Under the pieces are notes generated by a model. That model searched no databases and had not been told where the DNA came from. It saw nothing but the letters and a program-made list of their open reading frames with translations. A program made the position numbers and the translations under genes. From Ylistrum balloti (Eukaryota): 64,000 nt of DNA. Positions 1 through 64,000 of this stretch are shown piece by piece. The DNA is taken from assembly GCF_031769215.1 (NCBI RefSeq), contig NW_026782105.1:620001-684000 (forward strand). Reading direction: 5' to 3'. Every line of letters starts with the position of its first letter. The first letter of the stretch is position 1.

Positions 1-475
1 GTTACCATGGCAACTTAGCTGTCGACATTGTAAGCAAGCCCTAAGTCCAACATGTCACTTAGGGAGGCAAATCTGCAAAGGTCAGAAGGCATCAAAGGTC
101 AAATATCACACCAATGAAATAGAAGACCAGGGACAGGTACGGACCAATTGCAGTTGCAAATCTGATGCTTATGGCCAAGAGATAGGTACCAAATTTAGCA
201 CAAGACCTAACAACACCAACTTTGATGAGTTTTAAGGTTAACAAGAGATATAACCTGCAGCAATGTAAAAGTGTCTGTCTGGTATGGACATACCAATTCA
301 ATTTGGACCCAGTAATGTCACTGGGGATATTACAATGTCAGCTGTCCGTATCAGAGATACACTACCAAGTTATCAACCTATTTAAGTGAAACCCAGCAAG
401 ATTTGGCAGTAGGGAGTGCCAGGCGCACAGTTAGTGGAGAAGGAGGCCATCATCATGGCCATCACTTGCATTCAA
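1..475. mobile_element. Probable dispersed-repeat fragment, cut by the window edge
   Basis: Higher GC than the flank, with caaaggtcaaa and ccatggcaac motifs and an abrupt switch to AT-rich sequence at about 480. Confidence 0.3.
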
Positions 476-669
476 AAAACGTAAAATATGTCAAAATATA
501 ATATTTGGAAAATAGAGCTTTGACAAGCCATAATATCTGAGATCAAAATATATATATTCATAATATAGACATGTACAATTGTTATCGAACATTGCTAGAA
601 ACATAATGCATATTTAGGGTTTAAGACTAATATCTAACATTACTTGTCCCAAAGCGACTATATGTACAA

Positions 670-3600
670 TATATACATATATTTACAAGTTTTATTATTT
701 ACAATTGGCATTTTTCACATGTTTAAATAGCTATACAGGTAATTTATGTCATGTACAAGTAATCATACATGTTTAATCTCATATTGGAAGTGGAATAGTA
801 CTGAATTTGATATCATTTGTTCTTCTTCTGATGATTTTTTGCACACCTGATGATGTATGGTGGAATAGCTGATGACTTACTTAAGCTATATGATGAATTA
901 ATCATAGTTAATGACAAAATTCTTCATTTAAATAAGACTTTTATTTTTGGATCCTGAAAGTTGAAGATCGTGCCTGACAGAACATAATTTCATTACATTT
1001 CGCCACTTATTAATTTAATCTAAAGATTCAGAATTTTGGGTGATAGAAATCCTGACGACGAATTTATCTTATTTAACAAAATATCATATAATGCATGTTT
1101 GCACACATAATGCAAAAACCATGTCCAGAAATTAGCTGACCAGTAACTGGTTTGGAAATGAAACGTTTCAATAATTTCTCACCACACAAATGGTAGATAG
1201 GAGGGAATGATTCAATCTGGTAGGTCTGCATCATCTGATGTCATGTTCAGAATATGGTAGTATGGGATTGATGGTCACAGGTGTCAACCTGGTCCGATGA
1301 ATCAGCGGGGAAGTCTCCCGACATTCTACATTTACACAAATCTGACTACTGTATGTTACAATCAGGATTAAATCCTTTCAAAAGGCTGAGCATTATCCAT
1401 ACATAATTTATCAACTGTAATGAGCACAATCAATCAAAAATTACAAAGTACTTATGAACACACTAAAAAAAAAAATTTACATTCATGATTTATTTGTGGT
1501 TGCCATGGAAACATGAAAGAAGTACAATGTATTTTGCGATTATTAGCACCATATTGTAACATGGAAAGAGAGGAGTCATGTGCAGCACTATCTTATTAAT
1601 CCTCCCCTCTGACTGGTCAATGTGAAGTCATGTGACTCTTTCTGATGTCACCGCAAGAGAAAACTGTCCTGGGTCCTACAAATGTGTCTGTATAGACCAT
1701 ATCAACATAACAAGTGCCAGTATAACGTAAACAGGCAGCAGATACATAACGGACTACTACTCTCAAAACAAAGGATATCTACTATTTCCTTGTACACTGT
1801 ATTGTGAAATCTTACACAAGAATACATACAATTGTTTAAGACTTAAATAGGTAACAAACAATGAACTATCTGGGTCACCTGTTAATATTCCATGTACATG
1901 TTTTTTAAGTAAGTTAGCTTGACGTTGAGCTACAAGAAGGATACATAAATACATATATGGTAGTTAGCTTTCGTTAATCTTATCATCGTGTGTAGTATAA
2001 ATGTCCCTGTGCAAATATTACATCTCTGAGGTCAGGAGATTAAACAAACTTTAATCAAGGGAGGTAACTTCATAAATTAGCATTCTGCAATACTCAACAG
2101 TAATCTCTGACCTCACAGACAATGTGTTACCTTCAGTGACCTCCTATAGTTTTTCCTACAACTCCTTAGCTAAATGACTCTTTAACAGAATTTTTTTATC
2201 ATTCCTGGAACATTCTAAGGAACATCGTGGTCAACTGCATGAAGCATAAAAAATAAGGTTTTCAAAAAAAAAAGAGAATACCGACTGTTATAAAATATGG
2301 ATGTACCAAAAGTTCCTAAATAAATATCCAAAAGTGGGAAAAAAACCAAAACCCATCAAATCAAAATGTGCATCAGACAAAAACCACTCTGTAACGACAG
2401 AGAAGCCTAGAATTTTCTAGCATGTTTTCTATCCCCTTAAGTGTTGAACAGTTAGCCTACTGGACACATTTACAATTACAGACTTGAGACAAAGAATGGG
2501 ATTAAGGTACATGAAGAAATGTACCTATTTATCATATGGATATACATGTACTTTTGGAAAATTACACAAATTTTCCTCTACCCTGTGTACATTAACACAT
2601 AATTCATGAACAAACACTCTAACAAAGTCACTTTTAGGTTCATGTTATAACTTTACTTCTAATATATTTATTTCTTAAAACTTTAAGAAACAAAAAAAAA
2701 CCTCTATATTCCATTTCAAATTCAAATTTATAGATATCTATTGTTCTTTCAACAAATAATTAGATGCACATTCATGAATTGAGGATCCACTTCCTTAAAA
2801 GGATTTTAAAAAACCGATGCTTGATGTCTGAAACAATGAGGAAAAAAAAAAAAAAAGTCCCCCCTCTTTTTATTTCTTACAAACTAAACATAAAGAGTCT
2901 ATATCTGAAATAATTAAAAACAACTTTTAATTTTATCTCATTCAAAAATATGAAAAAATTAAACCAGTATGGCCACAAATGATAACATCTTAATTTATAT
3001 TGAGTTTTAACATATCTCGTATACAAAACAGTATTTACGTACCTTCGCAAGGAACTGAATGACGAGAATAAAATGTATTTTGATCAATTTCAGACTGTTT
3101 TAATTTCTGTTATTGAACATGTACATTAAATTGACATTAACAGTTTAAACCTCCTTTCTAGAACTCTTTCTTTAACAGTTATTTATATGACCCAAATTAA
3201 CACAAGGGACCTTTATGGGGTAGTGTTATGTCTATTTGAAAGATACAGTAGCAAAAGGTGATGTCTAAACACACTTTATCTCTGTCAAGCAATGATAAAA
3301 GTAAATATAAATTCTATTTATAGTTTCAATATTAATTTACATATATAGTTCCTATACAGATATATTATAGTTCATTTATTATAAAGCTATATACAAATTT
3401 ATGCTAAGCTTAATATATTAGGTACTTTATATGAGCACCTACAGACTTAACTTACTACTGACGAGAGCTAAAGTGTGGCTAAACTTCACCTCTGTCACTG
3501 TTACTTTACACCTGATAGAAAGAGACCAAAGAAGGTAGAAAGTGACCCAGAAAATTAAAACCTATCAAATAAGCTGAAATTAAGAGTCAGTTTGAAAGAT

Positions 3601-4221
3601 GACAGATGATATGACATTTTTGCTAAAAAAAATTGTGGGTAAGAACATATTGTATTTTAAGTCAACATCTGTGTCGTTCAAAGATGACTTCTGTCATCCT
3701 ACTAGGACAAGCATGTACATTCACTATAGACATAATTCCTCATATGTCTAAATGCTTGGCACGTAATGTATAATCATCACCTCGACAATCTTGCATGTTT
3801 TGATGTCCACTTTGTCACTGATGTTGCTAAATGCACCGCAAGGAAGCATATCCCGAAAGACGTACGGTGCACATGTCAAACTAACGCAAATAGCATGTGA
3901 TAAAACTGGGTTGCAGGACCTGTGTTTATCCTGTGTCGGAATATGTTAAGGCAGGAGCTAGGGTTATGTCCTCGGGACTGTTAATATTACATCCACACAT
4001 ACCGCGATCCAAGTGTTCGTCCATGCAACTATCTCTGCTATGGAGATAAAGTGCCTCCACTATGTGCCGAGGACCACCCAAATCAACGTCCACACACATG
4101 CATACACTCCTTGTAATTCCAAATGTCACTGCATCCCCTAAGAACATTGCACCTTCCGTTAAATTCGCTGTAGTCTCCCAACTGGTTGGCCAAATGCTGA
4201 CCATACCAGCCACCTGAAAGA
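670..4221 (-). other. Probable long 3' UTR of the MYPT gene
   Basis: Follows the stop codon and is AU-rich. Several minus-strand AATAAA hexamers (tttatt at 691-696, 939-944, 1489-1494). The end point is a guess. Confidence 0.5.
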
Positions 4222-4308
4222 CTACTTTGACAGTTTGCTTATCACTCGGATTAACGCACCATTCTCCTCTTTTAAGCGCTTGTTATCATCTTTAAGTTGA
4301 TCCATTTT
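4222..4308 (-). CDS. PPP1R12A: MYPT last coding exon, 87 nt including TAG: KMDQLKDDNKRLKEENGALIRVISKLSK*; leucine zipper
   Basis: Acceptor TTTTTACAG. Ends in the conserved ENGALIRVISKLSK, then the stop at 4222-4224. Confidence 0.96.
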   Translation of the reverse strand, partial: KMDQLKDDNKRLKEENGALIRVISKLSK

Positions 4309-7300
4309 CTGTAAAAATTGAAATTTGTATTAATTCTGAGGGAACAAGATAATACATACATACATTCATTCTGAATTATTCAGAAGGTTGTTAATAATGT
4401 GCATCAATGAATGAAAGATATTGGTGCTGCTGTTTATTGTTTCGTCTCTAACTATAGACATGAGAAGTGATAGATTACAATTATGGTAGTATTTCAACTA
4501 AATGTAGTAGAGTTATCTCCCTTGATTTACACACATTGAACTTTGTTGGTATATACTTAGATTAAAAAAAAAAAAAAAAAAAGATTATACAAAAGTATCA
4601 TACAAACAATGAACTGATAACAAAGGTCAAAAACATTATCTACTTCAATCAAATATATTACTGACAAGCAATACTGCATCAATCTATCAAAATCAACATA
4701 TCATGAATATATTGTTGAACTAAATCTACACATGAGCATATGTGCTGGTTAATATAATATCTATCCACAAAAAATTGGAAATCCACGTTGCCTATACAAT
4801 AAAAAAACTTCATCAAATTAGTAAAACATTGAAAACAATCATAATGATACTTTCCAACTATCAAATTATCATGTATCTGTTTCATTAATGGAAAAAAACA
4901 CTAATCCAGCTAAGTCATGCATGTCCATATATAATGCCAGTACTTTTGGATGAATATAAAATGTAGTGTTTTTTCTGACCCAATCACCGATTCCTGTTAC
5001 TTATATATGTTACATCTTGATGACATTACTCCTTACAGCTACTAAGATGTACTAAGATGTACTAATTCTAATTCTGTGTGTCTTCTGTACTACAGCATTA
5101 ATATCATACAGTGTAATTAATTCAAAAACACCACAAAATCCTTCATGCATTCCCATTTATACCATTCTGTGAAGAAGCTAAATTTAACTTAACTCAATAA
5201 CAAAAGAAAAAAAAGAAAAAAAAAAGGTACAATCAAAAACGAGACAAATATACCCAACACAACACATGACCCTACTCCAATTCTGTCACTGCCAGACGTG
5301 TGATGTTCACTACGGCAAGCCCGTTCTATCACAAGTGTGCAGTTCTGAGTGGTAAATAACATTCTGCTGCACCTTCATACATAGTGAATCTAACATTGAA
5401 TGTTTTGTGACATCTAATACTCCTAAAACATCCCATCTACAAACCATTCTGACTAAAAATGATCAGATATAGCCCTAACAGCTGCATGTAACACCAAGAA
5501 GAAAGGGATACAATAGTGTGTATTCCTATTCATGACAGAGGACAAGAAATGTAGGACACTGAGTGTGCAATACTTTTAAATGAAGAAGACTGACAGACTN
5601 NNNNNNNNNNNNNNNNNNNNNNNNNNNNNNNNNNNNNNNNNNNNNNNNNNNNNNNNNNNNNNNNNNNNNNNNNNNNNNNNNNNNNNNNNNNNNNNNNNNN
5701 NNNNNNNNNNNNNNNNNNNNNNNNNNNNNNNNNNNNNNNNNNNNNNNNNNNNNNNACAGATGACAGAAAAAAAAAATCAGTAAATATTACTATTTTGTCA
5801 AATTATTAAAAAAAAAAATATGAAAATATGGATTCCTTCAACCCTGATAACTATTTCTAATACTTTAAATGATATTGGAAGTTAATAATACATTATGAAT
5901 CCAAACAAAAACATAAGATGTATATAGCATAATACACCAGTGATGGGGAAGCCAAGCTACAAACTAATACAAATGTTTACAACAAATATTGTTTATCATA
6001 TCAACACAAACCTTAGGGCCAGCCAACCAATGGGTCATGATTTAAGCTTTGCTGGCATTTGCAAAAATGGTTTGTCAAAACCATACATTATAAGGAATAT
6101 CTATTGATATCAACTGGACCTGACAAACACTTAAAAAACAGAAACAGAAAATAAAAAGTGCATGATATAACAAATAATAACTTCAACATACGACATGACA
6201 GTCACAGAACAAGTGCATCACAAAGCCATGGCAACAGAGTTCAAAGCTCAATCGACATAACAGCTTATTATGTTTGGAGTCAAGTGTTCACTTTCAGGTC
6301 TGATATCCTGCCATACAAAAGCAATGATTGCAAAACAACAATAGGGAACCAAAATATGGCACTGGGGAAAACAATGAGTTATACATAATTTTAAAACATT
6401 CAGGTGTGAGATAATGATCTCCCTTTATCATAATATCACTATACTGGACAGTCTCCTACAACTCTCCTGTTATGTTCAATATTCAATCCCGAGAGAAAAT
6501 TTTGAGTCACATATTTGGTTTTATTTAGGGGTCTCATCAGATTCATCAACATTTTGGAATCTGATATACCTCTCAGAAATTAAATTTATAAACATTTTTA
6601 AACTGCTGCTAAAAAGTCAAGTGTAAAGACCCCAACAAAATTCACTGAGAAAGTGGGTTCTTATTTTTCACTTATGATTTCAATACCATACCACAATGAT
6701 GATATTATTTACTGTACAAATCATCACAGTAAAGCTGGACAAAACCATATCTATTGCATCACAAAATATAAATCTGAATGTGCCAAATCCACCCTGATCT
6801 GTTACAATTAATTTGGCAGTGATAGTATTGGGTTGGTTACAAAAACAGATGACCAAGTTGTCACCTTAAAAAGGGTAACTTCCAGTCTAAAAGCGAAACG
6901 TTCACCAAAATCAAGAATAAAACAACAAACAATACCAGATACAATATCCTGCCCTAAAAGTTACAAATTGATAAGAATATTAACTAACACAGGACAAAAT
7001 AACATACCTTGGTACACATAATTTGGAAATTCTTTGATGTAAATGAGGCTCAACATAGGACTTTACCAAAGAAATAGAAATAAATGCAAATTCTAAATGA
7101 AACCTTTCAAAATATTGATGTCTTACATTTGCATGTGAACTCTAACGTTGATGTCATACAGAGTAGAAAGACTGATTAAAACTCTATCAATTAATACCAT
7201 CTCCTTATTTGTAGCAGCGACATATAAACTGAATATTTTACTGCCTAAATGAAACAGCTAGCTACAATTGACATTGCGAGTCAGTACTTATTAGTTTATA

Positions 7301-10300
7301 TATCCAGATGGTAGCCATGCTCCTCAAATGAACCCCAAACTTTCAAAGACTTCCATACCAAGGGCTCCCACAGAAAATTAAATATTCTCCACTGCATCAT
7401 ATCAAGCTAACATTACATGACTAGATAGTGGTAGTTCTGTGCCATCTCTTCCTATCATTAGAGGAATTCAGTATGAAACCTATGATTTCAGTCAATTTTT
7501 ACATTCCTGAGTTTCAGTAAGTTTACCTAAAGGACTTAGAAAGGTTTACATCACAAACAAATTAGGATACTAATTGATACACTTCTAAAACTACCTTAGT
7601 GTTATGATTCGCTACAGAATTGTCCATGTAACTTGTCATTTTTGTAAATACAAATTATACCCTTGCTTATTGACAGTTTAAAATTGTTGCTATTTGCAGA
7701 GACTGTGGGAACCCTGCTACTGATCTAGGAACAGTGACTACATTAACGGTGTGTCAGAAGATGTGAGAAGAGGCAAACAACGCATGCATAGTCCAGTTAG
7801 AAGGGTGTTCCAAACTGTCTCAATGCAGATTAGGCAAAGGACAATGTTACCTATTTTGAAAGTTTCGATATGACTCGAGTAAGTGCTCTATTTTCTTCTT
7901 TTAATTTTGTGTTTTCAGCTCTAATTTTGTCCATATGCTGGAAATCAAGATAATGTTACAAATCAATTGTCTTGCCACAAAAAGTGCAAGGAAATTGCAT
8001 CAAGGGAGCTAACTCTACTATGAAGTTAAATATGACAGGTGCCTTGAATAATTATGAAAAAATTGAATTACTGTTTGTCAATCGTGTTGTTTTACTTTTT
8101 CTTTAAAACCTTTTTTAATAATAAAAAAAAAGTAAACAGCAATATCAAACCATTCAAAGCATCTTTCTTTACTCATGACTGCATGATATTAGTAATCTAA
8201 GATGTTACCTGTTAAAATGTAATCTTAAGTTTTGCCACCATCTTTTTTAATCATTTCAATTCATTATGGTACATCTTTTTTTTCTTTTTTTTTGAAATCC
8301 TTGGGACTTCAAGAGCAGTTGAAATAAGGATAAACCAGGATAAATTTGATTTTCTCTTCTATTTCCTTTTTTCCAATAAAAAATTGTTATTGCAATAATA
8401 CAAGACCATAATCTTTAGAACTTGCTGCAGAATACCAAGACTATAGAAAACTTGTTACAATACACTAATATATCAATTGTGTTCCTAAATTCCTCAAATA
8501 CAATTTTTAACAGATTTGACATGGAGTGCTTGAATATATAAATCTCTCCTTATTGTTTTATGTTTTCAGCTCTAATCATAGCTTTATGCTGGAAGTCAAT
8601 ACAACATACATCAGCTACCTTTATGTAAAATAGTGTGAAGAATCTGTATCAAGGGAGCTAACTCTAATACGAAGTTAAAAGATAGGTGCCATGATTGTTT
8701 ATTTCATTGTAAAAGTGTATTTCTTTTTGTTATTCACTTGATATTTTTTGCTTTTTTCAAATCAATGATTAAAATGACAATTTGTATTAGAAACTCAGAG
8801 CACCTTTCTTTGTAACGATAACGAGATATTAGCAATGAATGTATTTTAATTTGAGTTAGTAGAAAATGAAAAGCGAGCTTTTATTAATAGAGAAACATCT
8901 GGCTTACAGTTAAACTATGATTTCAGTTTTTCCAAAACTTAAAATTAATTGGTATGCAGGAATAAGTAAAATATCAACATATGTTGCTATTGTGACTTTA
9001 GAAAAACTTGAATAGTCAGTAAGGCTGAACAGATTCATATTTATCTGTATTGATTGACATCAATACGATACCACTACAACTCTTTACCTTCAATTCTTCT
9101 TCCATCTCAGAAAGTTTTCGTTCTAATGCCCGTTTTTCCTGCAAATACAAAACATACAAAATTTAAATTGACATAGATTTGCAATTTGAAATTTTAGCCT
9201 ATTAAATCAAATCTTACAATCAAGTCCTAGTTGCCTTCCCTTCGTAAGCAATTGAATACTTCAAGAAATATATTGTTTCAAACATGAACGTTTTTGGGTT
9301 CATTTCAAGTGTTTTATGTTTATTTATAATGAAATTCACATATGAACCATTATGGAAGAAAAATAATTGCAACAAATGACATTAAACTTTGTATATTATT
9401 TCAATCTCTTCGTAAGAAGAACTACATAATCTAGCATGACTTACAAAAGCGTTTAATATATTTTTACATAAAAGAATTTAAATTAAACATAATCAATTTC
9501 AGCCTCAATTCTTTTATATGTATACTGTAAGATCTTTTATGTCCTATTGTATTGGAAATGCATACTCGTTTATCATTTGAATCAGATGCCTTATTTGCCT
9601 CCGTCCGTTTCACTAGACGATCAAGTTCTGCCTTAGCATCTAGTAACTCCTTCTTTGTCCTATCCAGCTCTTTACGTAGTCTGTCTGTCGTATATTTTTC
9701 GTCTTCATATAGCTAGTGGAGAAAAATCATTAAAGTATGGTGTAACATGAAACAAATGGCATCCACGTACATCACTACATAGTGCTATATATTATACACT
9801 TATAACATCTACTGTATCTATATGGAAATGAGTACATGCCTGGTAATACACACGCTCACAGATATTCCTGTTTAGTAAAATTATCAACTGATTCAAAATT
9901 ATTAACCTGTAATAAGCTGACCTCGTAAGCTTAATGCAGAATAAGACTGATCTAATTTGCAGTGCATGTCGGTGGTATCAGCATCACAGTTAGATGGAAT
10001 CAGACTTATCAAACAAGACCATGATTTGATTAAACTTACTACCAGGGTAATTGGTTTTACATTAAAGAAACAATCGATACAGGTTATTTTAACATCAAAA
10101 TCTCCATATTTGTAACTAAATCATACAAATGACAGATCCTAAACAGAACTTAGAGACAGGTACGTGATTAGACTGATCACACATTCACATCTTCACAACT
10201 GCTGACAAAACATACAGCAATTAAACTAAATCAACTACATAGTAAAAGACATGAAATAAAAAATAATCCACAATATATAAATCGCCTTACATACATGTAG

Positions 10301-13300
10301 ATGGTTTTGACAAATGGAGATTTCCTAGAAATATCATGAATGACCTTGGTCCTCTTTGAGAATCTTAATATTATTATAGGCCAACATCTCATCACTAGCT
10401 TCTCTACCTCTCTCTATATATTTTCCATATTTAACCGTTTATCCCAGTAGTTCATTTGTTAGAAACCTCAACTTTGAGAATATGAACCTTTAACCTTATA
10501 GAATTTTAGGAAATCCCAGAAACAAAAGTAGATGGATAGACAGATGCCTTCATATAAACAATTAAACTCATGTTTTTTGACTGATGTATATATAAATAGT
10601 ATATATAGATATATGAATATGAATAATATAACTCTAACATATACATAAATAACCCTTAGATATATACAAATAGTACAACCCTTAGATATATACAAATAGT
10701 ATAACCCTTAGATATGTATAAATAGTATAACCCTTAGATATATATAAATAGTACAACCCTTAGATATATATAAATAGTACAACCCTTAGATATATATAAA
10801 TAGTACAACCCTTAGATATGTATAAATAGTATAACCCTTAGATATATATAAATAGTACAACCCTTAGATATATATAAATAGTACAACCCTTAGATATATA
10901 TAAATAGTACAACCCTTAGATATATATAAATAGTATAACCCTTAGATATATATAAATAGTACAACCCTTAGATATATATAAATAGTACAACCCTTAGATA
11001 TATATAAATAGTACAACCCTTAGATATATATAAATAGTATAACCCTTAGATATATATAAATAGTACAACCCTTAGATATGTATAAATAGTACAACCCTTA
11101 GATATGTATAAATAGTATAACCCTTAGATATATATAAATAGTACAACCCTTAGATATGTATAAATAGTATAACCCTTAGATATATATAAATAGTACAACC
11201 CTTAGATATATATAAATAGTATAACCCTTAGATATATATAAATAGTATAACCCTTAGATATATATAAATAGTACAACCCTTAGATATGTATAAATAGTAC
11301 AACCCTTAGATATATATAAATAGTATAACCCTTAGATATATATAAATAGTACAACCCTTAGATATATATAAATAGTATAACCCTTAGATATATATAAATA
11401 GTACAACCCTTAGATATATATAAATAGTATAACCCTTAGATATATATAAATAGTATAACCCTTAGATATATATAAATAGTATAACCCTTAGATATCTATA
11501 AATAGTATAACCCTTAGATATATATAAATAGTACAACCCTTAGATATGTATAAATAGTATAATCCTTAGATATATATAAACAGTACAACCCTTAGATATA
11601 TATAAATAGTATAACCCTTAGATATATATAAATAGTACAACCCTTAGATATGTATAAATAGTATAACCCTTAGATATATATAAACAGTACAACCCTTAGA
11701 TATGTATAAATAGTATAACCCTTAGATATATATAAATAGTATAACCCTTAGATATATATAAATAGTATAACCCTTAGATATATATAAATAGTACAACCCT
11801 TAGATATGTATAAATAGTACAACCCTTAAATATACATATATAGTATAACCCTTAGATATATATAAATAGTACAGGCCTTAGATATACATAAATAGTACAA
11901 GCCTTAGATATATATTAAAAGTACTGGTACAATCCTTAGTACAACCCTCAAATATGAATTGGATGGATTTTTGTACGTAACTCTATGTGGCTCCTCCACA
12001 ATACAAACAAGTGGGGAAGGGTATGAAATTGTAAAATCTTCAATGTGTTTTTTTATCGCCTTCTGGTGACAAACCTTTTTATAATTAGAGTCGAGGGAGG
12101 GTGTTGACTGATAGTGGTCAGCATAGGAGCTAGGTCGGGACGAATACTTGTCACCAACATCTGATGTTGAACTGTACTGCCCTCTGTGGCGATAAGAACT
12201 CTGGAAAAAAAAAGTTACGCCATTTCAATATAACTTTCAACCTGAACATTAGATTATGACTAAAAAGTAAAAAAGAACACATATCTACCAATATAAATTA
12301 CCATATGTCTATCAATTCTTAAACTGCATTTTTACACATGCATGAGGTGTATCTAACCTGTGCCGTTATTCTACTGTGATCCTCAGAGAAGAACCTGTGC
12401 AGTAATCGCCTCTGCTTGGACACTTCCATATCACATCTACTAAGTTTACATAATTATACAATTGCTTTGAGTCCTCCTAGCTCTCTGTAAAATCTACAAA
12501 CTTCTACACATGCTTCTTAAAATTTCAAACCATGTTTACATTCATAATACATTTTTTGTGTTACTTTCCAGATGATAATCCACTTCTTTTATACACACAG
12601 TCACTCAACATCCATATATCAAACGATGTTTAATGAAACTTGGCAAAAGTATGTTCAGATTAAATGCACATTAACTCCGATACCAATAATTTATAAATAA
12701 GTTTGATATCACCAAAAGTTATTTATAAAATGTTAAAACATCCAACAATAGAACTACACAACGTCCTCAGAAAAAGTCAATATGACAACACCATTTGACA
12801 TTGAACAATGGTACCAAAGCATAGGACAGTAGGGTAAAGTAGGTGCCTGGAACACTCCACACTGGGTCAGATACACTCATTATACAGGGATGTCCTTCCC
12901 AGGCTAAATGTCTCGCTTTACAAATTTACAACAAATACTAGATTTTTCTTTTGGAAGAGCAAAGTAATATTTGTAAAACGAAAACTACTTCCAACAAAGA
13001 GGCCAAGTGTCATTTTACTGTCAAGGTATTTTAAAGTTTTAAAATTTTAAAGGATTTATTCAAATTGAGTTTAAAAGGTTTGACAAAGTGGCTTATTGAT
13101 GCGTAGTACATGATAGGTAATGGCAGACCTACACCTATACCTTTCATCAGAACACTGTTTACAGTATGCATCACTGCACACAAATGTAAACTAAATCTGC
13201 TGGAGCATATAACTTAACTACAGAGTTACTATTGGGTACTGTGTGTGGTTTTTTGGTACTTCAGCTTGGGTGTCATTTATGGTATTTATCGTGAGATTGT

Positions 13301-16300
13301 GGTAATGGGTACTATTTGGGGTATCTATAGTGAGGCTGTGATACTACAGAGTACCAGTTGTGGTATTCATAGTGAGGCTGTGATACTACAGAGTACCAGT
13401 TGTGGTATTCATAGTGAGGCTGCAGTACTACAGAGTACTAGTAGTGGTATTTTTGCTGATGTTGTGGTACTTAAGGTACCATTTGTGGCATTTATGCTGA
13501 AGATGTGGTACTACAGGTACCAGTTGTGGTATTTATGCTGAAGATGTGGTACTACAGAGTACCTGTTGTGGTATTTATGCTGAAGATGTGGGACTACAGG
13601 TACCAATTGTGGTATTTATGCTGAAGATGTGGTACTACAGAGTACCTGTAGTGGTATTTATGCTGAAGATGTGGTACTTCAGGTACCTGTTATGGTATTT
13701 ATGCTGAAGATGTGGTACTACAGAGTACCTGTAGTGGTATTTATGCTGAAGATGTGGTACTACAGGTACCAGTTGTGGTATTTATGTTGTTGCTGTGGTA
13801 CTTAAGGTACCAGTTGTGGTATATACCAAAGGTTGTATATATGCTGAAGATATGGTACTACAGGGTTCCATTAAGAACACAATAGACCACAACAGGCACT
13901 GGTTCATCAACAAACAGTTACTACCTTAATGTTACACACTCAGAACTGTGGAATGTACTGCAGACCAAAATAGCATCAGCACTGCAAAAACAGGAGCGAA
14001 TTCACTTGGAGGCCAAGCATTTTTCCCAAGAGGGATAAAAACATAAGTATGCTGGCAAATGAATTGCTGGAAAGGGTTCAAAGACTTCTAGTTTAAAGTG
14101 TGTTATCAATTCAGAGAACTGCTCCACCAATTACAAGTCACAAAGAAAACGCTGTATGATCACTTAAATACTTTTATAATGAAACTGCTTGTAACCAATT
14201 GAAATTTCCTTTAACAACCTATCAAGATGCAGTTTACATTGCGAATGTTTAACTTTCAGGATATAATTCCTTCCAATTTATATACTCAGAAGAACTACGC
14301 AATATCAATAACTCCATTTATATAACATAGATGCTTTTTAGAGATGACTAACACATCCTAACATCAAACCCTAAAGAAACATCCAATCTTGAATTACTGA
14401 TTGGTAAAAACAACAATTAACGCATTGAAAGGTAGAGCAGGGACGGGAATATAAGTAAGTGTCCACGCCCAATGCTAACAACATCCTTCAGTCTACTACT
14501 CAACAGACATAAACATGGAAGAAGGCTGATGAAGTATGAGTCATTTTCACACTGGAATCTTAGAGAGGGTAAGAGAGTTCTATAAATACAACAATGCTTT
14601 CCCACATGCAGCTCCTTTCCACTCTAGGGAGAGGGAGGACAAGGTCACATGTGTAAGAAATAAGCTTCCAGCTCTGTATCTATTTCTGTAAAGCCTCACC
14701 CCCAAAGTCGGCTAGTGCAAAAGATGAGTCAAAGTTGAGTTCATCAAAGCATCAAACATTCTACACTAGTAAGCTAATAACACTAGAATATCTGTAATCA
14801 TGTTGTTTTGAACTCTAGATTTCAAACATTCTACACATCCTTCTGAAGGATGCCAGAAGTGTTCCTGGGTAAACATTTAAAAAGGAGTAAACAATGATGT
14901 CCTAATTTTGATGAATTAAAGAGAAAGGGGTCATGAGCACAAAATAAGAATAACTAGTAAATATCACTCTCTCTCCCCTCCCCCATCCCCAACCCTCCTC
15001 ACAAAATACAATGTAGGTGTTCTTTTGGTTACCATGGTGACTAAGAGCACCTTTTGAAAGAAAGTACCAATGCATTTGCAATCCAATCTTTCATCTTATT
15101 TGAACAATACTGTATATATTACCAATCAGCAGCCTCCATTGTGTTTCCATAGCAACAATTTTGGAAACATCTGATGTATCAAATAATAGGCTTTGATATA
15201 AAATTGAGCTATGGGCCATTACATAAACACATATGTATAGTGACCTGGTTACTTAGACAAGAGATGTTTTAGACATTTCAATTCTGATCAATCAGAACTC
15301 TCCATTATTCCCTTTGGTTACAGTTCTGGAAACACCTGTGTATCAAATTATAAGCTTTGATAAACATTTAATCAAGTTTCATTAAAATCAATCTACAGGG
15401 CACATGACTATGGGTAAAGTGGCCTGCTTACACTGGCACCAATAACACTTTATTAATAGTGATGGGATTCAACAACATAATTTTCTTAAAGGGAAGGGGT
15501 CCACAACACTATTTTCAATAGTGATAAGTGTCTACAACATACAATTTTTAATAGCTATCTAGTCTACAACACTATTTCTAATATTGATGGGGGTCTACAA
15601 CACATTTTTTTAATAGTGATGGGATATTTAACACTATATCTGATAGCAATGGAGGTCTACAAACCTATGGAGGAGAACTTTAAATCACCTTCTAACATGG
15701 AAGAAGGGGGCAACTCCACTATTTCTAATAGAGGACGGAGTATAACACCATTTCTTGTGGAAGACATCTAGAGTTGACCACCATTTCTTATGACATAGGT
15801 GATCTACCGTTTTAGTAATACTGAAAGGAGGTTTTCACACTTTCATGTAAGATGGGGTACACATCAGCTACTTTTCATAAAGGTGTGGGTCAAAATTCTG
15901 ATATAGTTTGGGCCACAGAGTCCAAAACAATGTGAGAACCTTTTTGGCAGGAATGTTGCTTATAAATGGGGATGAGATTTTCATTTCAGACATAGACATA
16001 GCTAGCATATCGTTTTAATGTTGAAACGTGATAGCCTAGTAATATCTCCATGTATCTTTTTATACACCATTAGAATTTTTTCAAATAAACAACATTTAAG
16101 TTTGATCAGGTAACATTACCAATGTTTTTTGATGTTTATAAACAATGTTTTCCCCTCAGTTTAGACACAGCTAGGAAACAGCATCTTGTGAAGATTAAGC
16201 CCAATGTTTCTATGTGATCAAACAGTGTCTGTGAATTTACCAATTCATATCAGGAGATCCATGAGGGAAAAGTCTGCATTTTAAAAATACAGAAAAAAAA

Positions 16301-19300
16301 AAATCTTTACGGATGTTTCTTGGTTTAACAAAAGATTTCATTAATGTTTTTTTGAACACATTTGTTAATATATGGAAAAGGCAATATCAGTGTTTATTGA
16401 TGAAACCATGTAAAAATCATTGAAATTTCAAAGCAGGACCACGCATTGGAAACATAGGCAATGGTCAATTGCAGTCAATCAGCTAAACTATGAGAAGAGG
16501 AACTATATGTTGAGAATATCTGGCCAATTTTTGCTCAGATGAAATGACCTAGATAAATTGAGGTGTCTGGTTTGGTGATGGGGGCTGCACATATGGGCAG
16601 TGGGATTGTTATTATGGGAGATAGCAACCTCGAGTAGGATGCTGGTGCCCAAAGGTCAACAGAGGTCAACAAAAGGAGATGGCAATCAGGACTCGAAATC
16701 AACAACTTCCTGTGTGTATGAAACAATCTGTATACTGACCTACTATAGTACGTTTATAGTACAATGACCTACTATTATGTAGTGTCTACTATGGCTTAAT
16801 CTTATTTAGTTTGTGTCTCCCTCCCAAAGTGTAAAATGGCCTAACCTTCAATAGGTAGTGTCTACCAGACAGACGTTACAATGGCCTAAACTTATATAGG
16901 AAGTGTCTACCAGTCAAATGTAAAATGACCTAATCTTACATAGTGTCTACCATGCAGGCCTTACAATGGCCTAACCTTAGATAGTGTCTACCAGGCAGAT
17001 TTTACAGTGGCCTAACCTTAGATAGTGTCTTACAAGCAGATTCTACAGTGGCCTAACCTTAGATAGTGTCTACCAGGCAGATTTTACAGTGGCCTAACCT
17101 TAGATAGTGTCTACCAGACAGATTTTACAGTTGCCTAACCTTAGATAGTGTCTTACAAGCAGATTTTACAGTGGCCTAACCTTAGATAGTGTCTAACAGG
17201 CAGATTGTACAGTGGCCTAACCTTTGATAGTGTCTACCAGGCAGATTTTACAATGGCCTAACCTTAGATAGTGTCTACCAGGCAGATTGTACAGTGGCCT
17301 AACCTTAGATAGTGTCTACCAGGCAGATTGTACAGTGGCCTAACCTTTGATAGTGTCTACCAGGCAGATTGTACAGTGGCCTAACCTTAGATAGTGTCTA
17401 CCAGGCAGATTTTACAGTGGCCTAACCTTAGATAGTGTCTACCAGGCAGATTTTTACAGTGGCCTAACCTTTGATAGTGTCTACCAGGCAGATTTTACAG
17501 TGGCCTAACCTTAGATAGTGTCTACCAGGCAGATTTTACAGTGGCCTAACCTTAGATAGTGTCTACCAGGCAGATTTTACAGTGGCCTAACCTTTGATAG
17601 TGTCTACCAGGCAGATTTTACAGTGGCCTAACCTTAGATAGTGTCTACCAGGCAGATTTTACAGTGGCCTAACCTTAGATACATAGTGTTTACCAGGTAT
17701 TATACTGACACATAGATGCCCTTAGATAGTGTGTACCAGGCAGATTTTACAGTGGCCTAACCTTAGATAGTGTCTACACCATATAGTTAAGGGCCTAACC
17801 TACATATACCAGACTTAATTTGCATTTTACAGTGGCCTAACCAAATTTCATATTTGTTTGGCAGATTTTACAGTGGCCTAACCTTAGATTCAGTATATAA
17901 CCAGCAGATTTTACAGTGGCCTAACCTGGCCTAACCTTTGATAGTGTCTACCAGGCAGATTTTACAGTGGCCTAACCTTAGATACATAGTGTTTACCAGG
18001 TATTATACTGACACATAGATGCCCTTAGATAGTGTTTACCAGGTATTATACTGACACATAGATGCCCTTTGATAGTGTGTAGTAGGTAGTCTCAAGAACA
18101 GCCTATTCAAAGAGTGTCTACACCATATAGTTAAGGTAATATTCCTACATATCAGACTTAATTTGCATTTGGTCAGTTCTGATGTTTGATTGCCCAAATT
18201 TCATATTTGTTTGGTCAACTTTATTGTTAACCCACATCAGTATTCACTTATATAACATATCAGCATGTGCTTGGCCTCATCACCTGTTTACCATCACCTG
18301 CTTACTAGGCCCCATCTCAGTGTAATCATGGCCCCATTTTGTGTTTACTTGGCTACATCTGGTGTTTGATTAACCCCATCTGGTGCTTACATTGCCCCAT
18401 CTCGTGTTAACATGACCCCATCATGTACTTGTATTTGGTTGGCTCCATCTCCTCTTTACTTGGTCCCTTCTCAGCAAAAACTTAGCACTATCTCATTTTT
18501 ATTTGGCCCCATCCTGTGTTTGGTTGGCCCCATCTCCTGTTTACTTTTCTCCATATCAGTGTTTACTAGACCCTGTCTCAGAGTTTACTTGGTCCTATTT
18601 CAGTGTTTACGTTGTGCCATCTCAGAGTTTAGTTGTCCCCATCCTGTGACTACTTGGCCCAACCTCCTGTTTACTTCGTCTCAACTCAGTGTTTACTTTG
18701 CACCATTTCATATTTACTTGGCCCCAGCCATCTCGGAGTTTACTTATTTGCCTATCTCAATGTTCACTTTACACCATCTCTTATTTTCTTGGCCCTATCT
18801 TGTGTTTCGTTGACCCCATCTCCTGTTTTCTTGGCCCTATCTTGTGTTTCGTTGACCCCATCTCCAGTTTTCTTGGCCCTATCTTGTGTTTCATTGACCC
18901 CCATCTCCTGTTTTCTTGGCCCTATCTTGTGTTTCGTTGACCCCATCTCCTGTTTTCTTGGCCCTATCTTGTGTTTCATTGACCCCCATCTCCTGTTTTC
19001 TTGGCCCTATCTTGTTTTCTTGGCGCTATCTTGTGTTTCATTGACCCCATCTCCTGTTTTCTTGGCCCCCATCTTGTGTTTCGTTGACCCCATCTCCTGT
19101 TTTCTTGGCCCTATCTTGTGTTTCATTGACCCCCATCTCCTGTTTTCTTGGCCCTATCTTGTTTTCTTGGCCCTATCTTGTGTTTCATTGACCCCATCTC
19201 CTGTTTTCTTGGCCCCCATCTTGTGTTTCATTGACCCCATCTCCTGTTTTCTTGGCCCTATCTTGTGTTTCATTGACCCCATCTCCTGTTTTCTTGGCCC

Positions 19301-22300
19301 CCATCTTGTTCCATCTTTACACATTTTAGTGTTTACTTAGCCCCATTTGGAACCTCTTGGGACATCATCCGTTTATTATTTGTATTCCTCTACATCCCTT
19401 CCTTGAGCTGAACTTAGTCTATCAATTTTTACTTGGCCCACTATCACTATCTACTTCATCTAATATTTATTTGATATACTCCACCTCATTATAAAGAACT
19501 TTTAATTTCATCCAAACCATGCTATTCAGAGCAATTATTTTAGATGTCATATTTAAGTACAGGGATTTTTGAAAAAAAAAAAATGCTCAACTTCAATAGA
19601 ACAAGCCAGCAATCAACTAAACACTTGACACACTTGTCAAACTATATAAATATTCATTACTTACAATTGACCTTTAATAGCAGAATCTAATCCCACCCTA
19701 TCTATCAATCCTTACTGAATACAAACACAAACAGTTGAGACACTTAAGCACCTGGTTCTATACACCACACCAAGTCCCTAGTTCTCTACAACCTTATCAG
19801 GGAACACCTAATGTATTAATTCAATAACATTTGCATCTATTAGAACCTACAGGATTAGCTTGTTGATAAGAAAGCTACAACCTTAACAACATGAACTACA
19901 AAGTTCTCAGACAAAATTGCATGAAAAGAACTAGCTTATGGTGATATAGGGAGGAGCGATATATAGGTACATATACTGGGTCAAGTAAATCAGTGGTAAC
20001 TCACACTTGGTCTAGGTCAGGATGTCAGTGGTAACTCACACTTGGTCTAGGTCAGGATGTCAGTGGTAACTCACACTTTGTCTAAGTCAGGATGTCAGTG
20101 GTACCTCACACTTGGTCTAGGTCAGGATGTCAGTGGTAACTCACACTTTGTCTGGGTCAAGATGTCAGCGGTAACTCACAGTTGGTCTAGGTCAGGATGT
20201 CAGTGGTAACTCACACTTGGTCTAGGTCAGGATGTCAGTGGTAACTCACACTTGGTCTAAGTCAGGATGTCAGTGGTAACTCACAGTTGGTCTAGGTCAG
20301 GATGTCAGTGGTACCTCACACTTGGTCTAGGTCAGGATGTCATTAGTACCTCACAGTTGGTCTGGGTCCAGGATGTCATTAGTACCTCACAGTTGGTCTG
20401 GGTCCAGGATGTCATTAGTACCTCACAGTTGGTCTGGGTCCAGGATGTCAGCGGTAACTCACACTTTGTCTGGGTCAAGGATGTCAGTAATAACTCACAG
20501 TTGGTCTAGGTCAGGATGTCAGTGGTAACTCACACTTGGTCTAGGTCAGGATGTCACTTGGTCTAGGTCAGGATGTCATTAGTACCTCACACTTGGTCTA
20601 GGTCAGGATGTCATTAGTACCTCACAGTTGGTCTGGGTCCAGGATGTCATTAGTACCTCACAGTTGGTCTGGGTCCAGGATGTCATTAGTACCTCACAGT
20701 TGGTCTGGGTCCAGGATGTCATTAGTACCTCACAGTTGGTCTAGGTCAGGATGTCAGTGGTACCTCACAGTTGGTCTGGGTCAGGGTGTCATTAGTACCT
20801 TACAGTTGGTCTAGGTCAGGATGTCAGTGGTAACTCACACTTTGTCTGGGTCAAGGATGTCAGTAGTAACTCACAGTTGGTCTAGGTCAGGATGTCAGTG
20901 GTAACTCACACTTGGTCTAGGTCAGAATGTCAGTGGTAACTCACACTTTGTCTGGGTCAAGATGTCAGCGGTAACTCACACTTTGTCTGGGTCAAGGATG
21001 TCAGTAATAACTCACAGTTGGTCTAGGTCAGGATGTCAGTGGTAACTCACACTTGGTCTAGGTCAGGATGTCATTAGTACCTCACACTTGGTCTAGGTCA
21101 GGATGTCATTAGTACCTCACAGTTGGTCTGGGTCCAGGATGTCATTAGTACCTCACAGTTGGTCTGGGTCCAGGATGTCATTAGTACCTCACAGTTGGTC
21201 TGGGTCCAGGATGTCATTAGTACCTCACAGTTGGTCTAGGTCAGGATGTCAGTGGTACCTCACAGTTGGTCTGGGTCAGGGTGTCATTAGTACCTTACAG
21301 TTGGTCTAGGTCAGGATGTCTGTGGTACCTCATTTATTTGGTTAGATCAATTAAATAAATTGAACTACATATACAGCCTGGGTCAAGTTGGTCAGTAGAA
21401 CCTAATATGTATTCTCAAGTCTGGATCAGGTATATTAACATTTCCACTTAGGTCATGTTTAATTTTTGACTTATGTTATTTTAGTCCAGATGTTCTAAAC
21501 ATGTCATATTAATGTACATAGAATTTCCTGCCTCTGAATGAACAATCCTTTGTCTAGCTTAGTAGATAAGTTTCTAGCTAAGTGGATGTTCTTCAAGGTC
21601 TGGTTTGTTTAGATTTTGGTTTCTTACCAACTAACAGGTATACCAAGTAGGTACAAGGCAGTAACTACAAGTTCAGTTGATAACTCTCGGGTAGAGTTTC
21701 TTTTATCTGTAGTAAACCTCATTTCCACAATATCATATAACACTATAGAAATAGGGCTGATTTTCTTACCCTCAGGAGTATCAACATGTGTATTGATCCA
21801 ATAAGATTTATAATTTCTTTCCATCTTTGTAAATATCAAATTACTTCATTGATCTCCTACTTACTCTACACAAAAAGAAATCTAATCCAATAATGCTCTT
21901 ATAATCATCCTGACTAGTGCTTTATTTCTGATTTTTTTTACTTTAGCGAGTATATTTTCTTTGTATACTGTATAAAGTTCTCAGGACTGACTATCAAATT
22001 TGTTACCACCAAGGGGATACACATCATAAAGGAAGGATATGAATTTGATACAGGAGAATGTGAATTCTGATAGTATCAATGCTTTATCTATCTCCTTCAC
22101 AGCATTCACATCAAATAAAAACAAAAACAAGGTATGGGATTCCTTAAAAATTTCCACAATTTGTTTTCCCTCATTCCAATTTTTGTACGTATTTCACATG
22201 ACATTTCGGTAAAGTTGTTTTTTCTTCCACATTAGTTGTCTGCTTTTGTTTTTAATGCACATGCGAGTCTATCACAGATTAATATGAGCAGTCCATACAA

Positions 22301-25300
22301 AACCTCGGCAGTTAGAAAGTGCAGCCTGTTCATAGTAAGATAGTAAGAGTTTGGTTCCATTTACAAAAAACCCATTATCTTATCTATCAGTGGCAATTGT
22401 ACAATGGTTCAATGATTCAGATATCTATTACATATATACATTTAAAACAGTAAAAATTTCCTATCCTGACACCCTGTCTTACCTAACTTATCAACTCTAC
22501 TAATCAAGAAAACCTGTTTATTTTGACATTCTGCCTAATGTCACTTTTGTCCTATTACAGTTTGCAGTAGATATAATCCCAGCTACTTTTCCTAGTTCCC
22601 ACCAATCGAGTTGGCCATATCCTGTTATATTTCTTCCCGCCCAGCAGAATTACACAATGTTACACCCCATCCCAACCTCAGACATGTCTGAAAGATAAGA
22701 ATCAATTCATTAGCAGGTTGATATCTGCCCGACTTCATCAGTCTGCCATGGTCCACATTGTGTACTGGGATAGAGAGAGCCTTGTATTGGTGTAGTCAGT
22801 AATGTATAGCCACTGCCCAATACCCACTAATAATTACATACAAGTTACATACAACTGTCACTGTTAAAATAAGGATAACTCAGTGTCAAGTCAGTTCTGT
22901 CTAAACAAAACCAAGGTGATTAATCAGGTTCTGTGATTAACCAGAAAGTTCTATGTACTCGGTGATTAACCAGAAAGTTCTATGTACTCCGTGATTAACC
23001 AGAAAGTTCTATGTACTCGGTGATTAACCTAAAAGTTCTATGTACTCCATGATTAACCTAAAAGTTCTATGTACTCCGTGATTAACCAGAAAGTTCTATG
23101 TACTCCGTGATTAACCTGGAAGTTCTATGTACTCCGTTATTAACCTGAAAGTTCTATGTACTCGGTGATTAACCTAAAAGATCTATGTACTCCATGATTA
23201 ACCTGAAAGTTCTATGTACTCGGTGATTAACCAGAAAGTTCTATGTACTCGGCGATTAACCTGAAAATTCTATGTACTCGGTGATTAACCTGAAAGTTCT
23301 ATGTACTCCATGATTAACCTGAAAGTTCTATGTACTCCGTGATTAACCTGAAAGTTCTAAGTACTCCATGATTAACCTGAATGTTCTATGTACTCCGTGA
23401 TTAACCTGAAAGTTCTATGTACTCCATGATTAACCAGAAAGTTCTATGTACTCCGTGATTAACCTGAAAGTTCTATGTACTCCGCTATTAACCTGAAAGT
23501 TCTATGTACTCCGTGATTAACCTGAAAGTTTTATGTACTGTGTGATTAACCTGAAAGTTCTATGTACTCCGTGATTAACCTGAAAGTTCTATGTACTCCG
23601 TGATTAACCTGAAAGTTCTATGTACTCGGTGATTAACCAGAAAGTTCTATGTACTCCGTGATTAACCTGAAAGTTCTATGTACTCCGTGATTAACCTGAA
23701 AGTTCTATGTACTCCGCTATTAACCAGAAAGTTCTATGTACTCCGCTATTAACCAGAAAGTTCTATGTACTCCGCTATTAACCAGAAAGTTCTATGTATT
23801 CCGTGATTAACCTGGAAGTTTTATGTCAGTTTTACAAGGTAATTAAGTATGGAATATGCTCTATAATAAGCATACAAAGTAATGCTCATAGTAAATGAAT
23901 GTCAACAGTACTTTTGGCTAATATTGATGTAAAACATACTTTATAATTAGTCACATAGTGTTTACAAAGTGTCAACAAAAGTCTATAAAATACCATTCTC
24001 TTTCACACTGTTAAATCATATAACTACAAGAATGAACAGATTATTTAATTTTCTTTCCGAAGCCCATTAACGTAATATATACCTCCTGAATGAGCCATTA
24101 AATTGTATATTGTAAAACGAACTGATATTGACCGACATGGAACCTTACAGTTTATCAAGCTACTGATCTGGTGTCATATACTATGTAACTTACATTAGAG
24201 TTTCAATGTCATTAAGATATGGCTTTACAAATATCGTGTAACCGAATCCAGAATTTACTGGTATTATATCAACCCTAGTAAATTGTAAAATTATTTTGAA
24301 AAAACGTACATTAAGTATAAATGCCAAATGGTCATTCATCAGGCTATATTAATGAATCATAAAAATCATAATTACAGGTTAGAACTATGGCTATCATATG
24401 ACACAATAACAGGAAATATGCTGACCGGCCGTGATATTGACGATAACCCATAAGAACTTCCATACAATGACCCTGATCCACCTCCAAGGCTTGATAAGCT
24501 GCTCGTCGACCCAGATCGAGAACTGTAGTTGGACCCAAGGCCTGAACTCATCCCAGAACTTAATGGAACAGAGCTAGTAGAACTTCCATAGGAATTTCCA
24601 TATAGTCCACTTGTATAACTTCCTGTCAGGCTGCTGGGATAGCTCCCCAAGCTGTACCGATTATGGTATGAACCGTAAGACATAGTTATTGGTATATCCC
24701 AACTTTCGAAAAAAAAGTGTAGATGTGTGATTGATGTGGAAGTGTGTTGAAGCTGAAGGAATTCTGTACACCAAATCTACACAAGTACATTGTTCATGAT
24801 GCAGCCAGAAACCTAAAATCTCAGCACTAATATATCTAGATAAGGTGACTGAATCTAACACAGATCAGCACCTGTAGGCTGGCATAATGTCACTCCAAAA
24901 TCTAGGCACAAGTTGATGTGGAGATCTTTATACCGTGTGTTGGACCCTTACACTGTTACATCATGTAAAACAATTTTGTACAGTTTTTCACACCCATAGG
25001 GCTTTGTTTCCCAAAACACCTGTCTCTGTGACTCCAGGGGAGCTGTTAGTCCTAGGTGGGCTGGGAGGGGGAAGTCGAAAGTAATGATGTATAATTAACA
25101 ATGATGAGGTATGCACTGTAGTTGTGAGCCAGTGTAAATGTTAGCATGCTTGTCTGCTAGAACACTTCCTGAAAATACCAGAAATACAACATGTAGGTGT
25201 TTCCTCACACTAGGAACATAGTCCCCCTCCACACACATCAAACTTATGCCAGCAGCATCAACTTTGTTCAATTCAGCGTATGGTATGGTCCATCTGGTAC

Positions 25301-28300
25301 AGATTTCCAGAGGGGTGTGCAGGTTATTCCACTTCACCAGACCTGTAAATCCCAGTAGGGAAAACTCCAGGAAGCAAGTTAAATGTAGGCCTCCTAGGTA
25401 TATTTAGTAGTGAGAGTACACACACCTTGGATATATATACACTGAACAGACCCCCACCCCTGGTTAATATACATCAGTATATAGACATAGCAGATCAATT
25501 CTTTACTTTAACAATCAGGTAAAGTTTCCGAACTTATCCATGAGTGCCCTAAAACTAGTCATGTGATACCACGCAGCTATTTTGATAATATCTTAACACA
25601 TGTAATTATGAGTAATAAGTTGTGAGCCCTTCACTAGTGGTACCTATATGTAGGTGTATCATGTGTGGTACACAGGTCAAAACAGCTGGGCTATCATCAA
25701 CAAAACACAACTTCTGTCAATAGATAACATACACACCATAGATCAATCTACCAGATATACAAAGCAAGTGGCTTTTTCCACTTCCTTTTTATCTATGTTA
25801 GGTCAGTATATGAACATGATAGATTTTATTTTCATATAAATTGTCGTATCTTAAAATGGAAAATTTGTGAAATAAAAGAAACTATAAAACAAAACACCCA
25901 GATAAGATAGGAAAGTCTATAAGACAGAAGTGCCCAGGCTTCCATACAGAATGTAATCATCTGTAGAACTCGGTATCTTTTATGTGACATTTTGGGTTAA
26001 ATATGAACCAAACCTTGAAACTGATTCTGAACAGGAAGCAATGTGATATAATGGGGCAGATGGACAGACAGGATTACAGGAAATGTCTCTATTGTCTACC
26101 AATCTAATATGACAATGACCAAACCAATAGTTCTTGTCCTTTTGATGTTGACAAATTGATATACAAATAAAATGAAGACATCATAGCTCTGTACAAAGTG
26201 TATTTACATATCACAGATTGTACACAAACTGACACCATTATGATAAGCTATGGAGTTAAACCAAGTCTATGACAGGGGCCACCTAATTAACGTAGAAATC
26301 CTGTAGTAATTTCAATCTTCCTGTGTTATTATAATGTAAACTCTTGCGTATAAAATTTTCAATATTATCAAAAAGGAAAACTTAAGTAAAATTTTATTTT
26401 ATGACAATTATAAAACATATCGTCCCAAGATAGAAAAGAGCACTTAATGTGGAAACCAGCTTAACAGGGATAAATCACAACGAAAAGCATTTAATTCTCT
26501 AAAACCAACGTTAGATTTCTTATATCGCATGTAAGTAAAAGCACAAATAAACTTCTTTAACTTGACTATCCAATAAATACAAGAGAAATAATTGCCACAA
26601 ATAAGTTGCCAGTAAGAAGGCACATATTAACAAGATAAGTCTATAATAGACCACCTCATTCCATGGACAGATTCAGTATATTAATGTGGATTTTTATGTA
26701 AAGTGATCTGAACCGGCTACTGTGTTTGAAGTGCCCAGCCCAGCACCACACACAGCCATGTGATCTAGTAAGCCTGGTGACAGCTGACTGGCCCCAACTA
26801 TCTTTGTCTACATATCTAATCTAGGAATTATAAACATATACTGATGTTGAAACAAGAAGCTATTGTTTATCTTAAATATAATTCACATACATTACTTGGG
26901 AGGTATTCCTCAACAGATGGGCCCAGTTGGTATTTTCTAACTATTTGATAATGTTATCTAGCTTCCACATTAATTCAGAAGACAACTAATTTTTCTAATT
27001 AAACAAGAAAATAGAGAGGTATAACTCAGTTTATACTGAGGGCTGAGACTTGAATTTCACAACTGATGTTCAATCTGAAAAGTATTTAGATTTAAAATTT
27101 GGCTAGGTAAGGTGTGCATAGGAAAAATTTAAACACATTTGACAAAGTGACATAATTTTATGTTTAAACTGGATACATACTTTGGTTTAGCACTTGTAAG
27201 TAGAACAGTGTGTGACAATTAAAATTCAGACTGTCTCACTAATAGAAAGAAGGACAGAGTACAAACCTGTACTGACGACAATGGGAAACTACCAATGTTT
27301 CTCCCATGTTATGAACAGGAAGCAAACACATATATCTTCTGATTTAAAGTAAAAAGGAATACTAACAGGACAACAATAAATCATTTAATGGCTTTCTGAA
27401 ATAGATGTGGGTGGGCTTATTAACAGACATGGGCTTATTACTGAATAAGCAATAACTAGCATCATTTTAAGGAGGGATATGGACAGTTAGTGCAATAAAA
27501 ATCCCATCTTGGCAATGTAAGAAAGTATGATATAATTAAACTTAAGACATCAAATTAAGTATTCTTTTTTTTAATCATACCCTACATCATATTGATTCAG
27601 CAAGTAACACCTAATGTTAACAAGGAGTTCTTTATTATGAACAAAATGTCTTGATCTTTTCTCACATCAAAACTGAAGCATACTTACAGTAAATCTAAAC
27701 ATTTTTTTTCTGATGAATAGCTCTTTCATGTTGGAGATACAAAACCTCCAAGATTCCTTATCAATTTATCTCTCCCTTTTTTTCACAACAGACTTTGATG
27801 TCAGCTCCGATTCATTGGTAGAGCTAGGTCACCTGATTACTTGATGAAATACTCATCAACTCAAATTACTTTCACTGTAATTGTTGCACAACCATTGCTA
27901 TCTTTATTTAAGCAAACTTAACGACAAATTTACTCATATTACTGCAATATCTCCGTCTGTATACCTTTCATACTGAAAGACACTTTTCTCATTAAAATGT
28001 GAAAACTGATTCATCACATAGCTACCGTGTTATTCCACCCAAATCATCTAACTACTGTAAACAGACATATCATAGCAGTAATCTAATTTTAGCCCTCTTC
28101 CGCTGTAACTACTATGCTAAAATATGATAGAGCTAATTGCAGTTTCTGGATGTGGTTGATACACCAATCATTGTAGATGTTCTAGTCCGTCAGTGCATTT
28201 ACTTGCCAAGAAGTGATATTGTGCTAAAATTTGACTGCACCATTCAAGTGTGTTTACAGTATCTTGTTTTCAGTGACATAACATCTATTCCATAACTACC

Positions 28301-31300
28301 CCTTTATCAGTAGTATAATATCCCCTGAATTCCTTACTAGCATCTATTACATCAATCTGTTATGAATACATATTTAGTACCAGAGATAGTTGGTTCTTTA
28401 ATTATGCATGAAAAGAGCTTATAAATAAACTATGGTTCTCTGTGTAAGTACCCATTAACAAAATGGGTAATCCGAAAATATTTTTATTTCAAAATATTAG
28501 CATGACTTGGCCTGACCATTGAGATGCCCAACTTTAGCATTAAGTACTAAGAGATTAATACAATCAGTGTACACAGTACATGCATTCACGGCTGTACCAA
28601 TATCACAACCTTATCTAGAGTAAACAATCAGCTCATCCTACATCAATAAATCTACACTGATATGTCAAAGTTTTTAGTGTTGACACAAGATTAGCCCTAC
28701 ACAGTTTAACAAAAGGTTATACATCCTAAACACCTGCATATTTAACCAACTTTAAATAAAACACTTTCTTATTTCATTGACAAATATTCCTTTTAAAATA
28801 ATTGTGTATTGCTCAAATGTGCATGACATTCCTCCAACAGATATAACTACAATAATGTAGGGTTTTATTTTATAACTAGAAAGTGTTTATTTTCTACTAA
28901 AAACAACATCAAATTTCTCTTTGATGTCTATTTCAGCAGTGAATATGGTTAGCTTATAAACCAGTAATCCTTAAGTAGAGTTGTGAGCTGGTTCATTGTA
29001 ATAAGATACAGTCCATAACATCAAGATGACAAGGCAACAATGCACGAAATAGTGCTCAACTGTATACAGATACTTTATGTGAAAGCAAAAACTATAAAGG
29101 TAGTGTGGTAGACTGAAACATCCTCAACTGTGAGCAGATTTTAAGTTGGTGCAATTCTCCTATTGGTACAGATCTTAAAAAAACTTTAATAAACTTTTTG
29201 AAGAACACAAACACTTGAATTTCTTATTTTGCAACTGCCATACTAGTACCTGGGTATCAACATCAGACTATAATAAAGGTATCTGGTAAACATCAAACTA
29301 CAATACAGGTATCTAATAAACATCACACTACCATACAGGTATCTGGTAAACATCAAACTACCATCAGGTATCTGGTAAACATCAAACTACCATACAGGTA
29401 TCTGGTAAACATCAAACTACCATACCAGGTATCTGGTAAACATCACACTACCATACTAGTACCTGGTATCAACATCAGACTATTATAATAAAGGTATCTG
29501 GTAAACATCAAACTACCATCAGGTATCTGTTAAACATCAAACTACCATACAGGTATCTGGTAAACATTAAACTACCATCAAGTATCTAGTAAACATCAAA
29601 CTACCATCAAGTATCTAGTAAACATCAAACTACCATCAGGTATCTGGTAAACACCAAACTACCATACAGGTATATTGTAAACATTAAACTACCATCAAGT
29701 ATCTAGTAAACATCAAACTACCATCAGGTATCTGGTAAACACCAAACTACCATACAGGTATCTGGTAAACATTAAACTACCATCAGGTATCTGGTAAACA
29801 TCAAACTACCATACAGGTATCTGGTAAACATCAAACTACCATCAGGTATCTGGTAAACACCAAACTACCATACAGGTATCTGGTAAACATTAAACTACCA
29901 TCAGGTATCTGGTAAACATCAAACTACCATACAGGTATCTGGTAAACATCAAACTACCATCAGGTATCTGGTAAACATCACATTACCATACTAGTACCTG
30001 GTATCAACATCAGACTATTATAATAAAGGTATCTGGTAAACATCAAACTACCATACAGGTATCTGGTAAACATCAAACTACCATACAGGTATCTGGTAAA
30101 CATCAAACTAACATACAGGTCTCTGGTAAACATCAAGCTACCATACAGGTATCTGGTAAACATCAAACTACCATACAGGTATCTCGTAAACATCAAACTA
30201 CCATACAGGTATCTGGTAAACATCAAACTACCATACAGGTATCTAATAAACATCAAACTACCATCAGGTATCTGGTAAACATCAAACTACCATACAGGCA
30301 TCTGGTAAACATCAAACTACCATACAGGTATCTGGTAAACATCAAACTACCATACAGGTATCTGGTAAACATCAAACTACCATCAGGTATCTGGTAAACA
30401 TCAAACTACCATACAGGTATCTGGTAAACATCAAACTACCATCAGGTATCTGGTAAACATCAAACTAACATACAGGTATCTGATAAACATTAAACTACCA
30501 TCAGGTATCTGGTAAACATCAAACTACCATACTGGTATCTGGTAAACATCAAACTACCATACAGGTATCTGGTAAACATTAAACTACCATCAGGTATCTG
30601 GTAAACATCAAACTACCATACTGGTATCTGGTAAACATCAAACTACCATACAGGTATCTGGTAAACACCAAACTGGCATCTTGTTAAAAAATTCCTACCT
30701 TATCTTCAGTCTCTTTCTTTTCTTCTTTTTCCTCTTCTTTTTCATCATCTTCCTAAAATCAGAATTGCATCTCTGGTCAATTTCATTCTATAACAATTAC
30801 CAATATCATCAATACCAAACTATAATAACAGTGATATTCAAATTTGTGATATAATCAATAAAAAGAATTTAAAGACAGATAATGTAACAATTGCGTTGAC
30901 AGAAATTGGTTTAATTTTTTTTTTTTTTTTGTCAATACACCTGATAAGCTGAAAACATCAGCACTGAAAAAAAATTGAACTTGAAAACAAAAGTATGTAT
31001 GGAAGACTAAACAATATGGCTACATAGACATGCTGAATATATAATGAAACATTTGTAATGGATTAATGATGAACACTTTCCTTTGGAATGATTTTCTGAG
31101 GTTCAGCAGAAGGAACAATACAGAACATGCTGTTTGGACGGAACAGAGTGTGTTTTCTAAATAGGAAACAATTACTCACTAGTCATAACTGAATTGTATG
31201 TCAAAGGTACGACATATCTACACCAAAGCAGGGAAAGTTTTCAGATCAGCATTGTCAATGCCTTTTACAATAACAAAGAATGGTTTAATCTGTTGGGTGT

Positions 31301-34300
31301 AAATGGCTAGAATGCACATTCTGATTTCCTTGACAAATGAATTATCACTTGTACACATCCTGGGGCAAACTGCAGGGTGCAAGCATGAATAGGGAAGATT
31401 GCATGCATAATGTTTCTGGAAGTGAACATGAATTGTGTTCAAGGCAAGTATCAAAGTAAGGCAAGGAAGATATTTTAAGTGTGAAGCATGAAGCAAGTAT
31501 CATGTGTAAGGTAATAAATATTTATTGTGTGTAAGGTAAGGAACATGTATTGTGTGTAAGGTAAGGAAAATGTATTGTGTGTAAGGTAAGGAAAATGTAT
31601 TGTGTGTAAGGTAAGGAACATGTAGTGTGTGTAAGGTAAGGAAAATGTATTGTGTGTAAGGTAAGGAACATGTATTGTGTGTAAGGTAAGGAAAATGTAT
31701 TGTGTGTAAGGTAAGGAACATGTATTGTGTGTAAGGTAAGGAACATGTAGTGTGTGTAAGGTAAGGAAAATGTATTGTGTGTAAGGTAAGGAACATGTAG
31801 TGTGTGTAAGGTAAGGAAAATGTATTGTGTGTAAGGTAAGGAACATGTATTGTGTGTAAGGTAAGGAACATGTATTGTGTGTAAGGTAAGGAAAATGTAT
31901 TGTGTGTAAGGTAAGGAACATGTATTGTGTGTAAGGTAAGGAAAATGTATTGTGTGTAAGGTAAGGAACATGTAGTGTGTGTAAGGTAAGGAAAATGTAT
32001 TGTGTGTAAGGTAAGGAACATGTAGTGTGTGTAAGGTAAGGAAAATGTATTGTGTGTAAGGTAAGGAACATGTAGTGTGTGTAAGGTAAGGAAAATGTAT
32101 TGTGTGTAAGGTAAGGAACATGTAGTGTGTGTAAGGTAAGGAAAATGTATTGTGTGTAAGGTAAGGAACATGTATTGTGTGTAAGGTAAGGAACATGTAT
32201 TGTGTGTAAGGTAAGGAAAATGTATTGTGTGTAAGGTAAGGAACATGTATTGTGTGTAAGGTAAGGAACATGTAGTGTGTGTAAGGTAAGGAAAATGTAT
32301 TGTGTGTAAGGTAAGGAACATGTAGTGTGTGTAAGGTAAGGAAAATGTATTGTGTGTAAGGTAAGGAACATGTATTGTGTGTAAGGTAAGGAACATGTAT
32401 TGTGTGTAAGGTAAGGAAAATGTATTGTGTGTAAGGTAAGGAACATGTATTGTGTGTAAGGTAAGGAAAATGTATTATGTGTAAGGTAAGGAACATGTAT
32501 TGTGTGTAAGGTAAGGAAAATGTATTGTGTGTAAGGTAAGGAACATGTATTGTGTGTAAGGTAAGGAAAATGTATTATGTGTAAGGTAGAAAACATGCAT
32601 TTATTGTGTGCAGGACAGGGAGTATGTATAGTGTGTAAAACAGAGAACATGTATTGTGTGTAAGGAAGAAAATATGTATTATGAGTAAGACTGAAAACAT
32701 GTACTTACTAAACAATCTCTCCATTGGTTACTGTACTTTTAAATATTTATAAAGGCCATTGCATGCAGACCAAATTCTTATAGTGCCATATAATTCCTTC
32801 TTGTAAGTTGCATGAAGCCATTATTATCTTATTTATCCTAAACAAGCATGGCAGTCGTTCTAGAATGTGACCTATAACCCGATGACCTATTGATCCCAGG
32901 ATGTAAAAGGCTATTGTAAACCTCTGGTAAACTTCTGCCATGGCTTCAAAGTAACAGTGAAAGTCCAGAAGATATCATTGTGATTCAAATTAAATGGTAT
33001 CATCAATTGAATCCACAAGAATTTTACTTTTAATTCAAATCTTCAAATCAACCTGTATACGATTGCAAATGATGGTTCTGGATGATTTGTTTCAGTCATA
33101 AACACATGAAAGGAAGGTACTCATAAAAAACTTAGTACCGTCTCTTAATGTGTACTGGTGCGCTTTCTGTCTTGTGAGGGTTTTTTTTTTCCATCCTACA
33201 GATTTTTTTTTTGGTCCACATAAAAGTTGCACCCATATACAAGCATGTATTGTGTGTAAGACAGAAAACATGTATTGTGAGTAAGACAGAAAACATTGTG
33301 TAAGCTTGTAAGGTAGGGAATGTATTGTACATCAGACAGCAGAATTATGACAGAATGGTGTGTAAATATGAGTGAAGGCCAGCAAATAACCTGTTTACCT
33401 TTTTAAAACAAAAATCTATGGGCAATGTTAGAATTTTCTACAAATGAAACAAAAACACAACTTGCATTACACAAGGTTAATGATGTAGCAGCAGATAAAT
33501 GTGGAGATTAGTGTAGACAGTGATGATTTAATACTCACAGCAATGACAACATTAACCCATGAGTAAAGTTACAAACGAAGGACATTAAAACACAACAAAT
33601 GTGAATTAAAATGAACCATGATTAAGATAAATAATTCCCTCTACAAATTACAGGTTAGAAAAACACATTAATAAAGAACTTGTCAAATACATATATTCCA
33701 TATGAAATCAAATCCAAGGGAGATAACTTACATCATTTTTGGCATCATAGGACACTATACCCGTTGATCGTCTTTCCTTTCTTGTTCTCCGAGCTCGTAC
33801 TGTCCTCATATCATGGGATTTCTCTTGTGAGTCTGAAGAAACCAAAATTAAATTAAAGCAAACAGTTTCATTTAGTTTCTGTTTCAGTATTTTCAAAATT
33901 TCCAATTGATCAGTTACCAAAGTTTGTTTTAATAGATTTACCTAGTCTCCAATTTTTAGTTCTGCAAGCACTCCATTTAAACATCAGAACTTGATCAAGA
34001 TAACATTTCCCTTTCACTTGAAAAATTCAGCTCTTCTAATAAAATTCAATATACATTGCTCTATTCCTTCCCTTGGAAGTCAATATCTTTTGTCAATTTG
34101 TTTGATGCTTATCTGACACACCTACATTTCCAAAACTCAATGTTTACTGATTAAACTCTAAATAGAAGTCTGAATTATGAGCTTCCTGAAGATAACACAT
34201 TACATATACATATTCTGTAAGAACACATTTGCTTATTTTTGTATGAGCACACACTTTTTCACATTTTTGAAAGCACACAACAGCCAGCTGATTGACAAAC

Positions 34301-37300
34301 ACACACTAAGCCAGCTGATTGATAAACACACACTTAGCTACTTATCTGATAAACACTCTTTGCTAGTTATTTTATAAACACACATTTCAAGTTATTTTAA
34401 AAACACACAAATCACTAGCTATTTATTGAACACACCTGGTTAGCTATTTGATTTAAACATAACACATATTGCTAGTCATTTCATGAAAACTCATCATCTA
34501 GCATTTCAGCAAGCTATCAGATATAGGAATACACAAACAGGGACATCTGGAATATATTCAAACAGCTCCCAACTATCTGTGTTGTGTTTTTACCATCTTT
34601 AGAATCTTTAAGCCGTTCCTCTTTCTCTTCATTACGACTTTCTAACTCTCCATTGCGTATCCGGTTGGTGCGTAGTGAGGAGGCGCGCGTAAGCCCGGAC
34701 CCCGTGTTCAGACTAGAAGTGGTGGAGGAACTGTCTGATGTTGACAGTGTGTTCCTCTCTCGCCGAGGTATATATGCTGAAATCAAAAGGCAGTATTAGG
34801 GGAGCATGCAGGACATTATACTGGAATACATTAGCCAGGTGAAAAATCTGCCAGTTTTGTTTGCAAGGTTGAAATATGTCAGCTGTAAATATAAATATTT
34901 CTCAAAGAGACAAATTGTGTCAATCTTTCAACTTGGTAAACAAGTAAGTTTGGTTTCAAGGGGATTGGTTTTCCAAAAATATATCAAAATGGAAATGTTG
35001 AAGGTCCTTATGAATAAATGCAATCAGCTATCTCTGTTACATATCACATGAAGAATTGAGAGTTACCATAATCAAGTATATATACATGTAATTTAGTATT
35101 CATTTCTGTATAGACTTGGTAAAAGTACTAGCCAAAATATACTGCTAGGATAGAGAGATCCCTTCTCTCTATCCTAATCGGTAAAGTATAAGACTATAGA
35201 GTCAGAAGTCGCGGGTTTTAATCCTAGTAAAGGCATTGAAATAAATAATGACCTTGGTTTTATGTTAAACAAAATCCCTGACTACTGAAAATTTATTTCT
35301 ACTATCTAAAGTTTTAATGTGGTCAGTGGTGATATAGCTGATATCATGGTATCATCTTCCCCTATCATGATTCAATTCGAATGTCCAATCGGACAGGCAT
35401 TTACAAGTGTATATTATCCAAATTTTCACTTCTAGTTCATATCTGAGGTGTGGAAACAGTGCTGTTTCCTTTTTATATTCCAATGACTTAACAGCAATGA
35501 ATTTGTTCCAAAAAAGATGACAAATGTAAACTGTGTATAACGTTAACTGCTGTCCCATGCTACGGCTTCTAGCAAAGTTTGAATTGAAAGAAATTACACT
35601 CAAAGATTGAAGTGTCCAATATTAACTCTCCCATTCATGAACAGTACAACATCTTCGAAATAACATACAATTTGACCTATTTTTGGCCCTGCCCATCAGC
35701 CCCTGGGGCTCAGCAAAGGTCAATAGGTGCATCTCATCAAACTGTCAGCTTATACTAATGATTCTTACCAAGTTTGAACTATTTCTTAAAGAAATAAACT
35801 AATTGCGTCAAAAATGTAATTTTCCGGTATAAACTATAGTAAATTTTACCTCCTCCCGAACGGGAAATGTGAGACCCTGAGGACATGAAACTCACTGTCA
35901 TCTTATACTTGTAACTCTTACCAAACCTTAACAACTTCCAATAAAAAAATAAACAAATGATGTTCAAAAAAGTAGTTTTCCTATATAAACTCTACTACAT
36001 TTTATCCCCTCCATAGGAGGCAATGCTAGATCCTGTGATGATGAAATTTACAATTTGGTGAGTTATCTGAAGGCTTTTCCATCCATAAAGAGAATTTGAT
36101 TCCACCATTTTTTTTCTCACACCTACAGCTCTGAAAATTATTCAATATTTTATCAGAGTTTAGTATATCCCGTGAAAGCCTCAAACCACCCACACAGCAT
36201 CTTCACGTTTGGATAATGCTACGTACACAATGTAGGCCGCAGCTACAAGGAATCTGAACAACATTTTTACAATGACATAACCTACTTTTTTGTTGAAATG
36301 CACAAGTGTAGGTGCCACTTACATGTGGATGACCTCCATGCGTTAAAAATTCCGTAAAACTTATGTAAGGGTACCAGACAGATCGGGCGAGATAAAAAAA
36401 TCTAGGATAGGATATTAAGCGGGATATTCCTGTCTGAGGTGCGAGAAAAAAAGGATTGCAATAGTTCACCCTGAGACTTTGACAGTTCCTTCAACACCTC
36501 CATTTAAATAGAATTCCGGAATTTTCTCTTCTTGGGTATATATAAGTAGCAAAGATTTATGCTTGTTTACTCGAGTATTCTCTTTTTCAATTCTGTTTGT
36601 ATCATCTTCAAGCAAACAGTAGCACATTCATATTATATCAGTTACAAATTGTAAGGAAATTAGTCTCCATTCATAAGTCTGACAAGATGCAGAAAAATGA
36701 ACAATGAAACGTACCAGATTGGAGTTTTTATTGATATATTGAACCAATGAAGAGGTTAGCGATATCATCATGACTGGGCGGTGCATATCAAGAGATAAGG
36801 AAGTAGATGGGATTCAATGGAAGGAAGCTATGATCATGATATAAAAATGAACATGCATATTATACTTAACTGTAGGCATTCGATGAATTGCATCCCTAAT
36901 TGTTTGACAGTTCAATCGATGTGTTAAGGTTGATGTAGTGAGTTGTTTAAATATACCTACCAGAATCTGTAGAGTAATCCTTGGTGGCATCTCGAGACTT
37001 TCTGTAACTGCCTCTCAGGTCATCCTAAAACATAGATGTATCATGAAACCAATACCTATATTGTTAAAGGCAAACAGTGACATCTTATCAAAAATATCTA
37101 ACAGCATTTTCAGGGATAATTTTAGAGGGTTCGCGGGGCCTCAAAAACTCTTACTGACCCATTTATTATTCCATTTTTCTTTTAATTTTACAAAGGATGT
37201 CCAATCATATTTTTGAGATTGACAAAAAATGGCTGAAAATGGTCCCCTGTTCTCCGCTTCCAGCTTCCCTCAGGTTTATTTAACATAATAATTTGACTGT

Positions 37301-40300
37301 TCTAACCTGTCGACGTTCCTCTAGAGTACGCCGACGTAGCACCGTGGTGTCCTCTGTGGTGCTAACTTCCTTCTTAGTACTTTCTAGTCCAGGTACACGT
37401 TCACTGTCCTTCTGGGATCCAACCTCGGGTACTCGACTCTTGTCATCTGTAGAACTAGTACTGCTTGTTGTAGTTGTTGTCGTCCCAGTTGTCGTGGAAG
37501 TGACCTTTGATGGATCCTTTAAGGCTTTTTCTGCTTGCTGTATATCTTCTAACGTGACACCCTAGAATTCAGGCCATAAAAGTTTTTTCAAGATTATCAT
37601 AAATTCAATATTTGTCTTCATACTAGATCAGATTTCACAACTCTTGGCAAATATTTCAGATTGATAGGATCTTGTCACAATTGAAAGGATGCAAATATCG
37701 GGATGCAGATATCAGGAAGAGGATATGTAAGATTATATTGTATCAAAATTCATCAATGCTGATATGGTTTGAATGTTTAACGTTCTGTATGTCATCTATG
37801 TACAATTCCCAATAAACTTACATCTCCTTCATTAACACAACTGTGCAATGTCTTGGGCAAGTATATTCACATTTCTTTGTTAAGCATAATGCCATTTCCT
37901 AAGAGTATTCTATATGCAGTCCATCTTCCTATCACTTTAACATCCCAGCCAACAAGAGTGATTAACAAATTGTTACTGTATTTGCTGGTATTTAACTACC
38001 TGTGTGGACCTCCTTGTCTCCCGAGCACGCTTGGCCCGAGCCTTTCTTAGCGTCTCTGCCTCCTCATCTCGTTTTGGTGGTTCGTAAGATCTAGGTGACA
38101 GTAAACAAGCCATTGATAATCTCTTGAAAGATCTATCATCATGGTTTCCTATATCACTATAAAGTCTACATTCAATTCTCAACAGTAATTGTTAAGTTCA
38201 AGTCAGTATGTTATTTGACCTTTTCAGTGATTTGAATGTGAAACATGGCACTAGTATTAAAATCAAATTCACATGAAAAAAAATTCATAAACAACTTGAT
38301 AGCAAGATTTCCATGTGTAGTTCAAAATTTCTCTGCTTTCCCAAATTCATACTTTGAATTAAAACTGGTAACAAACAAGCAAACAATGCAAAAGTGCAAA
38401 CTGAAGCATGTCAACTTCTGTTAGTGCATTCTCATGAAGCATTCTCTTATGTTAATTATGATAATTGTTTTCTTATAAAAATCTGATCAAAACATTTAGG
38501 TTAAAATCTTATAAATTTAACATTTCCAAATAATTTGATTTTGGATATTATGTTACAGGTCAGCTATGGTTTTGTAACAGTTGTGATTACAGTTGGGAAG
38601 ACGCCCATTTGAGATAATGACATGTGATAGATTATCTGAGAATTAAGCCTGATATTTCTCTTTGCAGATTAAATCCAAATATTTCTCTGCAGAAATAATC
38701 TTCAGGTAAAAAAAAGTTGTTGTTTTTCAGTTTATCTATTCCAATACAAAATGTATTAATGTGGATGTTAAGTAATAACTGCGACAATGAAACAGACAAA
38801 CCTTTTACTAAATTGGTAATTAGAGTAGGGGGAGGTAATGATGTTAGATGATGACGATGATGACATAGACGATGACATGCTTGATCCAGTAGATGAGGTG
38901 GGTGTGGTTGAGCCAGAGAGGCGTATGTTGGCTGCAGCTGCTGATTCTCTTTCTCGTTCACGGCGTTCATTGTTCTCCTGCTGACGTGTGTAGTAGGGGA
39001 TGTACGCCGGTAAGTATGATGACGAGGTGGAGGTAAAGGAGGTTGGTCGTCGATAAGGTCCAGTGGATGTACTGCTATACTGTGAACCATACCTGTAACA
39101 TGAGTATTGCCACGATGGCAGTCACACTACAGCATGCCCAACATGCAATGTTATTGTAACCTGGTACTCATGCTAAATCGTATGTATAACCCAAACTTGT
39201 ACTTACTAACTCCTCTTCTTATCACAATGGCACCAGGGTTGAAATTGAAATGCAGCCATTTGTTGTGGGGATTTTCAGAAATTTTAGCATAAACAGTTTT
39301 TCTCAGAAAATGAAGCTTGACAGTAAGAAATTCAAAGATCAAGTCCCATATTTTGACAAAAACCCAAAAAATTACAGATTTCTAAAGATAATAATAATGG
39401 TCTGAGATTTAGACAGAAAAACTTTGAAATTGATGACATTTCAGTAAAGATAAACAGGCTAGTACCTAACAACATATATTAACATGAGCACCGGGTATAA
39501 CATCAATGTAACAAAAATCTGACACAGACATTGTGGCAGTCAAAACAATAAAACTATATTAGAAAATGGGTGATTCCTTAATAAAAACGTAACAAAAACA
39601 AATCAAGGGTAGAGCAGAAATTCTTGTCAACAGTGAAATGCATCAATTTCAAATTAAAATGTAGTCAGCCATGCATGAATTGATCCAGGCATCTTTAATG
39701 ACAGCAAATGATAATTAATATTTTAATAATGAACATTCACCAGCATGATGAAAGAAAGGATGATGAAACAATAAACCTTATTTAATACATACACCTTGAA
39801 CAATAACTTAACAATATAGACACAGAACAATTGCCATTAAACTTTGCCTGACCACTATTAAAGACTTTCAACCAAATTTTTAAACATTTTTAATGACATA
39901 TAAGGAAAGAGATTTATAATTTCGATAAATTCTCAGGAATTTTTGCCACAGATTTTCTTTCCCCTAAATGGGCCTTTTTGACTGATAATATCAAAAATGC
40001 CCAAATATGGAATGAATTTCCATCTTGAAGGTCTGAAATTTGTTGAAGATATAGACAGCTAACAGAAGGAAGATTTATTCTACATAGTTTTACACTTTTT
40101 AGCACTTTATATAGACAACCGTCTTCCAAGAACAACCAGTATGTTATACACATCAGCACCAAGACAACACTGACTGTCCCTAAGTACCAAACCATCATAA
40201 TTCTGTAAAATATCCACCATTACCTCATAATCTTACTCAACAAAAAGAAAATTACTATCAAACATTGTTCCTTTTATCTAGCTCGCCTAACTTCCAGGTG

Positions 40301-43300
40301 CTTTTGCTGTGAGATGACTTGATAGTAAAGAACATACCAACATGACAGTAATACCTCAAATTTAGAGACAAATGACTTGTCTTTATATTGTGAAAACTGT
40401 TGCTAAGCAAAACTTCACAAGATTGGTCAAAATGTATAAATATATAGCTGTTAAAACCTATATAATAAAATCTAAAGACATTGAAAAAATATCTATCCTA
40501 GTTTATAATAAGCATACTAGATATGTTGTTACACAGGTAGGAAAAGTATCTGTCTATAGGAAACAAAAGGAATGCAGATATTTATAATAGAACAGCCACA
40601 AGTGAGAAAGCCAGAACAGAAATAGACAAAAGAGAAAGAAAACAGACAGAAATAGGACCGGTCTCCTGGAAACAGAACAAAATCACCATATTTATACTAA
40701 AAAAAGTTAAAATTATGGACCAGAATTGGAATGTTGACTAATCCAATAAGTATGGGACTATAGAATCATAGAGTGAATTAATAAATACAATTTCAATACA
40801 TATCTATTCAACAGAATCATTCTTTCTGTAAGGTATAGCATTACAAAATATAATTAATAACCTTGAGATACTTGACCTTGAGCTTAGTTTCAATGAATTG
40901 GGTGGCCTTGAACTTAAGTAACCATCATCAGAGTGGCCTTCAGCTGAGTTACTGCTGAGAAATAGCTAGATGACCTTAACTTAGTAACCTTGATTAGTAT
41001 GGCCTTGCACTGTGCAATCTTAAGCTGAAAGACTCTGATGAGTAAACATATGATTAAGGTTGAAGGTAAGTAACAAAGAGCTGAGTGATAACTACTCTTC
41101 ACGAGAAATGCAGATCTACAAAAGATATCTCACACCCCCTAAACACAAATATAAACTCAATGATTCACTTCATCTTAGTTCATGAACTAATTTACTCATG
41201 AAAATTCTTGTGGATGTAAACAATACAAGCTACAAACCACACAAATACTATACCTGTCAGTGGATCGTGAATCAGATGTCTCCGATACAGTGGACGCGGG
41301 GAATGACACCTTGTGTCCCGACTTGTCCTGTAAATTCACAAAGAAATATATAACTTTAAATTGGAAGGAATGACATGTTATTTTTGGACTTGACCTTATG
41401 AAATTCAAAGTTATCAGAGAAGAAATAAGACACTATTCTAAAATATTGGTACAGAAGATAACTTTACAAGCACCTGTTTCCCCTCCCGTTAGTAACATAC
41501 CTAAGTTAAATCTAATCAGTTTATAGTATGCTGAAGTCAAGATAAACCAACCACAGAATTCTTACAACTTCGGAGACAGAAATTTGAACATAGTACCATA
41601 AAACATGATGATTTTAGTTTTTATATACTACACATATCTATACAAATGGTGCTGCTTTTAAACTAAAGAATAGATATACAATACATGATCCTTGTATGTA
41701 TAATAAATATCGAGGCACTGTTCCTGGTTGGTAAGACTTGTATAATGCAGACTTCACCACTTCATCAATGTCAATAATTAATGTCTTAGTGTTCAAATTT
41801 ACCCCAAATACATTTCTGACATTTTGGTTTTGCTTTGTAAAAGAACTGATCACATGAACTCATGATGGTATGAATGAATGATTTAATAAGCAAATAACAC
41901 AATACACATGTATAACATGCATGGAAACCACACACACCAGCAACTAACATTTACTTTACAATTATTTCACCTAATGTGTGTCTGTATTATGCAATTTATT
42001 CCAGGGACGATAATGAAATGAATAGTTTTTCATGGTTACATATTATTTTTCTTTTGTTTTGATTTTCAAATAGCAATCTTAACTTTGTCACTCAGACTCT
42101 TACATAAATGACATCAGATAAACAATGTTCAATCCTTGTTAAAACCATCCTTCAACCATGCAGTCATGCGCACTTGGAATGAGGTGGAAAATTCAGTTTA
42201 GTAAGTATCTTATCTGGGAAATAATAACGTATTTTTTTTTGTAAACCATAAATCATTACTGCAAAACCTCCGCTGGGTACCTGGTTGTTGTCGAGTCGCG
42301 GACTGGACGCGGACCGCGCCAAGGGTTTGTCAGTTTCTTTCTCTTTTGACATAACCGACCCTGTCACTTGACTTGTGCTGCCTGTCTTCCTAAGCCCTGC
42401 ACGCCAAGACGGTACCTCCTTGGTGTTGGTGGGCTTACTGATCTCGTTAGGGAGGGGGACCTGTGGGATATCATGCTTGGAGGTCAACACAATAGCCAGT
42501 AAACGATCAACATAAACACAAAAAACAGACTTCTGTCCTGTTTCAATTATACACACATTCTTATATTTCTGATATATTGTCCAATGTGTATTTTTTTTTT
42601 TCTTTTTTCGCTCTCAATTTTTTTAAAAAGCATAATATCTTTTTTTTAATAATAACTGAAATGTAATTTTCCATTGAAAACAGGACAAAATTTCACTCTT
42701 GCTGCAATCAGAAAACAATACAGGCACCAAAACACTAAGGTATTGGCATTCAATCAAATAACAGGAAAGGGAGGTAAGAAAGATTTGTGATATAAAGCTA
42801 CATGTAGTCTATAAGCCACCTTTAGAGGATCATTAGATAGGTCACACCACAACACATATTCTCATGATTCATGAATGTTACAGGTAGTTCATCCCTTTCA
42901 GTTTATATGAAAAGATGAAAGTTATTTTCAGTGTGAAGTTCTCATTTACAAAAACACCATATAACAGAATCTAAAGTCAGGTTAAAGCAAAAATAAGGAG
43001 GTTTTACCAACAAAGAAAAAAACAAACAAAATAAACAACTGAATGAGAAAATGACTTGAGGCAAATTTTGATCTAATTACATATATTGATTGTCTGAGAA
43101 GTGTAAATGCACCACAACATGTGATTAAAGTCTTGAACAGTCTGCCAAGAATCTGCACTGCCTTCATATTACTATTTAGTTCTAAACAATGCCAATACAT
43201 GTAGTTTAAAACTGCGTAGATTGTGTAATTGTGTGTACCAGTGCTGATAAAGGTTGAGAAATATACAACTAGACCATGTTTGTCACAAAATATATGTATA

Positions 43301-46300
43301 GAAATCTTGTAATGAAAATGTCACAAACAAAACATGTGAAATGATAAAACGAAAGTAAGGATAATGTATTTATTCTAACAAACGCCCCTTGAGTTTCTTA
43401 TTCAAAACATAAACTAGGTGTCCAGTTTAAATATCTTCACATGTGTGCACCAGACAACAAGGATACAGGTGAGTCCAAAACAAAACACATTAAGTATACC
43501 AGAATAAAAATTATAGAAGAAACACAAAAATTTCGATTCATAATGATTTCAGTGCAAGTTAAGGTGTATCACTCACCTACAGACATTCCAATCTTGGCTT
43601 ATTTAAAAGAAGAATGTCTACCTTTCTGGGCGTTTATTTGAATAAATAAAGTAAATGAATCCTAAGCAAATATGTATGTATACAGATTTCAGACATAATT
43701 CATGCTGTTAGTTGTAGCTCATTTTAGATTTTTCTAGAAACTAGCAACAGAAGCCTTCCAAATGTCAGATTCACAACAGTTATCTGCCCCTGAAACACTA
43801 CCTGTTCCTGAGCTGGCAGGGGAGGTTCAGGGGCACTTATGGATCTGGAGATTGGCTCTCTCACTGGGGCCATGCCTGTATCTAGACCATCGTCCTTAGC
43901 AGGAGTGGGAGGAACTACCTCTTTCTCCTCGGTTTCCTTTATTTCTTCTTTCTTTTCATCGCTTTCCTTTTCCACCTTGTCCTGTTCCTTCTCCTTGGCC
44001 TTGAGATAAGTTTGCAAGCAAAGCAAGTGAGAACCCCTGTCTATGTCAGTAGAAGGCACACTAACCAATTCTATTGAATCTATCGCACCATTTCTATGGC
44101 CTTAGGTATCAATCAATATTTGAATAAAAGAGTTTAATTCAATACACCAGTCCACCCAATCTAGAGAACATACCGCGATTAACAACAGAATTTTGCTATG
44201 GTTTTACAGATCTTGGATAAAATCTTTAAAAAACATCAAACAACTATTAAGGAGGGGGATACAAACAATTACACCCACTGGACTTACAATACATTATTGT
44301 TTTACATGTGAAAACATCATTCATGTGTGACAAATGAACTTGTCATCTATAATCTTCAAGACAATTAAAATTAATACAGCAATATCTGATAAATTTAGTT
44401 TCCATAAATTCAAATGTCTTATCTCCCCTGGGCCAGTTTTGTAAGTAAGTCTATTGAAACCCATGCAGCCCTCAACATGAACAGTATTGCTCCCATCAGA
44501 TGCTCTATGAGCAGGAGTAAAGCATGCTAATGACAGCAGAAGTCAAAAAGCAGGCAAAAAGCCAGCAACAGTTGGAAAGGGGAGGCTACTCTAGACAGGT
44601 ATTCAATTTCATTAATTATGTCTTCTATTTACTGCTTTCAGACTTCAGAGTATAACTATTGCTAGCACAGGATTATATATCACTAACAATTTTAAATGCT
44701 ATCTAGCATGTTCTTTAGTGATACATATGAAGAATATTGTGAATATGAAACACACTAAAGACACAAGAAACAAGTATATCAATTAAAACAAGAAAAGAAT
44801 TTGCAAGAATGAAATAAAAACTTCATTAGTCAGCAGGTTTTTTAATTTATGGAATATGCAGTACACATCAATTTTTATGTAATACAGATATGCACTTCCC
44901 ATTAAAAAATGACTGAATATTGCCCTCCCCACTTTCACAATACATAAGAAATATTAACCTCTTTCTCTTCTTTCTTTTAGAATATTGCCCAAACAGTTTT
45001 TTTTTTCATAAAATGCCTAACTCTGCCCTTTTCTCTAAACTAAAAAGTAGGAGAAATTGTCCTTCTTCCCTTGTTGAAGTTGCCTAAAATGTGAAGTTCC
45101 TGCTGTCTTGTCAAATAATTGTAAAATATATCTTGAAGAAACCGGCTCATTATGTAGTTGCTCTCCTTCTAATAAGAAAACTTCTGAAATGTTACTCCCC
45201 TTCCCAACCATCATCCCTCAAAAGATTCCTTTGATGTTGACGTTGCCCTTCTGCCTTTTCAAATACCAATGAAATATATTTTGCGGACACAGAATAAAAC
45301 ATAAATTAACATAAAAAAAAAATGCCACAAATCGTAAAAAAAAAAAACCTGCTGTTTATGATATATAGAAAAAGTAAATGAAAAACCAAAAATACACACG
45401 TTACACATTAAAGCGGAAATAAATATTTCCCACAAATATCACAAATTCTAGTCCCATATAGCTGTTGGTCTAGGATATAGCAAGACAGTAAGAACTAGAC
45501 TACTATACGGGCCACCTGATTGGTTACTTACAGTCAGCTGATTATCACCATCTCCTATTCGATCAATTCGGGGCACTTGGTCCTTGATACTTATTTCCAC
45601 CTTATCTGCCTCATTTTGAGTATCAAGGTCATTTGAAATTTGTCCCAATTCACCTTTTTCATCGATTTTAGGCATTTCAGGTTTCTGGATTTCAACAGTA
45701 GTAGTGCTAGGTTTATCGTGGACCTATCGTGCCAAGCAATGGAAAGAAAGCAAAGCCACAATCAACACTAACCAGTGCTTATTTCACATCATCACAATAT
45801 CTATGTCGGGAGAAAATGACCAATAGGCAGGAATCAGAAAATGAACAAACATAATACACTGGGATATCTCTAAATATTTGTGCACAGAATTTGCAAAATG
45901 TGTAATTTTACAGAAAAGTGAAAAAATTGTGCTAAAGATATGTATAGATCAATGATAGTTATAACACTTTGTGTAAAACAAACACAAACAAAAAAAATTT
46001 CATCAATCAAATTAACTTTCTGGTGCAGAATTAAGATCCTGGGTAAGTACATTTTGTCAACAAAGAGAAGATTCAACAAAGTCTCTGCCTAACGGCCAAA
46101 GCAATTAAATCCAATTAGTTCTAATGCTCAGCTAAACTAAGTAAACCTTTGGCCTCATAAGTGATTATCAAAGCTATTTCATTTGTGAAATAGTTATTTC
46201 TGATAAAATATCATGATCAATAGACTTCAAAATTAATGCTAAAGCCCTAAACTGACCTGGATTTTTATTCCTCAAAGGGCATCATTTTCAATGAAGTAAA

Positions 46301-49300
46301 AGAATACTATTCCTCATAATGATTTTTAGTGAACACAGAAATAGGCTATTTATAACATAAACTGCTATTAAGGACAGAACACCATATTTAAATTACCTTT
46401 GTACTTCGAGTGATTTCCCTTACAAATCACCATTTTTAACTGACCTATTGTTTTTTTTTTATTTTATTTTTTTCATCACTACAGGGCAACTTACATCTCT
46501 AATTACCTGGTAATCTATCCCTATCTAACATCTATTTATCAAAATTCCGTTTTTCCTCTAAAGGGTGATGACCAGTGCATTGTTAAGACAAATACCTTAT
46601 AAAAGCTTGCGCAAGCAGTTTCTAATCAGTGTTTTATTTTTTATGACAAATTATGCATCTTATACAGATTTTCTACTAATCAAGTATATTCTTCAAATTG
46701 CACTATCTATTTCAAATCATTTTATAACCATTCTCATTACAAGTGTTTTTAGTAAAGTAGTAATAAAAACTTTTCCAAAAGAGAATCTTCCAGTCACGGA
46801 TGTTTTCAATCAAATATGACAAAGATTGAAGAAAATATGAAAAATGCAAATGTTGCCATGTGAATATTGTACCCTGATTTGCCAGTTTGTTGCTGTATGA
46901 GACGTTACCTATTTTTTGTCCACTTACCTTTTTAACACCTGAGGTTTGGTTATTGATTGCATTTTGTTTTTCTGAAAATTAAAAATAAATATACAAATAA
47001 TTCTGAACAATGTTCTTCTGTTTTTATTCCACATTATATTTCACAATGTACCTTTTTTTCATAATTCTACCAACTCTACATAATACATTATAGGAATGTT
47101 TTACTGTCTATTTCTAGCAGATTCTTACTTTGGTCCAAAGTTCATCTACAATATTCTAACGTAATTACTGCCCCTCTATAATATTCTAACATAACAAATG
47201 TCCATTTATAATAATTTAACATAATTACTGTCCCTCTATAATACTTAACCATAATCACTGTCCTGCTTTGATACTCAGAAAATAATTACTTTATCTCTAT
47301 AATATTCAGACATAATTGCTTTACTCAGACATAATCACTGTCTCTCTATAATACTCAGTCAGACATAATTACTGTATCCCTGAAATACTCAGACATAATT
47401 ACTGTATCCCTGAAATACTCAGACATAATTGCTTTACTCAGACATAATCACTGTCTCTTTATAATACTCAGTCAAACATAATTACTGTATCCCTGAAATA
47501 CTCAGACATAATTACTGTACTCAGACATAATTATTGTACCTCTATAATACTCAGTCAAACATAATTACTGTATCCCTAAAATACTCAGACATAATTACTA
47601 AACCCAGACATAATCACTGTATCCTTGAAATACTCAGACATAATTACTGTTCTCAGTTATAATTACTGTACTCTGACATAATTACTGTAATCTGACGTAA
47701 TTACTGTATCCCTGAAATACTCTGACATAATTACTGTACTCAGACATAATTACTGTTCCTCTATAATACTCAGACACAATTACTGTATCCGTGAAATACT
47801 CGGACATAATTACTGTACTCAGACATAATTACTGTACTCAGTTATAATTACTGTACTCAGACATAATTACTGTAATCTGACGTAATTACTGTCCATCTAT
47901 AATACTCAGACACAATTACTGTATCCCTGAAATACTCAGACATAATTACTGTATCTTTATTCCTTTCTCTATTCATCTATTAAATTCTCTCTCATTTGCA
48001 TACAATTTGTTTTATCAAAGTTGCCAACACAAGTATATTTGTTGCCTTTTTCACCTTTAACAATTCCATTTTTAATTTGTTTTTACCTGTCTCTGACTCT
48101 GATGATTCTTCAGCCTCGCCTTCTGAACTGGAGCTGGTTTTGCTCGTGGGATCCTTTTCACTAACACTCTCTGGTGTTGTCTGGTGGATGAGGTTGGGGT
48201 CTCCTCTCTCTTTGGTTTTCAGTGTCACACTCTGCTTCTGGTCCCCACTCATACGTGTTACAGAACTCCTGCAGATGGTGAAGCAAGAGAAAAGTCAAAT
48301 TAAAACAAAATATGTCTCTTTGGAAATATATTCTAACAGTTTCTTTGTACCAGGATTACAGACATCCACCACTAATCCAAAGCAGTTTCATAAATTCATA
48401 TAGAAAATTGTTTGAAATCAAATCTTGAACTTTGTTTTGATCATGACTTAACCTTTGTTTCAGAATTGTACTTCACTTCTAAGTTACAATTTTACACAAT
48501 TATGATTAAAGAACCCAATATTCTCTTACTTACTGTTTACTCTAATGACATAATGGAAAGGTCACTTCCATTTATGGGAAAAAATACATCAATTCTACAT
48601 ATAATAAAACAATGGAACTTTGACTGACTAAAGGCCTGCAAATTCAAGTCCAATACAAAATTCACACAATGAGAGATTTTTAATTTAATATGAGAGAGCA
48701 TTATTCCATCTGTTACCTGTATTTGTTTTTGATAAAGGGGGTTTTACAAGGACCCATTAAACACAATTTATTATATAGGATGCTTTACATTACATTTACA
48801 CATGTTTGTTTAGCATGTAAAGCTAACAAAAACTTCCTCATTCTCATAGATGGATTTATTTTTTAAATCCATTTATCAACTTATCAAAGAATTCAACTGG
48901 CAAGTGTACAATGCTTTCCTATTCTATGATTTCATGATTAATGCAATAAAACTTTTATAGCAGTTTAACATGACCATGTATCAGCAATCTATCATTAGAA
49001 TACAAATGTAGTTCCTATGAACACCTGAACAACATCGATAAAAACAAACCTGTCTACACTCAAGATATGTTATGAGAACTACAAGACATTTCATGTACTG
49101 ATGATGAACAAATATAATGCTAGGAATGACACAATGCTCTGAAAGGTAAAAGGAGGCTTCGGTATTAATATCCAACTTTATCCACCTTCAACAGTCACCC
49201 CATACAAAAAATTATCAGTTTATAACACTGGATCTGTCCCAAGAAAAATCTTTGAGATGAACCAGGAACAGACTTGTCTAGAAAGTTGTTTGGGGTCAGT

Positions 49301-52300
49301 GTGGCAGGAGTCAAAGTTCATGGGTCAAGATCAGGGATACCACTACAATACTCTTACATATTTACTGTTCCTCTATAATACTCTGATCTGACATAATCAC
49401 TGTTCCTATTATAGAGAGAGAGTAACCACTGTCCCTATTGTAGAGAGACAGTAAACCCCCAGACAGGAGTCCAAATTCAGCATAGAGTTATCACAGTATA
49501 AAGACCCTGTCAATGTAGGGCCAGTTTGGAACAGTGTGTAGACTTGAAAAAGTTTAATTCTTATTAATTTGTCTCAAGTATTTCATTTCTTTGCATATCA
49601 ATCACGACACTGCTACCACCTGACCACAGCCAAACAAAGGCCTTACTGTACATGTTCTTGAACTCTATGAAAAACCAGCCAATGATACCTGGTTGATAAC
49701 ATATAGCTTTGTTTTATGTTGAAAACAATCTTTTTCATTATCAGTGTTCAATGAATAAATGAATCTGTAAACAATATGTCTATACAGAAAAGTAAAAAGT
49801 GATTCATGCTCCAACAACAATGTTTTAGTGCACAATTAATTGAGTAAAACATAACAAAATCACAACAATCTAATTTTACATGCTGAAATAAAATTTCATG
49901 TATAATACGAAAGAAGCTACCTAATTGTTTACACTGCAATGGGTGGAGTACAGAACTTAGAAAAACACACTACTGGATGGAAAGTCAGACATCACCAAAA
50001 CAGGAAAATCACAACAAACTGAAAATGTACCAGCCACATGAAATAAGGCTGTATCACTGTCTGAGGAATACACACAGGAAATTAACATTCTATCAAGTCT
50101 AACCTTCATAGAACACAAAGATGTCCTACAATCATCCTCCAATCATATTCTATATCACTGAACATGTCCTATACACATCCATTCTATAATGTTTAACATA
50201 TCCTGCATACAGCAATTTTATATATTGCTAAACTTGTCCTACCGAGATCAATTCTACATCACTGAACAGGACCTACACAAGACCGTTATACTGCTGTATA
50301 TATTGCTAAACTTGTCCTACCGAGATCAATTCTACATCACTGAACAGGACCTACACAAGACCGTTATACTGCTGTATATATTGCTAAACTTGTCCTACCG
50401 AGATCAATTCTACATCACTGAACAGGACCTACACAAGACCGTTATACTGCTGTATATATTGCTAAACTTGTCCTACCGAGATCAATTCTACATCACTGAA
50501 CAGGACCTACACAAGACCGTTATACTGCTGTATATATTGCTAAACTTGTCCTACCGAGATCAATTCTACATCACTGAACAGGACCTACACAAGACCGTTA
50601 TACTGTATATACAACTTGTCCTACCGAGATCAATTCTACATCACTGAACAGGACCTACACAAGACCGTTATACTGCTGTATATATTGCTAAACTTGTCCT
50701 ATCAATACATCACTGAACAGGACCTACACAAGACCGTTATACTGCTCTATATATTGCTAAACTTGTCCTACCGAGATCAATTCTACATCACTGAACAGGA
50801 CCTCTACATCACTGAACAGGACCTACACAAGACCGTTATACTGCTGTATATATTGCTAAACTTGTCCTACCGAGATCAATTCTACATCACTGAACAGGAC
50901 CTACACAAGACCGTTATACTGCTGTATATATTGCTAAACTTGTCCTACCGAGATCAATTCTACATCACTGAACAGGACCTACACAAGACCGTTATACTGC
51001 TGTATATATTGTATATATTGCTGTATATATTGCTAAACTTGTCCTACCGAGATTCTACATCACTGAACAGGACCTCGTTATACTGTATATATCACTGAAC
51101 AGAACAGGACCTACACAAGACCGTTATACTGCTGTATATATTGCTAAACTTGTCCTACCGAGATCAATTCTACATCACTGAACAGGACCTACACAAGACC
51201 GTTATACTGCTGTATATATTGCTAAACTTGTCCTACCGAGATCAATTCTACATCACTGAACAGGACCTACACAAGACCGTTATACTGCTGTATATATTGC
51301 TAAACTTGTCCTACCGAGATCAATTCTACATCACTGAACAGGACCTACACAAGACCGTTATACTGCTGTATATATTGCTAAACTTGTCCTACCGAGAACA
51401 ATTCTACATCACTGAACAGGACCTACACAAGACCGTTATACTGCTGTATATATTGCTAAACTTGTCCTACCGAGATCAATTCTACATCACTGAACAGGAC
51501 CTACACAAGACCGTTATACTGCTGTATATATTGCTAAACTTGTCCTACCGAGATCAATTCTACATCACTGAACAGGACCTACACAAGACCGTTATACTGC
51601 TGTATATATTGCTAAACTTGTCCTAAATCAATTCTACATCACTGAACAGGACCTACACAAGACCGTTATACTGCTGTATATATTGCTAAACTTGTCCTAC
51701 CGAGATCAATTCTACATCACTGAACAGGACCTACACAAGACCGTTATACTGCTGTATATGTTGCTAAACTTGTCCTACCGAGAACAATTCTACATCACTG
51801 AACAGCACCTACACAAGACCGTTATACTGCTATATATATTTCTAAACTTGTCGTACCAAGAACAATTCTACATCACTGATATGATTATCCTATATCTTGC
51901 TAAACATATCCAACACCACAAACCAATATGTCCTACATAGTTCACTTCTATATATTGCTAAAAAGGTCCCTGCTAAACTTCTTACCTCAAATAAAATACA
52001 TACCTGTTTATATCCTACCACAAACCTCACCTGTACATACCAGGTATGCAGTTGATTTCTATAGAGTCAATGTTTCTACACCAAAATGATATACATACCT
52101 TTTAAGATAGTAATGCTGATCATTACTTGCCCTGTACTATAAACATATAGAACAGTTTTCTATTCAACTTCTATCGTTAAAAGAACCTCTATCATAAAAT
52201 GTTTTGATGGTCTTAACTTTTCATCCTGTATATATACTACAAATCCTCTTCTGATTCCTTTATTACTTAATAGACAATCTTTGAGTCTTCAATCTGTATT

Positions 52301-55300
52301 TTTCTGACTTTTTCAAAATTAGCCAAAGTGTCTCATGAAAATACAATCCCCATTGATTCAATCGGATACCAAATTCAGACAGTGATTGAAAAACAGTACA
52401 GGACAAAGGAAAGGGCATATGTAAGAATGGTGGAATGTTACATAGGCTGGAGGGCTCATAGCCCTTGTCAGCCAAACATTGGAGGGATTGGGAGAAGCTT
52501 TAACAGTGCTGTCAGATTAACGTAAAGGTGTAGAAACAAAGGCATTCCCCGTACATATACCTGGGGTCAGTGTCTGGTTGGTCAAGATTTGTTATTGTTG
52601 TAGTCACTGGCCTGGATAGTTACACAAGAGAAAGAAGAAAAAAATCCAAGTCAACAACATGTATATTTCCATGTCAACAATACTGATAACAGCATGACAC
52701 AATCTATACATACAATGACACATAGATACATGAATCGGCACAAAATAGAGGCCAAAAAACATCACTCAAAGTCACTGAAACAACAAACCCAAGCTTCACA
52801 ATGTGCAATGCATAACAGGATTTTGTTCAAAACACACAACAATTTCAAAAGAAATCTCAATTCAATGTTTCAAAGGGAGGTGTATAATCAAGAGAGGTAA
52901 AAAATTTCCAAGGAAGAAAAAATAAAAAAAAGCAATAAACAATCCCTAACAAAGTTATTATTAGTTTTAAAAAAAAATTGAAAAAAAAAATAAAAATATA
53001 GGCTTCTAAGAACAATTTTGAAGTTTTGAATTACCTTCCTTTTCAATGAAGTCCATCTTACCAGATAACACCAAGATATTAAATTACGTTGTGTTGAGGT
53101 TTTATCCCAGCAAGCATAAATTTTATATGTGTGCACATGTATATGTCACTACACTGTGGACTCCCAAAACCTATGTTTAATTTTCAACATTTTCAATAGA
53201 TTACTCACTTCCCAGCATGATGAGTAAGAGGGATTTCACCAACAATGTAATGTACAGTACATATTTATGCACACACATGTGCAGAGGACTGCAGTTAAGT
53301 GAGTGAAATACCTGACATTTATAGGTGTGTACCACAAGCATTTAGATATCTGTCAATAGTACCAAATAAAATATGAAACTGATACCAAAGTTAAGTGATT
53401 ATAATTTTAAGAAAATATTTTGTAGTTTATTGTTTTAAGCCTGCAGTCATATATACACTACATTTATGTTTGTGTACTGTTACACTAATACAGTTACAGT
53501 TAAGACATAGAGAGAACTGTAGGTACTTGCCTTATGGTGAAGCCTACCTTGCACAACCCATATTTACACTGGGTCAGTATTGTAGATCTACCTAGGTATT
53601 CATCAGGTAACAAACAGAAAATGTGTAACAGATAAACCTGCACGTATGCCTTGTTGAGTCACATGTATCTTAAATTCCACATTCTTCAAGACAACAAAAA
53701 AATTTCCTTGTCCTGACTTGTCACTGTAACGACCTTGACTGCTGCCAGTTACACAAGTTTCTTCAGATTTCAGTTTCCATGACACCGGTACATCAGATTA
53801 TCTGCTTTGAGTCACTTTTTTAAAGAAAATTATGCCAGTCTGAATAAAACGAACAACTTGACCTTGACCTTTAAACCTATACGTATGTTGAATTAAGATT
53901 CCTTGAAAATTCTACAGTTTCTGTACTATTTACCAGTGTCTACCTGGTAGGTCCACATATTCAGCCTCAAGTATCTGCCTGTCCTGTCTCCTGCATTCAC
54001 CTAGATACTTATGTTAATTAATTTTTTCACCTGTCCTCAGGCCTTTTCTTAACCCTTGTGTCTATATACACTTGCAGCTTTTCTTTTGATGACCTCTTGA
54101 CCTATGAGTTGATACAGATAAACAAGTACTGTCATAATTCCTCCTGGCTATATCCACCAACATTCGGCTGTATCATCAACCAGACACAGTTGTGTCCCTT
54201 CAAATAAATGGCTGATCCCACAACATTCCAAGCTAGGTCAATGACCAGGCAGTGAGTTATGTCCCTTTGAATTAGGTTATCCTAAACAAGAAGCATATCG
54301 TTGGAGACAAATCCATGCAACAGAAACAACTGTGAGGAGATTACCTTGATGGCTGAGTAAGCAAAATTTAGAATTTAATCATTGTCAATGAATCCACCTT
54401 TTACACCAATGACATAAGAAAAGGTGTGACAGCTTCCTCACAGGTGAAAGTCACAATTGTCATTTGTTATACGAATCAATGACTAGGAACTTCAGACATT
54501 AAAATTCTGTCATCAGATACATTACTTCACTGTACTTCACTGTCGTTAGGTTATATTGATACATGCTGTATATGGTTTTTTCTAATAAATAAACTGGCTC
54601 GTGACAGATATTACCTAGCGTCTGTATAGTACACTAAAACTATGCGCACACAACACTTCTAATCTGTCAATGGTGAAAACAACAAAGGTTTACTTGATCA
54701 GTGGCTTTCCAGACTGGGGCCACTGTGAAGTAACCACGGCTGATTGTAATTTCTAGATTTCAATCAAGTCGTCCATGTGGAACAATGCTTTAATCGGGAA
54801 GGTGTTTGTTCTTCAGACGTTTTACCTGTGATACCTGGCTGACCCATGCATAAGAAACAATAAGGCAAATACACATCCTCTCCTTGCACATGAGCTATAT
54901 TGCAGTGATAAATGAAGCTCCTAACAAACCTCCAACACAGATAATAGTATATAGAAAACAACACCTTGAAATGTTTAGTAACTCCTATTCTCCACCATGT
55001 AGCTTGGTAATTTTTTTAAAAACGAAGATCTGCATTATTTCCTTAACGAAACCATCATCATGTGAGTCACAAATATTTCAACAGTCCAAACAATTTGCTA
55101 CTTTTATCCCTTGAGTTGATCATGCTCAGTATTTTTTTTTTCCTTGTAAGATAAATCTTGTCTTCATAAAGAGTGATAAAAATCCAAGACAGAGACTAAG
55201 TAACAGCCATATCTATGACAACTAATGTTGCATTCATTCACATTACAATATCCTACAACTGCACAATATCACAAAATCCTTTATAATCCTCAATGGTTCT

Positions 55301-58300
55301 CTTGTCTTCTTATATTACTAGGTAAATCCACAAACACCACACATGTTCTTTTCATCTCAATGCATAGTACATATGTTCTGCCAAAATTAGCCCATTACCA
55401 CAGGTTTGGCAGTTAAATGTTACCTATCCTTACTTACGCTGATGGACAGCAATTCAAATATCTAACTTGAATTTAAACTGAATGAAAAGTATAAAAGAAT
55501 CCTAAACATATGTCTAAACTTTGACATTCCACATCAAGATCTGTAACTCACTAAAGGTTTGTTTCCTACAAGGAGAAATAGCCAGAGAACTTTTAATTTC
55601 TAAAACCACTAAATGTTTAAGTTGCATGACATTGCTGTTTATTACACAATGGAAATTTTTTTTTTTTCTTTAGTCAACACATACTTTGCTAATTTGCAAT
55701 CATACCTAATCTATGATTTTCAACATGAAAACTATGTGAAGAATCTCTGATCATTTAACCGCTGCGTGTATAAACCAATTACAACAGGAAATCCTTTTAG
55801 TGGAAAAACAGTTCAAATATCATGTCAACAACACCAAGTAAATGTCCTTGAATGTCCTAGTCTTTTTATTTTTATCAAAAAAAACAAAAAAACAAAAAAA
55901 ACAGGCAAGACCAAAATTTCTTTGCTTAATCATGTTAACTACACTAAATTTCAAAGAATTTTCGCTGAATGAAACAACTTTTCTATTAGATATAAATGCA
56001 GAATACAGTTTAAAGAGGACAGCATTTGACAGTGTTAATTGAAAAGTATTGCAGCTTATTATGGTACATTGGTATTTCAAATTTTATCAGCAGGTCAACA
56101 AATTCATGTTATGACAGTCCCAAAAATATGCATTAGTGAAAAATATATCCTAATTGAAATGGAGCAGGAAAGGAAAGTAGGAAATTTACAAAGTTTTCAA
56201 ATCAAGTTTTAGAGATAGGATTAAAGTAAAGGTTGATCACACAGGAAATGAATAAAAACAAAAATACACATTTAAAACAGACAACATGCAGACTGATACA
56301 GATCACAACCATACTTCTGTCTGCAGCCACAACAATGAACACTTAGCATACTCTTTCATCGGGAAGACATTGACTCTAGGAAAACTGATATTTCTACACA
56401 TGAAGCCCTGAGAACCATGTATATTACTGTTCTTTATAGTCTTGACAAACATGTCAGCTGAGAAAGTATTCAAATGTTCGATTAGCAGTATATGTATTTT
56501 ATGAGTCATGATATATACCTACATCAATTTAGAAGCCTAGCAGTTTCACTTTTGTGGTGTGATTTATCTATTTGAAAGCATATTAAAATTCACATAAAAA
56601 GTCTTTACCTGTAATTGTTCTTACAGTTCACTGCTTTTATACAGTAGCATACAGCTTGAATTTGAAAAATGAACAGGTCACCATCTTTATAGTGTATCAA
56701 AATTTAAAAAGAAAAAAAAAAAAAAAAAAACACAAATATAACATATGTCAGCACAAACATCATGCTGATAGGAGAATTTCTAACTCTCACGATCAACTAG
56801 TAAAACATACTTAAATGTCACTATTCAAAAAACTTACTTCTGCTACTTTCATGGGAAAATATTACAATGTTTCAATGAAATCAAACAACAAAAAGGGACC
56901 TATATCAGAGATTATATTTCCTTATACAAAATCAAATGTACAGGAAATAAGAACACACAGACAAAAAATATAGATTATTCATTAAAATGATTGAGCAAAT
57001 CACAAATTGATGAAAAAAGATACCATCAACTAGATGAAGAAATATTCATATTTAAAAGTTTGATGATAAAATGTTCCAAGGGAATTAAGTTATGAAAGAT
57101 TCAGAATAGTTTAATAATTCTAAAAATATGAAAAACAGTACTGAAATGAAACTGATGAATTATCATCTAGGGATGGATTAAAGCATCTACATGTTACACA
57201 CAAATACTGTCTACAGGAGCTCAGCATACATGCAGTCACTGCACAAATCATTACTGATCAAAGGGAAGCAACTCTAGCAGTAGAGACTGGTTCTAACTTA
57301 AATCAAGAACCCGTATAAAGAAACTATGCACTCAAATCCAAAGCAAAGTGCTTGAATAATACAATTTAGTTCTGAACATAACATAGCTAATTTCATTGAA
57401 ATACTTACTAAAATCAACTGAGTTGATTCATAAACAATCAGTAATTTACATGTGTATTTTGATTTCACATGGAGCAATATCCTTTAAATATCTATAAAAC
57501 ACATACTTTAATTTTGAAAATCAGTGGAACCCGTCTTCAACATGTCTTCATTTTTTGTTATATAATTCTAGGTCAGACTCTAAAGGACCTATACTTTTTC
57601 TTCTAAGTACCTATTTACATGCATGGCGAGAGTAAAATATCCCCATTTCATACTTGGCCAAAGCTTTGTAAGGCAACAGGCCTCAGTGGTTATTGTTGGA
57701 TTAAGGTACACAAAGATATTAGATTGATCACACTTATTGTTTAGTTAGAAGAGTGTTCTATATACAACTACCCTGAGTAGACAAACTGATCTATAGCTGT
57801 GGTAATCAGATGTTAAAAAACTTTGGCATAGAATTGTGAAGAAATCCAAAACCAATCTTGGTGGCCATCATCACAAGATCTCAATAAGTTCTAGGGTAAT
57901 TTCATATTTTCTGTTTTTTCCTCTCAATTGTTAGTTGTATTATGAATTATGTCAAAAGGACAGATGTAAATGAATCAAGTGGTAACATACTCAGAATTTC
58001 ATATTGTTAATTAAAAAATTTCTTCATGAAATGAGATTGCGATTTGACCTAGTGACAAGAACTTTTCATGTAAAAAAAGACATCCATGATGGCTGTTGGC
58101 TGTTTAAACCAAACATAAACAATTAAAAAGGACTCTACTAAAAAATATTTGACAAGAATTATTTGATTTTGGACAATGTACTGATGTCTTTGGCAAAGAC
58201 AAAAGAAAATTGAACAACTAACCACCTGACATAGGTTGAATGATGAAACTCCTTTTAATCTTTAAAAAGTATATCACCAGTATATATGACACTGAATCAA

Positions 58301-61300
58301 ACCATGAGACCTTTATATAATTATGACCTTTGACCCCAAAAGCTATTCATGCATCATTGTTTTATTAGCATTTGAAATACCATATCAAGTTTAAGCACTT
58401 CAGACACATTGAAATACAAGTTATTGTGCTGAAACTGTATATCTGCTGGAGCTGCAGTGACAATGATCTTTAATTTGTTTCTTTTTAATAAGCAACAAAA
58501 ATGCAAATTTTAATACTATGTCAAGCAACAAAATACTACACTACAACAGACAAAAAATGCAGAGCAATGTTATCCTCAAAAGAAGACCTAAAATAATTAA
58601 AACGCTGTTTCAATTACACATTTCCCAACCACAGCATCTATACCTTAGCTTGCTATATGCTACCATCCCTCAAGTTCCGATCCAGCCGCAATATCAGCAA
58701 TTGTATTTTGACTTCTATACAACACTATAATGGTCATGCCTATATAGCCTGTTATACAGAAGACATCACCAGCATACAACATCTACTGACTCTGGGCCTA
58801 GGCCAAACATTATCTGTCCAAACCAATCTGTGTATCAACAATCCACACTGTAAGGTTGGTTTAGTAACATCACATTGAACATCACATCAGGCTTATGTAA
58901 AACAGATCCTATAGTGGAACACAGACATTCTTCACCAGCTGTAGGGGTCACTTATCAAAGTTTCTTTTTCTTTTTTGTTTTTTCTTTGTCATCGATAATT
59001 AAATTAAAAACAATTAAGTTATCTTACGGTTCAGTCTGTCACCATATATACAATCAATGTTTTATGTTTACTATTTCATAGATACATGTACTGATTTTCA
59101 TGGTCTATTGATTTGGTTTAACTAGCAAGTCTAATCACTCATATATGTTCACTGCTATTATTTACAGGTTCATCCACTGCAATCGCAATAAATTGTGGAA
59201 GTCAATATATAATGAAAGCAATATCATGTGATTTTTGTCTATAATTTTCTTTGTTAATCTTGTAACGTGGGATATGACGTCTGTGTTCCATTACAGTCAC
59301 TTTGAAGCATACTTTTTGTGTTGGTAGGTTAGTGTATATGAAATGATATATGTTAGTCTAGCCTGCACAGCATACAGATCAGTGTATATATAAATTTGTA
59401 TGTGTTATGCTTGACTGTAAACAGCATACAGCCCAGTAATAGCTACACAAATAATGCTGTACAGATAGTGGAAGTAAAAACAAAATTAACCTGGTGGAAT
59501 CACTCCGGCTGTCAAAAAACACAACAATCAAATGCTCAGCTATATAAACAACAGGCTTTGGCAAGTTAGTACATGTCTAGGCCAAGTTTGTTAAGGGGAG
59601 ATAACTACAACATCATCAAATATCATTTGCTGCAAAAAAAAAATCTCTCAACATTTTTTCACAAGGTATCATCAACATTACCTGTGAGATGTTTCTCATT
59701 TAAAGAGCTAGTAATATACAATATGCATATATACTCTAACTTGTAATATGGGCGTGCAATGCTTTAGAAACTTTAACAGTTGTCAGTAGGCTTGTCAATT
59801 ACAATATTGATACATTTTACCATATGAATGATTCTCACGAATTCAATTACAACCCTTTACAACTTTCACAATTACTTTTCATCCTATCAAATTTGATATC
59901 CATACTATAAATAAATGATCTGTTGAAATAAGTAATTTTTGAAACGCTGGTGTTGATCGATCAATGAGAATCACTCAATTAGAAATTAATAGTAATATTG
60001 CTTGCATTTTGGATGCCTAGTAGTTACTGGTTCTAGTAAAGTCTAAATTTTGTATATATTTCACTCTGTCACTACCACTAGCCAGAATTTTAGGACATAT
60101 TTTAGGGATCCATTTTGGTCCAGTGCAGATGACAGGTGGAATATAGCAAAACTAGACTGATCACATGTCAGTATCATCCAATGTTACTATAATTAACTAT
60201 GGCTATTGAAGCATAGACAAATATTACGTCAGTTATCAGTTGTCTCCCTTTTATAAATATATTAGTTTCTATTCATTGCATTATCTATAAATTCATATCA
60301 TTAACTCACTACAAAGATATGAATTTGTGAGATATATGAATTTAAAAATTTCAGGACAGATTAATTTTGAATTTTAAAAAGCAGTTAAGCATCATTCTAA
60401 ATTACATTGCTAATAAACCAGTAATTATTTTCAAAGAGGAAAACAAAAGGTAAGGGAAGACAACCTTAAATTATATAAGCATTGTCTACACGTTCTAACA
60501 TGCAGCAAATATGATATACACAAATCGATGACCTCTGTCCTAACATCAATAACTTAAACAGGGGCTCAAATCAAATGACCTGATAGCATAATTTCAAGCC
60601 TCAAGTGAATGCATACCTTCTCTTTTGGTGTTGACCTCTGTGTTGGATGATCTCATTCTGTACATCAGCTGTGTCTTTGAACTGAAATACATAATACACA
60701 ATATCTTCATAAAATGGCATAGAATTTTTTTATTTAAATACTGAATTAAAGTTTGATGACATGTTAGAAGAGGAATGGAGAGATACTCCTCTCTGCAGAA
60801 CTGTCATAGTCAGTCCAGTTGTGTCACAATATCATTATTATTAAACTAATGCCATATCTGGTCATGCACAGTAACAAATTTTTAAACTACTTAAACATGA
60901 TGAATTATGAACATCACCTCTACACAACCTGTTATGTTAATGAGCCTTTAATTCAATCCACCAAACCTTAAAATTACATTCATGAATCTTGCCCAACCTT
61001 AAACCATTCCCAATATGTTATTGAGTTTTGAACATCACTTCAATTCCATAAACTTTGTCAAGTCCACATGAACAATTCCCTAAGCTTGAAATTCCCCCAC
61101 CTCCAAACCACATGTATTTGTTAAGGAGCATTATTCCATCTCTGACCTGCTGAGCCCAACCCCACATCCAAACTTATCATCTTGATGAGCAGTTACTCAT
61201 TTCCATACCAACTGGATAACATCTAGACACTTTAATTAAACATTTAGTCTTCATTGACACAAAGGTTTAAATGGGATGAAATGTAACATTTATTGTCCAT

Positions 61301-63130
61301 TATGTATATATATATGGTGAGAAACTTACTGTTGCTTGTTTGATTTTCAGTTCTTCCAAAAGTTTGATGATCTCAGAATCAGCCACATCAAAAGCTGACT
61401 GGCCCTGAAAATTAAAAATATATCATTTCTGAAACAAGCCACAGTCTGATTTCAAGGTTATAGTCTCAAATATTGATACAGGTAACATATTACCTATGTG
61501 AGTAACGATCCTGTATTAAAACAGTTCAATCTTCTGTAAAGTAATCAAGTTCCCCCTATTTAACTTTTATTTTTTGTTTTAGTATCAAAAAGCATTGTTT
61601 TTGTTTCCACTGTACCATACATTTCACTTCCACTTTTCTAATAAAAATCATTAATTTTCAACATCAAAACCATACTAAAGTATTAAATATAACAATCTGC
61701 CCCTTAATGACATAACTCATTACTCAAATAAAATTGTCAATGGTAAAAACAGTGTCAGTGCTGCTGATTCTGACTCAACAAAACTTATGTTCTAGATCAA
61801 AGTCAAAAATCAGTATTGAAGCGGTGTTTTTACAGAAAAAATCAATACAGATGTAAATGGTTGAAGTGTTGGAGGGACTCACAGCATTATTTTTAATTTC
61901 CATGTCACACATGTGTTCAGCAAGGACCTTGCAGGCCTCTTCCTGTCCCCAGTGTGCAGCTGCATGTAATGGCGTCCACCCATCACAGTCCTTAGCATTA
62001 ATGTCAGAGCCTGCCTGTATCAGGACACTGTGAACAAATTTAAGTTTAAAACACATTCTAAAACTAAATTACTTATCATAATTACAACATATCATGATAT
62101 AACATTTGAGAAAATTTGTCATTTGCATTCTCAGACAATCTTTCTAATCATTGATTTAACTGATGTATAAATATGATATTTAAAACACTACAGGGCATTG
62201 AGCTGAATGCATGTTCAGTAACCTGCATGTCAAATTTTAATGCATTCAAATAGTAGTACGGTTCACAATACATATATGTCCAAGACATTGTTCTAAAATT
62301 ATCAGATATATGACAGTTGCAGAATTCATGGACTTGTGGACCTCATGCATCTCCCCATCTAGATTTTTGCTTCTACTTTGATTACTTTGGATTGTCTTCA
62401 ATCACCTCCTAGGCTTAAAAATGAAGGCTCCTAGCATCACTAACAAGTCCTAGATGGATGAAACAGCTATATGATGTAGTTTTAATTGTCTGGCTCTGCT
62501 GGATCTAACTCTTGTATTACTGAGTGTTATTCATTTGTTTGTTTTTTGTACAATCTTCCTCCTCATAAAAAAAAAGTCAAAGTAATTTTTAAAGATGTTT
62601 TTTTGCTTCTCCAAATCTTTGCTTTGTTCTGATTTCAGTTACACCTCATATGATTTCACTACCCTGATATCAATAATCTCAACATAATTTTGTAATGATG
62701 ACATGGATGAGGCCAACACTAGCAGAAAAGTAACACATTAGTCTTTTATAAAAGCAAGACAAAAACAGCGAAAAAAATCTGGTCAAATACTGACAATATT
62801 GGTACCATTGTTTATCAAATAGCTTAAAACAATGGCTGCACAAATTTTATTCTTTTTTTAATGATTCCCAAACAGAACAAATTTTTGTACCATTCAAATA
62901 TTACTATATGTTCTGTATTATATGTTCTGTATGTTAAATCTAAGTTACAAATTATGATGTGATAACCTACCTTATGACCTTCATGTAGCCTTTGGCACAA
63001 GCGACATGAAGGGCTGTGGCTCCAGTTTTTGGGTGTCGCTTTTCTTTGACGGACTTATTACTCAGCCATTTGTTGGCATCTGCCAACATCTGATTCTCTT
63101 CTTCGGACCGAGCTGCGTCTGCATCCACCC
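4222..63130 (-). CDS. PPP1R12A: Myosin phosphatase targeting subunit (MYPT1/PPP1R12A-like, Mbs orthologue). Spliced gene with 21 exons in the window; 5' part is outside the window.
   Basis: I assembled the exons by hand. All have GT donors and AG acceptors with matching phases, total 2765 nt and form one open frame to TAG. Recognised MYPT1 hallmarks: ankyrin motifs TALHVACAKGY and DGWTPLHAAAHWG, WRAGLRKTGS, RSASSPRL, RRSTQGVTLEDI, RRSTG, and C-terminal RALERKLSEMEEELK...ENGALIRVISKLSK*. Confidence 0.96.
5600..5755. other. Assembly gap (156 N) in the last intron
   Basis: Run of n. The flanks gactgacagact and acagatgacag suggest an unresolved GACA-type microsatellite. Confidence 0.98.
6865..6886 (-). 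CDS. Candidate 22-nt stop-containing microexon in the last intron: TGSYPF* (leucine-zipper-minus isoform)
   Basis: Acceptor GTTTCGCTTTTAG, exon ACTGGAAGTTACCCTTTTTAAG, donor AAG|GTGACA. Gives an in-frame TAA after EEELK. Confidence 0.42.
7880..8830. repeat. Diverged direct duplication of an approx. 330-bp unit (copies about 7885-8230 and about 8525-8830), probably a non-autonomous element
   Basis: Collinear shared blocks: gttttcagctctaat, tatgctggaa(a/g)tcaa, caagggagctaactcta, gaagttaaa..a(c/t)aggtgcc, agc(a)tctttcttt. Confidence 0.75.
9088..9138 (-). CDS. PPP1R12A: MYPT penultimate exon, 51 nt, phase 0-0: EKRALERKLSEMEEELK
   Basis: Acceptor TTTGCAG and donor AAG|GTAAAG. Near-identical to vertebrate ERRALERRISEMEEELK. 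Confidence 0.95.
9566..9712 (-). CDS. PPP1R12A: MYPT exon, 147 nt, phase 0-0: LYEDEKYTTDRLRKELDRTKKELLDAKAELDRLVKRTEANKASDSNDKR; coiled coil
   Basis: Acceptor CCACTAG and donor GTATGC. Heptad pattern is visible. Confidence 0.93.
10651..11910. repeat. Minisatellite, 26-bp unit AACCCTTAGATAT(A/G)TATAAATAGTA(C/T), about 48 copies
   Basis: Period read directly (aaccct at 10755 and 10781). Confidence 0.97.
12075..12200 (-). CDS. PPP1R12A: MYPT exon, 126 nt, phase 0-0: SSYRHRGQYSSTSDVGDKYSSRPSSYADHYQSTPSLDSNYKK
   Basis: Acceptor T-run followed by CCAG; donor AAG|GTTTGT. The ending NYKK joins LYE.. (compare vertebrate DFKKLYE). Confidence 0.9.
13340..13870. repeat. Minisatellite, 41-42-bp unit GTGGTATTTATGCTGAAGATGTGGTACTACAG(A)GTACCAGTT, with degenerate edges
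   Basis: Period read directly (tttatgctga at 13491 and 13532). Confidence 0.93.
15028..15156. promoter_or_regulatory. Pair of RFX X-box-like palindromes (GTTACCATGGTGAC 15028-15041; GTTTCCATAGCAAC 15143-15156)
   Basis: Direct match to the GTNRCC-AT-RGYAAC consensus. Function is unverified. Confidence 0.35.
15440..15780. repeat. Old degenerate tandem repeat, about 32-bp unit CAACACTATTTYTAATAGTGATGGGGTCTA
   Basis: Recurrent acaacactattt..taatagtgatggg blocks. Confidence 0.7.
16840..18080. repeat. Minisatellite, 41-bp unit AACCTTAGATAGTGTCTACCAGGCAGATTTTACAGTGGCCT, with scrambled right edge
   Basis: Period read directly (atagtg at 16981 and 17022). Confidence 0.95.
18260..19315. repeat. Minisatellite, 42-bp unit made of two related 21-bp halves (TTCTTGGCCCTATCTTGTGTT / TCATTGACCCCATCTCCTGTT); homogeneous core about 18770-19310
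   Basis: Period 42 (cttgtg at 18841 and 18883). Explains track ORFs 18412, 18633, 18689 and 18764. Confidence 0.93.
19990..21335. repeat. Minisatellite with 35/36-bp unit variants (CAGTGGTAACTCACACTTGGTCTAGGTCAGGATGT) and a 495-bp higher-order duplication
   Basis: Period 35 (19991 and 20026). Track ORFs 20608..20814 and 21103..21309 are identical and 495 bp apart. Confidence 0.95.
22930..23825. repeat. Minisatellite, 29-bp unit GATTAACCTGAAAGTTCTATGTACTCCGT, about 31 copies
   Basis: Period read directly (cagaaagtt at 22942 and 22971). Confidence 0.97.
24426..24683 (-). CDS. Putative alternative (probably first) MYPT exon: 86-aa Ser/Gly/Tyr-rich peptide MSYGSYHNRYSLGSY...YGLSSISRP, ending in phase 0
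   Basis: Strongly biased coding-like ORF inside an intron on the sense strand. The ATG has A at -3. The donor CCG|GTCAGC is in phase with exon 12075-12200. The 5' boundary is unresolved (own ATG, or an upstream acceptor at 24702, 24752 or 24776). Confidence 0.68.
29240..30675. repeat. Minisatellite, 29/30-bp unit AGGTATCTGGTAAACATCAAACTACCAT(A)C, with an interspersed variant block
   Basis: Period 30 at 30031 and 30061. Ends about 25 bp from exon 30699-30752. Confidence 0.96.
30699..30752 (-). CDS. PPP1R12A: MYPT exon, 54 nt, phase 0-0: EDDEKEEEKEEKKETEDK
   Basis: Acceptor ATTTTAG and donor AAG|GTAGGA. Acidic stretch after RRSTG, as in MYPT1. Confidence 0.85.
31500..32700. repeat. Minisatellite, 25-bp unit GTAAGGTAAGGAA(C/A)ATGTA(T/G)TGTGT, about 46 copies; degenerate copies at about 33240-33330
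   Basis: Period 25 (31531, 31556, 31581). The minus-strand unit has no stop in any frame, which explains three overlapping 300-390-aa track ORFs. Confidence 0.97.
33732..33832 (-). CDS. PPP1R12A: MYPT exon, 101 nt, phase 1-0: DSQEKSHDMRTVRARRTRKERRSTGIVSYDAKND; second inhibitory site (Thr codon 33762-33764)
   Basis: Acceptor TCTTCAG and donor GTAAGT. The RRSTG motif corresponds to the human Thr853 region. Confidence 0.92.
34270..34500. repeat. Short degenerate tandem repeat, about 27-bp unit AAACACACACTAAGCCAGCTGATTGAT
   Basis: Recurrent aaacacac..gcta(g/t)tt blocks. Confidence 0.7.
34594..34776 (-). CDS. PPP1R12A: MYPT exon, 183 nt, phase 1-1: AYIPRRERNTLSTSDSSSTTSSLNTGSGLTRASSLRTNRIRNGELESRNEEKEERLKDSKD(D)
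   Basis: Acceptor GATTTCAG and donor G|GTAAAA. Same frame as track ORF 34517..34786. Confidence 0.88.
35168..35300 (+). mobile_element. Degenerate tRNA-derived SINE-like element (antisense to the MYPT gene)
   Basis: tRNA-like head ctaatcggtaaagtataagactatagagtcagaagtcgcgggttttaatcc, with A-box-like (tcggtaaag) and B-box-like (ggttttaatcc vs GGTTCGAATCC) motifs at tRNA spacing. Too degenerate to be a tRNA. Confidence 0.55.
35640..36130. mobile_element. Fragment of a bivalve-type non-autonomous Helitron/Helentron-like repeat
   Basis: Motifs ttttggccctgccc...ccctgggg and gatgaaatttacaatttggt resemble oyster Cg170-related elements as I recall them. No database check was possible. Confidence 0.35.
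36961..37024 (-). CDS. PPP1R12A: MYPT exon, 64 nt, phase 0-1: DDLRGSYRKSRDATKDYSTDS(A)
   Basis: Acceptor GTTTTAG and donor G|GTAGGT. Needed for phase between exons 37307-37561 and 34594-34776. Confidence 0.85.
37307..37561 (-). CDS. PPP1R12A: MYPT exon, 255 nt, phase 0-0: GVTLEDIQQAEKALKDPSKVTSTTTGTTTTTTSSTSSTDDKSRVPEVGSQKDSERVPGLESTKKEVSTTEDTTVLRRRTLEERRQ
   Basis: Acceptor TTCTAG and donor CAG|GTTAGA. Completes the RRSTQ|GVTL motif. Confidence 0.92.
38000..38090 (-). CDS. PPP1R12A: MYPT exon, 91 nt, phase 2-0: SYEPPKRDEEAETLRKARAKRARETRRSTQ; first inhibitory phosphosite (Thr codon 38003-38005)
   Basis: Acceptor CACCTAG and donor CAG|GTAGTT. Matches the conserved RDEE..RKARS...RRSTQ motif around human Thr696. 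Confidence 0.95.
38802..39092 (-). CDS. PPP1R12A: MYPT exon, 291 nt, phase 2-2: YGSQYSSTSTGPYRRPTSFTSTSSSYLPAYIPYYTRQQENNERRERERESAAAANIRLSGSTTPTSSTGSSMSSSMSSSSSSNIITSPYSNYQFSK(R)
   Basis: Acceptor GTTACAG and donor AG|GTTTGT, 96 open codons. The coding frame differs from track ORF 38632..39090. Confidence 0.88.
41254..41327 (-). CDS. PPP1R12A: MYPT exon, 74 nt, phase 0-2: DKSGHKVSFPASTVSETSDSRSTD(R)
   Basis: Acceptor TTTACAG and donor AG|GTATAG. Phase fits both neighbours. Confidence 0.85.
42281..42460 (-). CDS. PPP1R12A: MYPT exon, 180 nt, phase 0-0: VPLPNEISKPTNTKEVPSWRAGLRKTGSTSQVTGSVMSKEKETDKPLARSASSPRLDNNQ
   Basis: Acceptor CCCACAG and donor CAG|GTACCC. Contains the conserved WRxGLRKTGS and RSASSPRL motifs. 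Confidence 0.93.
43802..43999 (-). CDS. PPP1R12A: MYPT exon, 198 nt, phase 0-0: AKEKEQDKVEKESDEKKEEIKETEEKEVVPPTPAKDDGLDTGMAPVREPISRSISAPEPPLPAQEQ
   Basis: Donor CAG|GTAGTG. The first AG after the pyrimidine tract is an uncommon AAG (CTTATCTCAAG), so the 5' boundary is less certain. Same frame as track ORF 43724..44068. Confidence 0.78.
45532..45723 (-). CDS. PPP1R12A: MYPT exon, 192 nt, phase 0-0 (possibly cassette): VHDKPSTTTVEIQKPEMPKIDEKGELGQISNDLDTQNEADKVEISIKDQVPRIDRIGDGDNQLT
   Basis: Pyrimidine tract followed by GATAG acceptor; donor GTAAGT. Open frame overlaps track ORF 45448..45675. Confidence 0.75.
46928..46971 (-). CDS. PPP1R12A: MYPT exon, 44 nt, phase 1-0: (E)KQNAINNQTSGVKK
   Basis: Acceptor ATTTTCAG and donor AAG|GTAAGT. 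Needed to restore phase between its neighbours. Confidence 0.87.
47150..47960. repeat. Complex minisatellite built on ACTCAGACATAATTACTGT (about 19 bp) with optional ATCCCTGAAAT / CTCTATAAT spacers
   Basis: Core 19-mer recurs dozens of times. A related copy sits near 49360-49410. Confidence 0.9.
48087..48268 (-). CDS. PPP1R12A: MYPT exon, 182 nt, phase 2-1: SSVTRMSGDQKQSVTLKTKERGDPNLIHQTTPESVSEKDPTSKTSSSSEGEAEESSESET(E); acidic region
   Basis: Acceptor CATCTGCAG and donor AG|GTAAAA. Same frame as track ORF 47992..48252. Confidence 0.9.
50140..51950. repeat. Satellite, 78-bp unit TTGCTAAACTTGTCCTACCGAGATCAATTCTACATCACTGAACAGGACCTACACAAGACCGTTATACTGCTGTATATA, about 22 copies
   Basis: Period 78 (50225 and 50303). 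Length divisible by 3 and stop-free in one + frame, giving the LLNLSYRDQFY.. track ORFs. Confidence 0.97.
52561..52611 (-). CDS. Candidate 51-nt cassette exon, phase 2-2: (R)PVTTTITNLDQPDTDP(R)
   Basis: Long pyrimidine tract TTTCTTCTTTCTCTTGTG..CCAG, donor CAG|GTATAT. Symmetric, and open in the frame of the host intron. Confidence 0.5.
57980..58470. mobile_element. Probable dispersed-repeat fragment (ttgacctagtgac / gacctttgacccc ... caagttt ... caagttattg type)
   Basis: The motif set recurs in this window (40871, 53860) and is, from recall, typical of mollusc non-autonomous elements. Confidence 0.3.
59491..59508 (-). CDS. Candidate 18-nt microexon, phase 2-2: (S)RSDST(R)
   Basis: Acceptor TTGTTGTGTTTTTTGACAG and donor CAG|GTTAAT. 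Frame-preserving with no stop. Confidence 0.42.
60617..60681 (-). CDS. PPP1R12A: MYPT exon, 65 nt, phase 0-2: FKDTADVQNEIIQHRGQHQKR(R)
   Basis: Acceptor TATTTCAG and donor AG|GTATGC. Bridges the phase-0 and phase-2 neighbouring exons with no stop. Confidence 0.88.
61330..61404 (-). CDS. PPP1R12A: MYPT exon, 75 nt, phase 0-0: GQSAFDVADSEIIKLLEELKIKQAT
   Basis: Acceptor TTTTCAG and donor GTAAGT. Resembles vertebrate GQTAFDVADEDILGYLEELQKKQ. Confidence 0.95.
61883..62027 (-). CDS. PPP1R12A: MYPT exon, 145 nt, phase 2-0: VLIQAGSDINAKDCDGWTPLHAAAHWGQEEACKVLAEHMCDMEIKNNA; ankyrin repeat
   Basis: Acceptor TTCACAG and donor GTGAGT. Lies inside track ORF 61775..62056. Canonical ankyrin TPLH motif. 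Confidence 0.96.
62971..63130 (-). CDS. PPP1R12A: MYPT exon, 160 nt, phase 1-2: (G)VDADAARSEEENQMLADANKWLSNKSVKEKRHPKTGATALHVACAKGYMKVI(S); ankyrin repeat
   Basis: Acceptor TTATGACCAG and donor AG|GTAGGT. Resembles vertebrate GVDIEAARKEEE...GGTALHVAAAKGY. Absent from the ORF track. Confidence 0.95.
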
Positions 63131-64000
63131 CTGGTCATAAGAAAATACAGGTAAACAGCTATTGCATAATATATCTTCCCCACTGATCAATGTACTATCA
63201 TCAAATTCAAAATGTTATTTCACCTGCAAATTAATTCTAATGATATTCTATACCATTTGCACTAATGCCAAAGATGCGTTACAACAAACTAACGTATATA
63301 CGACATGGTAATGTTAACCTAGCTCTATCCAGTCAATTTTCCAGAAATGTGACAGTTAAAAATTCTCTCTGCATTTAATTACCCTCAAATTCTTAGTCAT
63401 AAAACTGAATGCATGACATTCAATGAATTTAGTTACTGGGTACGTTACATTTATTTGTTACAGAATCTTACTTAATTACAAATTAACCTAATAGTAATAA
63501 TTCCTAGTGTATCATGTCATACAAACTTTATTCAATAAGATAAAGGAAATATTTTTTTTTTTTTTTATGTTTTTGATATTTGTTTATGACAAATTTCCTT
63601 CACATTCTGATTTATTTAATACAAAGTTTAATATTCATTTTAGTGATTTTGACATTATCAATTTTTGAAAACTTGTTGACAAGTTGTGAAATGATTGTGA
63701 CCTGGCTGTGGCTGTATCTTTAGGTCGGTTTCCTGTATCATCACAACCCAAATATTTCCTGATTTTTCTATCCTCATTTGAGTATCAAGAGGAGATCACT
63801 TCAGTAAAGTTGAATGGTTAAGTGTTGTACCATTGTACATTCTCTCAATATCATGTATTGTACATATGACAACTCAGAGGGCACATTTATATTTTTCCCC
63901 TATGAGATAAGTATTCCTTAACTGTGCCTATAATATATATTCTATAAAATCAGGTGCTAGAGTCAGTATATACTGTAACTGTATATAATATTCTGTTGTT

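What the first reader, a model, noticed from the sequence alone, without database searches (positions are those of the whole stretch)
24426..24683. Hidden internal first exon could encode an invertebrate M20/M21-like small myosin-phosphatase subunit
Seen in sequence: a coding-like 86-codon exon lies in the 18.5-kb intron between exons 30699 and 12200. It starts at an ATG with A at -3, is preceded by UTR-like sequence (T8 run), and ends at a phase-0 donor. Splicing to 12200, 9712, 9138 and 4308 gives 86+42+49+17+28 = 222 aa, with only the coiled coil and leucine zipper (no RVxF, ankyrins or inhibitory Thr). Established: vertebrate M20/M21 small subunits are made from internal promoters of PPP1R12B and share these C-terminal exons. 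Inference: the single invertebrate MYPT gene may use the same architecture, either ancestrally or convergently.
Basis: partly seen in the sequence, partly recalled or inferred. Interest (0 to 1): 0.8.

Follow-up and report, generated by a model that had tools for sequence, protein, structure and literature searches.

The report
Conserved ATG-led extra exon in mollusc MYPT
A real, strongly conserved extra coding exon sits in an intron of a bivalve myosin-phosphatase targeting-subunit gene; it most likely starts a short, coiled-coil-only protein like the vertebrate M20 small subunit, but no spliced transcript was seen.

Summary
Window 24426-24683 (minus strand) is an 86-codon Ser/Gly/Tyr-rich open exon with ATG (A at -3), a T8 run upstream and a phase-0 GT donor. 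It lies in the 18.5-kb intron of a MYPT/PPP1R12-like gene. Joined to the four shared 3' exons it gives 222 aa (24.6 kDa).

It is not a chance ORF.
- It is single copy in the genome.
- It sits in the same intron in Mytilus edulis and in a second mytilid lineage.
- It is under strong purifying selection: all 15 sister-species differences are synonymous, and mytilid dN/dS is 0.04 at dS about 1.

Protein conservation starts at the ATG. The second mytilid lineage has an in-frame TGA 9 nt upstream and 1-nt indels there, so in that lineage translation must begin at the ATG. About 450 nt upstream are conserved between mytilids; nothing downstream of the donor is. Vertebrate M20/M21 and decapod short forms join a private first exon to the homologous shared exon.

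Against the reading:
- No spliced read or transcription start was obtained.
- Sister-species contigs are collinear with the genome.
- The M. edulis BRAKER annotation uses the exon as an in-frame cassette.

Verdict: the exon is real, the M20-like short isoform is probable (about 0.55), and the internal promoter is unproven.

The parts
24426..24683 (-). Alternative coding exon, 86 codons, Ser/Gly/Tyr-rich (69% S+G+Y), beginning with a conserved ATG
   Evidence: All 15 sister-species differences are synonymous. Homologues in mytilids have dN/dS 0.04. Single copy in the genome.
24681..24683 (-). Proposed start codon (A at -3)
   Evidence: The ATG is present in the window, M. edulis and four contigs of a second mytilid lineage; no sister-species difference was reported at it. 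Protein-level conservation starts here.
24684..24745 (-). Proximal upstream stretch (5'UTR-like), containing the T8 run and a TCTACA...TTTCGAA block shared with mytilids
   Evidence: Sister-species contigs run collinear to 24733/24738 and end at about 24743-24745 in two runs. The two listed differences here (24698, 24703) are non-synonymous in the exon's frame. The shared DNA block is seen.
24702..24704 (-). Candidate acceptor AG (24704-24703) with the exon starting at 24702; out of frame with the phase-0 upstream exon
   Evidence: Read. The G of the AG is C in the sister species (24703), so the site is not conserved.
24777..24779 (-). In-frame TAG that closes the frame 96 nt upstream of the ATG
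   Evidence: It bounds any in-frame cassette use to the acceptors at 24776 or 24752.
24420..24425 (-). Phase-0 splice donor GTCAGC
   Evidence: The homologous donor GTTTGT in mytilids is used by the M. edulis model.
12075..12200 (-). First shared exon (42 aa, Ser/Tyr-rich, ends ...NYKK)
   Evidence: Homologous to the M. edulis NSYSGRY...DYKK exon. It matches in position the exon that vertebrate M20 joins (HERLSRLE...DYKK).
9566..9712 (-). Shared coiled-coil exon (49 aa, LYEDEK...)
   Evidence: Matches Pfam PF15898 PRKG1_interact positions 5-48, E = 4e-4, below the family cut-off for this piece alone. 63% identical to M. edulis.
9088..9138 (-). Shared exon (17 aa, EKRALERKLSEMEEELK)
4222..4308 (-). 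Distal leucine-zipper terminal exon (28 aa plus stop TAG at 4224-4222)
7851..7937 (-). Second, alternative leucine-zipper terminal exon (28 aa plus stop), which the short form could also use
   Evidence: A counterpart lies in M. edulis at L004:30325-30414.
30699..30752 (-). Upstream acidic exon of the long isoform (18 aa, phase 0); it would be the donor side of any cassette use
   Evidence: The M. edulis models P0006 and P0007 show the homologous ...EEKDK exon.

Best explanation
The exon is a conserved, lineage-specific alternative exon of the single MYPT (PPP1R12-like) gene of a bivalve, and its own ATG is a translation start.

A transcript that begins in the 18.5-kb intron, most likely at a promoter within a few hundred bases upstream of the exon, would splice 24426 to 12200 and on through the shared exons. 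The product would be about 222 aa (24.6 kDa). Its first 128 residues are a Tyr/Ser/Gly-rich low-complexity stretch, presumably disordered. This is followed by the PRKG1_interact coiled coil and a leucine zipper. It has no RVxF motif, no ankyrin repeats and no inhibitory Thr sites.

By analogy with vertebrate M20/M21, it would pair through the shared coiled coil and zipper with the long MYPT, or with whatever else binds that zipper, and so modulate the holoenzyme.

Shown: the exon is real, it is under coding selection, the ATG and donor are conserved, and the stretch upstream of the ATG is non-coding in one lineage. Inferred: the internal promoter, the 24426|12200 junction in this species, and the binding partners.
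For: 1. Coding selection. All 15 differences from the sister species inside the exon are synonymous third positions. The second mytilid lineage against M. edulis gives dN/dS 0.04 at dS about 1, with 27 of 34 differences at third positions. Every indel among the taxa is a multiple of three.

2. Start at the ATG. The ATG has a purine at -3 in the window, M. edulis and the second mytilid lineage.
- Four independent contigs of the second mytilid lineage carry an in-frame TGA 9 nt upstream.
- In those contigs the stretch from the CATCAG acceptor, the one the M. edulis model uses, to the ATG is 41 or 42 nt, so it is not coding there.
- The window has an in-frame TAG at -96.
- The two listed sister-species differences upstream are non-synonymous in frame (Fisher P = 0.007 against the exon).

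3. Promoter-like asymmetry. About 450 nt upstream of the ATG are 64-76% identical between the two mytilid lineages, although synonymous sites are saturated. Nothing downstream of the donor aligns.

4. Splicing. The M. edulis annotation was built by BRAKER with RNA-seq (PMC9063065). It carries two transcripts at the locus, one with the exon joined to the homologous next exon and one without. No further conserved coding exon lies between 24426 and 12200.

5. Same architecture elsewhere.
- Vertebrate M20/M21 forms have a private first exon joined to the exon ending DYKK before LYE.
- M20 derives from MYPT2 by an alternative promoter (PMC13755552).
- Decapod short forms of 140-146 aa are annotated, and an mRNA-like contig has a complete 146-aa ORF with an upstream in-frame stop.

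6. Pairing. The shared 98-residue C-terminus of the M. edulis orthologue is modelled as a parallel in-register dimer. The score is 0.52 against a best control of 0.00. That mark was reached by 21 of 30 proteins solved as pairs of one chain and 0 of 23 solved as single chains. Runs agree in 100% of contacts and partner pLDDT is at least 87. The pass may come from memory of solved relatives.
Against: - No spliced read, no junction and no transcript start were observed. The four sister-species runs are only guessed to be RNA. Their contigs have depth 2-4.5 and cover 24408-24738 collinear with the genome. One seems to run 18 nt past the donor, so they may be pre-mRNA or DNA.
- Only 5 sister-species runs from 2 studies hold words of this exon. 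21 sister-species runs, in 8 studies, hold the last exon, including three on record as RNA.
- No protein of 47-327 aa starting with this exon exists in 5.8 billion database proteins apart from genomic ORFs, and the exhaustive search found no other relative.
- The M. edulis model P0006 uses the exon as an in-frame cassette after the acidic exon.
- In the window, acceptors at 24752 and 24776 would also read in frame.
- The donor has a weak +3 position.
- The first exon has no detectable similarity to the vertebrate M20 first exon.
Confidence: 0.55

Rival explanations
1. Ordinary cassette exon. The exon is included in the full-length MYPT mRNA between the acidic exon (30699) and exon 12200, through an in-frame acceptor (24752 or 24776 here; CATCAG| in M. 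edulis). It adds a Tyr/Ser/Gly-rich insert to the central or C-terminal linker, as the central inserts of vertebrate MYPT1 do. The ATG is then just an internal Met.
For: - The M. edulis BRAKER transcript P0006 does exactly this, and P0007 skips the exon.
- The frame is open from 24776 in the window, and both flanking exons are phase 0.
- The long isoform already has a similar Tyr/Ser-rich exon at 38771-39121.
- No short-form protein is in the databases.
Against: - The 5' extension is not conserved as protein. The second mytilid lineage has an in-frame TGA at -9 in four contigs, plus 1-nt length differences, yet keeps the exon at dN/dS 0.04.
- The window's extension shows only DNA-level likeness to the M. 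edulis one.
- The CATCAG acceptor is CATCAA in the window.
- The acceptors at 24752 and 24776 have poor pyrimidine tracts (read).
- Intron conservation is one-sided.
Confidence: 0.25
2. The short isoform exists, but this is not its first exon. The transcript starts at a non-coding exon further upstream in the intron, or at the main promoter, and enters through an acceptor such as 24702. The ATG is still the start of a short protein, but the promoter lies elsewhere.
For: - A good pyrimidine tract (T8) followed by AG lies at 24704-24703, and AG stands at the aligned place in mytilids: TTTCGAAG and TTGTGAAG.
- Entry there from phase 0 runs into stops quickly. That would leave the ATG as the first productive start (read).
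Against: - The G of that AG is C in the sister species, and sister-species contigs run through it collinear with the genome.
- No joint was seen in the 4.5 kb upstream that was laid.
Confidence: 0.12
3. First exon of a separate gene nested in the MYPT intron, which splices to exons other than the MYPT C-terminal ones.
For: The exon has its own ATG and a conserved upstream block. The junction to 12200 was not seen directly in this species.
Against: - No other conserved coding exon lies between 24426 and 12200.
- The phase fits exon 12200.
- The M. edulis model joins the homologous exons.
- The composition continues into exon 12200.
Confidence: 0.05
4. Chance open frame in low-complexity intron DNA, with no function.
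For: The peptide is low-complexity (69% S+G+Y) and has no Pfam match.
Against: All 15 sister-species changes are synonymous. dN/dS is 0.04 across mytilids with saturated dS. The position is syntenic in three lineages, and the exon is single copy.
Confidence: 0.02

Closest known systems
Vertebrate M20/M21 small subunit of myosin phosphatase (short products of PPP1R12B/MYPT2 from an alternative promoter)
   Same: - It is encoded inside a MYPT gene.
- A private first coding exon is joined to the shared exon that ends ...[DN]YKK just before the LYE coiled-coil exon.
- The product is about 20-25 kDa, with the PRKG1_interact coiled coil and leucine zipper and no PP1-binding or ankyrin part.
   Different: - The first exon is 86 aa and Tyr/Ser/Gly-rich, against about 34 aa (MSSLYTRSK...) in vertebrates, with no detectable similarity.
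- Promoter use and the protein itself are not demonstrated here.
- In M. edulis the same exon is annotated as a cassette of a longer model.
Decapod crustacean short 'PPP1R12B-like' proteins (140-146 aa; Penaeus, Procambarus, Cherax models and the mRNA-like contig L006)
   Same: These are invertebrate short forms made of a private N-terminus plus the ...DYKK exon and the coiled coil and zipper. L006 has a complete ORF with an upstream in-frame stop in a spliced contig.
   Different: The N-terminus is unrelated (MTLRDLKK...) and much shorter. Whether these come from inside the main MYPT gene was not established here (one search found no record).
Central-insert cassette exons of vertebrate MYPT1
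   Same: An optional Ser-rich segment in the linker of a MYPT protein. The M. edulis model treats this exon in that way.
   Different: Here the 5' extension needed for in-frame inclusion is closed by a stop in one lineage. Protein conservation starts at an ATG.
[quoted passage not shown]
   Same: A mollusc precedent for a unique N-terminal domain fused to the shared C-terminal coiled-coil part of a large muscle gene (PMC4410989).
   Different: It is a different gene and protein. It is cited only as an architectural analogue and was not analysed here.

Membership tests
M20/M21-type small subunit (short C-terminal product of a MYPT gene) | First coding exon lies in an intron of a MYPT gene and is in phase with the shared C-terminal exons | tested here: met
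   The exon lies between 30699 and 12200. The donor and all downstream exons are phase 0. The position is syntenic in M. edulis, whose model makes the join.
M20/M21-type small subunit (short C-terminal product of a MYPT gene) | Transcribed from an internal (alternative) promoter | tested here: inconclusive
   There are no joints or starts. The support is indirect: a 450-nt conserved upstream block, and sister-species contig ends at about 24743-24745 in two runs.
M20/M21-type small subunit (short C-terminal product of a MYPT gene) | Translation starts at the private exon's ATG | tested here: met
   This is comparative evidence only. There is an in-frame TGA at -9 and 1-nt indels upstream in four contigs of one mytilid lineage, whose exon is at dN/dS 0.04 against M. 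edulis. The window has a TAG at -96. It is not proven for the window species, where in-frame acceptors exist.
M20/M21-type small subunit (short C-terminal product of a MYPT gene) | Lacks RVxF, ankyrin repeats and the inhibitory Thr sites; keeps the coiled coil and leucine zipper | tested here: met
   The ankyrin exons (about 63134-61300) and the RRSTQ and RRSTG exons (about 38191 and 33800) lie upstream of the ATG. PF15898 is found on the M. edulis model and, partially, on window exon 9566-9712.
M20/M21-type small subunit (short C-terminal product of a MYPT gene) | First-exon sequence homologous to vertebrate M20 (MSSLYTRSK...) | tested here: not met
   BLASTP E = 4.5. The architecture is shared, but sequence homology of the private exon is not shown.
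M20/M21-type small subunit (short C-terminal product of a MYPT gene) | mRNA or protein of the short form observed | tested here: not met
   No spliced contig was found. No short protein with this N-terminus was found. Absence is weak evidence because the data are thin.
M20/M21-type small subunit (short C-terminal product of a MYPT gene) | Binds the C-terminal part of the large MYPT subunit | tested here: inconclusive
   This is a model only. The shared C-terminus dimerises in register, with score 0.52 against a best control of 0.00. The mark was reached by 21 of 30 pair-solved and 0 of 23 single-chain-solved proteins. Contact agreement is 100% and pLDDT is at least 87. The pass may come from memory.
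In-frame cassette exon of the long MYPT isoform | Conserved acceptor, and an open, conserved reading frame across the 5' end of the exon in all species | tested here: not met
   The frame is open in M. edulis and possible in the window. It is closed by TGA and frame-shifted in the second mytilid lineage. The CATCAG acceptor is CATCAA in the window.

The most novel reading that the evidence does not exclude
The intron just before the ...[DN]YKK exon of MYPT genes is an ancient bilaterian site for an internal promoter and a private first exon. On this reading, an M20-type small subunit exists in bivalves (this exon), decapods and vertebrates, and was overlooked in invertebrates. In bivalves it carries a Tyr/Ser/Gly-rich low-complexity head of possible muscle-specific use.
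Probability: 0.25. Interest if true: 0.7.

Novelty: new variant of a known kind. Interest (0 to 1): 0.5.

Why it matters
The third subunit of myosin phosphatase (M20/M21) is treated as a vertebrate feature of unclear function, and one paper states that none has been identified in Drosophila (PMC3723691). A bivalve MYPT gene that makes an M20-like product from the same intron would have two consequences. It would push the architecture back to the bilaterian ancestor, or show that it arose repeatedly. It would also offer a tractable system, bivalve smooth and catch muscle, for asking what the small subunit does.

If the exon turns out to be only a cassette, it is still a strongly constrained low-complexity insert that the M. 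edulis annotation includes or skips.

Tried and rejected
- Word-indexed protein searches were run with the exon (47-150 aa range) and with the relative's ORF (103-327 aa range). They gave only genomic ORFs and one M. edulis model.
- The exhaustive representative search gave two genomic ORFs only. Long isoforms hidden inside 50% clusters cannot be excluded.
- Full-length isoforms could not be queried, because the length window needs a long query and no reference for one exists.
- Both run searches found no run on record as RNA that holds the exon.
- The single read-laying run (23830-29255, chosen to avoid the flanking tandem repeats) gave no joints. Its loose-end table was filled by a dispersed repeat at 27395-27448. 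The junction partner at 12200 lies outside the 6-kb limit.
- Two metagenome scans, one with a peptide profile and one with a degenerate DNA pattern, found nothing.
- Rfam found nothing in 23800-31000.
- The exon shows no significant similarity to the vertebrate M20 first exon or to the long isoform's Tyr/Ser-rich exon.
- A look-up of the Penaeus short isoform's locus found no record.
- TATA-like and initiator-like motifs upstream were inspected by eye but are too weak to cite.
- An acceptor at 24702 was considered and down-weighted: it is out of frame, and its AG is lost in the sister species.

Full report
**What is in the sequence**

The window carries most of a MYPT/PPP1R12-like gene on the minus strand. 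From upstream to downstream it has:
- ankyrin-repeat exons near 63134-61300;
- the two inhibitory-site exons (RRSTQ near 38191, RRSTG near 33800);
- an acidic exon at 30699-30752;
- after an 18.5-kb intron, exons 12075-12200, 9566-9712, 9088-9138 and 4225-4308, the last ending in the leucine zipper and a stop.

There is an ATG with A at -3, a T8 run 26 nt upstream, 86 open codons and a phase-0 donor CCG|GTCAGC. The frame is open upstream to a TAG at 24779-24777. The five pieces add to 222 aa, 24.6 kDa, pI 9.35. The peptide is 69% Ser, Gly and Tyr and has no Pfam match.

**Is it a real exon?**

Yes.
- It is single copy in the 648.5-Mb assembly.
- A homologue lies in the same intron of the M. 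edulis gene, between the acidic exon and the NSYSGRY...DYKK exon. Homologues also occur on five further contigs, from four assemblies or runs, of a second mytilid lineage recovered from metagenome and Logan assemblies.
- All indels among these taxa are multiples of three.
- Between the two mytilid lineages dN/dS is 0.04 with dS about 1. 27 of 34 differences fall at third positions.
- Contigs of a sister species of the window's organism, laid on the window, differ at 15 places inside the exon. All 15 are synonymous third-position changes (P = 7e-8 if positions were random).

This excludes a chance ORF.

**Where does translation start?**

Protein conservation begins at the ATG. In the second mytilid lineage, four independent contigs carry an in-frame TGA 9 nt upstream of the ATG. 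Metagenome gene callers had read it as Trp under another genetic code, which is why two database ORFs seem to run on. In the same contigs, the stretch between the CATCAG acceptor (the one the M. edulis model uses) and the ATG is 41 or 42 nt.

That lineage keeps the exon under strong constraint, so its peptide can only be made from the ATG. In the window, the two listed sister-species differences upstream (24698, 24703) are both non-synonymous in frame (Fisher P = 0.007 against the exon). The second of them destroys the AG of the otherwise attractive acceptor at 24702.

**Signs of a promoter**

Between the two mytilid lineages, about 450 nt upstream of the ATG stay 64-76% identical, although synonymous sites are saturated. 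Nothing downstream of the donor aligns. From general knowledge, regulated cassette exons usually show conservation on both sides, so this one-sided pattern fits a promoter plus 5'UTR better. Two sister-species contigs from two runs end within 2 nt of each other, about 60 nt upstream of the ATG, while their other ends scatter. That is suggestive of a boundary, but it rests on only two observations.

**What argues against a first exon**

- No spliced read, junction or start was obtained.
- The runs that hold the exon are only guessed to be RNA, and their contigs have depth 2-4.5. They are collinear with the genome for 55 nt upstream, and in one case for about 18 nt past the donor. They may therefore be pre-mRNA or DNA.
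- Introns of the sister species are probably too diverged to lay, since about 17% of third positions differ. The lack of intron cover therefore says nothing.
- Only 5 sister-species runs from 2 studies hold words of this exon. 21 sister-species runs in 8 studies hold the last exon, three of them on record as RNA.
- No database protein of 47-327 aa begins with this exon.
- The M. edulis annotation was built by BRAKER with RNA-seq (PMC9063065). It has one transcript that skips the exon (P0007) and one that includes it in frame after the acidic exon (P0006), through 14 extra codons. From my knowledge of BRAKER, alternative transcripts need read hints, so at least one intron flanking the exon is probably read-supported in M. 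edulis. Which one cannot be told from here.
- In the window, in-frame entry is possible only through the weak acceptors at 24752 or 24776.

**Comparison with known systems**

Vertebrate short PPP1R12B products retrieved here start with a private exon (MSSLYTRSK...) joined to the shared exon HERLSRLE...DYKK, which precedes the LYE coiled-coil exon. M20 is stated to arise from MYPT2 by an alternative promoter (PMC13755552). The bivalve exon joins the homologous shared exon (SSYRH...NYKK before LYEDEK).

Decapod crustaceans have annotated short forms of 140-146 aa with the same join. One spliced, mRNA-like contig has a complete 146-aa ORF preceded by an in-frame stop. The architecture is therefore not confined to vertebrates, although one paper says no M20 has been identified in Drosophila (PMC3723691).

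The private exons show no sequence similarity to each other, so common descent of the exon itself is not shown. The shared 98-residue C-terminus of the M. edulis orthologue is modelled as a parallel in-register dimer:
- score 0.52, best control 0.00;
- the mark was reached by 21 of 30 proteins solved as pairs of one chain and 0 of 23 solved as single chains;
- contact agreement 100%, partner pLDDT at least 87;
- the pass may come from memory of solved relatives.

This is consistent with a short form pairing with the long one, but it does not show binding.

**Verdict**

The most likely reading (0.55) is an ATG-initiated short isoform of M20 type, probably from a promoter just upstream. An ordinary cassette exon (0.25), perhaps coexisting with the short form in some species, and a short form whose true first exon lies elsewhere (0.12) remain open. 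The finding is a plausible new variant of a known kind. It is of moderate interest and awaits a junction or cap read.

Noticed in passing
window 7851-7937 (minus): A second leucine-zipper terminal exon (HMDKIRAENTKLKEENRALTRVISKLSK plus stop) has a good acceptor. It is a duplicate of the distal one at 4222-4308. The same pair exists in M. edulis (L004:30325-30414 and 33213-33302), so mutually exclusive zipper exons look conserved in bivalves.
   Followed up: partly
window 6865-6886 (minus): This is the 22-nt piece noted earlier by the scan (s1-254238). It is flanked by ag and gt. Read after exon 9088-9138, it gives TGSYPF followed by a stop, which would be a zipper-less ending (read). No expression data were examined.
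   Followed up: partly
L004:27235-27252: M. edulis model P0007 contains an 18-nt microexon (LDYYMQ) with canonical splice sites between the DYKK and LYE exons. A simple search found no counterpart in window 9713-12074.
   Followed up: partly
L004:1-33305: The M. edulis annotation splits the MYPT gene into a 1035-aa upstream model and a 201/286-aa downstream model with an invented start (MTQILKKIPK...).
   Followed up: no
L003, L007 (proteins P0001, P0005): Mussel host DNA in metagenome and Logan assemblies was gene-called with TGA read as Trp. This gives ORFs that seem to extend upstream of the true ATG.
   Followed up: yes
window 27395-27448: A short dispersed repeat of about 50 nt is present in hundreds of sister-species contigs at very high summed depth (1500-4800). 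It has no Rfam match.
   Followed up: partly
window 22933-23826, 29259-30674, 11000-11924, 19990-21332: Large minisatellite arrays (periods 29, 30, 26 and 35/70 nt; 31-47 copies) fill much of the 18.5-kb intron on both sides of the exon.
   Followed up: no
window 38771-39121 (minus): The long isoform has its own Tyr/Ser-rich exon (YRYGSQYSSTS...), similar in composition to the candidate exon but not in sequence.
   Followed up: partly
L006:209-649: A spliced, mRNA-like Logan contig, probably from a decapod, encodes a complete 146-aa coiled-coil-only MYPT-like protein with an in-frame stop upstream of its ATG.
   Followed up: partly
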